A stretch of 64,000 nt of DNA, from the IMG/VR virus record IMGVR_UViG_3300045988_132920; one strand, written 5' to 3'. Of this stretch, positions 1 through 64,000 are shown piece after piece. The position numbers were made by a program, and so were the translations under genes. Numbering within the stretch: position 1 is the first letter of the stretch; every line of letters begins with the position of its first letter. The notes beneath the pieces are model-generated. The model saw only the letters and a list, made by a program, of their open reading frames with translations, ran no database searches and was not told the origin of the DNA. This stretch comes from a virus.

Positions 1-1396
1 CTATAATTGAAGATATTTCTATATCAGGAAGGTAGTAATATGTTGGGTTTTCAAAATCAAACATATTTGAATTCTGAGTATAGTTGCGTAAAGTTGAGGT
101 CTTTTTATACAAAGCTGAAGGACCCATATAATTGAAATTATCAATTATTAATGAATCTGTTACGTTCTTAAAACCAATATAAAACTGTATTTTAGGCTCG
201 TCTAATATGTAACTTCCAGGCTCACCTTTGTAATCTATTGTAAACGCATACATTTTCTCATTATCAGAAAGCTCTTGTACATCTGATGGTGGTATTGGGT
301 AAGTTACTCTGTAGTGCCCTACAAGTAAACGTTCATCATACCCCCATGTAATTTCTTTTGTTGCTGAATCAAAAGAGCTATTTTGTGCATAAAATTCATT
401 CTCTAAATCATATGAGTATATAGTGAACTGAAAGGCTCTTTGACTTCCATATTGCACAAGTCGGAAGTCAAAATAGTATCTATCATTACTAGGGTCGATT
501 TTACCTATAATTAATCCATTTTTAGCAAGACTATTTAATTTTGCTGTATACACAAATGACATAGGTGTTTCAAGGCTTACGTAGTCAACATTTGTTGATT
601 GAAGTACATTATCTACAGCCATGTATGAATCTGCTTGCCTTAAGTTTTGGACTTTATAAGCCTTTTGTTCAGTAGTTGGATAAAAGAAATAGTCCGTAAT
701 ATCTTTCATACCCATTTTATTAATAGTCTTTTCATAACGTCCAAATTGTAATACGTTTTTAATAGAGTTAATAAATGACTTGTGACGTTCATACGCAAGT
801 TGTTCTTTTCTGTATCCTATATTTCTTGCATCCATCTCAATACAACGTTCAAAGTCTAACTGAAAACGTGTGATTCCTGTTTTAAGGTCATTTACTGTAG
901 ATTCTAATGTGTAATTCATGTTATTTAACTTTACTGAATAATTATCAGGGTGTTCATTATTAAACACCATATTTAATACAAGTCTTATAGTAAGGCTGTA
1001 TGAAATTGATTTACTTTTTATTAAAGTAAAGCCTGAAGCATAAGCAAATAGTTGTGGTACACCTTCATAAATCTCATATAATCCAATTTCGTGCATTACA
1101 GTACCACCTTCAAACTCTAATTCAGCAGAAATCGTAAAAGTATCTTCTGTTTGAATAATATTATCTTTATTAATTTCAAAAGTTTGAGTTGGGTTTAGTA
1201 GAGTATTGATACTTGAATCGTACTTAGTATTTAGCTTATCACCTATTTTAATACAGGTCCAATTAAATGTCTCAAAAGACTCACCTTCAGCTATACGTTG
1301 CAGTATACGTCTGTGCCCAAACTCAGTAATTATGAGCTTTCCAGAGACGTTTGTAGTTGATTTATCTTTTAATGAAAATGTTGCTATACTAGACAT
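1..1396 (-). CDS. Partial CDS running off the window edge (more than 460 codons), structural or tail-associated protein. ATG at 1396-1394 overlaps the stop of the upstream 1170-aa gene.
   Basis: Hand translation of the minus strand from ATG 1396 gives an uninterrupted reading frame to position 1, unlikely by chance in AT-rich DNA. It is contiguous and translationally coupled with the preceding large minus-strand gene. Confidence 0.55.
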   Translation of the reverse strand, partial: MSSIATFSLKDKSTTNVSGKLIITEFGHRRILQRIAEGESFETFNWTCIKIGDKLNTKYDSSINTLLNPTQTFEINKDNIIQTEDTFTISAELEFEGGTVMHEIGLYEIYEGVPQLFAYASGFTLIKSKSISYSLTIRLVLNMVFNNEHPDNYSVKLNNMNYTLESTVNDLKTGITRFQLDFERCIEMDARNIGYRKEQLAYERHKSFINSIKNVLQFGRYEKTINKMGMKDITDYFFYPTTEQKAYKVQNLRQADSYMAVDNVLQSTNVDYVSLETPMSFVYTAKLNSLAKNGLIIGKIDPSNDRYYFDFRLVQYGSQRAFQFTIYSYDLENEFYAQNSSFDSATKEITWGYDERLLVGHYRVTYPIPPSDVQELSDNEKMYAFTIDYKGEPGSYILDEPKIQFYIGFKNVTDSLIIDNFNYMGPSALYKKTSTLRNYTQNSNMFDFENPTYYYLPDIEISSII

Positions 1397-4300
1397 GGGT
1401 CCTTACCTATCATTGCCATTAAGCTATATGAGGTAGCTGTTAGGTAATCACTATTAAGTACATCTTTAATTAAGGCTATCAAGCACATCTTAGAGTCTAC
1501 ACAGTATTCATATCCATTAGCTGTACGGTAATAAGATGTTAATGGAAGTGGTACTTTTATAGAACCATCTTCATTAAGTTCTCCTGATATAAGTTCTCCA
1601 TCACGATAAATAATTGGTTGTGGAGACCTAGTCATACCTGTATAATTACCAATGAATTCTCTATCAACACTTAGTTTTTGACCATTTACAGACACTATTA
1701 ATCCTGCCCCGTCAGCACCTTCTCCATCGTATGTTATTGATAACACATAGAATTCTCCAGCTTTAGGGATTGTTCCTATTCCTGTTGAAAAAACTATATA
1801 ATTATGCTTATCTGTGTAGAAAATGACTTTAAGCTGACGTTCGGATGTAACATACATACGGAACATTGGTCTATCAGTGTAATCATTATCTTTTGCAAAT
1901 AGAGTGCAATCATGCTTGTTAGTGTTCTGAGAACACACAAAGAAAATTGTGAACGGGCAATCTTCTGTTCTATATTCAACTTTAGGGTCTTCTGGAGTAG
2001 GTGGTTTAGGGTCTTCTTCCTCTTTTCCACCACCATACTCTTTTGGAATTTCGTTGTATCCATCAATATCTACGCAGTCTTGATATATTCCAGAACAATC
2101 TACACCTTTAAAATCTTCCCATAGATGTGGCACGGGTCCTGTTAAAGCTATACAACCTGAAAAACAATCTTTAAAAGTTTTTGGTTCTTCAATATAGCTA
2201 AAGAATTCTGGAGGAATAGACTCTAATTGAGAGCAGTTTTTAAAGCAGCCTTCAAAATCTGTAAATTGAGGGTTAAACTCAAAGAAGTTTTGAGGAAGTG
2301 TACTAAATTGACCTCCAGCTAAGAATTTACAAGAACGAGCTTCTATATTTGCCTCATACGCATGAGGTAATGGGTCAGTTATTTCAGTAATAACAGCATT
2401 ACGAATATGGTGAATCATTGGGATGTCACCTGTATCAGTTTGAATTTTAATTGTGTACTGACCAACTGAGCTGTATGTGTGGTATAAGTTACCTTGAGTG
2501 TATGTTCCAGTAATTCCTATGATGTCATCCTCTGGAATATTAATTTCTCCAATCTGAGGAGCTTCACCCCAGTCAAGTCCAATGCTGTTAATAAACTTAC
2601 CATACCTATTAAATTCAATTACTACAGGTTCTGTAGTTGACTGAACATCAATTTTAAATGAGAATGTTTTTTGATTATGGTTACTTGTATCTTTTTCAGC
2701 ACCCCAAGTTGTAGGAATGCTACTATAGTTAGATAGCTTTTTACAATTAAAGAAACACCCTACCCCAGATGCACCTTCAATATTCCATAACTCAGGGGCT
2801 TCACCTTCTAAGTTTTCACACGCTGCAAAACACCATCCAAATCCTGTAGCATTTTTATTGTTCTTAAATAAGTTTTCAGGAATTGAAGTTAGTCCTGGAT
2901 TGTACTTGAAACATCCTGTAAAATATTGTGCAGCAATGTTATTACTAAATAGATTTTCAGGAATACTGGTCAAACCAATATAAGACACAGTATCTCCGTC
3001 TATAACCTCAGCAGAGCAGCCTTTGAAGCAGTTTGAAAAGTGTGTTACTTTAGTACATTTTTCAAATAAATCTTCTGGGATTGACTCAAGTGATACACAC
3101 TCGGCAAAACAGTTGTTGAAGTAACGTGCTTCTGTACTGTACATGAACAATGTGTTTGGAATTGAGTTAATATTTTTACAGTTTGCAAAAGTATACAAGA
3201 AAGATGTTACATTTGGAGTTGCAGCAAACCAAGAGATTGACCCTTCATTTAAGTCCAGGCTAGAGCAATTTCTAAATGTATAGTCCATGCTTGTAAGTTG
3301 TCTATTGTACATAAATACTTCAGGGACAACATATTTAAGCTCTGTAGCACTATCAAATATACCAACATATTCACGACCAGCTGTTTCTGATAAGTTACTC
3401 ATCAGTTTGTTAGCTTGAATAGAAGTACTTGTAGCAGGTTCTAGTCCATTATACAACTTTAAGAACGGAGTATCAATACTTATAACACCCGTACTACCCA
3501 TGTTATATAGCATAGGCATATATCCTGTAGCAGAAGTTATTGTAATTGTATAATTTGCACCACCTTCTGGCACAACATAACTGTGAGTTGCATTACCCTT
3601 TGTATGAATGTCCGCTGGAATAGGTTTACCAGTGTTAAGGTCTGTATCATTCCAATCAATCATTATTGGGTTAATAAACGGAGTATTAATACCAAAGTAA
3701 AGGGTTACTTCTCCACCGCCATCACCATCTAAGTGAATTGTAAATTTGAATTCTGAATCAGCTGATGCAGAGTAAGTTGATTTTACAAGTTCTTCAGGTG
3801 TTAGGCTTCTTGATAGACTTCTTCTAGCCAGTTTCCTAGGGGCGATAGTTACTACTTCTGGTTCATTATCTTCTAAAGTTATTTCAACTTGGCGTGTTAA
3901 TTGAAGGTCAATAGAGCCATCAAGCTCATACCTATCTGTCCCTTTAAAGTTCATCCAAGATGCAAGTCCTTCATATCCGTGTTCATACTTTGTTGATAAC
4001 TCATTTGTTGCTAAGTTTTTACCATTAATACCTATATCAGGTATAGATATTTTACGGGACTTATCATTCGTTTGTTGAAACACCCAGAAACCTTCTACGT
4101 TTTTCAAAGATGTAGCATTTAAAAGGTTTGCATAAGTAGATGTAGCTGCAAAAGAGGCATATTTCTTTTTGTCAGCTTCAATCATAGCATAAACTTGCTC
4201 ACCTCTGTTAAGCCCTAATATCTGAGCGTTATTAGAGATTTGTTGAGCTAAGTTAGACTCTACAAATAAGATATTTTTTTGAATATTGTCTATATCGTCT

Positions 4301-4896
4301 GTTGTAGCAAAGTTATTAACTGGGTCTAATAAGATTCTGTCGTAATTTTTAGCTAAATCGACTGACTTTAATTTAGCATTAAACTGAATTGACATGTAAT
4401 GGTGTGTATCTTCACCAGGTTTACCGATACCTTGGAAGGTACATATAGCAAATAAATGGTCTTCTCCGTTGATTGTTTCATATACACCAAGTTCGTGTAT
4501 GTCTATGTTAGAGAGACTTTCAGGTATTGTGGTAGACAATGTTACCATACTTTTTTCAACATCAACATACTTTGAGTTAATGTATACAGTTCCATTAGGA
4601 ATAGCCTTTCCTAGTTTTGTGTCATCATTAGTTTCAAAGTAGTTTCTGAATTTTGAAGTTGAGTATCCTGTCCCTAATATATTATCAACATCTTTATACC
4701 AGTTATATGAACCAATACGAGCTTTATATAAGTATAAAAAATCTTCTGGTGATAGAGACTTAACACGGTTTTTACCATATTTTGTGAATACCCAATACAC
4801 CTTATCGGTAGTATTGTGTAATTCGTTGTCAGCCATTATATATTTCCCCTCATAGTTAAGTTTTAATGTAGTCAATGGATAATTTAAGAGTCTCAA
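1384..4896 (-). CDS. Large tail fibre / receptor-binding protein carrying BspA-type leucine-rich repeats.
   Basis: 1170-aa ORF. Its central region holds repeated F-x-x-C-x-x-L-x-S-IPExLF units of about 23 aa (e.g. LTSIPENLFSNN, LESIPEDLFEKC), typical of the BspA-like LRR family. The N-terminal half is Gly/Thr-rich and beta-type in composition. Confidence 0.8.
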   Translation of the reverse strand: MRLLNYPLTTLKLNYEGKYIMADNELHNTTDKVYWVFTKYGKNRVKSLSPEDFLYLYKARIGSYNWYKDVDNILGTGYSTSKFRNYFETNDDTKLGKAIPNGTVYINSKYVDVEKSMVTLSTTIPESLSNIDIHELGVYETINGEDHLFAICTFQGIGKPGEDTHHYMSIQFNAKLKSVDLAKNYDRILLDPVNNFATTDDIDNIQKNILFVESNLAQQISNNAQILGLNRGEQVYAMIEADKKKYASFAATSTYANLLNATSLKNVEGFWVFQQTNDKSRKISIPDIGINGKNLATNELSTKYEHGYEGLASWMNFKGTDRYELDGSIDLQLTRQVEITLEDNEPEVVTIAPRKLARRSLSRSLTPEELVKSTYSASADSEFKFTIHLDGDGGGEVTLYFGINTPFINPIMIDWNDTDLNTGKPIPADIHTKGNATHSYVVPEGGANYTITITSATGYMPMLYNMGSTGVISIDTPFLKLYNGLEPATSTSIQANKLMSNLSETAGREYVGIFDSATELKYVVPEVFMYNRQLTSMDYTFRNCSSLDLNEGSISWFAATPNVTSFLYTFANCKNINSIPNTLFMYSTEARYFNNCFAECVSLESIPEDLFEKCTKVTHFSNCFKGCSAEVIDGDTVSYIGLTSIPENLFSNNIAAQYFTGCFKYNPGLTSIPENLFKNNKNATGFGWCFAACENLEGEAPELWNIEGASGVGCFFNCKKLSNYSSIPTTWGAEKDTSNHNQKTFSFKIDVQSTTEPVVIEFNRYGKFINSIGLDWGEAPQIGEINIPEDDIIGITGTYTQGNLYHTYSSVGQYTIKIQTDTGDIPMIHHIRNAVITEITDPLPHAYEANIEARSCKFLAGGQFSTLPQNFFEFNPQFTDFEGCFKNCSQLESIPPEFFSYIEEPKTFKDCFSGCIALTGPVPHLWEDFKGVDCSGIYQDCVDIDGYNEIPKEYGGGKEEEDPKPPTPEDPKVEYRTEDCPFTIFFVCSQNTNKHDCTLFAKDNDYTDRPMFRMYVTSERQLKVIFYTDKHNYIVFSTGIGTIPKAGEFYVLSITYDGEGADGAGLIVSVNGQKLSVDREFIGNYTGMTRSPQPIIYRDGELISGELNEDGSIKVPLPLTSYYRTANGYEYCVDSKMCLIALIKDVLNSDYLTATSYSLMAMIGKDPCLV

Positions 4897-4929
4897 TATA
4901 AATTTTGTAACGACAGCTATGAGGTTAAA

Positions 4930-5541
4930 ATGACTGCTACAGATAAAACACTGGCTAAAGACATGGTTAGACTAAAGAAAGCTAGTTCCTATAAGGAATT
5001 CAAGCCTGGCTTTTTCCGTAACGTGCCTGAGCTCGGTGGTCATATATACAGATTCAAATGTGCTGAATACTCAAAAATTTTTCTGATTGTGAATACTACA
5101 GGAGGATACACAAAAGAGTATTTTAATAAAGAGGAGTACCACTTCATCATAAGGCAGGCTAGTTCACTGAAGGAGTGGTTGACTAAATTTTTTCAAGAAG
5201 CTAGTGATATTATGGACATGGTGAACAACATCATGGATAAGGACCAACAAAATGCTGATATACGTGCTGCTGGGGTTCCTCACGGGTACAAAGTAGACCC
5301 TTCAGGGGAAGTAGTTATAGACCCTAAAGAAGCCTTATTAGTAAAACGTATTTACAAACTATATACAAACTACGGTTCAATCCGTAAAATTGCAGCTGAG
5401 TTAAAGACAAACTATTCACACGTTCGTGATGTATTGCACGACTATAGATATGAACGTATGGAAAAACCTATCATTCCAAGTTCTAACTTGAAAAAAGTAA
5501 GACAAATGATGGATACAAACAGAAAGAACAGGACAACCTAA
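4930..5541 (+). CDS. Hypothetical protein, 203 aa.
   Basis: ORF divergent from the structural genes, with a basic C-terminus. No motif recognised. Confidence 0.55.
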   Translation: MTATDKTLAKDMVRLKKASSYKEFKPGFFRNVPELGGHIYRFKCAEYSKIFLIVNTTGGYTKEYFNKEEYHFIIRQASSLKEWLTKFFQEASDIMDMVNNIMDKDQQNADIRAAGVPHGYKVDPSGEVVIDPKEALLVKRIYKLYTNYGSIRKIAAELKTNYSHVRDVLHDYRYERMEKPIIPSSNLKKVRQMMDTNRKNRTT

Positions 5542-5552
5542 GGGTAAATTCA

Positions 5553-8500
5553 ATGGCAAATATAGAACTTTCAGACGTAATGAATTCAATATCAAGAATT
5601 CAGCTAAACTACACAAATTTAGCGAAGTCTTGGTTTGACATTTTTTATAATCCACATCCTATGGATGTACAACTAGAGTTTTACGACACTGATGGTAAAT
5701 TAGCAACTTATATAATACCTAACAGAGCTAAAGATAAAAATTTCTTTACTAATGGTGCTGGTGAGCCTAGTGATAACTCAGAAAATGGTACTGTTTATGT
5801 AAATACTGAAGATGGTACTATCTGGGTTAAGTTCATTGAAGGGTGGTCACAGATAATAACTGAAGCCCAATTAAAGAGCTTTTTAATGGAAGGAGAAGGG
5901 AATCCAGACGATTCAATTTCTGCTCCTAACGGAACCTTATATGTCAACAGAAAAGATAGCTCTTTATGGATGAAACGTGCTAATGGTTGGGCTCAAATTG
6001 ACTCCTACCCTACTACTATTATAAAAGAATCTTTTGATGTTCCAGATGGAACAACTGAGATTAAACTGCAAAAGGGCACATGTAGACATATTGACCTTAT
6101 GCAAATATTTGAAAATGGTGTCCTTGTTCCACCTGCTAATTATAAAATTAAGGCTGATAATAAAACGGTAACATTCTATGATGCACCATTCCAAACTCCT
6201 AAGATATTAAACTCAAATGACCAATACGTTGAAACTGAGTCAACAGTTCATATAGAAATCCAGTATTACATGGATGTTCATTTTGAAGCTGGTTTAATTA
6301 ATGATGAATTTCAGCAGTTCCAACAACAATATGCAGAGGCTGTTCAAACTGTTAATTATGGTATTAACTATATCGACAGTTTATTAGCTAACTTAATGGA
6401 AAACTTTAGTACAGAAGCTCTTGAACGTGAAGCTGCTGCATTAATGGAACAATTAAATACTGAATTTTTGTCTGACAGAGAAGAACTTGAAACAATCTGG
6501 AAGAAGACAGAAAAATTTGTTAATGACAACTTAAATACGTTTTCAACAAACGTTAGTCTAGTTACATCATTGTACAATGAAACGGTTAATTTAGCTTCTG
6601 AGGCTAAGCTAAGTGCAACTAGTGCTGCTAGAGATGCTGCAAATGCACGTGTGTACATGGAAACTGTACAAAACGATGCTAATAGTCTTACTAAGAATAC
6701 AGATTTTGTAAAACTAGAACGTGCTTTATTTGGTCAAACAGCTATTTTGTCAGATGTTATTAATAATGCTGACCCACGTGGTTATTTGGAAAGCATGCAA
6801 GCTGACTTTTTAAGCTCATTAAACATAGTAAACCAACGTTTATCAGCAGATATTCTTGAAAAAGAAGATGCCCTAAAGACATTAATTACAGCTACAGAAA
6901 GTGAGCTAACCACAAAATTTGGTTGGTTATCAGATATTGTTGACGAAAATACACAATATTTTAAAAACTGGACTGATAGTCATGTTGACCTAGCTAACTT
7001 TAGTAACGAAGTACTAAGATATTATAACTATAATAACTTCCCTATAGATAATAATGCAATTTATCATTACTTCTATGATATGTCAAATGATAATGATTTA
7101 ACATTCCCTACACAAGCTGAGCTTCAATCAGGTCAGCCCCAAGAAATTGTAGTAAATGTTACTAAAGATTGTAGCTATTACACATATGATTTAGGTAAAT
7201 TCATGGAAGGTCCTAAGGATAGTGATACAGTTGATGAATACTACAATAAAGACTGGAATTTCACATTTGACATTATACCTGACCAAGCAATTAATTTATC
7301 TCGTTATGAAGTTGAGGGCGATATTTACGAGGGATTAACTTCTGGTATTGTCTCTGTTATAAGAGTTGCATTTATTAATGACACACCATACACTCCTAAA
7401 GTTACTTGGAGTAACAGAATTAAGTGGATTAACAAGATTGGTGGATTTGAAACAGCTCCTGAATTTGAAAAATACAAAGACTATATAATAGAGTTTATCT
7501 CATTTGATAACATGACAACTTGGTACGCATATGCTTTAGGACTTCCTCAAGTACCTGTAGAAATTGACACATTCCCAATCATGTTTAATATGGTGTGTGA
7601 TATTACTGATACAAACTTATTTGAAGGTGGAATAAATCAAATTTCAGCAAATGTTGGTCAGTATGCTATTGGTAAAGCTGCTACACTGACATTTAACATT
7701 GATGAGGAAGAAATTGAACTTGACGAACCACAGTACTTTAAAATTGTTCCAGGTGTATGTGGTGGGTTACCTCATGTAAATATATCAATGGAAATTGACC
7801 GTAAATATAGAGGACTTCCTTTAGAAAATGTTAGATTTAGAATTCCACAAACTGAAAAGAACTACACTTACTTTGTTAATAGTGACCTTGATAAACAGGG
7901 GCACGAAGTTTGGATTACACCAGAAGGTGGCGGAGACCCAGTCCCTGGAGAAGACCCAGATGTAATAAAAGGCATGAAGTATGTTCTAAATGATAACATT
8001 GAGTACAAGCCAGACGGAAGTAATGCTCCGATTGTATATGTAAATGACAGAAAGAAAGTGGAACGCCATTATCATGTATATGTTAATGTACCTGCAATAG
8101 ACACAGTTGTATCACATGCTGTAGGTAATTACAAACTTAAAGCATACTCAACTGGTACAAATGAAAGCATAGGTGCTGCAATCAAAAGAGTATGTAAAGC
8201 TGTTTCTGAAGCATCCTCAGCTTCTCAAGCTAATGCAGATTCGTTTGAAATTCAATCATCAGATGGTGAGGTTAAATATACAACTCTAACAGACTGGGTT
8301 AATAAACTTAATATTGATAAGACTCCAGATACTTTGAAACTTCATTCTGATATAGATGCCTATGATAGCTATGCGGATTTAGAAGTTGCTTTATCTGAAA
8401 TAAATGATGTTGACCAAGATTTACCTTATGTTGTACCATACAGAAGAAAAGGGGTAAATATTGAGACAGCTAAACTTATTGTAGGTTGGGATGATTATAC

Positions 8501-9356
8501 AACCGAAGAAGAAGTTGAGGATTCAGCTGATGGTGATACTTATACTGTTTATCACCACGACCCTATTTACAAAGATATACGTGTGTCAGACTTTTACCCT
8601 ATTAAATACAGAACTGAAGAAGGTGAGATAGTCACTTATAATCAGCCAATTAGATATAAAGCTCTGCATTTTGAAATTGAGTGGAGTGCATACCAAACAG
8701 CTGCTTCTTTAGGTGCAAAGGGTAATACTCAAGTTAGATACCCGTTAAAATTAAAGGCGTATCCAGTATTCTACTATTTGAACTTAGATGAAGCAAACAA
8801 TGGTGGCAACTTAATGGAAGTTCCTCCTGTTTCTGAAATAATTTCTCAACAACCAGTATTTGTATTTGACTTTAAAACAGAAACTGCTGTAATTGATAAC
8901 TTGAATGCAAGTTTGACTTTTGTTGAAACAGTTTACATAAAAGAATCTGACCAAGAAATTTCAAGCTCATCTGTAGAGTTATATACTGGAAAAACTTATA
9001 AATATACACATGACTACACTATGTCTAACAAGATATTTAATGAACTTATTGTAGACATTAATACCTTGGATAGTGAGCACGCTGACCATATTCCAGACCC
9101 TAATACTCAAGCTACATATATTGAGCAACTTAGCGTTGTTAGTATTGAAGATACAAACCCATCAGGTTTATTCTTTAAGTTAAATGAAGCTAATGTTGAG
9201 GGTGAAACAGATGAAGGTGAACAGCTTTATGTTGATTGGAACAAATATGACCTTGATGAATCAACTTATACAATTAAAGTTGCTCCTCAAACAGCTTCAA
9301 GTGATGACCCCGTGCTAATTGGTGCAGGTGAGTATACTGAGGTAATTGTAGGTTAA
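5553..9356 (+). CDS. Large tail fibre-like structural protein, 1267 aa.
   Basis: The N-terminus has duplicated tail-fibre-type motifs (NGTVYVNTEDGTIWVK...GWSQI and NGTLYVNRKDSSLWMK...GWAQI). The long ORF is tightly packed with its neighbours. Confidence 0.75.
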   Translation: MANIELSDVMNSISRIQLNYTNLAKSWFDIFYNPHPMDVQLEFYDTDGKLATYIIPNRAKDKNFFTNGAGEPSDNSENGTVYVNTEDGTIWVKFIEGWSQIITEAQLKSFLMEGEGNPDDSISAPNGTLYVNRKDSSLWMKRANGWAQIDSYPTTIIKESFDVPDGTTEIKLQKGTCRHIDLMQIFENGVLVPPANYKIKADNKTVTFYDAPFQTPKILNSNDQYVETESTVHIEIQYYMDVHFEAGLINDEFQQFQQQYAEAVQTVNYGINYIDSLLANLMENFSTEALEREAAALMEQLNTEFLSDREELETIWKKTEKFVNDNLNTFSTNVSLVTSLYNETVNLASEAKLSATSAARDAANARVYMETVQNDANSLTKNTDFVKLERALFGQTAILSDVINNADPRGYLESMQADFLSSLNIVNQRLSADILEKEDALKTLITATESELTTKFGWLSDIVDENTQYFKNWTDSHVDLANFSNEVLRYYNYNNFPIDNNAIYHYFYDMSNDNDLTFPTQAELQSGQPQEIVVNVTKDCSYYTYDLGKFMEGPKDSDTVDEYYNKDWNFTFDIIPDQAINLSRYEVEGDIYEGLTSGIVSVIRVAFINDTPYTPKVTWSNRIKWINKIGGFETAPEFEKYKDYIIEFISFDNMTTWYAYALGLPQVPVEIDTFPIMFNMVCDITDTNLFEGGINQISANVGQYAIGKAATLTFNIDEEEIELDEPQYFKIVPGVCGGLPHVNISMEIDRKYRGLPLENVRFRIPQTEKNYTYFVNSDLDKQGHEVWITPEGGGDPVPGEDPDVIKGMKYVLNDNIEYKPDGSNAPIVYVNDRKKVERHYHVYVNVPAIDTVVSHAVGNYKLKAYSTGTNESIGAAIKRVCKAVSEASSASQANADSFEIQSSDGEVKYTTLTDWVNKLNIDKTPDTLKLHSDIDAYDSYADLEVALSEINDVDQDLPYVVPYRRKGVNIETAKLIVGWDDYTTEEEVEDSADGDTYTVYHHDPIYKDIRVSDFYPIKYRTEEGEIVTYNQPIRYKALHFEIEWSAYQTAASLGAKGNTQVRYPLKLKAYPVFYYLNLDEANNGGNLMEVPPVSEIISQQPVFVFDFKTETAVIDNLNASLTFVETVYIKESDQEISSSSVELYTGKTYKYTHDYTMSNKIFNELIVDINTLDSEHADHIPDPNTQATYIEQLSVVSIEDTNPSGLFFKLNEANVEGETDEGEQLYVDWNKYDLDESTYTIKVAPQTASSDDPVLIGAGEYTEVIVG

Positions 9357-9371
9357 ACTAGGAGAATTATT

Positions 9372-9692
9372 ATGGAATTTATGAAAAAAGCTATGAAGAT
9401 AGTTAAAGATTGGATAATTTCTTTAGCTAAGGCTTGTTGGACTGAATATCTTAAGGATAAAGTTCATGCTCAAGTAGAAGAACTCATACGACAAGGCGTT
9501 AACATGGCAAATATCTTTTATAAATCAAAAGATTATGAGTTCAAGCGAAACTATGTAATTAAGTTTGTAACTGATAAAATTAAGTTACCTATAGCTTTAA
9601 AACCTTTTAAATGGGTTATAACTAAAGTTATGAGAGAGTCTATAGATAATGAAATTGAAAAATTACTCGATAAGCTAAATAAAACACACTAA
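9372..9692 (+). CDS. Hypothetical protein, 106 aa, possible fibre chaperone or assembly factor.
   Basis: ORF with an RBS (aggagaattattATG) directly after the fibre gene and followed by a terminator. Confidence 0.55.
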   Translation: MEFMKKAMKIVKDWIISLAKACWTEYLKDKVHAQVEELIRQGVNMANIFYKSKDYEFKRNYVIKFVTDKIKLPIALKPFKWVITKVMRESIDNEIEKLLDKLNKTH

Positions 9693-9721
9693 AACCGAAT
9701 AGTGTTGATTGAGACTAATGC

Positions 9722-9752
9722 TCGGCTGGACCAAGTCCAGCCTTTCTTTTGT
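9722..9752 (+). terminator. Rho-independent terminator.
   Basis: Hairpin ggctggaccaagtccagcc followed by tttctttt. Confidence 0.65.
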
Positions 9753-9793
9753 TATTAAATTCTATGCTGACTAAATAGTTGTAGGAAAAATAG

Positions 9794-10174
9794 ATGCACT
9801 TAGTGAACAGGAAGATATTAAAGGGTCGAGGAGACTTGTTTTCAATACGACACGATATTGAAAAACGTAGTATGATGGGTATAATTCAGCGTACACCTAT
9901 TGACATATCTAATTGTACTTTTACTATGTACGTTCATAGACATGTTGAGTACGAATGTAAAGATTTACTGTTCAGTGTAGAAGGTATTGTTGCTAATGGT
10001 GAGGCTGGTTTAGTATATTTCCATGTCCCTGCTGAAGAAACTGATATTCAACCTGCTACTTATTGGTATACTGTTGAAATGACAAAACCTAATGGTAAAG
10101 TTGTTAGAACAGAAGCTGCTAAGTACATCATAGCTAATAGTATGAATCCATATTATAACATATATAACAAATAG
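9794..10174 (+). CDS. Hypothetical protein, 126 aa.
   Basis: ORF with RBS (gtaggaaaaatagATG). Confidence 0.5.
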   Translation: MHLVNRKILKGRGDLFSIRHDIEKRSMMGIIQRTPIDISNCTFTMYVHRHVEYECKDLLFSVEGIVANGEAGLVYFHVPAEETDIQPATYWYTVEMTKPNGKVVRTEAAKYIIANSMNPYYNIYNK

Positions 10175-10183
10175 GGGACAGAC

Positions 10184-11077
10184 ATGGGATATAATAATGT
10201 ACATTTATCAGTTGATGATATGTTCGTATATTGGAGTGATATTCTTGGGGAACCTAAAGATTCTAAGAAGCTAAGAGACTATGTAAATGGTTTAATGGCT
10301 GATATGAAGAAATCTCTTGAAGATGAGTTATTTAATGGTTTAGATGAAGCTAATAATGCAAATATTGAACATATTAAAGACTTGCTTTCAGGTTCTCAGG
10401 ATTTAATAGACCCGTTTGCAATTAAATACCATCATACAACTGTAGGAGATGCTTTAGATGAATTAATGCACGAAGAATTTGATGCAGTTGTGCCAGAGGA
10501 TTATATTACAGACAAAGGTCGTAGATTACTCAACTATACTGTTGGCTGGACTTTTAATAAAGAACCAAAAAGTCTTATTGTTGAACAGTATGAATTAGGT
10601 GATAAACTTATAGACTCAACTAAGTTAGAACCTGATGCAGAGAGCATAACATTCCCTGAAATTAACAAAGATACAACAGTTAAAATAATTGCTGAAGATA
10701 ATGATGGTTGTGTAATTACAAAGTTACACAAAATAATCTTTAAAGACCGCTACTACACAGGTGTTCATGGTTCAACTAAAATAACAAATTCTAAGCTAAT
10801 TCATTTACACAGTGGATTTATAGATAAGGATTTGACTTATTGGTACAAAGACCATGATTGTTCTCATGGAACATATATTTATTTTGCAGTTCCTAATAAC
10901 ATTCATCGCAAGTATGAGTTTTTAGTTAATGGTCTTAAAGATAATGATTGGGAATTAGAAGTAAGAGACATTGAAAATGCGTACAATCATTTTGAGTCTT
11001 ATAGAATCTATCGTAAGGCTAATAAGATGCACGCAGAAGATATTATAGTGGAGGTACACGGACATGACTATGAATAA
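10184..11077 (+). CDS. Hypothetical structural protein, 297 aa.
   Basis: ORF with RBS (ggggacagacATG). Its end overlaps the next gene's start. Confidence 0.65.
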   Translation: MGYNNVHLSVDDMFVYWSDILGEPKDSKKLRDYVNGLMADMKKSLEDELFNGLDEANNANIEHIKDLLSGSQDLIDPFAIKYHHTTVGDALDELMHEEFDAVVPEDYITDKGRRLLNYTVGWTFNKEPKSLIVEQYELGDKLIDSTKLEPDAESITFPEINKDTTVKIIAEDNDGCVITKLHKIIFKDRYYTGVHGSTKITNSKLIHLHSGFIDKDLTYWYKDHDCSHGTYIYFAVPNNIHRKYEFLVNGLKDNDWELEVRDIENAYNHFESYRIYRKANKMHAEDIIVEVHGHDYE

Positions 11078-13232
11078 GGGACAGTTAGTAACTTCTACAA
11101 TAGTTCCTGCTCATGAGTTTGATACCTACGCAACACATGACTCCATTTATGGTAAAGGTGGTTGGAGAGAGGTAAAAACTCTAGCTGAACGTGATGCTAT
11201 CCCTATGGAACGTAGAAGACAAGGTATGGTTGTATATGTTCAAGAGAATTTTACAGCATACTTATTAAATAATGGCACAGTTAATGGATGCTTCATTCCA
11301 TTAATGCCAACAATTCCAACTGAGTTAATAAACCATCTAATGTCTACAGGTGTCTTAAATTTACCTGAGCTTGAACCTTATGCTAAGAAGATATGGGTTG
11401 AAGAACAGCTAAAAGATACTATTAAAACTGAAGATATTAATGATAATCTTGCTCATTTAATGGATTCTATTAAAGAATGGGTTGAAGGCAAAAAGTATCT
11501 TACAGAGCATCAACCTTTGGATGATTATATAAGAATTACAGAGGTTGAAGAATTACTTGAAAATTACTATACTTCAGAAACTATTGATGAAATGTTCTCA
11601 AAGTATATTACTGAAGAAGTTTGTAATGAACGATTTTTAAGTAAAGCAACTGCTGAAGAAACTTACCTTAAAAAAGATGAATTTAATGAGGATAGACTAA
11701 CTCTAAGTGGTACAATTCTTGGATTAGATACAAGAATTCAACATATTGAAGAAACTTATGTTAATTCATCTGAAATGGATGATAAAGGCTATATTACCGA
11801 AGCAACAGCTAGAGAAATCATTGAAGGGTATAATTTCCTTGTAGAAGATGTTTTAGCTGAGTTAGGCTATAAAACTGCTGAAGATTTACTTGAAGATTTT
11901 GCAACTAAGGCTGACTTAGAGAAAAAGTTGAAAGAAATCATGACTAAGGAAGACCTTAAAGGTTATGCTACAGAAGCATTTGTAGTTGATAAAGTTAAGA
12001 ACTTAGTTGCAGTTGATAAAATTGGTGACCATCTTAAAGGCTATGCTACAGAAGCATTTGTTACAGATAGAACAAGAAACCTTGTTACACAAGAGCAAGT
12101 TCTTGAGTACTTAAATGGTTATGTTACTGGAGATGACGTAGATAATAAAGTTGGTGATGCAGCAACTAAAGAAGACCTTAAAGGTTATGCAACTAAGGCA
12201 TTTGTTACTGATAAGATAGAAGATTTAGTTTCTAAAAATGAAATTAATTCTTACTTTAAAGGTTATGCTACAGAAGCATTTGTAACTGACAAAGTTAAAA
12301 ATACAGTTACACAAAAGCAACTAAATGACCGTTTAGCTGAGTTAAACATTGGAAGTGCTGATAATGTAGCTACACAAGATGATATTAAGAATTTCATTAC
12401 AGATGATGAAGTTGATGAGAAAATTGAAAATCTCGTGTCAATTACCGACATTGCACGACTTCTTAAGGGTTATGCCACAGAAGCATATGTAGCTGATAAA
12501 GTTAAAGATACTGTTACACAAAAACAACTAGCTGATATTTTAAATGGTCAAGCACCTGGTGAGATTGTTACTGGTGGTTTAACTGCTGATGATATTAAAA
12601 ATTTTGTTACAAACGATGATGTAGACAAGAAAATCAAAGCTCTTGTAGCTAAGAAAGACATACCTGGTTACTTTAAAGGTTATGCTACTGAGGCGTTTGT
12701 TACAGACAAACTTAAAGTTTTGCAAGATGCTCTTGCAAATGTAGGTAAAGGTGATACTGATGACTCTGAGATTTCACTTGATTTAACTGGGCTCGCCTCC
12801 AAGGTATGGGTGTCAGAACAGGATTTCGCTACTTGTTCATGGGTGAAATCTCAAAATTACCTACAAACTGAAATGCTTAAGGGCTATGCTACAGAAGCGT
12901 TTGTAATGGATAAAATCAAAAAGAGTGAGTCACAACCTATTAAAGGTGCTGCTACAGAGTCTTGGGTTATTAATTATCTAGCAAATGCACTGTCTGGAAT
13001 TTCAGTAGATGGCGTAATTACAGACTACAGATTATTAACTAACAAGCCTTCAATAGGTGGTGTTCAGTTAATTGATGATGTATCTTTAGATGACTTAGGT
13101 TTAGTTAGAAAAGAAGTATATGAAGCTAAAATTACTGAGTTAGAGAATAAACTTGCTGAATTAGCTACTTTAGTTGATGAGCACTTAAATCCTAAAGGTG
13201 CAGTCGTACACGGAGAGAAGATAAATGACTAA
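11064..13232 (+). CDS. Tail fibre protein with about 7 tandem (L/F)KGYATEAFVxDKVKxxV repeat units.
   Basis: 722-aa ORF. The protein repeats are mirrored by degenerate 45-nt DNA repeats near 11951, 12038, 12179, 12258, 12466, 12676 and 12878. The C-terminus is coiled-coil-like. Confidence 0.8.
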   Translation: MTMNKGQLVTSTIVPAHEFDTYATHDSIYGKGGWREVKTLAERDAIPMERRRQGMVVYVQENFTAYLLNNGTVNGCFIPLMPTIPTELINHLMSTGVLNLPELEPYAKKIWVEEQLKDTIKTEDINDNLAHLMDSIKEWVEGKKYLTEHQPLDDYIRITEVEELLENYYTSETIDEMFSKYITEEVCNERFLSKATAEETYLKKDEFNEDRLTLSGTILGLDTRIQHIEETYVNSSEMDDKGYITEATAREIIEGYNFLVEDVLAELGYKTAEDLLEDFATKADLEKKLKEIMTKEDLKGYATEAFVVDKVKNLVAVDKIGDHLKGYATEAFVTDRTRNLVTQEQVLEYLNGYVTGDDVDNKVGDAATKEDLKGYATKAFVTDKIEDLVSKNEINSYFKGYATEAFVTDKVKNTVTQKQLNDRLAELNIGSADNVATQDDIKNFITDDEVDEKIENLVSITDIARLLKGYATEAYVADKVKDTVTQKQLADILNGQAPGEIVTGGLTADDIKNFVTNDDVDKKIKALVAKKDIPGYFKGYATEAFVTDKLKVLQDALANVGKGDTDDSEISLDLTGLASKVWVSEQDFATCSWVKSQNYLQTEMLKGYATEAFVMDKIKKSESQPIKGAATESWVINYLANALSGISVDGVITDYRLLTNKPSIGGVQLIDDVSLDDLGLVRKEVYEAKITELENKLAELATLVDEHLNPKGAVVHGEKIND

Positions 13233-15915
13233 ATTTGTAAAATCTATTAAATTTGGCAAAGATGGCGACATATACGTTGTAAAAGATAGTGAAGCCCATG
13301 CCAAGATTGCAGCTTTAGAAGCTAAGGTTGATTCAGCTGAAGCTCCAGATGTATCTGGTCTTGCAACAAAAGAAGAATTGCAAGCTGTTAATACTAAAGT
13401 TGATGCTATAGAGATTCCAGATATATCTGGTCTTGCAACAAAAGAAGAACTTGCTTCTGCTAATGCTAAAATAGATGCTATAGAAATTCCAGATGTATCT
13501 GGTTTAGCAACTAAAGAAGAATTGCAAGCTGTTGAAATCCCTGATGTAGCAGGATTAGCTACTAAAGCGGAGCTTGAGGAAGCTGTTGCTAACCTAGCAA
13601 CGGAAACATCCCTCACACAACTTAATGAAACAACAACTGCTGCAATCAATGAAATCAAAGAAAATTATGCTACTAATGAAAGTGTTGATGCTAAAATAAG
13701 TAGTGTAAACACTGATTTTAATGACCTCTTTACTGTAACAGAAACTATTGAAAATAAAATATTACCAAAAGCTGTATTAACTAATAATAAATTAAGTACA
13801 ATGGCACAATTATCTAATTCAAGTAGTACTTGTGGTGTATTTATACCAACAAACCAAGTAAATATGCAAGGTAAAGTATTGTACTCATTAGATATGAATT
13901 GGGGTCAAACTGGTGATATGGATGTGTACATTGTTAATGCAGGTGGTAATGGTATTATTACACAAGACATGCTTCCAGCATTTTCAGCGATAGCAACAGA
14001 GCTTAAATTACTCTGTAAATTACATATCTCTAAATTAGGTGAATACAGCATAGTATTACAGGAAAGTGATGAAGTTACTAATATTAATCAGGATTATGTA
14101 AATGAAGATGGATATATAGTTATTCCAAACGGTCATTATGTAGGTCTTAAGGGTTATAGTCAAGCAAATGGTGCTGCGTTTAAATATGGTGGAACTGATA
14201 ATATTGGATTTATTTATTATTTGAATGGAAATAAATCAAAGTCAGATACATGTTTAGCAGTAGGTATGTCAACTTTAGAGAGTACTGAAGTAGTTTTAAA
14301 AGATTACACTTTTGATAATTATTTAGTTGAAACTAGTACAGTTGAATCTGTAAACTATCCAGCGACATTTGATACAACATATAATAATTCTATTTTACCA
14401 AGTCATAACGCAGTTAAAGGTATGTTTTTCTTCCCAGTAGTTCAACAACAATCTTGTAATGGTAAAGTTATTACTGGTATTTCATACTATGGTAATGCAG
14501 GTGTAACAATGAAAATTGGGTATCACCCATGGGCAGATAATTCGGTATTTACTTCAGGAATGGATGTTGCTGGGTGGAATGCTATTATGACTGGTGATGA
14601 CACACCATATATACTATTTGAAGTAACTCCAACAGAAACAACAACTACAGGTAAACCAGTATTTTATAAGTTAGATGGTACTGATGATAGAGTTAATATC
14701 CTTAATACTGAAAAGTATGATGCTGAGGCTGGTGGTTTTCCAGTAGACTCAACAATGGCTTTATTTGTGTCTGATAGAAACAATATAACTGGTGCTACAA
14801 GTGTCATTGCGATAGGTTCAACTAACAACTCATCATTCTTCTTTAAATCAGGTGTTACTGGGTATTGTGGTCACATTAATGCGAATAATAGTAAAATAAG
14901 CTCAACCACATCAGGGACACTACTAATTAATTTGCATACTACAGAGAAGATAGTTGAAGAAGTTAAAGATATTAAGTCTGGAGTACTTAAGGATGTATTA
15001 GGGGCTGATATACATAAAGAAGAATCTCCACTAAAAGGTAAATATTTATCATTAATTGGTGATAGTATTACTACTTTTTCAGGTTGGTCAAATGTTGCAC
15101 CAGCTTCACCAAATGGAGCTATCTATTATCCATATGGTGCAATTACTAATGTAGAACAAACCTATTGGCATAAACTTGTTACTAGAACAGGTATGAACTT
15201 ACTTGTAAATAACTCTTGGTCTGGTTCAAGATGTTCAAATTCAGGTGGAGGTCCAGTTGTATCAACAAGTAATGACAGATGTAAACAGCTACATAAAAAT
15301 GGGATTAATCCAGATTATATCTTAATTAACATTGGTACTAATGACTTTAATAACGATGTCGAATTAGGTACATGGAATGGTCGTGGTGAAAAATTCCCAG
15401 TAGATACACTTGCACCAACTACATTCAGAGAAGCCTACGCCGTAATGTTACACAGACTTCGTAAAAACTACCCATTAGCTAAGATTTATTGTTGCACAAT
15501 TCCGTGTGGTAACAATAAGTCTGATAATTTTAATGAAATTAATGCTAAGGGTGTATCATTGGTTGAATACAATGATGCAATCCGTGAGATTGCTACAGCA
15601 TATGGTGCTAGGGTTATTGAGCTTGCAACATCTGGTTTAGATTACTATACATTAAATACGCTGTATGTTGATGGTAGACTTCATCCAAATGAAGCAGGTA
15701 TGGAAAGATATTATGAAATCATTAGATATGCTATGGAAAATGAAGATTCAACAAACGTTTCATGTCCAAGAGCAGCAGCATTAATGAAGGGCAGTATTCC
15801 AGAGATAAGTAAATCTAGTGCAACTACATTAGAAGAACTTATTACAAGCTACAACACTTTATTGGATACGTTGCAAGCAAGAGGTATAATTGTTGCAACT
15901 GAGGCATCAGAATAA
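13225..15915 (+). CDS. Tail fibre / tailspike with N-terminal EIPDVSGLATKEELQAV repeats and a C-terminal SGNH (GDSL) esterase domain.
   Basis: 896-aa ORF. SGNH blocks are present: LSLIGDSITTFSGW (block I), NSWSGS (block II), INIGTNDF (block III), DGRLHPNEAG (block V). It shares a 36-aa segment with the convergent gene 15986..18694. Confidence 0.85.
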   Translation: MTKFVKSIKFGKDGDIYVVKDSEAHAKIAALEAKVDSAEAPDVSGLATKEELQAVNTKVDAIEIPDISGLATKEELASANAKIDAIEIPDVSGLATKEELQAVEIPDVAGLATKAELEEAVANLATETSLTQLNETTTAAINEIKENYATNESVDAKISSVNTDFNDLFTVTETIENKILPKAVLTNNKLSTMAQLSNSSSTCGVFIPTNQVNMQGKVLYSLDMNWGQTGDMDVYIVNAGGNGIITQDMLPAFSAIATELKLLCKLHISKLGEYSIVLQESDEVTNINQDYVNEDGYIVIPNGHYVGLKGYSQANGAAFKYGGTDNIGFIYYLNGNKSKSDTCLAVGMSTLESTEVVLKDYTFDNYLVETSTVESVNYPATFDTTYNNSILPSHNAVKGMFFFPVVQQQSCNGKVITGISYYGNAGVTMKIGYHPWADNSVFTSGMDVAGWNAIMTGDDTPYILFEVTPTETTTTGKPVFYKLDGTDDRVNILNTEKYDAEAGGFPVDSTMALFVSDRNNITGATSVIAIGSTNNSSFFFKSGVTGYCGHINANNSKISSTTSGTLLINLHTTEKIVEEVKDIKSGVLKDVLGADIHKEESPLKGKYLSLIGDSITTFSGWSNVAPASPNGAIYYPYGAITNVEQTYWHKLVTRTGMNLLVNNSWSGSRCSNSGGGPVVSTSNDRCKQLHKNGINPDYILINIGTNDFNNDVELGTWNGRGEKFPVDTLAPTTFREAYAVMLHRLRKNYPLAKIYCCTIPCGNNKSDNFNEINAKGVSLVEYNDAIREIATAYGARVIELATSGLDYYTLNTLYVDGRLHPNEAGMERYYEIIRYAMENEDSTNVSCPRAAALMKGSIPEISKSSATTLEELITSYNTLLDTLQARGIIVATEASE
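13606..13713. repeat. Perfect (or near-perfect) inverted repeat of about 100-108 bp, copy A. Partner is at 18586..18682 on the opposite strand.
   Basis: The plus sequence acatccctcacacaacttaatgaaacaacaactgctgcaatc...gtgtaaac reverse-complements to the text at 18586-18682. It encodes the shared TSLTQLNETTTAAINEIKENYATNESVDAKISSVNT segment of the two SGNH fibre proteins. Confidence 0.8.
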
Positions 15916-15920
15916 AGAAA

Positions 15921-15987
15921 ACTCCCAGGCATCTGGGAGTTTGAGATAAGTATTATGTGTGAGCTGGAGTAATCCAGCTCTTTTATT
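15921..15987. terminator. Bidirectional double-hairpin terminator between the convergent fibre genes.
   Basis: Hairpins actcccaggcatctgggagt and gagctggagtaatccagctc. T-runs follow on the plus strand (ttttatt) and A-runs precede (aaagaaaa), giving T-runs on the minus strand. Confidence 0.7.
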
Positions 15988-18694
15988 ATTCAGTTGGTTC
16001 TGGACCTGTAAATAATCCATCTGGATTATTAATGTTATACATATCTGTAACAGCTAACATTGCAGCCATTTGGCAAACTTGTCTATTTGCAGCTGTAACT
16101 GGAATAGTGTCTGAAGTTGTATTTAGTCTTGTTGGCATAAATGCTGAAGTATACATTGACTTCTTAAAGTATGGTGCAAGTAATGATTCATAGTATGCTA
16201 GTGCTGCTGTATATCTTGCAATACCGTCTGCCAAATGGTGACCATCACCACACAACCCTTTTGTTGCACTTGATGCTATTGTAGAAGCACGTAAATTTTG
16301 TATTGCTGTACCTACTGGAATAACAACATCCATGCCATATGTAGCTTGCATGTATTGTGCTGACTTGGCGATACCCTTCCATCTTGTAACAGTATCTGAG
16401 TTGTTACTGTAAGAGCCATGAACCATTAAAAATCCAATATGTGCCTGTGGTTGGTGGAATCTTAATAACCTGATTAATTCTTTTAAGTATCCACTGTCGG
16501 ATGTACCTTCCCAAGTTGTATAGTCATGTGAATATGTAGATACTTGGTGAATTAAGATAATATCCCATGTATTATTAGTTAAAGCATGTACAAATTTTTG
16601 TTGAGCTGTGCCTGATGATAGTAAATCTACAGATGCTTCACCAAATAGTTTACTAACACCACCACTTGCATCTTTACCATAATAAACATCATACCAGTTT
16701 TTATATGATGCTCCGCCTCTTATAGCCGTGCAGTGTGCAATTTTCGACACGTCAACACCTAACGCACATACAAGACCTGGAATATCATATGTTGGGTCTT
16801 GAGTAAATGAGTTACCAATATCAAGTATTCTAAACTCATCTTTGTAGTAACATGGTTTTGGATTTAAAAATTTACAACCACCTGATACAGCTGTGACATT
16901 ACTACCAGCTTTATCTGGGTCATTAAGTTTAGCAATAGTTTCACATAATGCAGATGTATTACGAGTGATAGTACATTTGAATATACTTTTATTAGCATCT
17001 TCTGTACCACCACCTACCCAACATGGTTCTGTTGCAGTATACTCTACAGAGTTATCAGAACTAGTAGTTATTTTAATCAAAAGTGCTTCATTAGTAGTCT
17101 TAGATATTGCATAAAATCCTTTAGCATTTGAACCACCAACGTTAGTAACTTTTATAGTGTCACCAATATTTAAGTCAAATCTCCAAGAATTCCACGTAGT
17201 TGCATATTCTTTTGTAAATGAAACTATATCACCAGTATTATAATTTTTTAGAGCATAATATTCCCCTAAGAAGAAATGAGCTGTGTCAGTGTCATAATCC
17301 TCAGCAGTGTAATTTTCCACAAAAAAGTTATTACCATCAATAACTGGATTATCTGTTATTTTTATACCATTAACAGTTGGTGTCTTATCTTTTACTGCAA
17401 TAATATGTGCTTTAAATACTGGATTACTTGATGACCTCCTTGGTTGAAGATACAAAATAACATCCTTCTCGCAAGTATATGTATATGGGTTTGACTCTGA
17501 ATATGATGCACCTGCTTGAGCTACATCTAGTACAACACCTGTTTCTTTATCTAAAATAAAGAATGCCCTAGCATTACCTCCACCTGATATAGCTAGTGAT
17601 ATAGTACTACCAGCTAGAAGTTCTATTTCTGGAAGTACGTTGAACTCATTAGTATTAAATGTCATTATCTTCAAAGTATCTGGAATACTTCCAATAGTAT
17701 ACATTGAAGCATTTATATAGTGTGCTTCTATTATTTCGGGTGAGTCAAAATCATATTCAAGAATTTCTTGACTTTTATAACTTGGAATACCTAAATCCTC
17801 ACTTGTAGTATTTTTAGTTAATTGAACACCATTAATCTTTAACACTTCTTTTGTAACATCAGCACTAATTTCAGTATATTCTTCGACTTCATATGTTGGG
17901 TCATAATCTGTCATGACATTACCTAGCTCAACCTGCGGTTGAGAAATATCTGGTGTTTCACTTGAAAAATAAGATAATGATATGTAATATACATTTTCTG
18001 GAGTATTAAATGTAAAACTACATCTTTGATTGACTTCAAAAAAATTCCCTCTGCAAAGTTCTGTTACGAAGTTACCATCTCTATCCCATCCTTCAAGTCT
18101 ATGACCACCTGACATTTTTGGAGTTATTGAATATGTATAAACTTTATTTGGTTCTATTGGCATTTCAGTTAACGTGTAATACCCAATACTAGATTGAAAT
18201 ACCCCAAGTTCATTATAATAACCATTTTCAACTAATTTTGCATTTGGATTAATAAAATTTTTAGATGTAACCTTAGCAACCTTACCAATTCGGATTGTAC
18301 TATCTGGAGTTAATTTATCCTGTTTACTATCTAAATCTTCTTTAGTAGCTAACCCTTCTAAATTAATAGCTCCACCAGTAGCAGCTTCTAAAACTTTAGT
18401 ATCAACATATGAAGTTGTTGCTAAATTAGATACATCTGGCACTTCTATAGCTTCCACTTTAGTATTAACAGCTTGAACTTCTGTTTTAGTTGCTAAGTTT
18501 GTAATATCTGGAATTTCAATATCTGCAACTTTATTATTAACATAGTCTATAGTAGCTAACCCTTCGATTGACGGGGTGTTTACACTACTTATTTTAGCAT
18601 CAACACTTTCATTAGTAGCATAATTTTCTTTGATTTCATTGATTGCAGCAGTTGTTGTTTCATTAAGTTGTGTGAGGGATGTTGGGTACAACAA
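15986..18694 (-). CDS. Second receptor-binding protein with a shared N-terminal module and a C-terminal SGNH-like hydrolase domain.
   Basis: 902-aa ORF. The N-terminal TSLTQLNETTTAAINEIKENYATNESVDAKISSVNT segment is identical to that in 13225..15915. SGNH-like motifs: ILDIGNSFTQD and GDGHHLADG. Confidence 0.85.
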   Translation of the reverse strand: MLYPTSLTQLNETTTAAINEIKENYATNESVDAKISSVNTPSIEGLATIDYVNNKVADIEIPDITNLATKTEVQAVNTKVEAIEVPDVSNLATTSYVDTKVLEAATGGAINLEGLATKEDLDSKQDKLTPDSTIRIGKVAKVTSKNFINPNAKLVENGYYNELGVFQSSIGYYTLTEMPIEPNKVYTYSITPKMSGGHRLEGWDRDGNFVTELCRGNFFEVNQRCSFTFNTPENVYYISLSYFSSETPDISQPQVELGNVMTDYDPTYEVEEYTEISADVTKEVLKINGVQLTKNTTSEDLGIPSYKSQEILEYDFDSPEIIEAHYINASMYTIGSIPDTLKIMTFNTNEFNVLPEIELLAGSTISLAISGGGNARAFFILDKETGVVLDVAQAGASYSESNPYTYTCEKDVILYLQPRRSSSNPVFKAHIIAVKDKTPTVNGIKITDNPVIDGNNFFVENYTAEDYDTDTAHFFLGEYYALKNYNTGDIVSFTKEYATTWNSWRFDLNIGDTIKVTNVGGSNAKGFYAISKTTNEALLIKITTSSDNSVEYTATEPCWVGGGTEDANKSIFKCTITRNTSALCETIAKLNDPDKAGSNVTAVSGGCKFLNPKPCYYKDEFRILDIGNSFTQDPTYDIPGLVCALGVDVSKIAHCTAIRGGASYKNWYDVYYGKDASGGVSKLFGEASVDLLSSGTAQQKFVHALTNNTWDIILIHQVSTYSHDYTTWEGTSDSGYLKELIRLLRFHQPQAHIGFLMVHGSYSNNSDTVTRWKGIAKSAQYMQATYGMDVVIPVGTAIQNLRASTIASSATKGLCGDGHHLADGIARYTAALAYYESLLAPYFKKSMYTSAFMPTRLNTTSDTIPVTAANRQVCQMAAMLAVTDMYNINNPDGLFTGPEPTE
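18586..18682. repeat. Inverted repeat copy B, partner of 13606..13713.
   Basis: Reverse complement of copy A read directly. One synonymous difference at the outer edge. Confidence 0.8.
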
Positions 18695-18819
18695 AATTAC
18701 ACTTAGAGAATGAACTAAACAAACCTGTGCAAAACTGTGAACTTAAATTATAGTGCAGACGTAGGTGGGGTTTCCTCCTTTCCCCACTTATGTCTTCATT
18801 AAAGTCATGGAGATATAAA

Positions 18820-19323
18820 ATGGCACACGAAGAACAAAGAGCCTCAGCAGGTTTTTCTAATGTAGAACTACTAAATCCAAAATTAAGAGTTAAGTTTCTT
18901 AGAAGTCAAAATGTACTTGGAGAAAAAGATGGTATTATTGATAGAACCCTAAAAACACCTTCAAGCAATGAAAAAGGTAAATTTGACATTGGTAACTTAA
19001 TAATTACTATGGATGAGGGTGAAGCCTATATTGATTTACCTTATTCAGATGATGGTACAAGTTCAGCAGGATTTGATGCAGTTCAACGTGTAGTCCTTGG
19101 GGGCATTCAGTTCGTTGATACTAAAGAACAATTATACAAAATAGCAGCCGATATTAAAACTCAAATTAAAGCTGGTAAACGTCCTATGCGTAAGATATTC
19201 TACTGCCTTGAAGATAGGGGCGGATATATGTTTTTTAGTGATGATTCTGGCATAAATGTTGATGAAATGAACATGACTAATATGATACCTTACCACACAA
19301 CTTGGTGTGAATTTGCTGACTAA
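18820..19323 (+). CDS. Hypothetical protein, about 167 aa.
   Basis: The start is reassigned to ATG 18820, which has an RBS (ggagatataaaATG). The track's 18790 start has none. Confidence 0.55.
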   Translation: MAHEEQRASAGFSNVELLNPKLRVKFLRSQNVLGEKDGIIDRTLKTPSSNEKGKFDIGNLIITMDEGEAYIDLPYSDDGTSSAGFDAVQRVVLGGIQFVDTKEQLYKIAADIKTQIKAGKRPMRKIFYCLEDRGGYMFFSDDSGINVDEMNMTNMIPYHTTWCEFAD

Positions 19324-19331
19324 CACTCAGG

Positions 19332-19360
19332 TTGACAATTTATAATAATCATGCTATTAT
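19332..19360 (+). promoter_or_regulatory. Consensus sigma70-like promoter upstream of the helicase gene.
   Basis: ttgaca, 17-nt spacer atttataataatcatgc, tattat. Confidence 0.6.
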
Positions 19361-19366
19361 GTCAGT

Positions 19367-21529
19367 GTGACAGAAATCACAGGGATGACAAGCATGCAAT
19401 ACAGCTTTACAACAACAGTACATAGAGTAATCTATTACAACGAAGAAACTAAATGGGGTGTCCTAGCATTAGATAATGTTTTAAAGAATGACCCTTACTT
19501 TAGGGATTCTGAAATCCTTGCTACAGGTAATTTCCGAGGTGTATATGAAGATTGCACTATTGATATTGAGGGTAAACAAGGGCATCACCCAAAATATGGT
19601 GTGCAATTACAGATTCTAGCTGTAAAAGTACACAAAGGTGTTGACCGTGCCTCTGTTGTAAACTTCCTGTCAAAATCAGACATTGCAGGTATTGCAGAAA
19701 ATCTTGCTAACAGCATCTTTAATAAGTTTGGTGAGAAGTCTATAGATATTGTACTTAACCATACTGAAAGACTTTTAGAAGTTAAAGGTATTGGTCAAGA
19801 TACATTTAATCTTGTTGTGGAGTCTGTCGGAAAATACAAACGCATGGAAAAACTGGTTAAGTACGCAACTCAACTGGGAATTAAGTACTCTCTTATTGAT
19901 AGGCTTGACAAATGCTACGGTGATGAAGCACTGAAAGTTTTAAAAACTGACATTTATAAAGTGCTGGATGATTGCCAAGGTGTATTTTCCTTTAGTCAGA
20001 TTGATAGTATTGGTGAGAAACTAGAAATACCTAAAGATAGCCCTAAGCGATTGAAGGCTTGCCTTAACTATTGCTTACTTAATCGGGTATTAACTAATTC
20101 TTCCACAGGGTGTGTTATTAGTGAACTTCGACAGGAGTTTGCTAAAGTATCAGGTTTACCAGACACACGATTGTTTAATGCTACAATGGCTACACTTGTA
20201 TCTCAAGGAATAGTGCTTGTAGAAGGTACACACGTTTACTTAAAATCATTCTATATGATGGAAGAACGTATTGCACAAATTCTGAATGCCCTTAATAGAA
20301 CACCTTTACTTACTAAAGTAAAGAAGTATGTTGTTGATGAAATTGCTGATGATATGTTCAGTTTTGACCTTAACTCTCAGCAAAAAGAAGCATTATACAA
20401 CATACCAAATGAACGAGTAAGTGTGTTAACTGGAGGTCCTGGTACTGGAAAGTCAACAATAACTAAGGTTTTAGTTCACATCTTTGATAGATACAATATT
20501 AAATACAAGTTACTTTCACCAACAGGTAAAGCAACTCGTAGATTGTCTGAATGTACAGGTAAACCAGCATTCACAATTCATAAATTTCTCGGTGTTACGA
20601 ACTCATTAGATGATGCTATGGTGACTTCTGTAGACGAGAATACAGCTATTATAGTGGATGAAGCATCTATGATGGATATTATGATGCTTAATAAGCTGTT
20701 GGAACTAGCCCTATTGAGTCCAATAAGACTAATACTTATTGGAGATAAAGACCAATTACCATCTGTTCAGGCAGGAAACGTACTTGGTGACTTGATTGAC
20801 TCAAATGTTGTTCATGTTCATCGACTTACGGACATTATGCGACAGTCTGAAGACTCTCATATCATTAAGTATTGCCACGCAATAAATAATGGTAAGATTA
20901 TTCAACCTTGTAAGCACGATGACTTCGTGTTTAGAGAGTATGAAGATACCTCTGAACTTTTAAATGACTTGTTAGATGACTTTAACTATGAAACTCATAG
21001 ATACGGACTTCTACAAGTTCAAGTAATTACACCTTATAAAAAAGGTGAGCTTGGTATGGAGTCACTAAATCGTGAGATAGCACGTTGCTGTAATGACCAT
21101 GAGCCCAACATAACCTTTAATTATCGTCTTGAAGATAAGGTTATGCAAACCATAAATGACTATGAAAATAATGTGTTTAATGGTGAGGTTGGTATTGTTC
21201 AGGACTTTTTTGGAGACAGCATGAGTGTTAGATTCCAAAGTAGTGATTCACCAATAGGATATGCTGTAACACAACTCAATGATTTACAGCTTGCATATGC
21301 TTGTACTTGTCATAAATCACAAGGTGCTGAGTATAACGCAGTGTTTGTAATCCTTGATAAGGAAATTAGTAATTTCCTACTTACACGTAAAATGTTGTAT
21401 ACTGCAACATCTCGTGGTAAGAAAAAAGTGTACATATATGGCACACCAGGGTGCCTTAATATGTGCATTAAGAACGTAGCTGAGAAGCCACGAATTACTA
21501 AATTAGGCTGTTTGATGACATCCTTTTAA
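19367..21529 (+). CDS. RecD-like (superfamily 1) DNA helicase / ATP-dependent exonuclease subunit.
   Basis: Walker A (LTGGPGTGKST), Walker B (IIVDEASMMD) and a C-terminal TATSRGKKKVYIYG motif typical of the RecD/TraA family. A consensus promoter lies upstream (ttgaca 19332-19337, tattat 19355-19360). An alternative start at ATG 19394 (MQYSF) is possible. Confidence 0.85.
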   Translation: MTEITGMTSMQYSFTTTVHRVIYYNEETKWGVLALDNVLKNDPYFRDSEILATGNFRGVYEDCTIDIEGKQGHHPKYGVQLQILAVKVHKGVDRASVVNFLSKSDIAGIAENLANSIFNKFGEKSIDIVLNHTERLLEVKGIGQDTFNLVVESVGKYKRMEKLVKYATQLGIKYSLIDRLDKCYGDEALKVLKTDIYKVLDDCQGVFSFSQIDSIGEKLEIPKDSPKRLKACLNYCLLNRVLTNSSTGCVISELRQEFAKVSGLPDTRLFNATMATLVSQGIVLVEGTHVYLKSFYMMEERIAQILNALNRTPLLTKVKKYVVDEIADDMFSFDLNSQQKEALYNIPNERVSVLTGGPGTGKSTITKVLVHIFDRYNIKYKLLSPTGKATRRLSECTGKPAFTIHKFLGVTNSLDDAMVTSVDENTAIIVDEASMMDIMMLNKLLELALLSPIRLILIGDKDQLPSVQAGNVLGDLIDSNVVHVHRLTDIMRQSEDSHIIKYCHAINNGKIIQPCKHDDFVFREYEDTSELLNDLLDDFNYETHRYGLLQVQVITPYKKGELGMESLNREIARCCNDHEPNITFNYRLEDKVMQTINDYENNVFNGEVGIVQDFFGDSMSVRFQSSDSPIGYAVTQLNDLQLAYACTCHKSQGAEYNAVFVILDKEISNFLLTRKMLYTATSRGKKKVYIYGTPGCLNMCIKNVAEKPRITKLGCLMTSF

Positions 21530-21530
21530 G

Positions 21531-21572
21531 TTGACATCCAGTTAAGTTATATGATATAATCTTAACTGGGGG
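21531..21572 (+). promoter_or_regulatory. Promoter with a 9-bp inverted repeat (ccagttaag...cttaactgg) bracketing the -10 element. Candidate operator.
   Basis: ttgaca 21531-21536, tataat 21555-21560. The palindrome arms lie at 21539-21547 and 21562-21570. Confidence 0.55.
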
Positions 21573-21580
21573 AGACTTAC

Positions 21581-21913
21581 ATGAAGAATTTTATCAGAAC
21601 AGTCTTAGACATAGTCAGGGCTTTACTTAGGTTAGTCTTGATGATGTGTAGGCTGGTAATATCTGGATTAGACCAAATCCTGTTTAATAATTCAGAAGTA
21701 GCTAATATTTCACTTATCTGTGTGGCTCAACGTAGAGAGCAAGAAAAGATTGCATACATTGATAAGTTAATTGAGAACAATATTGACCTTGCTTTACATC
21801 AACAAGTCCCACCAAGTAATTTCATACCGTTTCAAGAAGATAGTGAGTATGATGACGATGAGCCATTTGATGAGGACAATGATGATGGAGACTCAAATCC
21901 TCCAGTAAAGTAA
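21581..21913 (+). CDS. Hypothetical protein with a strongly acidic C-terminus, 110 aa.
   Basis: RBS (ggggagacttacATG). C-terminal run EDSEYDDDEPFDEDNDDGDS. Confidence 0.55.
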   Translation: MKNFIRTVLDIVRALLRLVLMMCRLVISGLDQILFNNSEVANISLICVAQRREQEKIAYIDKLIENNIDLALHQQVPPSNFIPFQEDSEYDDDEPFDEDNDDGDSNPPVK

Positions 21914-21924
21914 AGGAATATAAC

Positions 21925-22494
21925 ATGAATACAGCTAATATAGAGAACTTTCTTGATTTTGCATATAACCAGATAATAGGGTATTCTGACATTATGAAAA
22001 TTATAGAAGACGACAGTGAGGATGATACTAAGACTAAACAACGTAAACCTCACCCAGTGCTTTTGTACAGAAATGATGACATTCGACAAGATGATTGGGG
22101 AATGCACTTTACAATAATGTCAATTAACTGGAAGATTTTATGTGATGTTACTATTAAAAAGCCATCAAAGACTATTGAAACACCTGTGAAATCTACTGTA
22201 GACCTTTCAGCTGAACTTGACAACTATTTCAAACCTAAAGAAATTGTTGAAAGTATTGAATCTCTTGATGGAGCTAAACCAGAAGACGTTTTAGCTTTAA
22301 TTGACCTTAAAGTATATTCTTGGAAAGACCGAGACAATGATGGCAAGAATGATACTACAGAGTTTAATAATATCCCTGTTATGAAAGATGACTATAGGGC
22401 GATTGGCGGTATTTGTTCACATCTTACTAAAATGTGGGAAGATGAGTGGAAGGAAATGTGTAAAGTTAAAGGTAAGAAAGATAAATGCAATTAG
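21925..22494 (+). CDS. Hypothetical protein, 189 aa.
   Basis: RBS (aaggaatataacATG). Confidence 0.6.
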   Translation: MNTANIENFLDFAYNQIIGYSDIMKIIEDDSEDDTKTKQRKPHPVLLYRNDDIRQDDWGMHFTIMSINWKILCDVTIKKPSKTIETPVKSTVDLSAELDNYFKPKEIVESIESLDGAKPEDVLALIDLKVYSWKDRDNDGKNDTTEFNNIPVMKDDYRAIGGICSHLTKMWEDEWKEMCKVKGKKDKCN

Positions 22495-22874
22495 TTGAGT
22501 TGTGGAAATGTACAAATAGCTGTAGCATCGGTGTTGGTAATTCAGGTATTATAACTTGTGATATTATGGTGCGTAAATACGAAACTGGTGTTCTTACACA
22601 CTCTATTCAACTTCATAAAGGACAGTTATTTAAAGTTGATGGGTTTAATTTTTACACTAAAACTATGATATGTACAGTTAATAATGATTTTCAAGTAGCT
22701 ATCCCCTTTAGTGACGTTCCAAACACGGTTTCAATACATAATACTTATACAGGGGATGTGCACGGTATGTGTTTTGTGAATACTAAACATGATGTTGTTT
22801 CAGTGGTAACAATGGTCTATATCACTACAGGGCTAGTACTTTTAGGAAGTATCTTGTGTGCACTGCTTTGGTAA
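22485..22874 (+). CDS. Hypothetical protein with a C-terminal transmembrane helix, 129 aa.
   Basis: Its start overlaps the upstream stop. C-terminal hydrophobic segment VVTMVYITTGLVLLGSILCALLW. Confidence 0.5.
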   Translation: MQLVELWKCTNSCSIGVGNSGIITCDIMVRKYETGVLTHSIQLHKGQLFKVDGFNFYTKTMICTVNNDFQVAIPFSDVPNTVSIHNTYTGDVHGMCFVNTKHDVVSVVTMVYITTGLVLLGSILCALLW

Positions 22875-22919
22875 ATCTTAAATTCTTTGGTAGCAAAAGA
22901 CCAAGGATGAGATTAAATA

Positions 22920-24932
22920 ATGTCTAATATTCGTGAAACACTATTTGAGCAAAGATTAGTATATTGTACTAAAGATAAATTGAATGCTCACGCAAAAGAT
23001 TTAACACCAGGCTGTATCTACTATACAACTGACACAAAACAACTATTTTGTGACATTGCCTATGATGATGGTTATAAGGGGCACTCAACAGCTGGAACAG
23101 CTAATACTAAGAGAGTTTGCTTTGACTCTTTAATGTGCTTTAATACATACGCAGACCTTGTAGCATATACTGCTAATGACTTATCCTCTGAAAAACTGTA
23201 TTATGTTCGTGGAACTTCTACAAACTATAGTGAAGCAGGTATATATCATTACTCTGATGGTAAACTTAACCTTGTTATTAAAAACAGCTCAAACCAAAAC
23301 TCACCAGCATTATACCAGCTTGTTACAGCACTAAATACAGCTGATGCTAAAGAAGCTAATATTAATAAGGTATTTTTGTTACACGATACAACAAATCCTT
23401 TTGAAACAGCTCCATATACAGCTCATTTAGTTATTAAGAATGATAATGGTACTTATGGGTATGTTAGATTAGTACCTACTCGTGATGAAATAGAAGACCA
23501 TATAAACAGCTCTATTACAGATTCTTTGACACAGCTTAATGAAGTACTTGATACAATTCAACTTGAACTTGAGGCACGAGTAAATGACTCTGATGGTGGT
23601 TTCAAAGATACAGGTATTTCTAAAGTAATACAAGGGTACATGAAAAAAGGTACAGCATATCTCAAAAAGGAAACAGATACACTTCTTGAGGCTCAGAAAG
23701 AAAGTTTACTTCATTTAATTGAAGATTGTGGTAATATATCAACACTAAGAAAAGATGTTGTTGATACTGAAGTTTATCCAGGTGGTGTAACAGATACAGA
23801 CCCTGCTGTAATAACCCTTGAAGACACTGTGTCTGTATATACATATGATTTAGATACATCAACAGAAAATCCTGATAGACACGTGATTTCATTTGATACG
23901 TCAAGGTTGTCAAAAGCATTAGAAGTTGGTAAAGCTATAACTTTTGAGCTTATTTTACATAACACAAACAATATTGAACCAATGTTTAATGCTAACATAT
24001 CATGGGTTAATAATTATGAGCCTGAGTATGTGTTTGAATACACTTCTATTATCTTTAGGTCTATAGACCGTGGAAACACTTGGATTGCAGCATTTAATGG
24101 TGGCTGGTTGGGTGGGGGTTCTCTTGATGGGGACCACTCTGAAACAATAGTTACACCAAGTGAGGCAATGAGCCCATTAGCAGCTATTGAAGAAGCTAAA
24201 AGAGAAGCAATAAATACCATTAAAGAAGCTGTAGTTATTTCAGAATCTACTATTGACTCACAAATGTCTATGGCAGAAGGCAAGTTTAATGTTATGTCTG
24301 AACGTCTTGACAAGATGGAATCAGACCTTGAAAATTCTGTTGGTGAATATATTGATGGTAGAAAAATTGAGCTAGTCCAAGCAGTAGAAGCAGCAGGTGA
24401 CCTTAAATTAAGTGAACTTGATGATGACATAGCAAATATAGCAAAAGAGTGTGAAGATGCTGTGCAAACAGCAAACGATGCTTCTGCAAAGGCAGACTCA
24501 TTTGAACCATACAAAGAAAAAGTTGACAGTATTATTAAAAATAATCTTCCTACGTATGCTCTAACTGATTTAAGCAACTGTGCTGTACCATATATTCAAC
24601 AAGCTAAGGGTAGTGCATCTTCTGGGTATGCAGTTAAATACAGTAATAAGTTATGTGAACAATTTGGTCAAACTGAAGCAATATACTGTGGTGGTGCTTT
24701 TACATCTAAACCACTAGAGGTTAAGTTACCTATGAATTATAGTACACCAGTGTATAACATTCAGGTAACTCCAAGAATACTTGACTTAAATGCAACAAAG
24801 GAATTTAAGATTGGATGCACCGTAATAAAGCAAGAGGAAGGCTCTTTCACGATTTGGGTTGAACCTATTGAGAAGGTTAATGATTCGTTCCAAGTTCAGT
24901 TCTACTGGATTACTAAGGGCTTATCTGCTTAG
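22920..24932 (+). CDS. Hypothetical large structural protein, 670 aa.
   Basis: Long ORF with RBS (ggatgagattaaataATG) and a mid-protein coiled-coil region. Confidence 0.7.
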   Translation: MSNIRETLFEQRLVYCTKDKLNAHAKDLTPGCIYYTTDTKQLFCDIAYDDGYKGHSTAGTANTKRVCFDSLMCFNTYADLVAYTANDLSSEKLYYVRGTSTNYSEAGIYHYSDGKLNLVIKNSSNQNSPALYQLVTALNTADAKEANINKVFLLHDTTNPFETAPYTAHLVIKNDNGTYGYVRLVPTRDEIEDHINSSITDSLTQLNEVLDTIQLELEARVNDSDGGFKDTGISKVIQGYMKKGTAYLKKETDTLLEAQKESLLHLIEDCGNISTLRKDVVDTEVYPGGVTDTDPAVITLEDTVSVYTYDLDTSTENPDRHVISFDTSRLSKALEVGKAITFELILHNTNNIEPMFNANISWVNNYEPEYVFEYTSIIFRSIDRGNTWIAAFNGGWLGGGSLDGDHSETIVTPSEAMSPLAAIEEAKREAINTIKEAVVISESTIDSQMSMAEGKFNVMSERLDKMESDLENSVGEYIDGRKIELVQAVEAAGDLKLSELDDDIANIAKECEDAVQTANDASAKADSFEPYKEKVDSIIKNNLPTYALTDLSNCAVPYIQQAKGSASSGYAVKYSNKLCEQFGQTEAIYCGGAFTSKPLEVKLPMNYSTPVYNIQVTPRILDLNATKEFKIGCTVIKQEEGSFTIWVEPIEKVNDSFQVQFYWITKGLSA

Positions 24933-24968
24933 GTTGACATTTTAGCATTTTAATGATATAATGGATGT

Positions 24969-26429
24969 ATGGCAATATTTAGAACAAATATACGACATAC
25001 TCCAGCTAGAAGACCTGAGCCAAGTAACTTTGACTTAAGTCTTTATGAGCATCATACAGATGGTGATTGTATAGTTTTGACCAAGTACTTGAGTTGTTTA
25101 CAACATGTGATACTACCAAGTCCTGAGCAATACCCAAGTCTAAGAGTCTCTAATACATTTACTGTAGTTAATGATGTTGATATATTTGATTTTAATAATA
25201 TTCCTATTATACCAGATTTATCAGGGTTCTTAACCAGCCATGACTCCTCAGGAGGTCATATTCGTGAGGTTAGAAACTTGAGCACACCTGGAACTTCTGC
25301 CAGCAGTGCATGCTATGAGATGGAAAGTTTACCAGTGTACCCTGACCACATTGAAGACTTAGAGGAAGCATATTGTTTTAATAAGTCTAAGGAAACACCA
25401 GTACTACCTAGTAAAGCTAAAAACTTGCGTGGTGCATTTAATAGAAGCCATTTATTAAAAGCCCCTGAAATTCCAAGTGGTGTGACTACACTTGAATCAG
25501 CATTTTTAGGTTCAAAGGTCCATATACCAATGAAAATTATTCCAGGTACTGCAAAAGACTGTTCTAAGATATTCTTTGATGCTCACTTTCTTAAAGAAAT
25601 GCCTAACATAGGTTATGGGGTAGAAAACTTAGAATCTGCATTTTTTGATACTGATATTTGTGAAGTTAAAAGTATTCCAGAATCTGTAACTAACTTAGAT
25701 GGAGCTTTTGGTAGAACTAATATTATTAAACCTCCAAAGCTACCTAAAGGACTAACTCAACTAAATGAAACCTTTGTTGAGTGCTATGAACTTGCAAGTT
25801 CACCAGCTTTACCTGATGGGTTAATTAGCATGCACGGAGCCTTTAAGTCTTGTCATTCATTGAAAAGATGCAGACAGATGCCTAAGCACGTACTAGACTG
25901 TTCTGAGGCATACAGAGACTGTGTTCGCCTTGAAAAAGCATTACCGCCAGGTCCACTAGCATCCAAATGTCAGAATATGTACTTTGGTTGTTCATCTTTA
26001 ACTGAAGGTTGTGACATGCCTGATTCAGTTATACTTGCTTCTGGTTTTTATGGAAATTGTGTAAATCTAACTCACCCTGGTAAACTTGGTAAGTATGTAG
26101 AAGACTTGGAAGGTGCTTATAGGGGTTGCATACGACTAATTGAGGCACCTGAGATACCTGAGCATGTAAAGATTATTGCTGGCATGTTTCGTGGTTGTAA
26201 AGAGCTTAGCGGTGACATTATTATAAGGTCACGTCATATTATTAATATTAGTATGGCTTTTCCAGCACGTACACAAAGATTTAAGACAGTCTATATCCCT
26301 TTTTATAATGCTGATGGGACATACACCGACACATATAAGTCTTTTGAACAAAATCATTTCTTTGACTCTGCATATGAGCATTTGTATAATATGGAAGTAA
26401 AAGCATTAGAGTACTATGAAAATGATTAG
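24969..26429 (+). CDS. BspA-type leucine-rich-repeat protein, 486 aa.
   Basis: Repeats of the form L-x-x-A-F-x-x-x-x-I-x-x-x-x-IP-x-x-V-x-x-L (e.g. NLRGAFNRSHLLKAPEIPSGVTTLESAF). Promoter upstream (ttgaca 24933-24938, tataat 24956-24961). Confidence 0.8.
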   Translation: MAIFRTNIRHTPARRPEPSNFDLSLYEHHTDGDCIVLTKYLSCLQHVILPSPEQYPSLRVSNTFTVVNDVDIFDFNNIPIIPDLSGFLTSHDSSGGHIREVRNLSTPGTSASSACYEMESLPVYPDHIEDLEEAYCFNKSKETPVLPSKAKNLRGAFNRSHLLKAPEIPSGVTTLESAFLGSKVHIPMKIIPGTAKDCSKIFFDAHFLKEMPNIGYGVENLESAFFDTDICEVKSIPESVTNLDGAFGRTNIIKPPKLPKGLTQLNETFVECYELASSPALPDGLISMHGAFKSCHSLKRCRQMPKHVLDCSEAYRDCVRLEKALPPGPLASKCQNMYFGCSSLTEGCDMPDSVILASGFYGNCVNLTHPGKLGKYVEDLEGAYRGCIRLIEAPEIPEHVKIIAGMFRGCKELSGDIIIRSRHIINISMAFPARTQRFKTVYIPFYNADGTYTDTYKSFEQNHFFDSAYEHLYNMEVKALEYYEND

Positions 26430-26465
26430 GGTTGACACACAAGGTAAATAAAGGTATAATTAATC

Positions 26466-26696
26466 ATGTTGAACGTAGAACGTTACAAAATTAAAGGCAA
26501 AACGTATCGAAAAATAGGCGAGGAAACAGTAAATCCTGCTGATAGATGTATAGTAGATGAAATATGGATTCTGCAAAATCACCAAGGTCAAGAGTTTAGA
26601 CTTATGGTAAGGAGAGGTAGAAGCAATAGTTTTAGACTATACGAAAAAGATGGTAAATTTGTCTGTGGAACATACAGTATAAGTCAAGTTAAATAG
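26466..26696 (+). CDS. Hypothetical small protein, 76 aa.
   Basis: Promoter (ttgaca 26432-26437, tataat 26455-26460) plus an ORF. Confidence 0.5.
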   Translation: MLNVERYKIKGKTYRKIGEETVNPADRCIVDEIWILQNHQGQEFRLMVRRGRSNSFRLYEKDGKFVCGTYSISQVK

Positions 26697-26705
26697 GAGA
26701 CTTAA

Positions 26706-27047
26706 ATGGCACATTTTATTAACATAACAGCTGATAAATTAGATATAACTAATTCTGAAGGTAATAACGCAATAGTGTTTCATATCCCTGGTCACTGTGC
26801 TGGGTGTAAAAGAGCTTTAGAGCTCATAAATGAAATGGCTTTTGATGGTAAATTGGCTGATTGGAATTTTTATTTAATTGATGCTGAAAATGATACTAAT
26901 AAAGTACTTATTGATAAATATGAGGCTACTATAGCTCCAACAATTATTACTTTTAAGTCAGGTGTTAAAATGAATAGAACAAATGGTTTAAAAGAGTTTA
27001 TACAACAAAAGGACAAGTTATTTACAAATGAAACTAATGCAAATTGA
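26706..27047 (+). CDS. Thioredoxin/glutaredoxin-like CxxC protein, 113 aa.
   Basis: RBS (taggagacttaaATG). A CAGC motif follows a beta-strand-like VFHIPGH segment, consistent with a thioredoxin-fold active site. Confidence 0.45.
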   Translation: MAHFINITADKLDITNSEGNNAIVFHIPGHCAGCKRALELINEMAFDGKLADWNFYLIDAENDTNKVLIDKYEATIAPTIITFKSGVKMNRTNGLKEFIQQKDKLFTNETNAN

Positions 27048-28392
27048 ATTTGACAAACACATCCCTAATGATGTCATAACTAAAATTCAAACTCTTGTAG
27101 AGGTATTTACTGATGTATACCCTGATAAAGATATTCAATTAGGTATTGTTGGTGGTGCACTACGAGATATTGCATTGGGTATTAAGCCAAGTGATTGGGA
27201 CTTATTCATAGTCGGATTAACTTCAAATGAAGTCATCCAAGCTCTCACTGCTAATACAAAGTGGGAGGCATTTGAGTCAGGACTCAATTTTTCTATTGTA
27301 AGATGGAATCATTGTGAGATTACGGTTATTGAATCATATGATGACCTATGTGAGGATAGAGCAAGACGTGACCTCAGAATAAACTCCCTATACTTGTCTT
27401 ATGATGGTGGTAGTGGCTGGTATCTATCGACTACTACGGAAATTAATAGAGATTTTGAGCAAGGTATTTTAAGCTCAGACGGAGACGTTGATAAAAAGTT
27501 TGCTCAAGACCCTATAAAAATCCTAAGGGTTCTTAGATTCGCAGCCAAATATCACTTTCAAATTGACAGAGATTTGCACTTTGACATTCTAAGGCTAAGA
27601 CACTTAGTTAAAGATAAGGCTATACCTAAGGATAGAATTTTCCATGAGTTAAAGAAGGGATTTACTTGTGGTAATGCTTATGGGTTTGTTAGACTTCTTG
27701 ATGAGTTTGAGTTACTTGAGCATTTCTTCCCAGCAGTACATGCTTTAAAAGGTATAGACGGTGGTCATTATCACAATGAACAAGTGTTTACACATGTTAT
27801 GTTTGCATTAAAAGCACTTGACCCTATTGACCTACCATTTGAAGTAAAACTTGCTGCACTCTACCATGATACTGGTAAGTATCACTGGGAGATTGTTGAC
27901 GGTAAACGTAGATTTGTTGGTCACGATAGACTTGGTAAGTACGCAGCTAAGCAGGACCTTAATAGATTACGTTTTCCTGAGCACATTAAACGTACTGTAA
28001 AGGCTTTAGTTTGGTTTCATATGCACCAGGTAGATGGTAAAAAATCTACACGTAAGCTGGCTATAGGTCTTGGTAAGTTTAATGTACCATTAAAATATTT
28101 CTTTTGGGTAAGATATGCTGATAATATGGGAAGTGCTGTGTATAAAACAGATTTCATGTATTATTGGAAGCTCTATAGACAGGCTCTTAGGTACATTAAT
28201 CCGAAACACGTTCCGTCTGTAAAAGACCTTGTAATAAATGGTCACACAATTATGGAAAAGTTTGGAATTAAACAAGGACCTATTATTGGTAAGGCTTTAA
28301 AGATTCTGTTTAACAAAGTTGAAAATGAAGAACTTGAAAATGAAGAATCTGCTTTATTAGAAGAACTAAAACGACTTTTACCTACACTTTGA
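27028..28392 (+). CDS. cca: tRNA nucleotidyltransferase (CCA-adding enzyme) with an HD domain.
   Basis: Class II nucleotidyltransferase head motif GGALRD (GGxVRD consensus) near the N-terminus. HD-domain motifs H...LYHDTGK follow, as in bacterial CCA-adding enzymes. It sits next to the tRNA array. Confidence 0.85.
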   Translation: MKLMQIEFDKHIPNDVITKIQTLVEVFTDVYPDKDIQLGIVGGALRDIALGIKPSDWDLFIVGLTSNEVIQALTANTKWEAFESGLNFSIVRWNHCEITVIESYDDLCEDRARRDLRINSLYLSYDGGSGWYLSTTTEINRDFEQGILSSDGDVDKKFAQDPIKILRVLRFAAKYHFQIDRDLHFDILRLRHLVKDKAIPKDRIFHELKKGFTCGNAYGFVRLLDEFELLEHFFPAVHALKGIDGGHYHNEQVFTHVMFALKALDPIDLPFEVKLAALYHDTGKYHWEIVDGKRRFVGHDRLGKYAAKQDLNRLRFPEHIKRTVKALVWFHMHQVDGKKSTRKLAIGLGKFNVPLKYFFWVRYADNMGSAVYKTDFMYYWKLYRQALRYINPKHVPSVKDLVINGHTIMEKFGIKQGPIIGKALKILFNKVENEELENEESALLEELKRLLPTL

Positions 28393-28393
28393 G

Positions 28394-28630
28394 GTGATAA
28401 TGGTACTATATTGGTTTAGTTCACGTTATGACCCTGAGGTAGGGCACGCATATACTAATCTACATGACTTAAAGACATTTTGTGTAAATTGGTATAGTGC
28501 CTATGTGTCCCACAGGCTATCTGCATATTCATATCAAGCTGCTATAATGTCTTGTGTGATGCAAAATTATGACAGTATGAACGAATACAGGCTCTATGGT
28601 ATAATTAAGAGAAGTAAATGGTTTCTATAG
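28394..28630 (+). CDS. Hypothetical small protein, 78 aa.
   Basis: ORF coupled to the CCA gene stop, with RBS tgaggtgataATG. Confidence 0.4.
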   Translation: MIMVLYWFSSRYDPEVGHAYTNLHDLKTFCVNWYSAYVSHRLSAYSYQAAIMSCVMQNYDSMNEYRLYGIIKRSKWFL

Positions 28631-28632
28631 GG

Positions 28633-28661
28633 TTGACAATCGTGAAAACATGATGTATAAT
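28633..28661 (+). promoter_or_regulatory. Consensus promoter driving transcription into an ORF-free region of about 600 nt.
   Basis: gggttgaca, 17-nt spacer, tataat at 28656-28661. Confidence 0.6.
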
Positions 28662-29244
28662 AAATATGTACTTTGACAAGACCCATAATGTAAGTTCCGA
28701 TACTAACAGTTACGGATTATCGTATCCATCAGCTCGTTAGTTATGTGGAACCTGATGAAACAGTAAAATTTTCATCAGGGTATACCCAAATTAGCATATC
28801 CCTACGATTGAGTTATTCATAATGCAATAACAACAGGATAGTCTGGGAGGACGGAGTACCCCAGTAGGTCTTATTAAAGTCATATAATTGCACATTAAAA
28901 GTTTAATAGGTAACAACGAACGCATATCCAGTACGAAAGTAGCCCAGGGTTTTGGTACATTCCTCGTAAAGACCCCTGACCTCTATTTCAAGGATGGGCT
29001 TAATTACCCCAAAGGTGCTATAGGGATGGGACTCGTCAGGTTGTAGGACACAGACGACTGTTGTAATACAGTGGATATTACAGACATAGAGCTCAAAGTT
29101 TGTAATGTTTTATTTGGTATTGGTTCGGATTAATACAAAGGAGAAATACGTTTTTATCACCTCGCTGAGTATTAATATACCTATTTTAAATCTTCTACAA
29201 TAACAACCACTTTTACTGTCTGTTCCTTGACAGTATGTATCACA

Positions 29245-29275
29245 AAAAGAGACCCTTATTAGGGTCTCTTTTATG
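29245..29275. terminator. Bidirectional terminator ending the ORF-free transcript (plus) and the HNH gene (minus).
   Basis: Hairpin agagaccc-ttatta-gggtctct flanked by aaaa / tttt. Confidence 0.65.
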
Positions 29276-29693
29276 CGTTACAATTAAGACATCTTTTACC
29301 TTTCTTACGTCCAATTTCAATACCTAGTTCTTGTACAGTCTTTTTAATCATTTGGATATATTTATTACCATCAAATTTTCCAGGAATCTTTACATCTAAA
29401 AACTGGTCAAGATATGCTTTAATCATTGACCAGTCGAGTATTGTATTTAAAGGTTTTGTGCCACGGGCATTGTTCATTTCTTTAGAGGCAAGAGCATAGT
29501 TACTTAGAACAGACCTCCCTCCCTCACTTGCTGGCTTAAGATGTTCCAGCGATACATTGTTGACATTAATACCCTCTCCGTAGATTCCACGTTTGACAGT
29601 AGGTAACTTACCCTTCTTAAATAAAGTTTTTAATTCACTTTGGTATGAGCCAAAGCTCACTTGAGTTCCAGGTTGTACCTTGCTAACAGACAT
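29271..29693 (-). CDS. HNH-family endonuclease.
   Basis: Motifs SLEHLKPASEGG...NYALASKEMNNARG (His-Asn-His core with N spacing) and a C-terminal CLNC zinc-finger-like pair. It is a free-standing minus-strand gene between the CCA gene and the tRNA array. Confidence 0.7.
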   Translation of the reverse strand: MSVSKVQPGTQVSFGSYQSELKTLFKKGKLPTVKRGIYGEGINVNNVSLEHLKPASEGGRSVLSNYALASKEMNNARGTKPLNTILDWSMIKAYLDQFLDVKIPGKFDGNKYIQMIKKTVQELGIEIGRKKGKRCLNCNA

Positions 29694-29742
29694 TTATCAA
29701 CCTCATATTTTGTTATCATGTTACAATTTATTACAAGTGGGG

Positions 29743-29769
29743 TTGACATTAAAATTAATCTGTGATAAT
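29743..29769 (+). promoter_or_regulatory. Promoter at the head of the tRNA island.
   Basis: ggggttgacat...tgtgataat (extended -10). A second promoter lies at 30065-30093 (ttgaca-17-tatagt), just upstream of tRNA-Glu. Confidence 0.55.
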
Positions 29770-30064
29770 ATGAGATTATATTATAGGAAGCACACAACAA
29801 AGGATAAATTAAAAGTATGCAACTACTCAATACAGTGAAACAATTTAATAGCTGGAATATGGATTGCTCTCGTGATGAACATAGAGCATATTCACCTGCG
29901 GTTATTATATTAGGCACTGAGTTGCTGGGTGGTAGCAGATATATCCGAAGTTAAAGTTTGATTAACTTATAATAGATTTCAAAGATGCTACCTAGAGACC
30001 AAAAGAATCAAAGGTAGCATTTTTAGTTAGTACATTGACAATTTCATAGTAATACTCATAAGAA

Positions 30065-30093
30065 ACATATTGGGTTGACATATTCAACTTTTT
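30065..30093 (+). promoter_or_regulatory. Promoter immediately upstream of the first tRNA, tRNA-Glu.
   Basis: gggttgaca, 17-nt spacer tattcaactttttatga, tatagt. Confidence 0.55.
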
Positions 30094-30158
30094 ATGATAT
30101 AGTAGATAGTGTTGGAAGCAAGCCAATAAAAAACAGCACTTTGACACTATCTATATAT

Positions 30159-30234
30159 GCGGCTATCGTCTAATCGGTCAGGACGTCACCCTTTCAAGGT
30201 GGAAACGAGGGTTCAAACCCCTCTAGCCGTACCA
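30159..30234 (+). tRNA. tRNA-Glu (anticodon TTC).
   Basis: Cloverleaf read by eye: acceptor gcggcta/tagccgt, anticodon loop cTTTCaa, T-arm gaggg-ttcaaac-ccctc, CCA encoded. Confidence 0.8.
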
Positions 30235-30239
30235 TTTAT

Positions 30240-30314
30240 GGGGCATTAGTTCAGTTTGGTTAGAACATTGCACTGTCACTGCAAAGGTCAGGGATTCGAG
30301 CTCCCTATGCCCCG
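30240..30314 (+). tRNA. tRNA-Asp (anticodon GTC).
   Basis: Acceptor ggggcat/atgcccc, anticodon stem ttgca/tgcaa with loop ctGTCac, T-arm aggga-ttcgagc-tccct. Confidence 0.8.
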
Positions 30315-30550
30315 ATTTTAAAGTCTTATGACCTTGTTGTTATAGTCTGTGGATGGTTGCAAACTGAATCAGACCGAAATGGTACAAAGGACAGAAGTAG
30401 AGGTGCTCCTCTACCTGCATAGACCTACCCAGTTCTCAGTAATGGAATTGTATACTACGTTAACTTGTTGGCTGGTCACTAGGTGCAACTTTGACTAACA
30501 TATGCAGAGTTCAGTAGGTTCGACTCCTACCAAGGTTTTCAGTTTGTTAT

Positions 30551-30625
30551 GGGTCTGTAGCTCAATGGTGGAGCAGGGGACTCATAATCCCTTGGTTACA
30601 GGTTCGACTCCTGTCAGACCCACCA
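30551..30625 (+). tRNA. tRNA-Met (anticodon CAT).
   Basis: Acceptor gggtctg/cagaccc, anticodon loop ctCATaa, T-arm acagg-ttcgact-cctgt, CCA. Confidence 0.8.
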
Positions 30626-31075
30626 AGATTGAAAAGTTATTGTTCACTCGGTCTTTTCTTTGACTCCTTGTGGATTGTTAAAAGACCCACCTAGCTAGGG
30701 GATGGAATATACTAGGGTCCGTTAAGAGATTGTTGGACGTACGTGAAAACCGTATAAATACAAAAATCCATTACAGGTGAAAGTGCAACGGTGCACAGCT
30801 CTGGCTCATAACCAGGCACAGCCAAGCCCTTTTTTTGAAGGAACAACTTAGGTAGCCGTTCGACTCGGCAATATCCTGTATTGAATTCGGGTTGGTAACC
30901 TTTTCACTCATGATGTAGTGTTTGTGCTTGCAAGACGAACACTAAGTAGTGGACTCAGGGTGTGGTCTGAGGGGAAACAACACATAAACGGTACCGACTG
31001 AACTTAACGACTCCGAAGCAGTATAAACATTGGAGGGTCCGTTTGTGGGAGTTTTATAGTCAAACTTCCACACAT

Positions 31076-31151
31076 GCCGAAGTAGCTCAAATGGTAGAGC
31101 AGCTCACTTGTAATGAGACGGTTGTGGGTTCAAGTCCTGCCTTCGGCACCA
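31076..31151 (+). tRNA. tRNA-Thr (anticodon TGT).
   Basis: Acceptor gccgaag/cttcggc, loop ctTGTaa, T-arm ttcaagt, CCA. Confidence 0.75.
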
Positions 31152-31155
31152 ATAT

Positions 31156-31262
31156 TTGATGCTTTAGTTTAAGATTCCCTATCAGTATACTAGTTAGCAT
31201 AGGGAGAAGGCGAAAATACAGGTCCGCAAGCCTGAGATGTTAGTTCGACTCTAGCAAGTATC
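31156..31262 (+). ncRNA. Aberrant tRNA-like element of about 105 nt (7-bp acceptor-like pairing, T-arm gttag-ttcgact-ctagc, internal 7-bp hairpin, non-7-nt anticodon loop).
   Basis: gatgctt pairs with aagtatc and a canonical T-arm is present. The total length and an inserted tccctat...ataggga hairpin do not fit a standard cloverleaf. Possible insertion-containing or degenerate tRNA. Confidence 0.3.
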
Positions 31263-31275
31263 ATCAATTACTTAA

Positions 31276-31350
31276 TGGCAAGTAGCTCAATGGCAGAGCT
31301 CTCGGCTGTTAACCGAGCGGTTGGAGGTTCGAGTCCTCTCTTGCCAGCCA
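31276..31350 (+). tRNA. tRNA-Asn (anticodon GTT).
   Basis: Acceptor tggcaag/cttgcca, loop ctGTTaa, T-arm ggagg-ttcgagt-cctct, CCA. Confidence 0.8.
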
Positions 31351-31372
31351 ATTAACATAAAAGGAGATTAAT

Positions 31373-31630
31373 ATGTACCGATTAGTTAGAGCTTGGAAAG
31401 TCTGGAGAAATAAGAATAAATACAAGAATTCACCAGAATCAATTAAACAGGACATCTATGAGATAATAACGACTAAGTTATTTAAACAACCTCAAGAATG
31501 TCTAAGAGCTTTAGATGAATTTGAAGGTATAGTAAGTTATGACTATGATTCTAAGGGTAATTTTGAAGCAGTATTAGCTAGTGGTACAAAAATTAAGGTT
31601 TGTGTAACTTTAACAACTATTGAAATATAG
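31373..31630 (+). CDS. Hypothetical small basic protein, 85 aa.
   Basis: RBS (aaaggagattaatATG) directly after tRNA-Asn. Confidence 0.55.
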   Translation: MYRLVRAWKVWRNKNKYKNSPESIKQDIYEIITTKLFKQPQECLRALDEFEGIVSYDYDSKGNFEAVLASGTKIKVCVTLTTIEI

Positions 31631-31737
31631 GTGAGAGCCGAATATCAGTTGGTCGGACGTGTCTGTAAAACATGTGCCTAATAAGCCGTTGGGGGTGCAA
31701 CTCCCTTCTCACCTACCATATAATGAAAGGAACTCTT

Positions 31738-32046
31738 ATGAAGTTATTAATGTCTTTATTAGCATTAAGTTTGATGACATCTTCCGTATATGCTCAGAAT
31801 TACTTTCAAACACAAGGTCTTTCTAAGGAAGTTGTTAGTACAGATGACATTATAAATATGTGTAATTACTGTTCACATCATTATTTTATATACAACGTAA
31901 ATCATAAGTATAGATATAAAGTTATTTATGATAATGAGCTTAAATGTAATAATGACTATAATGCACTAGTGCTAAAAATGCAAAATGATGAATATAGTAA
32001 ATGTATAAAGCACGGTGGTGGTACTGCTTGTGCATTACGAAAATAG
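31738..32046 (+). CDS. Secreted small Cys-containing protein, about 102 aa with signal peptide. Paralogue of 34607..34885.
   Basis: Start reassigned to ATG 31738 (RBS gaaagga). Signal peptide MKLLMSLLALSLMTSSVYAQ. C-terminal motif SKCIKHGGGTACALRK. Confidence 0.6.
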   Translation: MKLLMSLLALSLMTSSVYAQNYFQTQGLSKEVVSTDDIINMCNYCSHHYFIYNVNHKYRYKVIYDNELKCNNDYNALVLKMQNDEYSKCIKHGGGTACALRK

Positions 32047-32203
32047 CTTAAGGGAACTGCGGTCCTGAAAACACTAAAAGGCATGCTCCATTACAGAAAA
32101 TCCTAGGTAAGAACCATATTTTAGTGTCAAACTGGCAGAGCTGTAAGTCTAGCTAACTTATAGGAAGTTTAGCAGGGTGGTGTCTGAAAACCCTGTAATC
32201 ATG

Positions 32204-32278
32204 GGGGCACATGTACCAAGGTGGCGAGATTCCCTTGCAAGGAAACTGTGGTGAGTTCGATTCTCATTGTCTCCACCA
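32204..32278 (+). tRNA. tRNA-Ala (anticodon TGC), weak D-arm.
   Basis: Acceptor gggggca/tgtctcc with G-U pairs, anticodon loop ctTGCaa, T-arm gtgag-ttcgatt-ctcat, CCA. D-stem pairing is poor. Confidence 0.5.
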
Positions 32279-32342
32279 ATTAAAACAAACTAATAGGAGA
32301 ATACAAATGAAACTTAAATCACGATGGTGTAATAAACAATAT

Positions 32343-32418
32343 GCGTGTATAGTTTAATGGTTTAGAATTCTGGTCTCCAAAACCAGAGATGTAGGTTCGA
32401 TTCCTGCTACACGTGCCA
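32343..32418 (+). tRNA. tRNA-Trp (anticodon CCA).
   Basis: Acceptor gcgtgta/tacacgt, anticodon stem ctggt/accag with loop ctCCAaa, T-arm ttcgatt, CCA. Confidence 0.8.
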
Positions 32419-32422
32419 ATAC

Positions 32423-32495
32423 GGGTGTGGAGCTCGGTTGGTTGAGCAGCTGGCTTTTAACCAGTTGGTTGCAGGTTCGATTCCTGTCGCACCCA
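32423..32495 (+). tRNA. tRNA-Lys (anticodon TTT).
   Basis: Acceptor gggtgtg/cgcaccc, loop ctTTTaa, T-arm gcagg-ttcgatt-cctgt. No encoded CCA. Confidence 0.75.
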
Positions 32496-32522
32496 ATTTT
32501 TACATAAAAAGGAGAATAAATT

Positions 32523-32756
32523 ATGGCAGTTTTTGCAGTAGCATTAAACAATGAAGGCTATGGATGTGGGTTTTACATCTGGCAAGCCGAAGACGAAGAA
32601 GCTCTTATAGCAGACCTTAAAAAAGAGTGGAATCGAGACCCAGACAATGATGTAGTACAAGCCTGGATAGATGAAGAATGGTTATTCTTCTCAAAAATTG
32701 ATGAAGAAGCATTTAAAGGTGAAAACTATTTTGAGGTATATAATAACTTCTCTTAA
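32523..32756 (+). CDS. Hypothetical small acidic protein, 77 aa.
   Basis: RBS (aaaggagaataaattATG). Its end abuts tRNA-Val. Confidence 0.55.
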   Translation: MAVFAVALNNEGYGCGFYIWQAEDEEALIADLKKEWNRDPDNDVVQAWIDEEWLFFSKIDEEAFKGENYFEVYNNFS

Positions 32757-32832
32757 GCTCGCTTAACTCAATCGGTAGAGTGTCTCCCTTACAAGGAGGA
32801 AGTTGTAGGTTCGAGTCCTACAGCGAGCACCA
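32757..32832 (+). tRNA. tRNA-Val (anticodon TAC).
   Basis: Acceptor gctcgct/agcgagc, loop ctTACaa, T-arm gtagg-ttcgagt-cctac, CCA. Confidence 0.8.
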
Positions 32833-32877
32833 TATTTGTTAAATTTTAATAGGTATAACAAGTATGGAGACAATATA

Positions 32878-33210
32878 ATGGCAGAATTATTTACAGCAGT
32901 TGAAGCTAAAGAAATCACAGATGCAGCATGTGATAAATATGCTGAAATCGTAAGAATAATCAAAGATAAAGCTGCAAACAAACAGTACGAAGTATTATTC
33001 ACAAACGAAGAAGTGTCTGATGAAATCTTTACTAAACTAAGAGAAGGCGGTTTCTACATCAATAGAGCAGCTCGTGGAGTTGTTATTGCGTGGGATACTG
33101 CTGTTAATGCAGACGACAAAAAAGAAGAAGTTACTACACCAGACCCTGGTAAAGAAGAAGATGGTAGTCAAGGCGGTAATGAGCAAGGTGAAGACCAAGT
33201 TACTGAATAG
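32878..33210 (+). CDS. Hypothetical protein with an acidic C-terminus, about 110 aa.
   Basis: Start reassigned to ATG 32878 (RBS ggagacaatataATG). A terminator hairpin at 33231-33262 follows. Confidence 0.55.
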   Translation: MAELFTAVEAKEITDAACDKYAEIVRIIKDKAANKQYEVLFTNEEVSDEIFTKLREGGFYINRAARGVVIAWDTAVNADDKKEEVTTPDPGKEEDGSQGGNEQGEDQVTE

Positions 33211-33265
33211 TCTGCAACTCAAAATCAAATAGGTTTGGAAGGAGCCTAATAGGCTCCTTCCTTAT

Positions 33266-33341
33266 GCCGAGGTAGCTCAGTTGGTAGAGCACCTGTCTGA
33301 AGAACAGGGTGTCACTGGTTCAATTCCAGTCCTCGGCACCA
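33266..33341 (+). tRNA. tRNA-Phe (anticodon GAA).
   Basis: Acceptor gccgagg/cctcggc, D-arm gctcagttggtagagc, loop ctGAAga, T-arm actgg-ttcaatt-ccagt, CCA. Confidence 0.85.
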
Positions 33342-33442
33342 TTTAAAAGTTTGGGTGGTCGTCTAAGTAAAGGACACGAAAATCGAAAATGATGGGGATT
33401 TATTAAGTGACGTCACATATTCAACCTATCCCACCCACCCAT

Positions 33443-33519
33443 ATCCTCGTAGCTCAATAGGACAGAGCATGGAGCTTCTACCTCCAGTGTTGGGGGTTCG
33501 ATTCCCTCCGAGGATGCCA
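33443..33519 (+). tRNA. tRNA-Arg (anticodon TCT).
   Basis: Acceptor atcctcg/cgaggat, loop ctTCTac, T-arm ggggg-ttcgatt-ccctc, CCA. Confidence 0.75.
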
Positions 33520-33606
33520 CTAAGAATCACATGCTAAATGAAGGCTACTCACGGACCAATAAGTAGGTCAGATGAGTTCTGGAGGTCCCACGTGGACTTC
33601 CATTAT

Positions 33607-33680
33607 GCGGATATAGTTTAAAGGTAAAATTCCTCCTTGCCATGGAGATGTTGCGAGTTCGATTCTCGCTATCCGCTCCA
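33607..33680 (+). tRNA. tRNA-Gly (anticodon GCC).
   Basis: Acceptor gcggata/tatccgc, loop ttGCCat, T-arm gcgag-ttcgatt-ctcgc, CCA. Confidence 0.8.
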
Positions 33681-33707
33681 ATAAATAAAAACGAAAGGAA
33701 CACAATT

Positions 33708-33992
33708 ATGATTGATGCAAACTTAGCCGTGCTTGATAAATTAGAAGACCTTATTAAATGTGATGGTAGGTTAACAATTACTTTAAACAAAACGGATTTA
33801 ATGGTTCTCCATAGTGCAATCCATAGTGAAAAGGTTTATATAGATAAACTTTTTAAAGGTTTTGCAGAAGGTGATAATGATGGAGCTGATTTAGATAGCT
33901 TTTGTCAATTACTCGGAGAAATTAGAGCTGACTCTGTTTCAGATATGGAGACAATTATACAAACTATAGTTAATAGAATTTTAGAAACTTAA
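33708..33992 (+). CDS. Hypothetical small protein, about 94 aa.
   Basis: Start reassigned to ATG 33708 (RBS aaacgaaaggaac). The track's 33642 start would overlap tRNA-Gly. Confidence 0.55.
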   Translation: MIDANLAVLDKLEDLIKCDGRLTITLNKTDLMVLHSAIHSEKVYIDKLFKGFAEGDNDGADLDSFCQLLGEIRADSVSDMETIIQTIVNRILET

Positions 33993-34001
33993 CTATATTA
34001 T

Positions 34002-34076
34002 TGCGAATATGGTCTAAAGGCTATGATTTCTGGCTTCCAACCAGACGGTCAGGGTTCGATTCCCTGTATTCGCTCC
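34002..34076 (+). tRNA. tRNA-Gly (anticodon TCC).
   Basis: Acceptor gcgaata/tattcgc, anticodon stem tctgg/ccaga with loop ctTCCaa, T-arm caggg-ttcgatt-ccctg, CCA. Confidence 0.8.
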
Positions 34077-34254
34077 ATTCCAGGTTGCTTAGTTAGCATA
34101 GGTCATACCAAGTGCACAGTATGGCTATGGGTAGGAATAACTCCCTACCCTAACTGGAAGCAACCTATGTCGTAGGACCACGTACAGTGGAGTGCTTGTA
34201 TGAAGAAGCTGCGTGGATAGTATAACAGACATTAAACTCCTTTGGTAGATATGA

Positions 34255-34331
34255 GTCTGGGTAGTCAAATTGGTAGAGACAGGGGACTTAAAATCCTCGT
34301 TTTGTGGGTTCGACTCCCACCCTAGACACCA
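34255..34331 (+). tRNA. tRNA with anticodon TAA (Leu, UUA) but a short class-I variable loop.
   Basis: Acceptor gtctggg/cctagac, anticodon stem gggga/tcctc with loop ctTAAaa, 5-nt variable loop, T-arm gtggg-ttcgact-cccac, A73, CCA. Confidence 0.65.
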
Positions 34332-34335
34332 ATAA

Positions 34336-34412
34336 GCCCCTGTAGTCAAATAGGTAAAGACGGCTGCCTTAGAAGCAGTGTTCTGCGAGTTCGACTCTCG
34401 CTGGGGGCACCA
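34336..34412 (+). tRNA. tRNA with anticodon TAG (Leu, CUA) and a short variable loop.
   Basis: Acceptor gcccctg/tgggggc, loop ctTAGaa, T-arm gcgag-ttcgact-ctcgc, A73, CCA. Confidence 0.65.
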
Positions 34413-34417
34413 ATTAT

Positions 34418-34492
34418 ACCCTTGTAGGCTAACGGAGAAACCGCAACACTACGAATGTTGAGTTCTAGGTTCGATTCCTAGTGGGGGTACCA
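34418..34492 (+). tRNA. tRNA-Arg (anticodon ACG).
   Basis: Anticodon stem caaca/tgttg with loop ctACGaa, T-arm ctagg-ttcgatt-cctag, acceptor with G-U pairs, CCA. Confidence 0.65.
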
Positions 34493-34493
34493 T

Positions 34494-34566
34494 GCCAGTA
34501 TGATGGAATGGTATACATACCAAGCTCAAACCTTGGGTTCTGCAAGTTCGACTCTTGCTACTGGCA
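34494..34566 (+). tRNA. tRNA with anticodon CAA (Leu, UUG) and a short variable loop.
   Basis: Acceptor gccagta/tactggc, anticodon stem ccaag/cttgg with loop ctCAAac, T-arm gcaag-ttcgact-cttgc, A73. No encoded CCA. Confidence 0.65.
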
Positions 34567-34606
34567 TTAGGTTGACAATGTTAAGTTAATATGATATATT
34601 TCTTGT

Positions 34607-34885
34607 ATGAAAAAGACTATTTTACTTACAATGATTTTATTAATGGGGACTGTTACATTAGCAGACGATTGGTATACAAACCCATCAAGTCCTACAAATG
34701 TAATGATGAATCCAATGAATGCTTGGCATCCAGCTAATATTTATCACAACACTGTACTTAACCCTTATAAATACTATGAGGAAGAAGACAGTTATGACAG
34801 AGCTACTAGAATTAAGACTAAGAAGTACAACTCTTGCGTGAAGTATGGTGGTGGAGATGCGTGCAGAAGTATATTAAATAACTAG
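34607..34885 (+). CDS. Secreted small Cys-containing protein, 92 aa with signal peptide. Paralogue of 31738..32046. Probably expressed from a leaderless mRNA.
   Basis: Signal peptide MKKTILLTMILLMGTVTLA. C-terminal NSCVKYGGGDACRSILNN. Promoter ttgaca 34572-34577, tatatt 34595-34600, which places the transcription start at about the ATG. Confidence 0.6.
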   Translation: MKKTILLTMILLMGTVTLADDWYTNPSSPTNVMMNPMNAWHPANIYHNTVLNPYKYYEEEDSYDRATRIKTKKYNSCVKYGGGDACRSILNN

Positions 34886-34958
34886 GTGTAGTGCAGTTTG
34901 GTAGCATGCCTGTTTTGGGAACAGGCGGTCGGGGGTTCAAATCCCTCCACCTAGACCA
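34882..34958 (+). tRNA. tRNA-Pro (anticodon TGG).
   Basis: Acceptor ctaggtg/cacctag, anticodon stem cctgt/acagg with loop ttTGGga, T-arm ggggg-ttcaaat-ccctc, CCA. Confidence 0.75.
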
Positions 34959-34963
34959 ATTAA

Positions 34964-35035
34964 TCCCCGATAGTTTAATCGGCAGAACATCTGATTTTGG
35001 TTCAGAAGGTCGAGGTTCGAGTCCTTGTTGGGGAA
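34964..35035 (+). tRNA. tRNA-Gln (anticodon TTG).
   Basis: Acceptor tccccga/ttgggga, anticodon stem tctga/tcaga with loop ttTTGgt, T-arm cgagg-ttcgagt-ccttg. Confidence 0.65.
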
Positions 35036-35108
35036 TTTTAACTTGGGTTGACAGATATTCAATTTAATGATATAATAACGAAGTAAACATACGAAAAAGG
35101 AAATACAT

Positions 35109-36140
35109 ATGACAACAGAACTTGTAACAAATGAGGATTTGTTCTACTCTTATCCGTCTATTGAAAATTCTTATAGGGAAGAATTCATCAATAAGATTTA
35201 TGCTCACGGATACGGAGATGAACGTTACTACGTAACTGAAAAAATCCATGGCTCAAACACGCAGCTCTCTTATGATGGTAATGAATTCAAGTATGGCACA
35301 CGTAGCCATTATCTTATTGAGAATGAGAAATGCTATAACGTACAGCCCTTACTTGACAAAGTTAAACCTGTATTAGAAGCTGAATACAAAAGATTGAAAG
35401 AAGACGTACCAACCTTAAGAAATGTTATTATCTATGGTGAGGTGTATGGTGGATGCTATCCACACCCTGATGTAAAGGTAAATAATCATGCTTCTAAAGT
35501 ACAAAAAGGTGTTTACTACTCACCTAATAATGAATGGTCAGCATTTGATTTTTGCTATGTAGATGATAATGGTAAGCACTTTTATACAGGTTCACAATTC
35601 ATTAAACTGTGTCAAGTAAATAACATTAGCACTACACCTGTATTAGCTATTGTTAATACACTAAAAGAAGCACTTGAGTTTAATAACGCAGGTGAGTCTA
35701 CCATAGGTCCACTTCTAGGGTACCCTGAGCTTGAAAATAACACTATGGAAGGGGTTGTAATTAAACCCCTTGATAAAGACCTCTGGATGGGTCAAACTCG
35801 TGTAGTAATCAAGAACAAAAATGATAAGTTCAAAGAAAAATCACACGAAAAGAAAGTAAACATCCAAATTGAACTACCAGAGTGTGTTACAAAGGCTTTG
35901 GAGGCTTCTGTACCCTATATAAATGAGAATCGTGTAAATAACGTTATTTCTCATTTAGGTGAAGTGACCTATAAGGACACAGGACGAATCATTGGTGAGA
36001 CTAACAAAGATGTTCTTGCAGTGATTCAAGATGAAGTACCTGAGTATAATCTTATGGAAAAGCAAGAACGTAAGCAATTTACAAAGTTGCTAAATAACGA
36101 AGTTGCTAAAGTTGTACGTAAGGTGATGCAGGTACGTTAA
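35109..36140 (+). CDS. RNA ligase of the T4 Rnl2 family.
   Basis: N-terminal YPSIENSYREEFINKIYAHG and the nucleotidyltransferase motif I TEKIHGSN (T4 Rnl2: EKIHGTN). Later motifs RVVIKNKNDKFKEK and YINENRVNNVISHLGEV closely parallel T4 Rnl2. Promoter ttgaca 35048-35053, tataat 35071-35076. Confidence 0.85.
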   Translation: MTTELVTNEDLFYSYPSIENSYREEFINKIYAHGYGDERYYVTEKIHGSNTQLSYDGNEFKYGTRSHYLIENEKCYNVQPLLDKVKPVLEAEYKRLKEDVPTLRNVIIYGEVYGGCYPHPDVKVNNHASKVQKGVYYSPNNEWSAFDFCYVDDNGKHFYTGSQFIKLCQVNNISTTPVLAIVNTLKEALEFNNAGESTIGPLLGYPELENNTMEGVVIKPLDKDLWMGQTRVVIKNKNDKFKEKSHEKKVNIQIELPECVTKALEASVPYINENRVNNVISHLGEVTYKDTGRIIGETNKDVLAVIQDEVPEYNLMEKQERKQFTKLLNNEVAKVVRKVMQVR

Positions 36141-36173
36141 TCAGGGTAAATTACCCTGATTATGCACCCTTAG

Positions 36174-36248
36174 CCAAGTGGTCAAGGCGGAGGTCTGCAA
36201 AACCTCTATCGTTGGTTCAAATCCAACAGGGTGCTCCATTTGGAGAGT
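36174..36248 (+). tRNA. tRNA-Cys (anticodon GCA).
   Basis: Acceptor gcaccct/agggtgc, anticodon stem gaggt/acctc with loop ctGCAaa, T-arm gttgg-ttcaaat-ccaac, CCA. Confidence 0.8.
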
Positions 36249-36351
36249 AAACTTCAGGGGTCTGAAGGCTGGTTTGCTAAACCAAGTGTTCACGTAAGTG
36301 GATGAGTTTCAAGTACTCTGCTCTCCTCCATTTATAACAAAGGAATAAGTT

Positions 36352-36732
36352 ATGATATATACAGGTTATTTTGCTAAAACAAAAGAATATGAGGCAGCAG
36401 GACTATTCCCTATAGGTGTTGCTGGTAAAACTCCAGATTTCTTTAAGAATATGGTTTGGAGAGATGTAGCACCAAGATGGGACCACTTTAAACGGTGGAA
36501 ATCTGGTGAGATAGATAACTTTCAATATTCTGAACTTTATACAACTATGCTCAACAAGCTAGATAAAGAAGATACAAGGAAGTTTATCCAAGAGCTTCTT
36601 CAGATTAATGAGAATATCATATTCTTATGTTATGAAAAACCAGGTACTTTCTGTCATAGACACATACTAGCAGATTGGCTAGAATCTGAGATAGGAGTGG
36701 GACCTGTTGATGAATATAAATTGGAGGTGTAA
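36352..36732 (+). CDS. DUF488 (YeaO-like) family protein.
   Basis: The C-terminal FCHRHILADWLES matches the DUF488 signature (CHR...LADWL). The N-terminus MIYTGYFAK fits the family. Confidence 0.45.
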   Translation: MIYTGYFAKTKEYEAAGLFPIGVAGKTPDFFKNMVWRDVAPRWDHFKRWKSGEIDNFQYSELYTTMLNKLDKEDTRKFIQELLQINENIIFLCYEKPGTFCHRHILADWLESEIGVGPVDEYKLEV

Positions 36733-36815
36733 CCCTAATTGGTAAGGGGGTAGTCTTGAAAACTACTAGTAGTCGGGAAACTGACGTGCTGGTTCGAGTC
36801 CAGTCACCTCCTCCA
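36724..36815 (+). tRNA. tRNA-Ser (anticodon TGA), class II with a long variable arm.
   Basis: Acceptor ggaggtg/cacctcc, anticodon stem gtagt/actac with loop ctTGAaa, long variable arm agtcgggaaactgac, T-arm ttcgagt, CCA. It overlaps the stop of 36352..36732. Confidence 0.8.
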
Positions 36816-36832
36816 GTATAGAAAGGACAAAT

Positions 36833-37192
36833 ATGTCACTTCAAGAAAACCTAGCATACTTAATGGAGTTCAACTACAAAAAGCTATTTAAAGGTGTTCC
36901 TAAAAATTACTATTTGTCTAAGGAGGACAGGCAAGAGCTATTAGATGCTATTGAATGTGCTCAAGAGACTTTTGGTAGGCAACATGGTGACTTTATCTTG
37001 GCAGATGGTAAGTTTACTCCCCACAAAGCACTTGAGTTTTGTAATGTTCGCTGCACAGATACTGTTGAAGAAGCAATTTGTAATTACGTACTTGCTGCAT
37101 TGAATCCAAAATATTCAGAGTACGAACAATTTGTTCAGTATACAGTAGATGAACTAAAAAAGTATGAGAATGGGTACAGAAATAAGAAATAA
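36833..37192 (+). CDS. Hypothetical protein, 119 aa.
   Basis: RBS (agaaaggacaaatATG). Confidence 0.55.
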   Translation: MSLQENLAYLMEFNYKKLFKGVPKNYYLSKEDRQELLDAIECAQETFGRQHGDFILADGKFTPHKALEFCNVRCTDTVEEAICNYVLAALNPKYSEYEQFVQYTVDELKKYENGYRNKK

Positions 37193-37265
37193 TGCTGGGT
37201 GTCCGAGTGGTTTAGGAGCTGCACTCATACCGCAGTTTACGTGGGTTCAAATCCCACCTCAGCAA
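37193..37265 (+). tRNA. tRNA with a CAT anticodon (Met/fMet or lysidine-Ile type), second copy.
   Basis: Acceptor tgctggg/ctcagca, anticodon loop ctCATac, T-arm gtggg-ttcaaat-cccac. The last anticodon-stem pair is mismatched. Confidence 0.55.
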
Positions 37266-37286
37266 TTATTTATGAATGGGGTCGTG

Positions 37287-37363
37287 GCAATGTAATGTGT
37301 CGTTAGCTCAGTTTGGTTAGAGCCCTGGATTGTGGTTCCAGTTGCATGGGTTCAAATCCCATA
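37287..37363 (+). tRNA. tRNA-His (anticodon GTG).
   Basis: Acceptor gtgtcgt/acgacac, anticodon stem ctgga/tccag with loop ttGTGgt, T-arm atggg-ttcaaat-cccat, CCA. Confidence 0.8.
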
Positions 37364-37478
37364 CGACACCCCATTTATAGAGTTTAGGTAAGGTCTACAT
37401 CACCTTCGGTAGCGAGTCGACACTACTGAAAATGGCAGTCGGGAGTGAGGCAACGACTAAAATATTTCTCACGAACAT

Positions 37479-37553
37479 GGTCTTGTAGCTCAGCGGTAGA
37501 GCACTCGGCTGATAACCGAGAGGTCGAAGGGTCAGCACCTTCCAAGACCACCA
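37479..37553 (+). tRNA. tRNA-Ile (anticodon GAT).
   Basis: Acceptor ggtcttg/caagacc, D-arm gctcagcggtagagc, anticodon stem ctcgg/ccgag with loop ctGATaa, CCA. Non-canonical T-loop gtcagca. Confidence 0.75.
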
Positions 37554-37596
37554 TTATTACTATGAAATTGTATATTCTAACTCATGGAGGGACAAA

Positions 37597-38250
37597 ATGA
37601 CACTTGACCATACTGTGAGACTTTTTAATACTACAATCAATGAGGCTTTTGCTGAGCTTAAAGAGCATCATGTACAGCCCGATTGTATTATTACCCATAT
37701 AAACAACAACTGCTTTGGTGGTGAAATTACCATTGAAAAAATGAGAGACCTTGGCGAAAGATTCAAAGATGTTCTTATTGGTCAAGGTCATATTTATTTG
37801 TATATTGATGATATTCAAGACTTAGGTATAGTCATGGTAGGCATGCAAGAAGCTGGGTTAACGTTTAAGAATATCCTAACAATACCTTACACAGATAAGA
37901 TAGTACAAGCTGGATGTAACACACGTAAATACTTTGATGGTGCTGTAAAACGAGTGTTATACTTTACTAAGTATGAAGGACATTTCTTAAACCATACAAA
38001 ACTATTTATTAAAATAAAGGCTACTAGTATGCACCCTGCTGTGTGGAATTGGTTTAAGGGTACAATCTCAGACTCTTACAAAAATATCATGCAAATATCT
38101 ACTCAGCACGCAGATACAATACTTGACCCATTTATGTTAACTGATGCCATTGGTAAAGCAACTGTTGAGGCAGACAGACACTACATCGGAATCAACCCTG
38201 GAAAAAATTTTAACGATATAAAGCATAGCTTAGAAATGTTACAAGTTTAA
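37597..38250 (+). CDS. Hypothetical protein, 217 aa.
   Basis: RBS (ggagggacaaaATG) after tRNA-Ile. Confidence 0.6.
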   Translation: MTLDHTVRLFNTTINEAFAELKEHHVQPDCIITHINNNCFGGEITIEKMRDLGERFKDVLIGQGHIYLYIDDIQDLGIVMVGMQEAGLTFKNILTIPYTDKIVQAGCNTRKYFDGAVKRVLYFTKYEGHFLNHTKLFIKIKATSMHPAVWNWFKGTISDSYKNIMQISTQHADTILDPFMLTDAIGKATVEADRHYIGINPGKNFNDIKHSLEMLQV

Positions 38251-38548
38251 GGGGTTGACAAATAAATTATCTTATGTTATTATATTTATATAAGGCAAAC
38301 GTCAGGCTAAGTAATCTACAGAACGGTCTGGTGGCAGATATAATTGCCAAGAGCCTCACTATACCGTTGCCGAGCGGTTCTTACATATGGTGAGACAACT
38401 CAGGAGATTGAGACCTCGTGTAAGAAGGTAGCTATTATAGCAAAAAAAAACATCAACTCCACGTTGTAGATAACCTCGCATAAGGGAACGAAAGACCTTG
38501 TTCAACATGCAGCTGACCAGTGAACAGCTTACCAAACACTGGACGTAG

Positions 38549-38622
38549 CGGAGTGGAGCAGTAGTAGCTCGCCAGTCTCATAAGCTGGAGGTCGTGGGTG
38601 CAACTCCCACCTCTCGCAACCA
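38549..38622 (+). ncRNA. tRNA-like element with a CAT anticodon loop but imperfect acceptor stem (possible third CAT tRNA or pseudo-tRNA).
   Basis: Anticodon stem ccagt/gctgg with loop ctCATaa, T-arm gtggg-tgcaact-cccac. Acceptor pairing is poor and the 3' end reads ...aacca. A roughly 250-nt ORF-free leader and a promoter lie upstream; a terminator follows. Confidence 0.4.
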
Positions 38623-38676
38623 ATTACAAATAGAGCCTAGTTACCTAAGGCTCTATTTTTATGTATATTTTAGTAT

Positions 38677-40503
38677 ATGAAACAAACAAGACATCTAATA
38701 AACTCATTTACTAACAACATTAATGATATACCTATTAATCAAATTGAACTTATTAAGGTAAATAAGTCAGTAGTTGGGTATAATGGCGACCAATTAACTA
38801 TTGACACAGAACTCAGTACTTTTGATAAGGATGCGTTGTATTATGATAATAGTGCTTTGTTTGTGTTTGTATCATCATTTACAGACTTAAATGATATTTC
38901 TAGCATTATTAGGGATTATTATGCTGATGTGTACAAAGGGTTATCTGGACGTGTAGAGGCTTATGTTAACTACAATAATAACTGGTATGAGCTAGTTATT
39001 TTATTAAACGTTTCTGTAGTTACTGTACACATTAACGGAATTGTAGATTCCCCTAGTGAGGAAGCAGATTCTTTGTATTACTGTGTTGAATCTAATTTAT
39101 ACCGATTAGACAACAAAGACATCATTATTGGTACAGCTCTTACACAAAAGTCATTGCAATATGGTGGAATGGCTAAGTCGTTTTATTTCAAAAATGGTCA
39201 ATGGATTGAAATAAGAGTTCAGATAGCACCTGATGAAGCCGAGATGTCATATACTGTAAGTGATAACATTGAGGAAGATATTGTCGTAGGTGGCATCTAT
39301 TACCTAATAAAAGGGCAGCTGTATAGGTGTGTACATGGTAACATTTGGATAGACTGTAATCCTATGACAGCAGGGGAGAAAGCTAACAATGCAACCAACT
39401 CTAATGCTATTGTTAATGGTAGCATGCAGCCTATATATAACAGAGACATAGTATATTTAGAATGCTACCCGTATGATACTAAAACTCATACAAGACTTGT
39501 TAAAAATAGATATGGTGAAACTGTTGAAGAACAGTATACACTAAACAAAGTTCTTTTTGATACCTTTGATTTAAGTACAATTACTTCAGCTGATGCACAC
39601 GAGCATTGTATGCTTATAAGAGATAAGTGGTATTATTATGCTCCAGCTAAAGAATTATTTAAGTGGACTCCTAATGGAGAACTACCTGAACTTGTACAAC
39701 CTTGGGTACTTACTGGTAAAAATACTCAACGTATTTTTTACTCTCCAGATAAAGGTGGTATTACACTTAATGACAGTAAGGACAATGCGTATATTGAAGT
39801 ACCAAGAGGTAAAAACTTAACACTTACTACAGAAGCCCTATCAAGTACAACTCCATTGTGGTTATATCATCCTGCAAGAGAAAGTTGGGTTGAGTATAAA
39901 GTAATTGTTACAGAGTCAAACCCAAACATGCTTTGGGCTAATAACTCTTTAAATGATGAGCTGATACAGGCTCTGGTTGAGCAAGATGCTTTTGTTTTAA
40001 ATATATCAAATGACCTTGGTTGGGAGCTGTACAAGTTTGATTACACAAAATTTTTTGTTAAATATGATTTTGTGGGCAAGTACGGAGACGAAGATGGCTA
40101 TGGTATTTATGAACGTCAGTTTCAGTTTTATAGAAACATGATGCACAGATATTATGATATTAACAAAATCAATAGAATTGACCATGCAGATATTACATTT
40201 ATTCACCAACATCCATTAATTGCAGTAGATGTTCCAGAGAACGGAAAAATTTATTATGATTCTGTTAAGGACACTTACTATATCACACAAATAGTTCCAC
40301 CAGAAGATGTTATTACATCAGAGATTGAGTCAGTAGTTAATGATGGTATCATAGATGACTTGGGGAATAACATACCTGTTATTGACAAGCAGTATTACAA
40401 CAAAGAAGGTCTCCCATTAGTATTTGATGGAGAAACCTACTTTGAATTTTTGGAATTAAAAACAGATAATGAGTTTATTCAGCACAGAATAATGTACCTG
40501 TAG
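38677..40503 (+). CDS. Hypothetical large protein, 608 aa.
   Basis: Long ORF after terminator 38630-38660. No motif recognised. Confidence 0.65.
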   Translation: MKQTRHLINSFTNNINDIPINQIELIKVNKSVVGYNGDQLTIDTELSTFDKDALYYDNSALFVFVSSFTDLNDISSIIRDYYADVYKGLSGRVEAYVNYNNNWYELVILLNVSVVTVHINGIVDSPSEEADSLYYCVESNLYRLDNKDIIIGTALTQKSLQYGGMAKSFYFKNGQWIEIRVQIAPDEAEMSYTVSDNIEEDIVVGGIYYLIKGQLYRCVHGNIWIDCNPMTAGEKANNATNSNAIVNGSMQPIYNRDIVYLECYPYDTKTHTRLVKNRYGETVEEQYTLNKVLFDTFDLSTITSADAHEHCMLIRDKWYYYAPAKELFKWTPNGELPELVQPWVLTGKNTQRIFYSPDKGGITLNDSKDNAYIEVPRGKNLTLTTEALSSTTPLWLYHPARESWVEYKVIVTESNPNMLWANNSLNDELIQALVEQDAFVLNISNDLGWELYKFDYTKFFVKYDFVGKYGDEDGYGIYERQFQFYRNMMHRYYDINKINRIDHADITFIHQHPLIAVDVPENGKIYYDSVKDTYYITQIVPPEDVITSEIESVVNDGIIDDLGNNIPVIDKQYYNKEGLPLVFDGETYFEFLELKTDNEFIQHRIMYL

Positions 40504-41023
40504 ATGAATTTAGTGTAAATTTTTCAATTACTGGTAATGACCCGTCCATCATTCTGTCAACTACAATAAATGATGCTTTTTCAAATCCCATGACTTTATT
40601 AGTATATTCAATAACTGGTTGAATCTCATAGTCTGAGCATGAAAATAGGTCTATTGATATATAGTTTTTCTCGGTCCAAGAATGCAGTGTGCAGTGACTT
40701 TCGACCCATATAGCAATAGCTGAGACACCACTACCTAGTGTGTTTCGTTGGTTAATGTGTGTCCTAAATGAACTAAGTATTTCAGAGTCATTACACTTAC
40801 CTTCTGCATCAAGTTTTTCTAATAACCTTACAGCCTCACCAGAGAATGGAAATGACATAGCTATTGGTGGGAATACTAAGGTCATGTTAGTTATTTTAGT
40901 TACTTCTTCTAAGTAATCAGATAAAAATTCTCGACTAGACATGTCTTTAACTTTATCTGACGAAAAGACTCCATCTATTATTAAGTGTCGTCCTGCGTAG
41001 TTTGGTGTATCAATAAAATTCAC
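40475..41023 (-). CDS. speH: S-adenosylmethionine decarboxylase proenzyme (pyruvoyl-dependent, SpeH/SpeD class I-like).
   Basis: Motif VESHCTLHSWTE matches the self-cleavage / pyruvoyl site E-S-H...H-T-W-P-E of bacterial class I AdoMetDC. Length is about 180 aa. Confidence 0.65.
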   Translation of the reverse strand: MNFIDTPNYAGRHLIIDGVFSSDKVKDMSSREFLSDYLEEVTKITNMTLVFPPIAMSFPFSGEAVRLLEKLDAEGKCNDSEILSSFRTHINQRNTLGSGVSAIAIWVESHCTLHSWTEKNYISIDLFSCSDYEIQPVIEYTNKVMGFEKASFIVVDRMMDGSLPVIEKFTLNSSTGTLFCAE

Positions 41024-41077
41024 TGTTACCTCCTATTGGTCGTACGTAATACAATATATCTTATCGAATTATTACTA

Positions 41078-41100
41078 ATTTGTCAACCCGATTGGGTTGA
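41078..41100. promoter_or_regulatory. Palindromic divergent-promoter core ttgtcaacccgattgggttgaca, with overlapping -35 hexamers on both strands.
   Basis: It lies between the minus-strand AdoMetDC gene and the plus-strand membrane-ORF operon. Perfect 10-bp inverted arms surround gatt. Confidence 0.55.
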
Positions 41101-41151
41101 CAGAATACCAAATTAATGATATGATTGAAGTACAACAACAAGGAGATAATC

Positions 41152-41310
41152 ATGAAATTATTACTATTACTTTTATTTTGCTTATTCTGTGGAATATCCT
41201 TAGATGGATTAACAGTAACAGGTGTTGTACAAGCACTAAATCAACATCCATTTTGGACACTTGTATTCTTAGGTGCTATATTCTCATCAACCTATGTAAA
41301 GGTAGGGTAA
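41152..41310 (+). CDS. Small hydrophobic membrane protein, 52 aa.
   Basis: Strong RBS aggag 7 nt upstream of ATG 41152. Two hydrophobic segments. The stop overlaps the next start (TAATG). Confidence 0.5.
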   Translation: MKLLLLLLFCLFCGISLDGLTVTGVVQALNQHPFWTLVFLGAIFSSTYVKVG

Positions 41311-41891
41311 TGGGTTACAGAAACTATTTAGCAGTAACAGATAGAAAAAGCATTAAGAATTATAAGCAAATTCTTAAGAAGTTTGTTGAAGATGATGGAC
41401 ATTGTTCTTACATAGACTTTCTTCACGAAGTTTCCAAAGAAGTGTATGAACTAGGTAAGTACTCTGATGAAGGAAGTGCTTTGGAGAGTTATTCTCCAAA
41501 AATTCCTGAGAGTATCGCTACTGAGTTTGAGGAACTAAAGCAACTTCTTGCAGAGCACGAGTATGGTTTTAACTATGTTAACCAAAGAGCTTTTAAGTGT
41601 ATAATTGATAGCTACCAAACTCGTTCAGGTTTGTACTATACAGATATGGTTGACTCATTAGTAGGAAAACCTGGAGCTCGTTTATCTAAGGAAGAAGCTA
41701 TAAAACAAGCTATTCACTATTTCAGAAAAATGGCGAATGAGTACTCTAATGGTTCTATAGTTGATACAGATATAGAAAATAAGTGCTCATTAACAAGCTC
41801 TTGGGATTATGCTATGTCTGTATTTAACTTAGCCTATATTTACAAGACATTTAACTGGGAAAATGATATAATGATAGTAGTAGGATATTAA
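41310..41891 (+). CDS. Hypothetical protein, about 193 aa.
   Basis: Start reassigned to ATG 41310, coupled to the upstream small ORF. The track's N-terminal extension from 41097 overlaps the promoter and is low-complexity. Confidence 0.6.
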   Translation: MGYRNYLAVTDRKSIKNYKQILKKFVEDDGHCSYIDFLHEVSKEVYELGKYSDEGSALESYSPKIPESIATEFEELKQLLAEHEYGFNYVNQRAFKCIIDSYQTRSGLYYTDMVDSLVGKPGARLSKEEAIKQAIHYFRKMANEYSNGSIVDTDIENKCSLTSSWDYAMSVFNLAYIYKTFNWENDIMIVVGY

Positions 41892-41892
41892 T

Positions 41893-42312
41893 ATGCCAAT
41901 GATACCTAAGCATATGCCAAAATATGAATATTATGCAGTAGCAGAGGAAGCAAATGGAGTTACTTTAAATCACCTGATTTCCTATGCTGAGCACTATGGT
42001 TTGTCACTAGATACACCAATTTATTGTCAGCACGTTGAGGATTCATTCCTTGCTGACCATCAGTCAGTTGAACTACTTGTTCCTGGCGATGAAAAGAACT
42101 ACGGCTGTTATCCGTGTGGGTGGGGTACAGAAAGTTTCCCGTGTGAATATGCAAATGAGTGTAAAGTGTATATTCAGGCGAGGGACCTAAATAAAGAACA
42201 CACAGATAAAACACCTGATTGTTGTAAAAAATGTCCTGAAAGAAATCAGTACTTACATGGTGAGTCTGTTTCATATAAAGGAAACAAATTACTTATAAAT
42301 TTGCATTATTAG
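41893..42312 (+). CDS. Cys-rich hypothetical protein, 139 aa.
   Basis: Multiple Cys pairs (CYPCGWG, CEYANEC, CCKKCPE) suggest metal binding. Confidence 0.55.
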   Translation: MPMIPKHMPKYEYYAVAEEANGVTLNHLISYAEHYGLSLDTPIYCQHVEDSFLADHQSVELLVPGDEKNYGCYPCGWGTESFPCEYANECKVYIQARDLNKEHTDKTPDCCKKCPERNQYLHGESVSYKGNKLLINLHY

Positions 42313-42333
42313 ATGTAGAAAGGAACAGAGAAC

Positions 42334-43836
42334 ATGTCAAATTTAATGTTTATGGCACTTTGGGCAGCTCTCGGTAGTGGAGCTATCTTGCTCATTGTAG
42401 TACTTTATGTACTAGGTCTTCGCAGAATTGTACAACCTGACCAAGTTCACGTTGTACAACGTAACAAGAACTCAGAAGTATATGGTTCAGCTGCAAAAGA
42501 CAACAGTGGTAACACTTATTATGAGTTTCCAAGTTGGATTCCTAGATTAGGTGTAACTGTTAAAATACTACCTACAGACATCTTTGATATTGACTTAAAT
42601 GATTATGAAGCCTATGACAAAGACCGTCTTCAGTTTTTAGTTGATATTAAGGCATTCTTTAGAATTGTTGATTTTAAAGTAGCTGCTGTTAAAATCAAAA
42701 GCACACAAAGTTTATCTTTACAGTTAAAAAGTATTGTACAAGGTGCAGTTCGTTCATTGCTTGCTAAAGAAGATTTAGAAAGCATTATGTCTGAACGTGC
42801 TAAGTATGGTACAATGTTTACTGAAGAAATTTGTGAGCAACTTAAGGAATGGGGTGTTGCAACAGTTAAGAATATTGAGTTGATGGATATTAGAGATGCC
42901 CATGGTTCAGATACTATTGCAAACATCATGAAAAAGAAGAAATCTGCTATTGAAGCTGAATCTCGTAAAACTGTTGCTGGTAATATTCAACAGGCAAAAG
43001 AAGCTGAAATTGTTGCAATGCAGATAGTTCAGTTAAAAGAACAAGATGCAAAACGTGAAGTAGGCTTGAGAGAAGCAGCAGTACAACAAGAGGTAGGTAT
43101 CGCTAATGAAAAGGCAGCTCAAGAAATCCAAGCTCAAAAGAAAACCACAGCTGAGAAAGAAATGGAAGTTACTCGTGTTAATACTATCAAAGCTGCTGAG
43201 ATTGATAAAGATGCTGCTGAAGTACAAGCAGAACAGAATAGAAAGGTTACTATTATTGATGCTGAAACTCGTGTTAAACGTGCTGAAGCAGACAAGCAGG
43301 CTACTATTCTAACTGCTGAAGCTGAAAAAGAAAAGACTATCCTTGAAGCTGAAGCTACTAAACAACGTGTTGAATTAAAGGCACAAGCTGATTTAACTAC
43401 TTCTGTAAATGAAGCTAAAGGTATTGAGGCTAAAGGTAAAGCTACTGCTGAATCTGAAAGACTTAATAAAACAGCTTCTGTTGCCGATAAAGTTACATTG
43501 GCTAAAGAAATTGGTGAAAATAAACCTTACCAAGAATTCTTACTTAAACAAAAACAAGTTGAAGTTATGGGCGAAGTTGGTGTGGCACAAGCTAAAAACT
43601 TATCAGGTGCAAACCTTAACGTCTACGCAACAGCTGGTAGTGTAACTGATGGTATATCAAAAGCAGCAAATATCTTTTCACCAAGTAACACACTTGATAT
43701 AGCTAGTGGCTTAGAAGCATTTGTAGCTACTCCATTTGGAGCTGCTGTAGCTGATAAAGTCCTTGGTACAGGCGATGCAGTGAAAACACTTGAGACGGCA
43801 AAGCAAGTGGTTAAAAATCCAAAAGGTGATAAATAA
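42334..43836 (+). CDS. SPFH/band-7 (flotillin-like) membrane protein with an Ala/Glu-rich C-terminal repeat region.
   Basis: N-terminal TM helix (ALWAALGSGAILLIVVLYVL), then an SPFH-like core. A long AEAEKEKTILEAEATKQRVELKAQ-type EA-repeat coiled coil follows, as in flotillins. Confidence 0.6.
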   Translation: MSNLMFMALWAALGSGAILLIVVLYVLGLRRIVQPDQVHVVQRNKNSEVYGSAAKDNSGNTYYEFPSWIPRLGVTVKILPTDIFDIDLNDYEAYDKDRLQFLVDIKAFFRIVDFKVAAVKIKSTQSLSLQLKSIVQGAVRSLLAKEDLESIMSERAKYGTMFTEEICEQLKEWGVATVKNIELMDIRDAHGSDTIANIMKKKKSAIEAESRKTVAGNIQQAKEAEIVAMQIVQLKEQDAKREVGLREAAVQQEVGIANEKAAQEIQAQKKTTAEKEMEVTRVNTIKAAEIDKDAAEVQAEQNRKVTIIDAETRVKRAEADKQATILTAEAEKEKTILEAEATKQRVELKAQADLTTSVNEAKGIEAKGKATAESERLNKTASVADKVTLAKEIGENKPYQEFLLKQKQVEVMGEVGVAQAKNLSGANLNVYATAGSVTDGISKAANIFSPSNTLDIASGLEAFVATPFGAAVADKVLGTGDAVKTLETAKQVVKNPKGDK

Positions 43837-44114
43837 TGGCAGACTTAGAGTCACTTAAAACTAAGATTCAACTGTACAAGATGAAAAAGACACAAATGGA
43901 AGATATTGAAGCTGAAATTAAAGACTTGCGTGACCAAATTGTTGATGGTATGAAGACTTTAAATAAAAGCAAGGTACAATCAGGCGACCTTACAGCCACT
44001 CTTTCATCCTACACATCTGAGTCCTTTAATAAGGCAAGATTTAAGAAAGACCATCCAGAAATGTACTTTCAATACTATACAACTTCTTTTTCAGACAGGT
44101 TACAGGTGAAATAA
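43836..44114 (+). CDS. Hypothetical protein, 92 aa.
   Basis: Start overlaps the upstream stop (TAATG). Terminator 44118-44148 downstream. Confidence 0.5.
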   Translation: MADLESLKTKIQLYKMKKTQMEDIEAEIKDLRDQIVDGMKTLNKSKVQSGDLTATLSSYTSESFNKARFKKDHPEMYFQYYTTSFSDRLQVK

Positions 44115-44117
44115 ACT

Positions 44118-44148
44118 AAAAGAGCTCAGTAATACTGGGCTCTTTTAT
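44118..44148 (+). terminator. Rho-independent terminator.
   Basis: aaagagctcagtaatactgggctctttt. Confidence 0.6.
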
Positions 44149-44211
44149 TGCTAAATAGTTGACACATATTAAAAACTATGATATACTTTTGTTAGATAGG
44201 AGAATAGCACG

Positions 44212-44514
44212 ATGCAGAGATTTATTAGATTAACTGAAATGATTAATACAGAACCTAAGAGTATCATACTTAACACATTTGATATTGTAGAAGTATATGA
44301 AGCAGATGACGATGAAGATGATATTAGTTCTCATATAATGCTAAGAACAGAATCTTCTGACTTAGACATTGTAGAGTCTGTGGATACTATTTATGACTTA
44401 ATCCATGGTAAAGAACCTTCAAAAGAAAACTTGAAATTTCCCGAACAAGTAGAAGCACAGTTTACATCTGAGCTCTACGGAAGTTTTGGTGATGGTGATG
44501 CGTTCAAGTTATAA
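44212..44514 (+). CDS. Hypothetical acidic protein, 100 aa.
   Basis: Promoter (ttgaca 44160-44165, tatact 44183-44188) and RBS aggagaatagcacgATG. Confidence 0.55.
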   Translation: MQRFIRLTEMINTEPKSIILNTFDIVEVYEADDDEDDISSHIMLRTESSDLDIVESVDTIYDLIHGKEPSKENLKFPEQVEAQFTSELYGSFGDGDAFKL

Positions 44515-44735
44515 AGCATCATTTATAAAGCTAAGTACATTCCTTATGACTTTGATAGCTTTAATGGTTCATTTTAGTTATTATGGTGTGTTTGACCATT
44601 TGTCACGTGTTCTTGATGGGGAAGTGACACCAGACAAATCGTTATTAATTGGAGCTTTATTATTAGTCAGTTTAATCGGGGTGCTGCAAGCACTATTGTT
44701 TACATACATTGATGAAAAATTATAGGGAGAGTAGA

Positions 44736-45383
44736 ATGAATGAATACGGGGTTAAGCTCATCGAACAAAAAACAGCCAATGCACGAGCTGAAAGTAAAGC
44801 TAGGTCTTTTAGTAAATTATCGAATTACACTTCAGACAAACAGTACTTCAGAAACTGGAACAACTTTAAACTAACACCTGAATACTTTTTGAATTACATG
44901 AAGGTTAATAATGGATATGCTAGTAAGTACTATTTAGTTAAAAAACTTTCAGATAACAAGGTATATACTAAACCTGAGGTTTATCAAGGGTTAAATAGTT
45001 TATTGAACTATTTTAAAGCACACCCAGAACTAGGTGTTCATACCTTTTTTATAGATGCTAGGTTGATGTTTATTATGCCATCTTTCAAAGATGAGTACCC
45101 TGACAGGTATGAACATAATAAAATTTGGAAACAATATTTTGCACAGCTTAAATTAGCTAATGAATCCAAGTATTGCACGTCTGTAATTGAAGCTGTTGAG
45201 CCTAAAGTTCAGCCAGTAGTTGTAACAGAAAAATCTGTAGAAGTATTAAGCCAAAAGGCTACGGAGATAGGGGAGAGAAAAAGAGGGACATTTGAGTCCT
45301 TATTATCTAGGGTTGGAGAGCACCTAGATAGTTCAAGTGCAGTAGTTAAAAAGGTGTGTAAGCACTTGTTAGCACATTTTTAG
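44736..45383 (+). CDS. Hypothetical protein, about 215 aa.
   Basis: Start chosen at ATG 44736 after RBS agggagag. The upstream in-frame ATG 44709 is possible. Confidence 0.55.
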   Translation: MNEYGVKLIEQKTANARAESKARSFSKLSNYTSDKQYFRNWNNFKLTPEYFLNYMKVNNGYASKYYLVKKLSDNKVYTKPEVYQGLNSLLNYFKAHPELGVHTFFIDARLMFIMPSFKDEYPDRYEHNKIWKQYFAQLKLANESKYCTSVIEAVEPKVQPVVVTEKSVEVLSQKATEIGERKRGTFESLLSRVGEHLDSSSAVVKKVCKHLLAHF

Positions 45384-45481
45384 ACTACTGTTATAATGTC
45401 GTATGTAATTACAATGAGGTAGCATAATGCTACCTCTTTCCTTAGGTTGACAGTTTAGATAAATTATGCTAAACTTAAAGT

Positions 45482-45979
45482 ATGTTTGAAGTAAGCAATG
45501 TATTATTTTTAGAAGAATTAACAGCAAGTTTATACATGTATAAAAGCATGGAGACTGTTTATTACAGATGTGACTGTATTCCAATTCATTTTACAGACTT
45601 GTTTAAATCACGTCACTTACTACAGACAAAGCACTATATAAATAGCAGAAGCAGTTACCATGATACAAAAGGGCAAGTTAACGGTACATTCATTCATAAC
45701 AATATGCTGTTCGTACAAATTGAACATGCAGAAAACTTCGATTATGTGGTAAGACGAACAAAATGGTTTGAAAAACCACGCAATATACAAGTTGAGCCGT
45801 TTGAGTGGTGCTACACATACTCCCCAGAAGTTATAGATGGTAATTTTGGTTTTGATGATGAACACGAAATTGGTCAACTTGGTTTAAGATGGGATGCACC
45901 TGAGTTAGCTGTAAGTTACCACTTAGAGTGGGGTGAACCTTTCCCATATGAACGACATTCTATAAATTACTGGAGATAA
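45482..45979 (+). CDS. Hypothetical protein, 165 aa.
   Basis: Promoter ttgaca 45445-45450 upstream. Confidence 0.5.
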   Translation: MFEVSNVLFLEELTASLYMYKSMETVYYRCDCIPIHFTDLFKSRHLLQTKHYINSRSSYHDTKGQVNGTFIHNNMLFVQIEHAENFDYVVRRTKWFEKPRNIQVEPFEWCYTYSPEVIDGNFGFDDEHEIGQLGLRWDAPELAVSYHLEWGEPFPYERHSINYWR

Positions 45980-45981
45980 TT

Positions 45982-46353
45982 ATGATACTTGAATATTCTG
46001 ATGCTAACTTAATACCTATTATAGGTAATGATGATGGACTTTATGTAACCCATGCAGTATCTGTGAAAATTGTGAATAAAAAGGTTCAGAAACGAATGAG
46101 TATTTTTGGTAAGCCTTGTCATCGCTCAAGGTCGCTACTTTCAAAAGACCCTTTTGGTGGTCTTTTACAAACTCCAGGCTATTATGGAAGAATAGCCTAT
46201 TCTATGCCTGAATTATACTACTTTGTATGTGTTGTAAGTTATACAAAATATCTAAGAGAAGCAATGTCAGGTAACTCAATTACTTCAATAGAGTTACACA
46301 CTGGTGGAACTCTTGAAGATATAGTTAGAAGACAGTTGGAGGGTTATGCTTAA
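45982..46353 (+). CDS. Hypothetical protein, 123 aa.
   Basis: ORF with RBS ggagataattATG. Confidence 0.45.
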   Translation: MILEYSDANLIPIIGNDDGLYVTHAVSVKIVNKKVQKRMSIFGKPCHRSRSLLSKDPFGGLLQTPGYYGRIAYSMPELYYFVCVVSYTKYLREAMSGNSITSIELHTGGTLEDIVRRQLEGYA

Positions 46354-46684
46354 GTTAACTGATGTTCGATTAACAGGCTGCTCAATGAAATACTCTACGG
46401 GAGAATGGACTAAAAGTGGTCTTGCGTTAATATGCTATTTTGCTGAGCTTACAGTATGTTCAGATGCTGCTTCAAGTATTATAAGAAGTAGGTGGTTTTG
46501 TAATAAGAGCCCACTACGAGTTGGTTGTAGCTACCAGTATTTTGACTATCCAACAATAGTACGTGCTAGTGGTTATTATCATAGCCCTGGTATTAAACTC
46601 CTATATCCAGTATTACTAAAACAAAAGCCTAGAGGTATAGGTCTTGGTTGTGTGGAGGTATCCTCATATGATTCAAGGGTATAA
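46346..46684 (+). CDS. Hypothetical protein, 112 aa.
   Basis: ORF overlapping the upstream stop. Confidence 0.4.
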   Translation: MLKLTDVRLTGCSMKYSTGEWTKSGLALICYFAELTVCSDAASSIIRSRWFCNKSPLRVGCSYQYFDYPTIVRASGYYHSPGIKLLYPVLLKQKPRGIGLGCVEVSSYDSRV

Positions 46685-46880
46685 AAATGTTCTTGTATTT
46701 GGGCATGTAGGTAATTTATATCTTATACCTGCTAGTGACCATATAACTAAGAGGCTGAGTATATTTCAGTACGTGGAAACACGGGCTCAAGTTCTTCCAG
46801 CTGTTGTGTACGTGTTGGGTTGACAAACTTGTAATCTTATGCTATTATAAATACATAAGCAATACCGAAAGGACAGAATA

Positions 46881-48065
46881 ATGAAAGCAATTAAAACAAA
46901 TAAGAATTCAATTTTGTCATGGGCAAAAGAGATTGAAGAACCAGCATTAAAACAATTAATTAATGCTGCTGAGCACCCTTGTATTAACATGCCTGTAGCT
47001 GTGTGTCCAGATGTACATGCAGGATTTGGTGTAACTATTGGCTGTGTACTTCCAGTAACAGATGCACTAATCCCAAATGCTGTAGGTGTGGATATTGGAT
47101 GCTCAATGTCAGCAGCTAAAACAAATATTCGTGTAGAAGATGTATCAACAGAACTATTAAAGAAGATTGTTGGTGGAGCTAAAGGTTACCCAGGAGGTAT
47201 TAGAGCTAATATCCCTGTAGGACAAAGCCACCACAAAACAAAACAAGACCACCATATCTTTGCTAACAGAGATATGTGGAATGACACAATAGTTTGTGCA
47301 CAAGAACTTGAATCAGCACAATACCAGTTAGGAACAATGGGTGGTGGAAATCACTTTATTGAACTACAAGCTGGAGATGATGGTTTCTTGTATTACATGA
47401 TTCACTCAGGCTCACGTAACTTAGGGTACAAAGTGGGGCAGTATTATGATAAACTTGCTAAAGACTTGTGCAGCAAGTACAAGCAAGATAGAGTAGTACA
47501 AGATGACTTAGCTTTCTTACCAAGAGGTACAAAAGAGTTTGATATGTACTTTAAAGAAATGAATTTGTGCTTGCAGTTTGCCAAAGCAAACCATGAACGT
47601 ATGCAAGAAATCTTAGATGGAATTTTGAGACATTATATTCCTGAAATTGCATTTACTAAACGTTGGTATACAAGGCACAACTATGCAGCTATTGAAAACC
47701 ATAAAGGTGTAAACTACTTTATACATAGGAAGGGTGCTATAAGAGCACGTGTGGGTGATGAACAAATTATCCCTGGCTCACAAGGTACAGCTTCTTATAT
47801 AGTAGAAGGCTTAGGTAATGTGGATTCATATTGCTCAGCTTCACATGGTTCAGGTAGAGTAATGTCAAGAAGGCAGGCAACAGCTTCTTTAAATCTTGCA
47901 GAAGAACAAAAGAAGATGGAAGGTATTGTTCATAACATGACTACTAACAAGCAGTTAGATGAAGCACCTTCAGCTTATAAAGACATTGAAGACGTATTAA
48001 AGCAAGAAGCAGACTTAGTGAATAAAATTGTTAAGTTAAAGCCTATTGCTGTAGTGAAGGAGTAA
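46881..48065 (+). CDS. rtcB: RtcB RNA 3'-phosphate / 2',3'-cyclic-phosphate ligase.
   Basis: Near-canonical RtcB blocks: CPDVHAGFG, AVGVDIGCSM, GGNHFIE, HSGSRNLG, HRKGA, IIPGSQG, SASHGSGRVMSR and SAYKDIEDV. These run collinear with E. coli RtcB motifs over the full length. Promoter ttgaca 46819-46824, tattat 46842-46847. Confidence 0.9.
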   Translation: MKAIKTNKNSILSWAKEIEEPALKQLINAAEHPCINMPVAVCPDVHAGFGVTIGCVLPVTDALIPNAVGVDIGCSMSAAKTNIRVEDVSTELLKKIVGGAKGYPGGIRANIPVGQSHHKTKQDHHIFANRDMWNDTIVCAQELESAQYQLGTMGGGNHFIELQAGDDGFLYYMIHSGSRNLGYKVGQYYDKLAKDLCSKYKQDRVVQDDLAFLPRGTKEFDMYFKEMNLCLQFAKANHERMQEILDGILRHYIPEIAFTKRWYTRHNYAAIENHKGVNYFIHRKGAIRARVGDEQIIPGSQGTASYIVEGLGNVDSYCSASHGSGRVMSRRQATASLNLAEEQKKMEGIVHNMTTNKQLDEAPSAYKDIEDVLKQEADLVNKIVKLKPIAVVKE

Positions 48066-48070
48066 GTATT

Positions 48071-48421
48071 ATGTCACAAACAGAAGACTTACATGTAACT
48101 ATACTTGGTCCTGCTGCATTTATGTTTGGTGCATTTGGGAAATTACTTTTCCACATGCACCTGCATGTACTACTAATCTTTGGATTCCTTATAGGACTAA
48201 TTATGTCTTATATAGCTATAAGATTTGGAGTAGACAAAGTATACACATTGTACAACCAAGGACAAATGGACCAAACAACAAGGCACATTCCAACAATACA
48301 AACTAAAAGAGTAGTGCATAAAGACTGGTGGAGCTTTTATTTGGAAGCACAAGTACTATACTTTCCACTTGCTACAATACTTGGAGGAATGATAGGAGTA
48401 TTATTAGGAGGACTTGTATGA
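48071..48421 (+). CDS. Small integral membrane protein, 116 aa.
   Basis: Three hydrophobic helices. It directly follows rtcB with RBS aggagtaagtattATG. Confidence 0.55.
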   Translation: MSQTEDLHVTILGPAAFMFGAFGKLLFHMHLHVLLIFGFLIGLIMSYIAIRFGVDKVYTLYNQGQMDQTTRHIPTIQTKRVVHKDWWSFYLEAQVLYFPLATILGGMIGVLLGGLV

Positions 48422-48520
48422 AGTTAGATAGAAAATTCTATAGTATAACTTATGTGAAAAGAGTACTAGGTGAAACTGTACTAAAGCTATTTTTAGCACA
48501 ATTAAAGAGGATATTATAAA

Positions 48521-49396
48521 GTGCCAATAGAAATAGAAGAAGTATGTTTCACAGAAAAAGTAGAGCTAGTAAAAGACACAGAACTAGCAGAAGCATATAA
48601 AAGAGAGGAAGATATTAACTCTTACTCTTTACAACATGCTTTTACACAAATACAAGAATCAAGACTGCAAAATGCAAGGAAATATATGTTTCTAAGTATT
48701 ACAGGTGAAGATGGCTTAATGTACTATGCAATAAATGCTAATACAAGAGTAATGATTAAAACAATAGTTAAAGCTCTTGGTAAAGTTCCAATGATAGGAT
48801 TAGCATGTAATAGGAGTCTTGAAGATATATTAATTACAAGTATGTCTAATGAAGTATTTGACCTTGATAAAGCAATGCTTGCTATACCAAGTAAATCTAT
48901 ACACGTGCAGATACATTTAAAAAGTAGCTCAGCTTCAGACAGAATTAAATGGTTCCACAGCAACGTGCAAGAACTTGAACAAAGTTTGAATGTACATATA
49001 CTAGACTATGAGTTTAAGGGCTTAACTGACCATGCTCTGGAACTAATGTATGGAAACTACATGTATGAAGACATAGTAACGTCAGTAGAACACAGAATAA
49101 GCAGTGATATTGCAACTAAGTGGAAATGGATTTCATCTCATATGACATTCCATTACTATATGGCATCACTTGCAAGGTCTTTTCAACTAGGTATAGGTGA
49201 TAACTTAACTGTTACTACAACTGGCTGGCTTGTAACAGACTCAAATGCACAAGATAGAATACCACTATATTCATGGGGTGCACAGCACTATAATTCATCA
49301 GGTGACACATATAATGACCTGGTTAATAAGTATTCAGCTACTGCATTCATAGGTAAGCCTTCAGATAAGTATATACCTTTCAGATTCAAAGATTAA
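48521..49396 (+). CDS. Hypothetical protein, 291 aa (GTG start).
   Basis: RBS agagga 8 nt upstream of GTG 48521. Confidence 0.55.
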   Translation: MPIEIEEVCFTEKVELVKDTELAEAYKREEDINSYSLQHAFTQIQESRLQNARKYMFLSITGEDGLMYYAINANTRVMIKTIVKALGKVPMIGLACNRSLEDILITSMSNEVFDLDKAMLAIPSKSIHVQIHLKSSSASDRIKWFHSNVQELEQSLNVHILDYEFKGLTDHALELMYGNYMYEDIVTSVEHRISSDIATKWKWISSHMTFHYYMASLARSFQLGIGDNLTVTTTGWLVTDSNAQDRIPLYSWGAQHYNSSGDTYNDLVNKYSATAFIGKPSDKYIPFRFKD

Positions 49397-49440
49397 TATA
49401 TCATACCTAAATTCCATCCAATTTAAGAGTAATATCTAAT

Positions 49441-50289
49441 TTATACTACACCATCCTCCTCGGTGTAGTTTTTCTTATGTACCCTATAATATCCACCATA
49501 CCTTGAAACTGTAATGTCTTTGTTTTTCATAAACCCCTTCCTAATGCTATTAATTATTACTTTTGTAGAGGCTAAACTAATATTCATTCTAGCAGAGAAG
49601 TGCCTGTATATTTCATATATCTTTCTACCTTCAAACATATCAATAACATTGTCTAATGTTAGAAAATGACTATGTAAAAACTGCAAATGAGTTTTTGGAA
49701 TATAAGGGTGGTATTGTAAATTACCTTCAGCTATTGGATAACTCTTTAATGTGTAGTAGTCTAACCACGTACGAAGTGTTAGATTCCTCCTGTTATCTTT
49801 ACGAATCTTGCTAGGTACATACTCCTTAAATACTTCTTTTATCTGTTCCACAGTTAATCCAGATATTTTTGAGAGCTGTGGAATAGTTAATCCACATCTA
49901 TGCGTTAATAAAATGTCATATATAGTTTTATACAACTTACTAATAGGAGTGTCGCCTGTCATAATCTCATTAATAGCTTGTTTTATATCATCAACTGTAC
50001 AACCAAACCACTCTGTACCCTGTAGTCTATAAAATCCTTTTTGTTGTAGTACTTTATGTATATCTCTATCCGTTATATTAAAATCATTATCATAACTTGG
50101 TAAAATAAATAGTACATTGAATTGATTACCTTGTGTACACGGGTACCCTTGCAGCTGAGCTTGAATACGTGCTTCAACTGACCCTGTTGTTTGACCAATT
50201 TTAACTAGCCCTTTTCCAGAAGTAGTACTTGTTTGCCATGCTTGATTTCGACTGTGCTCTGTGTCATAGACGTAGATAGTTTGTGACAT
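49441..50289 (-). CDS. T5orf172 / GIY-YIG-like domain protein with a C-terminal DNA-binding region; putative homing-endonuclease-like or regulatory protein.
   Basis: The N-terminus IYVYDTEHSRN...GLVKIGQTTGSVEARIQ...GTEWFGCTVDDI matches the T5orf172 domain signature (YIY...KIGxT...R...EWF). It is a lone minus-strand gene among plus-strand genes, next to direct repeats. Confidence 0.65.
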   Translation of the reverse strand: MSQTIYVYDTEHSRNQAWQTSTTSGKGLVKIGQTTGSVEARIQAQLQGYPCTQGNQFNVLFILPSYDNDFNITDRDIHKVLQQKGFYRLQGTEWFGCTVDDIKQAINEIMTGDTPISKLYKTIYDILLTHRCGLTIPQLSKISGLTVEQIKEVFKEYVPSKIRKDNRRNLTLRTWLDYYTLKSYPIAEGNLQYHPYIPKTHLQFLHSHFLTLDNVIDMFEGRKIYEIYRHFSARMNISLASTKVIINSIRKGFMKNKDITVSRYGGYYRVHKKNYTEEDGVV

Positions 50290-50372
50290 TAATAAAATCT
50301 CCTTTTGTCAGAGAATCTAATAATATGGTAGCTGTATAAGCTGATAAGAGTAGGCTGTTGGTGGTTGCAAAT

Positions 50373-50463
50373 TGGTAAGAACAGAGTTATACAGGTTAAA
50401 AAGGTAGAGTAGATTAATAGTTGTAGAGGTTGGTAAGAACAGAGTTATACAGGTTAAAAAGGT
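50373..50463. repeat. Two perfect 34-bp direct repeats (ttggtaagaacagagttatacaggttaaaaaggt) separated by 23 bp.
   Basis: Copies at 50373-50406 and 50430-50463 read directly. They lie in the upstream region of the minus-strand T5orf172-like gene, in an ORF-free stretch. Confidence 0.85.
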
Positions 50464-50711
50464 GCTAACGGCTGAAACCCGCTGTGTGACTGGGTTATAG
50501 AAAGGTCGAAGTTTTCAGAAAATCCTAAAATTTCTGTGAGCCTCTAAAGACACACCCGACCACACCTGCTTTTCACCCTTCTATCGCCCTTTTTTCACTT
50601 CAAAAAATTGTTACAATAATTTACATAAAACATGCTTGCATGCTATTGACATTTAACTTTTTTAGTGTAATAATAGTATTATAAAGTTAAGCAAACGAAA
50701 GGGAAACGACC

Positions 50712-51185
50712 ATGACAACTTATGAAACACTTTACAACGCAATCGCAAAAGCGAACGAAAAACAAGGACTAAACGCAATGGACATCGCAAGGGGTACGAA
50801 GGCAACAGGCTCAAAAAATGGCATTAAGTACCTAAACATCGGGGGCGTAGTAGTTGCTTACTCTAGCGACAAGCAAGCATTACAAGCTAACAGAAACAGG
50901 GCATGCTCAATCGCTAGACAACAAACGGCAAGCATGAGAAACGGCATGTCTTATGGAGTACCTAACTGTGTAAGCCAAGTATATAGCGACTATTCAGCAT
51001 TTGTAGGAATTGAAAAAATCGGATTTGCAAGCCAAGCATACAAACTAGCCTACATCAGAAAATACTTGCAAGGTGAATTTTACTTCTTAATCGGTCAAGG
51101 CATAAGCAATAACTTCCACGAGATAATAAACGGAGATTACAACATAGTAAACAGTTTAGAAGATAAAAGGGATATATGGGGCTAA
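50712..51185 (+). CDS. Early-region hypothetical protein, 157 aa.
   Basis: Conserved leader aaacgaaagggaaacgaccATG. Promoter ttgaca 50646-50651. Confidence 0.6.
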   Translation: MTTYETLYNAIAKANEKQGLNAMDIARGTKATGSKNGIKYLNIGGVVVAYSSDKQALQANRNRACSIARQQTASMRNGMSYGVPNCVSQVYSDYSAFVGIEKIGFASQAYKLAYIRKYLQGEFYFLIGQGISNNFHEIINGDYNIVNSLEDKRDIWG

Positions 51186-51250
51186 AACCCCATTCCCTAC
51201 TGGGTTTTAACAATAAGTGATACATACAATTAAGTAAAGGAGAATTAAAA

Positions 51251-51616
51251 ATGAAACAAGCACAAGTAAACTACTCAACAATTACAGAAACTATCATTGA
51301 TGATGTAAAGCAAGCTATTATTGACATACAGGCAGGTGAAGATGATTGTTTTATGAAGTTCTTAAACAATGGCATGGTTGGTTATAGCCTTGCATGTTCA
51401 GGTGGTTATTCAATCATTTACGATTGTACAAATGACAGGCTAGTAGTAGCATGGTTGTTAAAGGTTAGAGGGTCAAACATTCATGATTGTATTGACGGGT
51501 CATGGGGTCAAGGTTATTATTTCGATAATAATGGGGGTAGTTACCTTAATGAACGATATGACATTGACAAGGTTGTAGATTTATTTGTCCGTAAAGCACT
51601 AGGGATTAGGGATTAA
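51251..51616 (+). CDS. Early-region hypothetical protein, 121 aa.
   Basis: RBS aaggagaattaaaaATG. Terminator hairpins 51611-51676 downstream. Confidence 0.6.
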   Translation: MKQAQVNYSTITETIIDDVKQAIIDIQAGEDDCFMKFLNNGMVGYSLACSGGYSIIYDCTNDRLVVAWLLKVRGSNIHDCIDGSWGQGYYFDNNGGSYLNERYDIDKVVDLFVRKALGIRD

Positions 51617-51954
51617 GCCTAATCCCTTTAGGGATTTAAGATTAAAGACTGATTGATGTTTCAATCAGTCTTTTAGTATTGATATAAAATATTCAATCTG
51701 GGGCTACTAGCAGGCTATTTAAGACAGGTTACAGTTAATGAATGATAGTTTATACAGTTTGATAGGTTGGAGGGCTTAACGGGGCTTGTAGCTCGTGTAA
51801 GATTGGCATGCTAAAATTGCATACTATTGTAACACAAGAATTTTATTTGTCAAGGGTTTATTAAGTTTTGTAACAAATTAAATACAGGGGTTGACATTTA
51901 AAATTTTTAGTGCTATTATATAAGAGTAGCAGATAAACGAAAGGGAATTAAAAA

Positions 51955-52254
51955 ATGTTAGAACACACTTTGAACATCGGACTTAATGACATGGTAACAC
52001 GCAAGCAAGAAATTGAAACCGACAGAGCTATTGAAATTATCGGTGCAGTGTTAGGGGATTGCACAGTAAAACAAGGTGCAACAGGCTTTTATGCTCACGA
52101 AGACGGCTCAAAAGTAGTTGAAAAATCACTTGAAGTAGTTGTATATGGTGGAAGACAAAAGCAAGTAATCGCTAAAGTTAGGGAGCTAAAAGTTCTTTTA
52201 AATCAAGAGAGCATAGTTTATAATTGCGAGCAGTCAAAAGCAAAATTTATCTAG
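51955..52254 (+). CDS. Early-region hypothetical protein, 99 aa.
   Basis: Cassette promoter (ttgaca 51891-51896, tattat 51914-51919) and leader aaacgaaagggaattaaaaaATG. Confidence 0.6.
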   Translation: MLEHTLNIGLNDMVTRKQEIETDRAIEIIGAVLGDCTVKQGATGFYAHEDGSKVVEKSLEVVVYGGRQKQVIAKVRELKVLLNQESIVYNCEQSKAKFI

Positions 52255-52330
52255 TTTAATGGGGGGATAACTCTCCCCCCCTATAAACTAATCTTAATTA
52301 AGTATGTAGTAAGTAGTAAAGGATAATAAA

Positions 52331-52576
52331 ATGAGTAAAGATGAGAGAATTATTTTAATGTTGTTTGTAGTAGCAGGATTTATTGGCATGTTGTTCTTAC
52401 CTATGTTAGGTATGCTTTATATATGGGACGAGATAGCACGCATGGCAGATAAGGCATGGCAAGTATGCGTTTTATATAAATGTTTATCAATCCTATGGTG
52501 CATGGCTACTTATGCAATTCAGTTTGGCATGGGCAAGATGATATTCAAGCATATTATTTGCAAGCAACCATTTTAA
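52331..52576 (+). CDS. Early-region small membrane protein, 81 aa.
   Basis: RBS aaaggataataaaATG. Two hydrophobic helices. Terminator 52598-52628. Confidence 0.55.
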   Translation: MSKDERIILMLFVVAGFIGMLFLPMLGMLYIWDEIARMADKAWQVCVLYKCLSILWCMATYAIQFGMGKMIFKHIICKQPF

Positions 52577-52597
52577 AATGATTTTAAAATAAGGATT

Positions 52598-52628
52598 TGA
52601 GCCATGACTTTACGGAGTCATGGCTTTT
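52598..52628 (+). terminator. Rho-independent terminator.
   Basis: agccatgact-ttacgg-agtcatggct then tttcg. Confidence 0.65.
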
Positions 52629-52746
52629 CGATTGGTTGTAGTATAGTGTGAGGTGCAAGCCGTGAAACGGCTATAACGCAGTTATAGCTTGTGTTTCAGG
52701 CATATAATAGATATAGGTTAAGTTTTGTAACATACTGAAAATTTTT

Positions 52747-52774
52747 ATTGACAAAATTTGATTTTGTGATACAA
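52747..52774 (+). promoter_or_regulatory. Family-B promoter (TTGACA-N16-tgaTACAATagtat), plus strand.
   Basis: ttgaca 52747-52752, tacaat 52769-52774. Further plus-strand members at 55726, 56695, 57383, 59085, 60967 and 61008. Confidence 0.6.
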
Positions 52775-52879
52775 TAGTATACACTATTATGGATTGTAAC
52801 AATATGTTAATATACTATTGACATATAAGTTTATTAGTGATATAATCATCATGTGGTACATAAATGAAAGGAAAGAATT

Positions 52880-53299
52880 ATGGATTTTAAACAAGGTATA
52901 TGCCCGTTATGTGGTAGTGAAAATTTGGATTACGGGGTATTACAACCTGATGACGATTGTATTTATTACCCGTGTGAATGTGGGGATTGTGGAGCTACTT
53001 TTAAGGAATATTACAGCCTTGATTTTTCAGGTCAAGAAAATATATCTGCTGGAGATACTGGGAATGTAGTTGAAAGATACACACTTGAAAGACAGGTTAA
53101 AGAGGGATTTTTCGCTGATTTATCATTATATAAAAAGATTGCTACCTTTGAAACTTACGAGGAAGCATGGGAAGCATACGAAAAGCAAACAGTAACAGGG
53201 GATTATGCTATCGTTAGAGCTAACTATAAAGTGGAAAATGATGAACTCACAGAGATAGTACAGACAAGGAAAGCTGAAACACTTGTAAACCATAAATAA
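52880..53299 (+). CDS. Early-region zinc-ribbon protein, 139 aa.
   Basis: CPLCGSEN...CECGDCGA four-Cys motif at the N-terminus. Tandem promoters at 52747 and 52817. Terminator 53301-53337. Confidence 0.6.
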   Translation: MDFKQGICPLCGSENLDYGVLQPDDDCIYYPCECGDCGATFKEYYSLDFSGQENISAGDTGNVVERYTLERQVKEGFFADLSLYKKIATFETYEEAWEAYEKQTVTGDYAIVRANYKVENDELTEIVQTRKAETLVNHK

Positions 53300-53300
53300 A

Positions 53301-53337
53301 GGGATAAGCATGCCAGTAGTTGGCATGCTTATTTTTA
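53301..53337. terminator. Rho-independent terminator, hairpin symmetric with flanking A/T runs.
   Basis: gggataagcatgcca-gtagt-tggcatgcttatttttaac. Confidence 0.7.
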
Positions 53338-53345
53338 ACATGCGT

Positions 53346-53378
53346 ATACTATTGTAACACAAAAAACTCATTTGTCAA
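53346..53378 (-). promoter_or_regulatory. Family-B promoter on the minus strand, antisense and directly downstream of terminator 53301-53337.
   Basis: The minus strand reads ttgacaaatgagttttttgtgttacaatagtat. The same arrangement recurs at 51823, 54136, 54866, 55787, 58088 and 59134. Confidence 0.5.
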
Positions 53379-53414
53379 GTGTTTATTAAGAAGTGTAACA
53401 AATTAAATAAAGGG

Positions 53415-53443
53415 GTTGACATATAAGTTTATTAGTTGTATAA
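53415..53443 (+). promoter_or_regulatory. Family-A cassette promoter (gggTTGACAt-N17-TATAAT with TGn extended -10).
   Basis: ttgaca 53415-53420, tataat 53438-53443. Equivalent copies at 51891, 52817, 54213, 54939, 55859, 56774, 57446, 58165, 59207, 61719, 63097 and 63949. Confidence 0.65.
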
Positions 53444-53474
53444 TATTCATGTAAATAAACGAAAGGAATTAAAC

Positions 53475-54095
53475 ATGAAAGTAAATGACTTTATTATGGC
53501 AGTACTAGACCATTCAAAAACAGACCCAAGTATATTAAACAAGGAATTGCAGTTATATAATTCAGCCGAACGCAAATCCTATGCAACAGACTCAATTCCA
53601 ACTTTTGTTGACCTATCAGATGACAAGTATCTTGATATAGTGTTTAACAATCAAGGGAACATTGCAGATATAAGACAGGAACTGGAGGGGAAAGCCTTAA
53701 ATCCTGTGCAAGTATTAAATGGGTGGAGTGGCTTATACACTATTGTCAAGAATGCACTTGCTAAAATTGAAACACCTAATGAAACAGAGATGTGCTTAAT
53801 TCAACAATACTACTATAATAAGCTCATTGAGAATTTACAAGGTATAAAAGCCATTGACAAATCAGTTGAACTTGTTGAGGATGAGGGGCTTGAGTTTATG
53901 CGACACATTGATGTTGAAATTAACTTCAACAACGGTGGTGGGCATGCAGGAATACGAGCTTTTATTACAATAACAAAGGATAACAAGAACGAAATTCAAG
54001 CCTATGTGCAAGATGAGTTTTACGGAACTATTCCACAAGAGGATAATTATTTTGAAGATATAAACATTAACAACCTTATCGCTTATCTACAATAA
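53475..54095 (+). CDS. Early-region hypothetical protein, about 206 aa.
   Basis: Start reassigned to ATG 53475 behind leader aaacgaaaggaattaaacATG. Cassette promoter ttgaca 53415-53420, tataat 53438-53443. Terminator 54097-54134. Confidence 0.6.
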   Translation: MKVNDFIMAVLDHSKTDPSILNKELQLYNSAERKSYATDSIPTFVDLSDDKYLDIVFNNQGNIADIRQELEGKALNPVQVLNGWSGLYTIVKNALAKIETPNETEMCLIQQYYYNKLIENLQGIKAIDKSVELVEDEGLEFMRHIDVEINFNNGGGHAGIRAFITITKDNKNEIQAYVQDEFYGTIPQEDNYFEDININNLIAYLQ

Positions 54096-54096
54096 A

Positions 54097-54134
54097 GGGA
54101 ACAGGCATGCACACTAGCATGCCTGTTCTTTTGT
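54097..54134 (+). terminator. Rho-independent terminator.
   Basis: gggaacaggcatgc-acact-agcatgcctgttcttttg. Confidence 0.7.
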
Positions 54135-54272
54135 TTAATGAAATACTATTGTACCACAAAAAACTCATTTGTCAAGTGTTTGTTAAGAAATGTAAATTTA
54201 TAAAACAATGTATTGACATTTAAGTTTATTAGTGTTATTATATAAGAGTAGATAAACGAAAGGAACACAGAT

Positions 54273-54461
54273 ATGGCAACAAATTTTGAAATGTTTTTAG
54301 ACACAGTAAACGGATTAAAGTACTCACAAGGCTTTTATAGCAGACTCGCAAATCAAATTGCTGAAATGTCAGAAGAAGACTTAAACAGAGCTAAAGAAGA
54401 AATCAATGCACTACCTCAATTCAATGACCAACTTGATGTAATATTGTGGTTAGAACAATAG
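54273..54461 (+). CDS. Early-region small protein, 62 aa.
   Basis: Cassette promoter (ttgaca 54213-54218) and leader gataaacgaaaggaacacagatATG. Confidence 0.55.
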   Translation: MATNFEMFLDTVNGLKYSQGFYSRLANQIAEMSEEDLNRAKEEINALPQFNDQLDVILWLEQ

Positions 54462-54472
54462 GAGAGTTACAG

Positions 54473-54805
54473 ATGTTAAACGACTTAGACTTAATGGTGA
54501 AACTATTTGACAATAAGTTAAATGAATATCATACAGACAGCCTTGTGAAATTCCGCAAGGCAGTTGAAGACAAAGTTCTTGATACAGAAACAAAGCAAGC
54601 CTTAATGCAGTTAAGCACAGAAGACCTTGCAAATCTCATGCGTATTGCAGAAAATGCACACATTGACGAGATGAACGGCAGAGAAACGCAATGGGATACA
54701 GTAGCAGAGCATGCCAAGTCATCAATAGCACAGTTTGCACTTAACAACCTATCGGTTGAAGAATTGCAAGAATGGACTGATATATGTAATGCAATGGCAT
54801 GCTAA
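54473..54805 (+). CDS. Early-region hypothetical protein, about 110 aa.
   Basis: Start reassigned to ATG 54473 after RBS taggagag. Terminator 54834-54860. Confidence 0.55.
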   Translation: MLNDLDLMVKLFDNKLNEYHTDSLVKFRKAVEDKVLDTETKQALMQLSTEDLANLMRIAENAHIDEMNGRETQWDTVAEHAKSSIAQFALNNLSVEELQEWTDICNAMAC

Positions 54806-55001
54806 AACAGAGTTAATTTATACGGTGATTACTAGCACACATTTGTGTGCTTTTTCTTTAGTAGTGAAATACTATTGTAACATAAAAAACTCATTTGTCA
54901 AGTGTTTGTTAAGCAATGTAAATTTATTAAACATACTATTGACATTAAAGTTTTTTAGTTGTATAATGATTATGTGATAGATAAACGAAAGGGAACAAGA
55001 C

Positions 55002-55622
55002 ATGGAAAGACCAGTAAAGATTGAAATTAACAAGGACGAAGAAAAAAGGATTTACATAAATGATGACATCTTCATTGATATATCAAACAATGGGGGCAGA
55101 GAGTATGACATCTATGTATTTGACCAAATGAAATGTGTAGCAACACAGAGCATGGATATAATAGGCATAAGGGAAGACCAATACACCTATGACAAACGAA
55201 CAGTAAAAGAACTCAACAGAGAGCATATACACAGGGCAGAAGTAACAAACATATTAAGCATACTTGATAAGCACACTAAATCCTTACAGGATAAGTTTGC
55301 TAAACTATGTGCAACTAAAAGACCTTTAACTGCTTCTGAAATAATGTTTACTGAAAAAGAAGTTCAAGAACTATTTAAAGGTGAGGTTACATACATTGAG
55401 CTATGCCCTAACACTGATGACAGTATAAGTGTTTTTGTAGTTTTCGAGGGTAAGGTAGGTGTATTTTATGAAATGAATAAAATACACCTACCTTACAAGG
55501 GTTTTCAACATAAACGAACTATTGAGTACTACACAGTTTATAATTCCTTTAGTGATGAAACTACCCTTGAACTAAACGAAAGAACATTGCGAGCTATTGA
55601 CAGAGATGAGTGCCGACTGTAA
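55002..55622 (+). CDS. Early-region hypothetical protein, 206 aa.
   Basis: Cassette promoter (ttgaca 54939-54944, tataat 54962-54967) and leader aaacgaaagggaacaagacATG. Hairpin 55610-55633 at the stop. Confidence 0.6.
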   Translation: MERPVKIEINKDEEKRIYINDDIFIDISNNGGREYDIYVFDQMKCVATQSMDIIGIREDQYTYDKRTVKELNREHIHRAEVTNILSILDKHTKSLQDKFAKLCATKRPLTASEIMFTEKEVQELFKGEVTYIELCPNTDDSISVFVVFEGKVGVFYEMNKIHLPYKGFQHKRTIEYYTVYNSFSDETTLELNERTLRAIDRDECRL

Positions 55623-55919
55623 CCAGTCGGCACAACCCCACTTCACCCCTATAACCCCCATTTTACAAGGGTTAGAGGGGTATTTTAGGTAGGTATTAAG
55701 TTTTGTAACAATCTGAAAATTTTTATTGACAAATAACTTTTTTGTGGTACAATAGTATTCACCATGCCCGTGATTGAGCATGAAAATATACTATTGTAAC
55801 ACAGGTTAGATTGATTGTCAAGTACATGTTAAGAATTGTAACAATTAAATACATGGGGTTGACATAAGAAATCTTTAGTTGTATAATAATTATGTGATAC
55901 AAAACGAAAGGGAATACAA

Positions 55920-56114
55920 ATGAGAAAAGAAGATTTACAGGAACTCCTTAACAAATGTGGTGAGATTGAGCTTGATTTAACCTTATCACAGGAAGATGAT
56001 GAAATTATTTTAACAATAGGGTCAGAAAATTCATCTGGAGAGGAATACATCATAAATAACACAGATGACATTAAAAACATTATTGAAGATTACATAGCAG
56101 ATTTATATGAATAA
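55920..56114 (+). CDS. Early-region small acidic protein, 64 aa.
   Basis: Cassette promoter (ttgaca 55859-55864, tataat 55882-55887) and leader aaaacgaaagggaatacaaATG. Confidence 0.55.
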   Translation: MRKEDLQELLNKCGEIELDLTLSQEDDEIILTIGSENSSGEEYIINNTDDIKNIIEDYIADLYE

Positions 56115-56132
56115 ACGAAAGGGAACATGAAC

Positions 56133-56684
56133 ATGAAACAACACACAATTTGGAAAGATACTTCAATGTGGACTGTAAAGAACATTGACGAGGCAAAAGC
56201 AAGTGCTAGAGCAGAACTAATAGACAACGGATTTGAAAATCCAACAGACGAGCAAATAAGCGAATATATCGAACAGGATAACGAATTTGAATATCAAGCA
56301 ACATACAACAAGTTCAAACAAGTACAAACTAACGGCAAAATTGTTCTTGTTGCAGATAATGCAACATGGAGAGGTAGGAGAGTAGGCTTAAAATATTTAG
56401 GACACAATTTAGGTAATATTTTACAGTCATTCTTCAACGGCTACCCTGCTTTTACTTATGATAGGTTTAACATCAGAGGTGAGGAATGCCACCATGACCA
56501 ACGATTTTGCAGCGATAGCAGACCTAATCAGTATTTATTCAGAGAGCTTAAGGAAGAATACAGTGATATGGACGATTATAGGCTATGTGAGTTGCTTGTG
56601 CAAGATAATGAGATTAACAAACGCAATTTAGCAAAATATACAAAATCATTAAGACCATATTTAAAGGAAGTATGGGGGATTTAA
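56133..56684 (+). CDS. Early-region hypothetical protein, about 183 aa.
   Basis: Leader aaacgaaagggaacatgaacATG. The second ATG is chosen for its RBS spacing. Confidence 0.55.
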   Translation: MKQHTIWKDTSMWTVKNIDEAKASARAELIDNGFENPTDEQISEYIEQDNEFEYQATYNKFKQVQTNGKIVLVADNATWRGRRVGLKYLGHNLGNILQSFFNGYPAFTYDRFNIRGEECHHDQRFCSDSRPNQYLFRELKEEYSDMDDYRLCELLVQDNEINKRNLAKYTKSLRPYLKEVWGI

Positions 56685-56901
56685 TCCCTCATACTTGACA
56701 AATAATTATTTTATGATACAATAGTATGCTTGTCATGTAATTGTAAAGATATGTTACAACAATAAATAAGTATTTGACATTTTAATTTGTTAGTGCTATC
56801 ATATACATGTATTAAGGATAAAGAAAAGCACTTGACAAATAATTACTTTTCACCTATACTTAATCATGTGATACATAAGACAAAAGAAAGGGAACAACAT
56901 C

Positions 56902-57309
56902 ATGGCAATCAAGGTAAAAGACGAAGTAAGAAAAGGCATAAGCTACACTAAAAGGGAAATTGTAGACCTAGAAGAACTTATTGCTGAATGTGATGAAGCA
57001 ATAGGCTACATGTCAGAAACTACTTTTACAAGACACCGTAACGCACACAGAATTAACAAGGTAATTGAGCAGAAGAAGTCAGCACAACAAGAGCTATCAC
57101 TTCAAAAGTTAAGCCTTAAAAACTATGCTGAATTTTACGGTCTTAAAAAGTCAGATGTTGAAGCAGTTGCACCAGCGACAGATGAGCAACTGGAAAAGGA
57201 CTGGCAAGCAGACTTAAGGGAAGCAAATAAACCATATAACCCTAACGACCTAATAAAACTTATGGAACAGTTTGACAGGGAACACCCTCAACAATTTGAA
57301 ATAGTATAA
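56902..57309 (+). CDS. Early-region hypothetical protein, 135 aa.
   Basis: Three promoters upstream (56695, 56774, 56833). RBS aaagaaagggaacaacatcATG. Confidence 0.6.
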   Translation: MAIKVKDEVRKGISYTKREIVDLEELIAECDEAIGYMSETTFTRHRNAHRINKVIEQKKSAQQELSLQKLSLKNYAEFYGLKKSDVEAVAPATDEQLEKDWQADLREANKPYNPNDLIKLMEQFDREHPQQFEIV

Positions 57310-57501
57310 CTCTTGTTCGGAAACATAAATTAGGCACAGGTTCACAGAGCTTGTGCCTATTGCCTTTTAGATGTAAGTATTGACAAATAATTATTTTATG
57401 GTACAATAGTATCTTTTGCATGCCTGTATAATATCGAGGGTTGACAAACAACTTTTTTAGTGTTATAATATACATGTGATACCAAACGAAAGGGAACATA
57501 T

Positions 57502-57693
57502 ATGACTGTAAGAATACTAAACACATGCCCGATTTGTGGCTGTTCAAAATTCAAGTATCAAGATGATGGATTTATGTGCCTTGATTGTGGTGAGTTCTCA
57601 TACATAGAGGACATGACCTCAACAGCTTTAGAAGTGCATGAGTTATCTGAACATGATTTGATTGACAGGTCATTAGTAAAGGGGGAACAATAA
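57502..57693 (+). CDS. Early-region zinc-ribbon mini-protein, 63 aa.
   Basis: CPICGCSKF...CLDCGEF. Leader aaacgaaagggaacatatATG. Confidence 0.55.
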   Translation: MTVRILNTCPICGCSKFKYQDDGFMCLDCGEFSYIEDMTSTALEVHELSEHDLIDRSLVKGEQ

Positions 57694-58073
57694 TGAGTAT
57701 AAAAGAACAATTACAAATAACGATTGTACAAAAGATGATTGTACGAAGTCCTTTTGCAAAAGGTAACTGTAAGGAATACATACTTGATTTAACATACAAT
57801 AATAAGACAATGCGTTATAACTTTTATGATAGTGTGTATAATTATGAGAACAACCAAGAGCTTAATAAGTTTGAAACACTTTATGCAATCCTTACAGACC
57901 GTAGAGCATACAGATATTCAAGAAGTGTAGAGGACTTTGCAAAAGAGTTTGGTTACACAGATGAAGAAAAGGCAAGGAAAGTATATAGTGCTTGTAAGAA
58001 GATAGCACTTGACCTTGAAAGACTATTCACAGAGGAAGAACTAGAACAGCTTGAGCAAGAAGTAGAAGTGTAG
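57693..58073 (+). CDS. Early-region hypothetical protein, 126 aa.
   Basis: TAATG overlap with the upstream gene. Terminator 58069-58090. Confidence 0.55.
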   Translation: MSIKEQLQITIVQKMIVRSPFAKGNCKEYILDLTYNNKTMRYNFYDSVYNYENNQELNKFETLYAILTDRRAYRYSRSVEDFAKEFGYTDEEKARKVYSACKKIALDLERLFTEEELEQLEQEVEV

Positions 58074-58090
58074 GGAATTCCCTACACTTT
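58069..58090 (+). terminator. Rho-independent terminator.
   Basis: Palindrome tgtagggaattccctaca followed by tttt. Confidence 0.6.
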
Positions 58091-58229
58091 TGAAACATAC
58101 TATTGTAACACAAAAAACTCATTTGTCAAGAGTATGTTAAGAAATATTAAATGTTGAAACAAGGGGTTGACAGGTAAGTTTATTAGTGCTATAATAAGGG
58201 AGTGATAGATAACGAAAGGGAATAAACAA

Positions 58230-58895
58230 ATGAAAAACTTAAACAACATGACAACAGAGGAAATTCAAGACACTATTTGGGAAGTACTTGAAAGTAAATC
58301 AGGTGAGGAAGTCTTAAGAGCTTTTACTAACTGGCATGGAACTCAACTTCTTACAGGGGAATTCCTAGAAGCATTGTCAGATGACGGAATGACAGATGAG
58401 GAATACGGATATTTTGATGATGAAGAAGATGAAGAAATCGAAGAAGACGATGATGACAGTGATGAGGACACTAAAGAATTCCTTGATACTTTAACTGATG
58501 ATGAGCTTGAAGAAGTACATTCAAAAGTAGTTAAGTTATATGAAACACTTGCAAAGTTAGCTACTGATAGTTCAGCAAAGGAAACACAACACGGGCAAGT
58601 AGACCATGTAAGATGTGCTTTTAAAGCTCTTGTTAGCTTGTACAATGGTGAATACACAGATATGCTTAGTGAAAACCACTACATGGACATAAGACTAAAC
58701 ATAGCACCTATACATGATGTGCTAATTACATTAACTGCACTACCAAATAAAAGACCTTATATAAATGTTAATCAATGGGTGGACTACAAAGACGGAACTG
58801 CTATATACTTAGGTGAAGTTGAAAGGCAATGCAAGTTAAGACTTGGTAAAGAATTCCCTGATAAAATAGGTTATTGGGGAATAGGGCAGAACTAA
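58230..58895 (+). CDS. Early-region protein with an extended acidic D/E tract, 221 aa.
   Basis: Cassette promoter plus leader gataacgaaagggaataaacaaATG. Tract DEEYGYFDDEEDEEIEEDDDDSDEDTKEF. Confidence 0.6.
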   Translation: MKNLNNMTTEEIQDTIWEVLESKSGEEVLRAFTNWHGTQLLTGEFLEALSDDGMTDEEYGYFDDEEDEEIEEDDDDSDEDTKEFLDTLTDDELEEVHSKVVKLYETLAKLATDSSAKETQHGQVDHVRCAFKALVSLYNGEYTDMLSENHYMDIRLNIAPIHDVLITLTALPNKRPYINVNQWVDYKDGTAIYLGEVERQCKLRLGKEFPDKIGYWGIGQN

Positions 58896-59266
58896 ATTCC
58901 CTATCGTATCACAAAAGAAGCTACTCTTGCAGATGATTGCAAGGGTAGCTTTAGTATGTATGGTAGCCTACACCCAACCACTCGCACGCCGCTAAATGGC
59001 TATAACCCTTGCTACACAATGGTTTGAGATAGATTGATTGAGGGTGTTAAGTTTTGTGAAATTCTGAAAATTTTTACTTGACATTTTTGTGATTTATGAT
59101 ACAATAGTATACCTCACGCAGTAAAATACTATTGTATCACATGACACACATTTTGTCAACCCTTACATTGTAAATTTTTATTAACTTTATTAAATCGTAG
59201 GGGTTGACATTAAACTTTTTTAGTGCTATAATAAGGGAGTGATAGATAACGAAAGGGAACAAACAA

Positions 59267-59785
59267 ATGACAAGAAAAACTTTAGATGTAGCATTAGACT
59301 TTGTAAATCAAGAACAGGATTATGGTAAAGGGTCATCAGTACACTACAATGGGCATTTATTTTACAGTTACGCAACAGTAGTTGCACAGATTGTAAAGGG
59401 TAAAGACAATGGAACATATTGTCTATTGAGCAATAACAATATGAGCATGATTACTTCAAAACATTTGGGAAACCTTGTTTCAGCTTGTATTAGAACAAAC
59501 ACACCTATTATCCGTGTAGCTTGCGACTGGTACGACCGTTATGAAGTTACACCAACAGAGTATGCTAATAGGCAAATAAAAGACCTTAATTACTATGTAG
59601 AGAATAAGGACATTTTAACTAAAAAGCCTAACAGAACAGAGTTTATCAGTATTTATGTAAATACACAGGAACTAATTGAAACATTAGAACTTGATATTAA
59701 AATTCCTCAAGAAATAACAGACTTATATAACAACTTGTTTAATGTAGAGTTTGTGAAATCACTAAGAAAACGCAAGGTAGCCTAG
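59267..59785 (+). CDS. Early-region hypothetical protein, 172 aa.
   Basis: Cassette promoter and leader gataacgaaagggaacaaacaaATG. Confidence 0.6.
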   Translation: MTRKTLDVALDFVNQEQDYGKGSSVHYNGHLFYSYATVVAQIVKGKDNGTYCLLSNNNMSMITSKHLGNLVSACIRTNTPIIRVACDWYDRYEVTPTEYANRQIKDLNYYVENKDILTKKPNRTEFISIYVNTQELIETLELDIKIPQEITDLYNNLFNVEFVKSLRKRKVA

Positions 59786-59841
59786 AAATAGGCTACTATG
59801 CCAACGAGTAGTAAATACACATAATTGTAAAGGATAATAAA

Positions 59842-60702
59842 ATGAAGGTATTAGTAAAACAAGAATTAACTAACAGAGATTTTCAAAAGGAACTATTTGA
59901 AAAGAACGGCATAATAACACTTGCACATAACACAGATAACTTAGAATTATTTGTGCCAACATCTTGGGTAAGTGGTGAAACATTAACACACTTATCAATG
60001 AGTGGTAGAGCCTTTTCAGAGATTAAGTACTCAAAAGATGATAATAAAATTCAAGTAGACAGGCATAACCACTCATGCTCAACACCACATGATTTTGAGT
60101 TTGAACTTAATAAGATTACAACATGGATTGGTCAGACAATTCTACCAGTATATAAAGATTTATCAATAGGTAAGTTGTACTCGCTATATGTAATGTACAC
60201 TATTAACAGAGCTTTGTTTGATAACACTAGAACACAGGATGAGGGTTTGATTGAACTAGCACATAAGATTGTACATGCCAGTAACTCAATTTCAGTTGAA
60301 AAAGACATTAACCAAAACGCAGATACAGCAGAACTTGAAAAAGAAGTAGAACAGCACTTCAATAAGATTGCAGAATGTATTTGCTACACCTTAAGAGAAG
60401 ATAGAATTCTAACTGGTAAAGGTAATCCTTTTGTAAACTTCTTCTCAAGATTGTTTCAATCAGATTTCTTTGAAAATTATTCAGAATACACTTACTTATG
60501 TAAGAAACAAGAAATGATTAAAGACATGATTAAGTTTGATTTGATGTTTAGACCTAAGGCAGAAACTACACAGGAAATTATAGACACCTATGCAGACACT
60601 ATTAGGAATACATCATTTAATAAGTTTGAATTTGATTATGTTAAGTTATGCCTAGCAGAGTATATACATAGTACTCATTACATAATGGAGTATAACTTAT
60701 AA
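59842..60702 (+). CDS. Early-region hypothetical protein, 286 aa.
   Basis: RBS aaaggataataaaATG. Terminator 60750-60777. Confidence 0.6.
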   Translation: MKVLVKQELTNRDFQKELFEKNGIITLAHNTDNLELFVPTSWVSGETLTHLSMSGRAFSEIKYSKDDNKIQVDRHNHSCSTPHDFEFELNKITTWIGQTILPVYKDLSIGKLYSLYVMYTINRALFDNTRTQDEGLIELAHKIVHASNSISVEKDINQNADTAELEKEVEQHFNKIAECICYTLREDRILTGKGNPFVNFFSRLFQSDFFENYSEYTYLCKKQEMIKDMIKFDLMFRPKAETTQEIIDTYADTIRNTSFNKFEFDYVKLCLAEYIHSTHYIMEYNL

Positions 60703-60749
60703 AGATTTAATATCTAGTGTTTTGTTCGTGGTTTGTTCATAACAACCTA

Positions 60750-60777
60750 ACCCTCTTAATGAGGGTTTTTCTTTTGT
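60750..60777 (+). terminator. Rho-independent terminator.
   Basis: aaccctc-ttaat-gagggtt then tttcttttg. Confidence 0.65.
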
Positions 60778-61772
60778 AAGAACACAGGAAGCCCCAGTTG
60801 ATTATCCTAAAATCATGATGTGTTGACACATTTAGATTTACATAAAATCGGGTAGGGCTACAATGCAGTAATAGCTTGAAAATTGATTTTTGATGTTTAG
60901 AAAATCCCTAATAGGACTTTTTCAAAATGGGTATGGTAGAAAATTGCTTCAAGTACAGGGTTGACAAAATGATTGTTATGTGGTACAATAGTATGCTACA
61001 CAAGGGATTGACATAATTTGGCTCGTGTGGTACAATAGTATATTTTGCATGGGCATGCCTGTAAACCCTCTCGTAGTCGGTATGCGACAGATTGGGTGAA
61101 TGAGCATTTTGAGCCTACTAGGACACCATTAAAAGCCATTATTGGTCATCAGATGTGTTGTGTGTTGATTGAGCATGTCGACCTCGTCAGAGCCGTTGCA
61201 ATGGCTTTAGGTTTGATAAACAGGGAGAATAGTTGAGCAGAGAGAGTTTGAGAGTGCCGACCCGACCGAAACTACTACAACTACTGGGCGATAGCGAGTG
61301 AGGTTGAGCAGAACGGTGCGTGGGGCAGACGGGGCAAGGCTGTGTTTTAGACACACTCACATTCCCCAAAATTCCCAAACATTTCCCGACCCAAACGCAC
61401 CTCACACCCTCAAACAAAACTTCAAACCCTGTTTCAACTTCCCACAAATTATATTATCTAATGAAGCGGAAACGCAGACACCCCAACACATACCACCGAC
61501 ACAGACGGCTGAAACCCAGACAAAATAGGCGTTCATGGCACTTTCGCACTGTAAACAGTGTTTTATATGCCTAAAAAGCCCTCGTAGTCTACACGACAGC
61601 CTATTCCTAACATCTATTTCATACACTCTCACATATACAAGCCTAAAAACTGGCTATACTGTGTTCTTTTGTAATCCTTTAATACACATACTATACAGAC
61701 CCTCTCATGTAGTAGGGTTGACAAATTACTTTTTTAGTGTTATCATATAAGAGTAAACGAAAGAGGTAACAA

Positions 61773-61970
61773 ATGTATGGTAAAGACATTAACGGTATTG
61801 ACATCAAACTAAATGACATAGTACAAAGTATCAAAAAGAATACTGACTGGAATGACCAGTTAAACAATGACCTTATGACACAAGTTGTAGACAACGAATT
61901 TCAAATTGACAATGACTACATCTATGAAGTAATAGGGAACACTATTGACAATCCCAAACTTACATACTAA
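61773..61970 (+). CDS. Early-region small protein, 65 aa.
   Basis: Cassette promoter (gggttgacaaattacttttttagtgttatcat) and leader gtaaacgaaagaggtaacaaATG. Confidence 0.5.
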   Translation: MYGKDINGIDIKLNDIVQSIKKNTDWNDQLNNDLMTQVVDNEFQIDNDYIYEVIGNTIDNPKLTY

Positions 61971-61985
61971 CAAGGAAGCAAGCAA

Positions 61986-62570
61986 ATGACAGAATTAACA
62001 TATACAGAAGAAAACACATGTACTACAACACTTACAACAGACATCTTAAATGAAAGATACTGTGTTGTTCCTAGTATTGAACAGGAATTACTTGACAAGT
62101 ACAAAGAAAACACTAAAAGAAGAATAGTTGTAAATACTAAAATTAGTACAGATAAGTTTACAATAACAATAAACCCTAGTATAAACAGGCTGTTTCTTAC
62201 TTTTACTCAAAATGATGATGTAGTTATTCTTCAATTATTCATCAAGACAAATGTTGAGCTTGAGTGTGTTGAAGGTCTTATTTTCTCATTCCTTGAGAAC
62301 TGTTTAGACTACTTACACAACCTTGCTAAAAGTCAAACATTATACAGGGCTATATGGAATGCAGACTGTGTTTCAAAATACCCTAATGTTAAAGGACAAG
62401 TTGAAATAATAATTAAAGACCTGTTTACAGGTGATACAGAGTATGGTGTTGATTATTTTGACTTTATTAGCGAAGAAAAAGGTGAGGAATTCTGTAATGA
62501 ATTCAACTCACTTAACATTACTATTATGGAAGACTTTAGAGAATTTTGTAATAAGAGAGGTATTATATAA
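61986..62570 (+). CDS. Early-region hypothetical protein, 194 aa.
   Basis: RBS caaggaagcaagcaaATG. Confidence 0.55.
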   Translation: MTELTYTEENTCTTTLTTDILNERYCVVPSIEQELLDKYKENTKRRIVVNTKISTDKFTITINPSINRLFLTFTQNDDVVILQLFIKTNVELECVEGLIFSFLENCLDYLHNLAKSQTLYRAIWNADCVSKYPNVKGQVEIIIKDLFTGDTEYGVDYFDFISEEKGEEFCNEFNSLNITIMEDFREFCNKRGII

Positions 62571-62791
62571 TGGCACTTACACAAGCATGTATAGATGAAA
62601 TAAAGTTAAATCCTAAAGAATACAGAGCTATATTTGACAAGCATAATAATATGCAAGACAAATACAATAGATTTACTGGAGAGGATTTACTTAATGCACA
62701 AAGGCTTAGTAATAACTGGGAAAAAGAAGTTGAAACCTATGAAGAATACTGGGCTAGAATATATGCTTCTGATATGCTTATTATGAGGTAG
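62570..62791 (+). CDS. Early-region small protein, 73 aa.
   Basis: TAATG overlap coupling. Confidence 0.5.
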   Translation: MALTQACIDEIKLNPKEYRAIFDKHNNMQDKYNRFTGEDLLNAQRLSNNWEKEVETYEEYWARIYASDMLIMR

Positions 62792-62794
62792 TAA

Positions 62795-63025
62795 ATGAAC
62801 GATTATAGATTGAACTTAATACATAAGACAGATAATAAAACATGTGCTAGGACGTTATGTCAAGTAGCATGGTTTAATGCAGTATCAGCTTTTGACACAC
62901 TTAGAACAGCTTATTTACAAGGGTTATTCCCTAGTACTGTTGTAGGAGTTGTATTAGTACACAATAGAACTAACAAGGTTATTAAAGATTGTTCTAAGCT
63001 ACACAATAAACTTATTGACTATTAA
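62795..63025 (+). CDS. Early-region small protein, 76 aa.
   Basis: RBS atgaggtagtaaATG. Confidence 0.45.
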   Translation: MNDYRLNLIHKTDNKTCARTLCQVAWFNAVSAFDTLRTAYLQGLFPSTVVGVVLVHNRTNKVIKDCSKLHNKLIDY

Positions 63026-63160
63026 ACATTCATTCATATATTATTTCTAAAAACTTTCATTCTTATGTCAATCCTCACCTCCTAATATCAAAAGGGTTGA
63101 CATTTCTTTTTGTTAGTGTTATAATAACTATGTAAGCAAACAACGAAAGAGGTAACAATA

Positions 63161-63523
63161 ATGGCTAAGTTAGGTACATTCATAAACGAAGAAACATCTC
63201 GTGAAACACTAATACTTGGAAAGCTAGTTATTAGTGGCTTTAGAGGTGACGGAATAACTTACCCTAAAGGGAAGTACATCTATGAATTCATTAAGTATGA
63301 TAACTGTGTTGTGAACTTCAAAGGGGATAACTTCATCAATTACAGTATTATGTGCTTTATACCTTTAAACTCAAAAACCATTAGAATTGCCGTAGTCAAT
63401 ACTAATCAACCTAATGTAGTAGTAATCAGATTTACTCAAAGGTATGAAACTGTTGCAGATAAGAATAGTATTGTTAAATGGTTTACAGACAGACATATAC
63501 CAGTCTATAAAGTAGAGAACTAG
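63161..63523 (+). CDS. Early-region hypothetical protein, 120 aa.
   Basis: Cassette promoter (gggttgacatttctttttgttagtgttataat) and leader acaacgaaagaggtaacaataATG. Confidence 0.55.
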   Translation: MAKLGTFINEETSRETLILGKLVISGFRGDGITYPKGKYIYEFIKYDNCVVNFKGDNFINYSIMCFIPLNSKTIRIAVVNTNQPNVVVIRFTQRYETVADKNSIVKWFTDRHIPVYKVEN

Positions 63524-63536
63524 AAAGGGTAAACTT

Positions 63537-63932
63537 ATGATACTAATTAAAAGACTTGAATTTACACAAGACAATCAAGGAAGACCTGTAACAGTTGAAA
63601 CTACTGTGTTTCACCTTAGTGTACTTGTAAATGATACAGATAACATGCACACTCATCTAATTGAGGAAAATGTGTTTGAAAACAATGTGTTTAGAGAGCT
63701 TGTGCAAGAGTATATGGAAAACGAAACAGATGAAGTACTATTCTGTACTAGCACTGATGAGGGTGCAGAATTTGAAGTAACAGGAGAAGTATGTCTTGAA
63801 TTCCTTAATAGAATGAAAGCTAAAGGCTACAACCTAGACAATTTGTGGAAAGAGGACGGAGTAACATTTTTGAATAACAAGTTCTTTAATGTTAGCACTC
63901 AACATTATGCCGTTGAAGTTGTTGATTACTAA
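63537..63932 (+). CDS. Early-region hypothetical acidic protein, 131 aa.
   Basis: RBS gaaagggtaaacttATG. Another cassette promoter begins at 63949. Confidence 0.55.
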   Translation: MILIKRLEFTQDNQGRPVTVETTVFHLSVLVNDTDNMHTHLIEENVFENNVFRELVQEYMENETDEVLFCTSTDEGAEFEVTGEVCLEFLNRMKAKGYNLDNLWKEDGVTFLNNKFFNVSTQHYAVEVVDY

Positions 63933-64000
63933 TAAGTAGGGTTGACAAATAACTTTTTTAGTGTTATACTATTCATGTAAGCAAACAACGAAAGAGGTAA

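Follow-up and report, generated by a model that had tools for sequence, protein, structure and literature searches.

A second family of predicted sigma-A early promoters, present in both orientations among the recombining gene cassettes of a phage

The stretch of DNA analysed here (the window, 64 kb of an uncultured gut phage) contains a second family of putative early promoters, which we termed class B and interpret, with moderate confidence, as promoters of the host sigma-A (sigma-70-type, extended -10) whose reverse copies would act in cis on the preceding gene cassette. What we observed is how the promoters are built, the grammar of their modules, purifying selection, the swapping of cassettes and a reverse orientation repeated across lineages; transcription, RNA ends and every downstream effect of class B are what we infer.

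Counted by strand, as an earlier sequence-only reading had suggested, the 11-mer TACAATAGTAT occurred in 14 exact copies in the window, seven on the plus strand (52770, 55748, 56717, 57402, 59100, 60984 and 61031) and seven on the minus strand (51821, 53346, 54143, 54869, 55788, 58097 and 59126), whereas shuffled sequence gave 0.21 on average and never more than 2. All copies lay within 51.8–61.0 kb, the early-gene region. One-mismatch variants were not enriched (4 extra versus 4.5 expected), and the family is therefore sharply defined. Each copy formed the -10 and discriminator of a complete TTGACA-N16/17-TGn-TACAAT promoter, with TTGACA upstream in 14/14 copies, a spacer that measures 16 nt in 10 copies and 17 nt in 4, and TG two bases ahead of the -10 in 14/14; no copy in the window lacked a correctly spaced -35. 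The sequence-only reading had taken the 11-mer as the -10 region of a separate promoter class used in both orientations, and this was borne out by the invariant -35, TG and -10 and the free spacer, while its coordinates proved right to within 9 nt. Class B is distinct from class A, the gene-proximal promoters found on the plus strand only. Judged by these features, class B consists of genuine, selected sigma-A-type promoters of predicted activity. The class B cores, from the -35 TTGACA to AGTAT, were:

51821..51853, minus strand: reads into about 200 nt of non-coding DNA toward hairpin 51646-51680
52748..52780, plus strand: ends an M2 module; class A promoter 52818 is 70 nt downstream
53346..53378, minus strand: M1 module; directed into hairpin 53304-53332
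54143..54175, minus strand: M1 module; directed into hairpin 54099-54128
54869..54901, minus strand: M1; directed into hairpin 54834-54851, which has no minus-strand U tract
55726..55758, plus strand: M2; convergent with the reverse copy at 55788, 11-mers 29 nt apart
55788..55821, minus strand: partial M1; convergent with the forward copy at 55748
56695..56727, plus strand: -35 adjoins terminator hairpin 56670-56694
57380..57412, plus strand: followed by GCATGCCTGTA, then class A promoter 57441
58097..58129, minus strand: M1; directed into a hairpin (58066-58089) overlapping the stop codon at 58073
59078..59110, plus strand: M2; convergent with the reverse copy at 59126, 11-mers 15 nt apart
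59126..59159, minus strand: partial M1; 45 bp to the class A -35
60961..60994, plus strand: first of a tandem pair before a 1.07 kb spacer without a called gene
61008..61041, plus strand: second of the tandem pair; spacer and -10 GGCTCGTGTGGTACAATA match the B. subtilis veg promoter at 17/18

Class B was embedded in two repeated modules, in M1 together with class A, which tolerated many -10 and discriminator variants, and in both M1 and M2 with an element X, which was also found in contigs L135 and L137. In M1, the distance from the reverse class B -35 to the class A -35 was 38 bp in 6/7 cases. The orientation of class B flipped within an otherwise constant frame, X (8 plus, 0 minus in the window) and class A always being on the plus strand. 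The elements of this frame were:

51891..51919, plus strand: class A promoter TTGACA-N17-TATTAT, back-to-back with reverse class B 51821
53416..53444, plus strand: class A, pairs with reverse 53346; promoter/leader duplicated in strain L144, flanking a 2.35 kb cassette insertion
54213..54241, plus strand: class A, pairs with reverse 54143; its leader 54249-54279 is a cassette-swap junction
54939..54967, plus strand: class A, pairs with reverse 54869
55859..55887, plus strand: class A, pairs with reverse 55788
58167..58195, plus strand: class A, pairs with reverse 58097
59204..59232, plus strand: class A, pairs with reverse 59126
52818..52846, plus strand: class A, downstream of forward 52770
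56774..56802, plus strand: class A, downstream of forward 56717; second A-like promoter at 56832
57441..57469, plus strand: class A, downstream of forward 57402
51862..51875, plus strand: X element TTAAGnnnTGTAAC, 15 nt upstream of the next plus-strand -35
52719, 53387, 54184, 54910, 55697, 55830 and 59048, plus strand: further X copies
53304..53332: hairpin flanked by A-rich and U-rich sequence and terminator-like in either direction; common to gene 52880-53299 and the predicted transcript of reverse 53346
54099..54128: hairpin ACAGGCATGC/GCATGCCTGT, terminator-like on both strands; common to gene 53475-54095 and the predicted transcript of reverse 54143
58066..58089: hairpin with which gene 57693-58073 ends; the predicted start of reverse 58097 is 8 nt away
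54863..55008, plus strand: M1 reference copy of about 140 nt, reverse class B·X·class A·leader (repeat families D1, D3 and D7)
51821, 53346, 54143 and 58097, with partial copies at 55788 and 59126: other M1 copies
55649..55765, plus strand: M2 reference copy of about 110 nt, CTATAAC…X…GAAAATTTTTA·forward class B (repeat families D8 and D9)
52671 and 59000: other M2 copies

Comparison with L144, a strain about 95% identical to the window, revealed that class B promoters are kept intact by purifying selection. There were 0 substitutions in 170 contact positions (60 in -35 hexamers and 110 in 11-mers), compared with 4.1% divergence in class B spacers, 4.3% in coding DNA and 4.6% in other intergenic DNA (P about 4e-4 against a background of about 4.5%). 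The reverse copies alone had 0 substitutions in 79 positions (55 in 11-mers and 24 in -35 hexamers; P about 0.03). Likewise, across three lineages the -35 and -10 were constrained, the TG was invariant and the spacer was free. Constraint at contact positions with drifting spacers fits recognition by RNA polymerase with sigma-A, and rules out simple homogenisation by gene conversion. Single class B copies can nevertheless be lost, which counts against our reading: reverse 51821 loses its -35 in L144 through a 15-nt deletion, and in 59078..59110 a T>C change at 59105 (TACAAT>TACAAC) was present in 6/14 strain contigs. The remaining differences between L144 and the window included the 2.35 kb insertion, which lies between duplicated copies of a class A promoter/leader, and a replacement of 2.6 kb whose junction falls within a leader; these strain differences are gene-cassette swaps with breakpoints in the class A promoter/leader repeats.

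The backward orientation, already proposed from the window, recurred in distant relatives. Two metagenomic contigs, L145 and L147, which have only two early proteins in common with the window (30-50% identity), contained 18 B-like promoters TGnTATAATAGTATC. Of these, 15 ran in reverse, stood back-to-back with A-like promoters and faced the upstream hairpin. L147 had seven promoters that fit the consensus perfectly (12/12), and every one of them was a reverse copy. Independently called minus-strand terminators lay just past reverse promoters in L147 (7442-7413, 8802-8780 and 9223-9188) and L145 (5463-5440), predicting RNAs of about 50 nt. Reverse orientation is, as far as these contigs indicate, the usual state of class B in the wider phage group. 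In L135, a closer relative (RtcB 72% identical), the 11-mer was absent altogether, which counts against our reading. The -10 hexamer differed between the window (TACAAT) and L145/L147 (TATAAT), and the discriminator was invariant in both (AGTAT in 14/14 and AGTATC in 18/18, respectively). Ordinary recognition by sigma-A does not account for an invariant AGTAT behind the -10, a further observation that counts against the preferred interpretation.

The sequence-only reading had placed all minus-strand copies at gene terminators. This applied to 4/7 (53346, 54143, 54869 and 58097), with predicted starts 23-63 nt from the stop codon and 8-18 nt from the upstream hairpin, but not to the other three, since 51821 lies 204 nt from the stop codon and 55788 and 59126 are opposite a forward copy rather than a hairpin. 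Its proposal of very short antisense hairpin RNAs was likewise plausible for part of the copies: terminator-like hairpins were called on the minus strand at 53332-53304, 54128-54099 and 58089-58066, and 2-3 of the seven window copies, as well as several in the relatives, face a hairpin followed by a usable minus-strand U-rich tract, so short RNAs are not the general product.

According to our preferred interpretation, class B would be part of short promoter/terminator cassettes that recombine and lie between the orphan early genes of a presumably large, tRNA-rich phage, whose host would be a low-GC Gram-positive gut bacterium. Forward copies may add a further promoter upstream of the gene that follows or, at 61.0 kb, of a long non-coding leader. 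A reverse copy, back-to-back with class A, would be transcribed head-on toward the cassette before it, entering that cassette at its 3′ end. If the shared hairpin is flanked by U tracts on either side, the product would be an RNA of about 45-55 nt, a perfect complement of the terminator hairpin of the upstream mRNA; the remaining reverse copies would yield longer antisense or non-coding transcripts. An effect in cis is most likely, because the transcribed sequence varies per cassette whereas promoter and position are conserved. Antisense pairing could open the 3′ end of the upstream mRNA to attack by RNase III and by exonucleases, read-through into the next cassette could be halted by polymerases that transcribe head-on and occupy the DNA, or both may operate. 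Cis-antisense or convergent transcription against the upstream 3′ end is the likeliest function of the reverse copies, and class B probably serves to produce short antisense RNAs or a read-through block rather than to express proteins; no minus-strand genes were available for the reverse copies to express.

A different, rather unlikely role would be that of an orientation-independent docking element, in which strong binding of the sigma-A holoenzyme beside class A matters and the transcript does not. It could shut off the host by acting as a sink for polymerase, concentrate polymerase locally or, through supercoiling from divergent transcription, help class A to open on linear phage DNA. The 7:7 orientation in the window and the flips of class B at one position of a fixed frame, also seen in L145, fit such a role at least equally well, and constraint confined to polymerase contact positions, the fixed 38-bp back-to-back spacing and, in relatives, class B nearer consensus than the gene-proximal promoters agree with it. 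However, the strong reverse bias in those relatives argues that direction matters, and the spacing may merely reflect common descent of the module. Termination after about 50 nt would recycle polymerase instead of trapping it and, following the twin-domain model, short untranslated transcripts should cause little torsional drag and only weak supercoiling coupling. The possibility that reverse copies are non-functional by-products, left backwards by recombination or inversion of cassettes in which class B is useful forward and tolerated since the hairpin terminates the transcript, seems to us highly improbable. Cassettes do recombine at promoter/leader repeats, single copies decay and convergent pairs resemble accidental M2–M1 junctions, but the reverse copies are themselves invariant against their background, form the majority in two distant lineages as perfect consensus promoters, and keep their contact positions while spacers diverge, contrary to homogenisation.

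We also consider it improbable, somewhat more so than docking, that the 11-mer serves chiefly as an operator. In that case a regulator, from the phage or the host, would read TACAATAGTA, which overlaps the -10 and discriminator and is palindromic at 8/10 positions (TAC-N4-GTA), and class B would be co-regulated, for example as immediate-early promoters switched off by an early protein. This would account for the invariant discriminator despite the differing -10 hexamer, and both the partial dyad symmetry of the 11-mer and the variants tolerated by class A favour it. Against it, the motif was always accompanied by a TG and a correctly spaced -35, none of the early-region proteins has a recognisable DNA-binding domain, and TATAATAGTATC in other phage contigs is one variant among ordinary co-oriented early promoters. 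The spacing of paired sites is inconsistent, a product of module juxtaposition. An operator layer can coexist with the preferred sigma-A interpretation as added regulation. In its palindromic form, put forward by the sequence-only reading, the operator was not supported: the half-sites are separated by N15 at 59100/59126, as that reading had it, and by N29, not N33, at 55748/55788, only 2/12 intergenic sites are paired, and both pairs are exact M2–M1 junctions. The constant presence of a correctly spaced -35 also speaks against it.

The convergent pairs would be by-products of M2 abutting M1. They stand face-to-face like coliphage 186 pR/pL and P22 Pant/Psar. In these known switches, start sites are some 60-70 bp apart, and both polymerases can load and collide while elongating. 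By contrast, the predicted starts here are only about 26 bp (55748/55788) and 12 bp (59100/59126) apart, so that two polymerases would exclude each other, and about half of the strain contigs carry a natural knock-out of one promoter in the closer pair. The concept compared is convergent-promoter interference (PMC5001618).

Among described systems, the promoter-early stem-loop (PeSL) cassettes of T4-type phages (Arbiol et al. 2010, PMC2839356; Comeau et al. 2014, PMC4122927) also combine repeated near-consensus host-type early promoters with stem-loop terminators before orphan genes in a plastic region, where close strains differ by insertions, deletions and replacements with junctions in the repeated cassettes. 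PeSL promoters are described as aimed at the downstream gene, whereas the second class here lies upstream of the gene-proximal one, mostly backward. The promoters here belong to the extended -10 (TRTG) type of Gram-positives, and T4 core genes were not seen in the window. Temperate phages make short cis-antisense RNAs such as lambda OOP and P22 sar, each a lone regulator specific to one gene in a lysis/lysogeny circuit; OOP covers the 3′ end of cII in antisense, and its pairing causes the target to decay in an RNase III-dependent manner. They share with class B an opposite-strand promoter just past a gene 3′ end and a short, terminator-ended complementary RNA, here predicted. Unlike them, the present arrangement is repeated behind many unrelated early genes with one common promoter sequence in an apparently virulent phage, and the complementarity is mainly to the terminator hairpin itself. 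As a loose precedent, the early terminal-repeat region of Staphylococcus phage K, unrelated to the window at the sequence level, produces small RNAs, some intergenic and some antisense, detected in a host-takeover region of small early genes; a shared promoter class, fixed position and pairing with gene promoters are not described there (PMC9241854).

Finally, class B resembles the B. subtilis veg and Firmicute tRNA-operon promoters in TTGACA, a 17-nt spacer and TGnTACAAT. The copy at 61008 has GGCTCGTGTnGTACAATA in common with veg (17/18 positions), and a tRNA(-operon) promoter of Firmicutes bacterium CAG:272, a gut MAG, carries exactly the same spacer and -10 GGCTCGTGTGGTACAAT as this copy, which therefore looks like a strong housekeeping sigma-A promoter. 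Those host promoters lack the AGTAT discriminator, and the spacers of the other class B copies are unrelated; this likeness points to recognition by sigma-A and a host among the Firmicutes rather than to homology across the family.

The 11-mer TACAATAGTAT, which forms the -10 and discriminator of the class B promoters, occurs 14 times in the window, with a mean of 0.21 copies and a maximum of 2 in dinucleotide-preserving shuffles. Counting by strand gave seven copies on each, all confined to 51,821–61,041, and the coordinates proposed for these promoters by the sequence-only reading were correct within 9 nt. Class B always lies between a cassette-ending hairpin and the next class A promoter, class A being the gene-proximal early promoters of the plus strand. 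The family is sharply defined, since one-mismatch variants of the 11-mer stayed at chance level. Each copy has the context cTTGACAAAT-N-TGTGn-TACAATAGTAT, and the block conserved among the 14 copies runs from the start of cTTGACAAAT to the end of AGTAT, where it stops sharply. As expected of sigma-70/sigma-A promoters, all 14 carry the -35 TTGACA and the -10 TACAAT, separated by 16 nt (10 copies) or 17 nt (4 copies), within the usual 16-18 bp. A TG two bases ahead of the -10, mostly as TGTGn or TATGn, is also present in 14/14, giving an extended -10; the TRTG type is typical of Gram-positive sigma-A promoters. The forward copy B(+) 61008 and the Bacillus subtilis veg promoter, whose sequence was verified with a published primer ending at the start site and nine Bacillus genomes, have GGCTCGTGTnGTACAATA in common at 17 of 18 positions. 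In addition, the spacer and -10 of 61008 (GGCTCGTGTGGTACAAT) are identical to those of the tRNA-operon promoter of the gut MAG Firmicutes bacterium CAG:272. Both matches indicate that class B resembles strong housekeeping sigma-A promoters, a likeness that supports recognition by the host polymerase and a Firmicute host. A literature search for the signature strings returned nothing relevant, and Rfam found no genuine RNA family in 49–64 kb.

Strain variation revealed which positions are under selection. The L144 contig, a strain ~95% identical to the window, spans window positions 50,443–63,160, and divergence was computed in syntenic blocks. Coding sequence differed by 4.3%, other intergenic sequence by 4.6% and the class B spacers by 4.1% (5/123), while no difference affected the -35 hexamers (0/60) or the 11-mers (0/110); the probability of 0/170 at the background rate is ~4e-4. 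Four differences were at the free "n" of TGn. Pooling all strain contigs with a third lineage of the phage (L141/L142) gave the same constraint, with the TG invariant too and the same pattern in class A. Thus, the positions contacted by polymerase are constrained and the spacer is free, as expected of sigma-A promoters, and gene conversion cannot explain the identity because the spacers diverge and the contact positions do not. Single copies are nevertheless dispensable, as shown by two natural lesions: a 15-nt deletion in L144 removes the -35 of copy 51821, and a T>C change at 59105, carried by 6 of the 14 near-identical contigs, converts the TACAAT of the forward copy in the closest convergent pair into TACAAC. 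Altogether, the sequence evidence gives us high confidence that class B promoters in both orientations are genuine, selected sigma-A promoters. Purifying selection on them is clear; they have no protein to express and usually point in the wrong direction.

The promoters lie in a region of small plus-strand genes that follow one another from 50.6 kb past the window end. A class A promoter (GGGTTGACA-N11-TAGTGn-TATAAT) stands before each early gene, with a conserved leader after it that ends in ACGAAAGGGAA-ATG; there are 14 such promoters on the plus strand and none on the minus strand of the window, and 18 in a longer version of the locus (L129), all of them plus-strand and none before 50.6 kb. 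The early or host-takeover region of a large virulent phage is commonly regarded as a string of "promoter–small gene–terminator" units facing one way, and the layout of genes and promoters from 50.6 kb is that of such a region served by the host polymerase. The early-region proteins lacked significant family matches and homologues in other species, and no DNA-binding domain was found in the 20 early proteins searched, which are orphans and could hide one. Gene duplication as the origin of the repeated promoters was discarded, as the early proteins are not paralogous except for one pair outside the window. The phage itself (34% GC in the window) has no close relative by megablast among GenBank phages, the best protein matches there being ~31% identical, and near-identical copies of it are present in many human-gut metagenome assemblies.

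Repeat analysis resolved the intergenic regions into two modules that contain class B, M1 (~140 nt) and M2 (~110 nt), and both include a short element, X:

51821, 53346, 54143, 54869 and 58097 (full copies), 55788 and 59126 (partial copies): module M1, ordered B(−)·X·A·leader
52671, 55649 and 59000: module M2, ordered CTATAAC…X…GAAAATTTTTA·B(+)
51862, 52719, 53387, 54184, 54910, 55697, 55830 and 59048, plus strand (eight copies, none on the minus strand): element X, TTAAGnnnTGTAAC

In M1 the distance between the 5′ ends of the -35 hexamers of B(−) and A is 38 bp in six cases and 45 bp in one, and the following plus-strand -35 is always 15 nt downstream of X. X occurs on the plus strand only, so B changes orientation within a frame in which X and A do not. 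X may be a factor binding site or an UP-like element; it recurs in L135 (~15320-16830) and L137 (13860-13888), two relatives without class B, and is thus conserved more widely than B. The heptamer GCATGCC is also enriched, with 15 copies where 3 would be expected; 12 of the copies lie in 50.9-61.1 kb (sites include 51805, 53308/53322, 54104/54117, 57418 and 61052/61053). It often forms a hairpin stem and lies at most 40 nt downstream, in the transcribed direction, of 5 of the 14 class B copies (0.2 expected). In L135 the heptamer directly follows TTGACAAATTTC, and similar 5′ motifs (AAAAUUUU…GCAUGCC) were found in L147, a distant metagenomic relative.

The reverse copies had been described as sitting immediately downstream of gene terminators and pointing back into them, and this holds for four of them. 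B(−) 53346, 54143, 54869 and 58097 have predicted starts 23-63 nt from the stop codon of the upstream gene and 8–18 nt from its hairpin, while those of 51821, 55788 and 59126 do not lie just beyond the 3′ end of the upstream gene. The very short antisense hairpin RNAs that were expected to result are predicted for two copies. The hairpins 53304–53332 and 54099–54128 have an A-rich left flank and a U-rich right flank and score as terminator-like on both strands, so that B(−) 53346 and 54143 would yield ~50-nt RNAs ending at hairpins shared with the gene. Minus-strand terminator-like calls followed three window copies, with a tail of 4-5 U only at 53346 and 54143. In contrast, no good minus-strand U tract accompanies the hairpins facing 54869 and 58097, and the transcripts of these two copies may therefore continue antisense into the gene. 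B(−) 51821 would read through ~200 nt of non-coding DNA. A small protein made from its transcript was considered and is unlikely, because the GCTACAAGCCCCRTTAAGCCCT motif that it has in common with L135 (E = 0.006) falls in different reading frames. Forward copies are found 61–133 nt ahead of class A promoters, and the tandem B(+) 60961/61008 is predicted to fire into a 1.07 kb spacer without a called gene. The longer spacers driven by class B were searched for structured non-coding RNA, and the results were not convincing: the fold of 51820→51640 (z = −2.7) was mostly the terminator hairpin, and 61042–61575 gave z = −0.3.

At two places a forward and a reverse copy converge. The 11-mers are separated by N29 (55748/55788) and N15 (59100/59126); the two inverted repeats and the N15 gap had been recognized, and the gap put at N33 is N29. 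The predicted starts are only ~26 and ~12 bp apart, and since polymerase covers -55 to +20, the footprints in each pair would overlap. A switch based on interference between convergent promoters, one of the functions suggested for these pairs, is thus disfavored, the spacing being too small for both polymerases to load. The other suggestion was a palindromic operator bound by a phage regulator, but its half-sites would be 15 nt apart in one pair and 29 nt in the other, only 2 of the 12 intergenic locations are paired, and every copy carries a -35 and a TG. Moreover, both convergent pairs consist of an M2 directly followed by an M1; given this position at M2–M1 junctions and the unequal spacing, it is unlikely that the pairs were designed as a palindromic operator. 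If instead an operator overlaps the -10, it could explain why AGTAT is invariant, although it cannot be the whole story when the -35 and TG are equally constrained.

Relatives were difficult to reach by standard searches: homologues of an early protein, sought as an anchor, came only from the species itself, a helicase-based locus search found no relatives, and pattern scans of IMG/VR gave nothing or single matches at chance level. RtcB served as the anchor instead. The phages found in this way (L135, L137 and L139, RtcB 64–72% identical) have consensus promoters and X without the 11-mer and, as L135 is a closer relative, class B is not universal. Scanning metagenomes with the part of M1 that is most specific, the -35 of B(−) together with X, retrieved two unrelated contigs, L145 (29% GC) and L147 (32% GC), whose nucleotide similarity to the window is limited to the promoter modules and which have only two early proteins in common with it, at 30–50% identity. 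In both, small plus-strand genes form arrays, with an A-like promoter before each gene and a B-like promoter (TTGACAAAn-N-TGn-TATAATAGTATC) back-to-back upstream; their -10 hexamer is unlike that of the window and the AGTAT extension is the same. The B-like copies are mostly reversed (8 reverse and 3 forward in L145, 7 and 0 in L147), and the predicted start is 24-97 nt from a stop codon in nine of them. A generic promoter scan, unbiased by the B pattern, returned the same picture: the perfect 12/12 promoters of L147 are all reverse (7/7), and 8 of the 12 perfect promoters of L145 are reverse. Minus-strand terminators just downstream of the reverse promoters predict three RNAs of ~45–55 nt and one of ~200 nt:

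L147 7442–7413, 8802–8780 and 9223–9188, minus strand: terminators just downstream of reverse promoters
L145 5463–5440, minus strand: terminator just downstream of a reverse promoter

TATAATAGTATC was tried as an IMG/VR marker and is not diagnostic, since other contigs have it as one of the variants of ordinary co-oriented early promoters; the unusual feature of this group is that the string is invariant within the class and combined with the reverse orientation. The arrangement is kept across lineages whose early proteins are 30–50% identical or unrelated.

From the layout of these elements we propose, at moderate confidence, a cis action of the reverse copies on the neighboring cassette. Promoter and position are conserved while the transcribed sequences vary between cassettes, as a cis-antisense or interference device predicts, and this counts against a trans-acting small RNA. 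The nearest mechanistic precedent is lambda OOP, whose promoter lies on the opposite strand just past the 3′ end of its target, an arrangement resembling that of B(−) 53346, 54143, 54869 and 58097. Small RNAs have also been described in the early repeat region of Staphylococcus phage K (PMC9241854). A broader reading, which we offer tentatively and regard as rather doubtful, is that in a group of uncultured Firmicute phages a backward, best-consensus promoter behind most early cassettes constitutes a systematic cis-antisense or polymerase-capture/insulator device, with AGTAT(C) marking the class. In its antisense form, the ~50-nt hairpin RNAs would each base-pair with the terminator hairpin of the early mRNA made from the preceding cassette and time the decay of that mRNA, a nucleic-acid counterpart of the T4 RegB-type clearance of early mRNAs. 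Alternatively, the promoters would be orientation-flexible polymerase-capture and insulator elements and, in either form, a dedicated phage factor would recognize the class by its conserved AGTAT(C) discriminator.

A serious rival to cis action is that class B is an orientation-independent polymerase-docking element, which accords with B flipping inside a fixed frame. By comparison, it is unlikely that the reverse copies are a neutral by-product, given that they are constrained and that they predominate in distant lineages. A main role of the divergent B(−)/A pair in supercoiling coupling ranks low, since short untranslated RNAs should give little drag. If the reverse promoters are active, they would point to a general, so far undescribed layer of early-gene control in gut-Firmicute phages, working by antisense RNAs against terminator hairpins, by insulation from head-on transcription or by polymerase capture.

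Comparison with L144 also showed that whole cassettes are exchanged at the promoters. L144 has four extra genes (L144 3004–5348, 2.35 kb) flanked by two copies of a class A promoter/leader that the window has only once (53406–53479). Conversely, five window genes (54,280–56,877) are absent from L144, the junction lying inside the class A leader (54249–54279 = 56878–56908). The L144-specific cassettes carry their own B(−) and B(+) with the same grammar. These features recall the PeSL cassettes of T4-type phages, in which a strong host-type early promoter and a stem-loop terminator occupy the intergenic spacer, orphan genes follow in a variable region, and the junctions of indels and replacements between close strains fall in the repeated cassettes; all of these are found here. 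However, PeSL promoters are described as facing the downstream gene, as class A and B(+) do, whereas the seven B(−) do not, and neither do 15 of the 18 B-like copies in L145 and L147. No T4 core genes were noticed in a non-systematic look at the PHROG matches of the window. The evidence for cassette swapping takes the PeSL concept, in which recombination happens at regulatory cassettes, beyond T4-type phages. For practical use, the modules are predicted to be compact, portable and very strong sigma-A promoter/terminator parts.

Several further observations concern the same phages. The window contains 25 tRNA genes clustered at 30.1–38.6 kb; the tRNA block, a CCA-adding enzyme, an Rnl2-type RNA ligase and RtcB (27028-28392, 30159-38618, 35109-36140 and 46881-48065) make up a full tRNA supply-and-repair set, which suggests a defence against host anticodon nucleases. 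The 99-aa early protein encoded at 51955-52254 is among the few conserved across the group (48% identity to L145 3426-3725, 45% to L135 15414-15710) and may have an anti-restriction function; its match to the Pfam S-adenosylmethionine lyase family was below threshold (18.9 bits, cut-off 28). At the early-region border, a T5orf172/MUG113-domain gene on the opposite strand (49441-50289) is present in the window and L121 and absent from L141/L142, where 508 nt rather than 1316 nt separate the flanking genes. The difference is an insertion polymorphism, and the gene is probably mobile. Within gene 55002-55622 there is a perfect 20-bp hairpin with a 7-nt loop (55450-55496), whose Rfam matches were microRNA-like and at chance level only.

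Back-to-back promoters of other kinds were also found. In L137, divergent pairs at 8567/8570 and 11451/11454 have -35 boxes that overlap in the palindrome TGTCAAATTTGACA and serve genuinely divergent genes, a different back-to-back solution in the same phage group. Two unrelated high-GC viral contigs carry back-to-back TATAATAGTAT-type promoters ~31-36 bp apart (L162 4906/4937, L261 12953/12989), and these appear to be ordinary divergent gene promoters, as a ribosome-binding site (GGAGGTGA) follows at least one member of each pair.

Long spacers without a called gene occur at 60703-61772 and 50290-50650 of the window and at L135 12776-14273, and they switch abruptly from G-rich to C-rich; the GC skew goes from +0.27 to -0.45 at 61.0-61.7 kb and from +0.58 to -0.16 at 50.3-50.6 kb. 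Both window spacers contain the motif ACGGCTGAAACCC, and two exact 34-nt direct repeats start at 50372 and 50430. These spacers are candidates for a replication origin or a genome end. Contig borders of this phage in metagenome assemblies cluster at the edges of the promoter-repeat region (L141 ends at ~51960 of the window; L126, L127 and L144 start at ~50300-50440), which is probably due to repeats breaking the assembly and may also mark a physical genome end. The promoter modules would account for the breaking of assemblies of these phages in the early region.

What the first reader, a model, noticed from the sequence alone, without database searches (positions are those of the whole stretch)
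60780..61760. Compositionally anomalous GC- and CA-rich region of about 0.9 kb with no convincing ORF, driven by tandem consensus promoters
Between terminator 60750-60777 and the cassette promoter at 61719 the sequence shifts to markedly higher GC. It has long purine-poor tracts on the plus strand (cccaaaattcccaaacatttcccgacccaaacgcacctcacaccctcaaacaaaac...). Only short ORFs overlap it, in several frames. Two tandem family-B promoters (60967 and 61008) fire into it. It may be a highly expressed non-coding RNA, such as a sponge or decoy or the remnant of a captured foreign element. It could also be a cis-acting site such as a packaging or terminal-repeat boundary.
Basis: seen in the sequence. 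Interest (0 to 1): 0.6.

Follow-up and report, generated by a model that had tools for sequence, protein, structure and literature searches.

The report
Border of a phage terminal repeat
This gene-free, GC-rich stretch most likely marks the inner edge of an 11-kb block present at about twice the depth of its flanks (probably a terminal repeat of a new gut phage) and carries short DNA motifs shared with the block's other edge and with a different phage, so it looks more like a DNA signal for making genome ends than like a new RNA gene.

Summary
Window 60703-61772 has no gene. It holds the highest GC of 70.7 kb (0.53 against a mean of 0.35). It switches abruptly from a G-rich arm to the most G-poor tract present (61352-61429: C 35, G 2 of 78). 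Two consensus promoters lie upstream at 60961-60989 and 61008-61036.

The non-coding RNA reading gained no support. Rfam gave nothing, folding z-scores were about 0, substitutions in two strain variants do not preserve structure, and there are no homologues.

What I found instead is that metagenome assemblies treat window ~50.45-61.5 kb as a double-copy block:
- Exact proteins inside it occur in 39-41 assemblies, against 16-22 for proteins on either side.
- SPAdes coverage is 6.2 inside and 3.0-3.1 outside in one sample.
- At least 14 contigs start or end inside 61389-61961.
- Only one flank context exists on each side.

This is the signature of a collapsed long direct terminal repeat full of short early genes.

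Both borders are gene-free and run from G-rich repeats to a C-rich arm, and both carry ACGGCTGAAACCC. A different phage (L066/L067) has a 1.1-kb gene-free region with the same design, the same GGCTGAAACCCAG, and a 16-mer AAACCCTCTCGTAGTC that is also in the finding region, but no promoter.

Best reading: a cis-acting terminal-repeat border, analogous in position to the T5 and phage K borders but not a member of either family. Exact ends are unmapped.

The parts
50470..61517 (.). Block of about 11 kb that behaves as double-copy DNA (candidate long direct terminal repeat). It holds about 17 short orphan genes, all on the + strand, behind consensus promoters. The edges are known only to a few hundred nt.
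   Evidence: Exact proteins inside occur in 39 and 41 assemblies; flanking proteins occur in 21, 18, 21, 22 and 16. SPAdes coverage in ERZ2663243 is 6.22 inside against 3.00 and 3.09 outside. In ERZ2663042 it is 5.81 against 3.63 and 2.11. Only one flank context is seen on each side.
50290..50711 (.). Left border region, gene-free. Two perfect 34-nt direct repeats (50372-50405 and 50430-50463) lie in a G-rich arm (skew +0.72). Then comes motif M1, ACGGCTGAAACCC (50468-50480), then a C-rich arm (skew -0.57), then the promoter at 50646-50674.
   Evidence: Flank contigs end at 50211, 50398 and 50477. Block contigs start at 50307 and about 50410.
60749..60777 (+). Intrinsic terminator of the upstream 286-aa gene
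   Evidence: 7-bp stem plus TTTTCTTTT.
60837..61036 (+). Promoter cluster: weak P1 at 60837-60864, consensus P2 at 60961-60989 and consensus P3 at 61008-61036 (TGTGGTACAATAGTAT type). 60782-60999 is identical in window and L008; L073 has one substitution there.
61063..61078 (+). Motif M2, copy a: AAACCCTCTCGTAGTC, about 20 nt downstream of the expected P3 start site
   Evidence: Exact 16-mer shared with L067 15902-15917. P = 0.003 in local-composition shuffles.
61097..61345 (+). G-rich arm (G 78, C 44 of 246). (T/A)TGAGCA repeats occur at about 61100, 61169, 61233 and 61304, spaced 64-71 nt. G clusters (GGTGCGTGGGGCAGACGGGGCAAGG) lie at its end.
61189..61208 (+). Hairpin AGAGCCGUUGCAAUGGCUUU followed by a U-rich tail. 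It may act as an attenuator.
   Evidence: Strain changes 61195 G>A and 61205 C>U keep the pairs; 61198 G>A falls in the loop.
61352..61500 (+). C/A-rich, G-poor arm. It includes the only four-tract C3+ (G-quadruplex type) motif in the 70.7 kb, at 61364-61392. Its sequence is not conserved: L073 is about 40% diverged at 61362-61445 and has deletions, but it stays G-poor.
61505..61519 (+). Motif M1: ACGGCTGAAACCCAG. The same 13-mer occurs at the left border. GGCTGAAACCCAG also occurs in the gene-free element of phage L066/L067. It is invariant in three strains.
61546..61570 (+). Weak terminator-like hairpin GCACTGTAAACAGTGT followed by TTTTATAT
   Evidence: It is part of the only sub-region with a fold z-score below -2 (61440-61720, z = -2.3).
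61577..61589 (+). Motif M2, copy b: GCCCTCGTAGTC, 70 nt after M1. The M1-then-M2 order and spacing match L067, where the spacing is 79 nt.
61389..61961 (.). Zone where independent metagenome contigs break. Contigs start at 61389, 61501, 61546, 61678 (two), 61680, 61694 (two) and 61938. Contigs end at 61416, 61559, 61591, 61666 and 61961.
   Evidence: The end positions are computed from contig lengths.
61718..61746 (+). Cassette promoter of the first gene after the block (65 aa, 61773-61970). It belongs to the same promoter family as 50646-50674.
   Evidence: In L073 this promoter is duplicated around an inserted 141-aa gene.

Best explanation
The gene-free stretch 60703-61772 is the inner (right-hand) border region of an ~11-kb long direct terminal repeat, at window ~50.47 to ~61.4-61.5 kb. 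The phage is a large, novel, tRNA-rich virulent phage from human gut metagenomes.

The region is a composite cis-acting DNA element, in this order: early promoters, a G-rich arm with spaced TGAGCA-type repeats, an abrupt switch to a G-poor C/A-rich arm, then the conserved motifs M1 (GGCTGAAACCCAG) and M2 (CCCTC(TC)GTAGTC).

Inferred mechanism: the repeats and motifs are bound and cut or nicked by the packaging machinery. This generates fixed genome ends and duplicates the repeat, as at other long-repeat borders. The element may also mark where stepwise DNA entry pauses, as in T5.

The tandem promoters simply read across it into the unique early genes. The resulting RNA is probably a by-product or at most an accessory.

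What is shown: the composition, the absence of a gene, the promoters, the double-copy behaviour of the block, the clustering of contig breaks, and the motif conservation.

What is inferred: that the block is a terminal repeat, that the motifs are the cut or recognition sites, and any role in DNA entry.
For: 1. Double-copy block. Exact-protein look-ups give 39 assemblies (157-aa, 50712) and 41 (286-aa, 59842) inside. Outside they give 21 (RtcB), 18 (T5orf172), 21 (65-aa), 22 (194-aa) and 16 (131-aa). The 286-aa and 282-aa proteins have the same length but counts of 41 and 18, so protein size does not explain the difference.

2. Step in coverage, not a gradient. In ERZ2663243 the block contig has coverage 6.22. 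The adjacent right-flank contig has 3.00, and a contig about 30 kb away has 3.09. ERZ2663042 gives 3.63 / 5.81 / 2.11.

3. Block-sized contigs. Nineteen assemblies yield 10-20 kb contigs that cover the block plus short, variable overhangs. Flank genes sit mostly on 1-8 kb contigs.

4. No alternative flank was seen among about 47 contigs. A dispersed repeat or a shared module would give alternative flanks.

5. At least 14 contig ends fall in 61389-61961.

6. Both borders are gene-free, run from G-rich repeats to a C-rich arm, and share the 13-mer ACGGCTGAAACCC, 11,037 bp apart. P = 0.011.

7. A different phage carries the same design. In L066/L067 only a 63-aa gene is alignable to the window. 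It has a 1.1-kb gene-free region with skew +0.88 turning to -0.77, the same GGCTGAAACCCAG, and the exact 16-mer AAACCCTCTCGTAGTC, in the same M1-then-M2 order. Both contigs end just after it. No promoter precedes it, although that phage has 12 consensus promoters in 16 kb.

8. The block's content (short orphan genes behind strong host-type promoters) matches what long terminal repeats carry in T5. Precedents: in T5 the end of the left repeat lies inside a 1662-bp non-coding region (10.1101/866236). K-like phages have repeats found by doubled read depth and bordered by 12-bp repeats (PMC6022877).
Against: No reads were available. Copy number rests on contig k-mer coverage in two samples and on counts of assemblies.

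The exact ends are not mapped. Contig ends bound the right edge only to about 60.7-61.7 kb, and two samples break about 100 nt to the left of M1.

A depth step alone should not break a de Bruijn assembly, so an extra cause (nick, end bias, low coverage) must be assumed.

Most samples come from one study, PRJNA217052.

M1 and M2 are short, and only two phage lineages carry them. No hits were found in IMG/VR, and hits in GTDB genomes were at chance level.

No terminase or small-terminase gene was linked to the site.

The strong tandem promoters and the local GC excess are not explained by a pure DNA-site model.
Confidence: 0.5

Rival explanations
1. A highly expressed early non-coding RNA of about 170-700 nt is made from the tandem promoters and is itself the functional product. 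It could be structured, or it could be an unstructured C-rich sponge or decoy for a host RNA-binding factor or for Shine-Dalgarno-like G-rich sequences.
For: Two consensus promoters plus a weaker one aim into 680 nt without a gene. In this phage GC-rich islands otherwise correspond to tRNA genes. The hairpin at 61189-61208 keeps its pairing through two strain substitutions. 61440-61720 folds better than shuffles, z = -2.3. UCCC/CCC motifs are enriched, 15 CCC against 2.8 expected.
Against: No Rfam match at E<=10. Fold z-scores are about 0 for the whole region, for the 5' part and for the G/C core, on both strands. The arms are no more complementary than arm-shuffled controls. The 33 substitutions against L008 break predicted pairs at the random rate, and there is no compensatory pair. 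The C-rich tract is replaced or deleted in L073. The related element in L066/L067 has no promoter. There is no clear terminator.
Confidence: 0.2
2. A replication origin. The direct repeats act as iterons, and transcription from the tandem promoters forms a G-rich RNA/DNA hybrid that primes or opens the origin, as at ColE1, T7 phi1.1A/B or T4 oriF (comparison from my own knowledge).
For: Strong tandem promoters are followed by a transcript that is G-rich for about 250 nt with G clusters. TGAGCA-type repeats are spaced 64-71 nt apart. Direct repeats also occur in the other two elements. The strand-skew switch is sharp.
Against: No DnaA boxes in the region, and no AT-rich unwinding element next to the repeats. 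The L066/L067 element has no promoter. Coverage falls in a step to the same 3.0-3.1 both adjacent to the block and 30 kb away, rather than in an origin-centred gradient. The element occurs twice, 11 kb apart. Cumulative GC skew does not turn at 61 kb.
Confidence: 0.12
3. A transcriptional punctuation element. The untranslated, extremely C>G tract acts as a Rho-loading (rut) site, followed by pause hairpins, which ends or attenuates transcription from the block before the next operon. Alternatively it is a long regulatory leader of the 65-aa operon.
For: 61352-61429 has C 35 / G 2 of 78, the most extreme on the + strand. C tracts are spaced about 10-11 nt apart. The RNA is untranslated. Hairpins lie at 61546-61561. 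G-poverty is kept in L073 although the sequence is not. Lesser C>G tracts sit at other operon ends, 50551-50628 and 63009-63086.
Against: It does not explain the G-rich half, the conserved motifs, the double-copy block edge or the contig breaks. The downstream operon has its own consensus promoter. The host and its Rho status are unknown.
Confidence: 0.08
4. An inert remnant: a decayed gene or a captured piece of foreign, higher-GC DNA with no function.
For: The composition is foreign to a 35% GC genome. There is no ORF. Part of the region (61142-61260 and, in L073, 61362-61445) evolves fast.
Against: No similarity to anything in phages, plasmids or E. coli, and no Pfam signal in any frame. 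It is retained in three strains at 95% identity, with invariant M1 and flanks. The same motifs and design recur at the other border and in another phage.
Confidence: 0.05

Closest known systems
Bacteriophage T5 left terminal repeat and its untranslated 'injection stop signal' (iss) region
   Same: T5 has a repeat of about 10 kb (10,139 bp; here ~11 kb) filled with short early genes behind strong host-type promoters. The inner end of the T5 repeat lies inside a large gene-free region: 1662 bp with 97 stop codons, overrunning the repeat end by 270 bp (10.1101/866236). The phage here also carries a large tRNA set and a T5orf172-domain gene.
   Different: No DnaA boxes. No array of long inverted repeats or palindromes. 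No detectable dmp/A1/A2 homologues. No sequence similarity to any deposited phage. Instead of the T5 features there is a G-rich to C-rich strand switch and the motifs M1 and M2. Two-step injection is untested.
Kayvirus (Staphylococcus phage K-like) long terminal repeats
   Same: The repeats are 7.6-8.5 kb, are recognised by roughly doubled read depth, and are separated from unique DNA by a short conserved 12-bp sequence at both borders (PMC6022877). Here a 13-bp sequence sits at both borders.
   Different: The border repeats here are direct, not inverted, and have a different sequence. There is no protein or DNA similarity to these phages.
T7 concatemer-junction processing (promoter phiOR, pause site CJ, pacB) and packaging sites with small-terminase binding repeats (lambda cosB, SPP1 pacL/pacR). 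Cited from my own knowledge, not tested here.
   Same: A promoter reads toward the repeat border, and repeats lie next to a presumed cut site.
   Different: This is purely an analogy. No terminase link, no pause mapping, and a host-type rather than phage-type promoter.
Large GC-rich phage-borne non-coding RNAs (ROOL, GOLLD) and other Rfam families
   Same: A GC-rich island of several hundred nt in an AT-rich phage that also carries many tRNAs.
   Different: No covariance-model match even at E<=10. No fold stability and no covariation.

Membership tests
Long direct terminal repeat (border region) | A block at about 2x read depth with step-like edges | tested here: met
   Tested by proxies only. 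Contig k-mer coverage is 6.22 against 3.00 and 3.09 in ERZ2663243, and 5.81 against 3.63 and 2.11 in ERZ2663042. Assembly counts are 39-41 inside and 16-22 outside. Raw reads were not available.
Long direct terminal repeat (border region) | Only one sequence context on each side of the block, because the second copy abuts physical ends | tested here: met
   All contigs shown for block proteins carry T5orf172 on the left and the 65-aa gene on the right, or in L073 an inserted cassette followed by the 65-aa gene.
Long direct terminal repeat (border region) | Read starts and ends pile up at two fixed positions; virion DNA carries the block at both ends | not testable with these tools
   This needs read mapping (PhageTerm-type analysis) or long reads.
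Long direct terminal repeat (border region) | The repeat holds short early or host-takeover genes with strong host-type promoters | tested here: met
   About 17 short orphan ORFs and more than 20 promoter matches at 11-12 of 12 in 50-62 kb.
T5 iss region | A large untranslated region straddling the inner end of the repeat | tested here: met
   1070 nt with no gene at the right edge of the block (and the contig data).
T5 iss region | A conserved set of about 8 DnaA boxes | tested here: not met
   TTATCCACA with up to 1 mismatch gives no site in 60.7-61.8 kb or 50.29-50.71 kb. The window total of 18 is below the chance value of 25.
T5 iss region | A dense array of long inverted repeats, palindromes and DRD/DRE repeats | tested here: not met
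   Only short imperfect inverted repeats of 10-16 nt, and no tandem array.
T5 iss region | Pre-early genes dmp, A1 and A2 in the repeat | tested here: not met
   No convincing PHROG family and no precomputed Pfam family for the block proteins (the best PHROG match is E = 1.5e-4, to an N-terminal domain of unknown function). tblastn against phages finds nothing.
T5 iss region | Two-step DNA injection that stops at the site | not testable with these tools
   This needs a blender or shear experiment on infected cells.
Kayvirus LTR border | 12-bp inverted repeats TAAGTACCTGGG / CCCAGGTACTTA at both borders | tested here: not met
   The borders here carry a direct 13-mer, ACGGCTGAAACCC, which is a different sequence and orientation.
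Known structured RNA family (Rfam 15) | A match to a covariance model | tested here: not met
   There is nothing inside the GC-rich region at E<=10. The only hits, at E = 2.8 and 4.8, overlap the upstream terminator. L066 and L073 are also negative.
Structured non-coding RNA (generic) | A fold more stable than shuffles, and covariation | tested here: not met
   z = -0.19, -0.06, -0.32 and -0.30. Only 61440-61720 reaches z = -2.3. There are no compensatory pairs, and substitutions break pairs at the random rate. The test is weak: only three near-identical strains.
Rho-dependent terminator | An untranslated C>G tract of at least 78 nt followed by pause hairpins | tested here: met
   C 35 / G 2 at 61352-61429; hairpin at 61546-61561.
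Rho-dependent terminator | Rho-dependent 3' ends | not testable with these tools
   The host is unknown and there is no transcript data.
Iteron or DnaA-type replication origin | Iterons plus DnaA boxes plus an AT-rich unwinding element | tested here: inconclusive
   Spaced repeats are present. DnaA boxes are absent. No AT-rich element was identified. The coverage pattern is step-like.

The most novel reading that the evidence does not exclude
The 'G-rich repeats, then GGCTGAAACCC, then C-rich arm' module is a previously undescribed terminus-generating or DNA-entry signal shared by uncharacterised gut phage lineages. If the ends lie at the strand-skew switches, both genome ends would carry the G-rich strand running 5' to 3' toward the end, a telomere-like polarity. 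The tandem promoters would then provide transcription-coupled processing or pull-in of the genome. Alternatively, the transcript itself is a new class of abundant early phage RNA.
Probability: 0.2. Interest if true: 0.65.

Novelty: new variant of a known kind. Interest (0 to 1): 0.4.

Why it matters
If the reading is right, the window comes from a deep-branching, uncultured gut phage. It has 25 tRNAs and RtcB, an Rnl2-type ligase and a CCA-adding enzyme, and its nearest helicase relatives are at or below 31% identity. It would be built like T5, SPO1 or phage K, with a long terminal repeat of host-takeover genes.

The repeat borders carry a simple, recognisable DNA signature. That signature could be used to find genome ends and early-gene modules in metagenomic phage contigs. 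It could correct 'circular' assemblies. It would also give a defined cis element to test for terminase recognition, nicking or stepwise DNA entry.

There is a practical caution too: a GC-rich, promoter-fed, gene-free island in an AT-rich phage is not automatically an RNA gene.

Tried and rejected
Known RNA families. Rfam at gathering threshold on the window, then E<=10 on 60600-61900, gave only two chance hits on the upstream terminator. L066 and L073 were also negative. ARAGORN finds no tRNA or tmRNA in the region.

Similarity searches:
- blastn 'distant' of the region against phages, plasmids and E. coli: none.
- megablast of 20 kb of neighbouring sequence: none.
- tblastn of 15 concatenated neighbouring proteins against phages: none.

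Coding potential. Alternative genetic codes are rejected because all three stop types occur in all frames. Pfam on 8 ORFs found nothing.

Long G/C hairpin. Rejected: the arm-preserving shuffle gave z = +0.2 and +0.9.

G-quadruplex or phased C tracts as the functional core. Rejected: it is the only such motif in 70.7 kb, but it is destroyed in strain L073.

Conservation as evidence of constraint. The identical runs of 218 and 142 nt against L008 are not exceptional, because runs up to 320 nt occur in genes.

Searches for relatives that failed:
- The upstream 286-aa protein has no homologue beyond a 98% variant.
- A concatenated 2117-aa query returned nothing and wasted one search.
- The search for related loci in IMG/VR with both flanking proteins found none.
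- Core 25-mer and promoter patterns in IMG/VR found none.
- A promoter and leader pattern gave 3 unrelated contigs.
- The core 20-mer in JGI metagenomes gave one chance hit in a 61% GC contig.
- The same 20-mer in GTDB genomes gave none.
- The M1+M2 gapped pattern gave 0 hits in IMG/VR and 19 chance-level hits in high-GC genomes.

Antisense or target search against 70.7 kb of the phage found nothing beyond the two motifs.

DnaA boxes: none.
Full report
CONTEXT

The window is a low-GC (about 35%) phage sequence. It has 25 tRNA genes at 30.1-38.6 kb. RNA-repair genes are present: a CCA-adding enzyme, an Rnl2-type ligase and RtcB. There is a RecD2-like helicase whose best phage relatives are at or below 31% identity.

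From about 50.3 kb onward there is a long array of short orphan genes on the + strand, each behind a near-consensus TTGACA-17-TATAAT promoter. Near-identical copies occur in many human gut metagenome assemblies, namely ENA PRJNA217052 and others, plus Logan. Nothing similar is in the deposited phage, plasmid or E. coli collections, or in IMG/VR.

- Between the terminator at 60749-60777 and the promoter at 61718-61746 there is no gene. The longest ORF is 86 aa. Every frame has 13-23 stops of all three types, and Pfam finds nothing.
- GC climbs to 0.42-0.55. The highest 200-nt GC of the 70.7 kb examined is here, and all other peaks are tRNA DNA or one gene.
- The region has two halves. The G-rich arm (61097-61345) has skew up to +0.38. 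The arm that follows is the most G-poor DNA present: 6.7% G at 61345-61494, and C 35 / G 2 at 61352-61429.
- 'Purine-poor' is inaccurate. The tract is C/A-rich and G-poor.
- Two 11/12 promoters with TG extension (60961-60989 and 61008-61036), plus a weaker one (60837-60864), point into it.

THE RNA READING WAS TESTED AND GAINED NO SUPPORT

- No Rfam family matches, even at E<=10.
- Folding energies equal those of dinucleotide shuffles for the whole 678 nt on both strands, for the 5' part and for the G/C core (z = -0.19, -0.06, -0.30, -0.32).
- The apparent long G-arm/C-arm hairpin is no better than arm-wise shuffles.
- Only 61440-61720 reaches z = -2.3.

Two strain variants were recovered: L008 at about 95% and L073 at about 95.6%.
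- No pair shows a compensatory change.
- The 33 substitutions against L008 break predicted pairs as often as randomly placed ones do.
- One small hairpin (61189-61208) does keep its pairs through two changes.
- Runs of identity are not longer than those inside genes.

With only three close strains this is a weak test, so an RNA product is not excluded.

THE DECISIVE LEAD CAME FROM HOW ASSEMBLIES TREAT THE LOCUS

Exact-protein look-ups give very different numbers of assemblies on either side of two gene-free regions:

| Position | Protein | Assemblies |
|---|---|---|
| Left flank | RtcB | 21 |
| Left flank | T5orf172 (282 aa) | 18 |
| Block | 157-aa, 50712 | 39 |
| Block | 286-aa, 59842 | 41 |
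| Right flank | 65-aa, 61773 | 21 |
| Right flank | 194-aa | 22 |
| Right flank | 131-aa | 16 |

Nineteen assemblies give 10-20 kb contigs that span the block plus short overhangs of variable length. Flank genes sit mostly on 1-8 kb contigs.

SPAdes k-mer coverage in the same sample:

| Sample | Left or distant contig | Block contig | Right-flank contig |
|---|---|---|---|
| ERZ2663243 | 3.09 (helicase, about 30 kb away) | 6.22 (50307-61666) | 3.00 (61678-66910) |
| ERZ2663042 | 3.63 (left flank) | 5.81 | 2.11 |

The pattern is a step, not a gradient.

Contigs start at 61389, 61501, 61546, 61678 (two), 61680, 61694 (two) and 61938. Contigs end at 61416, 61559, 61591, 61666 and 61961. On the left, flank contigs end at up to 50477, and block contigs start as late as 50307-50434.

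No contig joins the block to any other flank. Doubled depth, step edges and a single context on each side together are the classical signature of a collapsed long direct terminal repeat. This is the same criterion used for phage K relatives (PMC6022877). The finding region is its right-hand border.

THE TWO BORDERS RESEMBLE EACH OTHER

The left border (50290-50711) is also gene-free. It runs in this order:
- two perfect 34-nt direct repeats in a G-rich arm (skew +0.72);
- ACGGCTGAAACCC at 50468-50480;
- a C-rich arm (skew -0.57);
- a promoter of the same family as 61718-61746.

The same 13-mer sits at 61505-61517, 11,037 bp away. Shuffles that keep local composition give P = 0.011.

A SECOND, DIFFERENT PHAGE HAS THE SAME MODULE

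Homologues of the 65-aa gene led to contigs L066 and L067, in which only that gene aligns to the window. About 4.7 kb downstream of it lies a 1.1-kb gene-free region, in this order:
- G-rich direct repeats (skew +0.88);
- a GC peak of 0.51;
- GGGGCTGAAACCCAG;
- 79 nt further on in L067, AAACCCTCTCGTAGTC;
- a C-rich arm (skew -0.77).

Both contigs end shortly after it.

The 13-mer equals window 61507-61519. The 16-mer equals window 61063-61078 (P = 0.003), and a shorter copy lies at 61577-61589, 70 nt after M1.

That phage has 12 consensus promoters in 16 kb but none in front of this element. So what is conserved is the DNA module, not its transcription.

In strain L073 the C-rich tract 61362-61445 is largely rewritten and partly deleted. 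This destroys the only G-quadruplex-type motif in the 70.7 kb. M1 and its surroundings stay invariant.

INTERPRETATION

The region is best read as the border of a terminal repeat: a composite cis-acting DNA site. Its repeats and motifs are recognised, and cut or nicked, when fixed genome ends are made. It might also act as a pause point for stepwise DNA entry.

It is positionally analogous to T5, where the end of the 10,139-bp left repeat lies within a 1662-bp untranslated region containing the injection stop signal (10.1101/866236). It is also analogous to K-like phages, whose repeat borders carry a 12-bp sequence.

It is not a member of either family:
- no DnaA boxes;
- no palindrome array;
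- no dmp/A1/A2-like proteins;
- a different border sequence, in direct orientation.

The tandem promoters would read from the repeat into the unique early genes. The extreme C>G tract would also make a good Rho-loading site, and this is kept as a minor rival.

UNCERTAINTIES

- No reads could be mapped.
- The edges are bounded only to a few hundred nt. The candidates are the skew switch at about 61350-61390 and M1 at 61505-61517.
- A depth step alone does not explain why assemblies break just there, so a nick or end bias may be involved.
- Most samples come from one study.
- The motifs are short and are seen in only two lineages.

Overall I put about 0.7 on 'edge of a double-copy block' and about 0.5 on the full cis-acting border explanation. 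I put 0.2 on a functional RNA, and the rest on an origin, a terminator or leader, or an inert remnant.

Noticed in passing
window 51.8-59.2 kb, for example 55726-55821, 59078-59159, 58102-58129, 54148-54175, 53351-53378: Most intergenic cassettes of the early-gene block contain a pair of convergent consensus promoters (TTGACA-16/17-TGnTACAATAGTAT on both strands). Their -10 boxes face each other 25-40 nt apart, forming an imperfect palindrome, yet all genes are on the + strand. Several minus-strand promoters are followed at once by a minus-strand hairpin (54128-54099, 53332-53304, 58089-58066). These could be tiny antisense RNAs, or operator-like palindromes.
   Followed up: partly
window 30625-31076, 32051-32280, 38319-38547: Within the tRNA cluster there are GC-rich (0.45-0.49) stretches of 200-450 nt with no tRNA and no Rfam match. 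They could be further small RNA genes or processed spacers.
   Followed up: no
window 27028-28392, 35109-36140, 46881-48065, 30159-38618: The phage carries a full tRNA maintenance kit next to its 25 tRNAs: a CCA-adding enzyme with an HD domain, a T4 Rnl2-type RNA ligase and RtcB. This suggests defence against host tRNA-cleaving systems.
   Followed up: partly
L073 7465-8022 (equivalent to window 61714-61742): One strain has an extra 141-aa gene inserted immediately after the non-coding region. The insert is flanked by a duplication of the cassette promoter, so promoter-plus-gene units move as cassettes in this phage group.
   Followed up: partly
window 50372-50463; L008 1-40: The left border has two perfect 34-nt direct repeats 58 nt apart. 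Strain L008 lacks part of this repeat unit, so repeat copy number varies between strains.
   Followed up: partly
window 61166-61177 and 55771-55782; also 59030-59045 and 55806-55818: TGATTGAGCATG occurs both in the G-rich arm and in the loop between a convergent promoter pair. GATTGATTGAG-like strings recur in other cassettes and in the G-rich arm of L066. This may be a binding motif for a phage or host regulator.
   Followed up: no
L066 16393-16411: This metagenome contig ends in the Nextera transposase adapter sequence CTGTCTCTTATACACATC, about 490 nt after its M2 motif. Untrimmed adapter at a contig end may mean that many fragments stop near there.
   Followed up: no
window 40475-41023 (-) and 42334-43836 (+): The phage encodes an AdoMet-decarboxylase-family protein (precomputed Pfam hit on the matching contig) and a 500-aa SPFH/Band 7 protein, both unusual cargo for a phage.
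   Followed up: no
L065 (IMGVR_UViG_3300038488_000019) 391-421: This is a 9-kb, 45% GC viral contig with 7 consensus promoters on one strand. One promoter is 90% identical over 31 nt to the window's cassette promoters, yet there is no protein similarity. It may have the same early-region architecture in a distant phage.
   Followed up: partly
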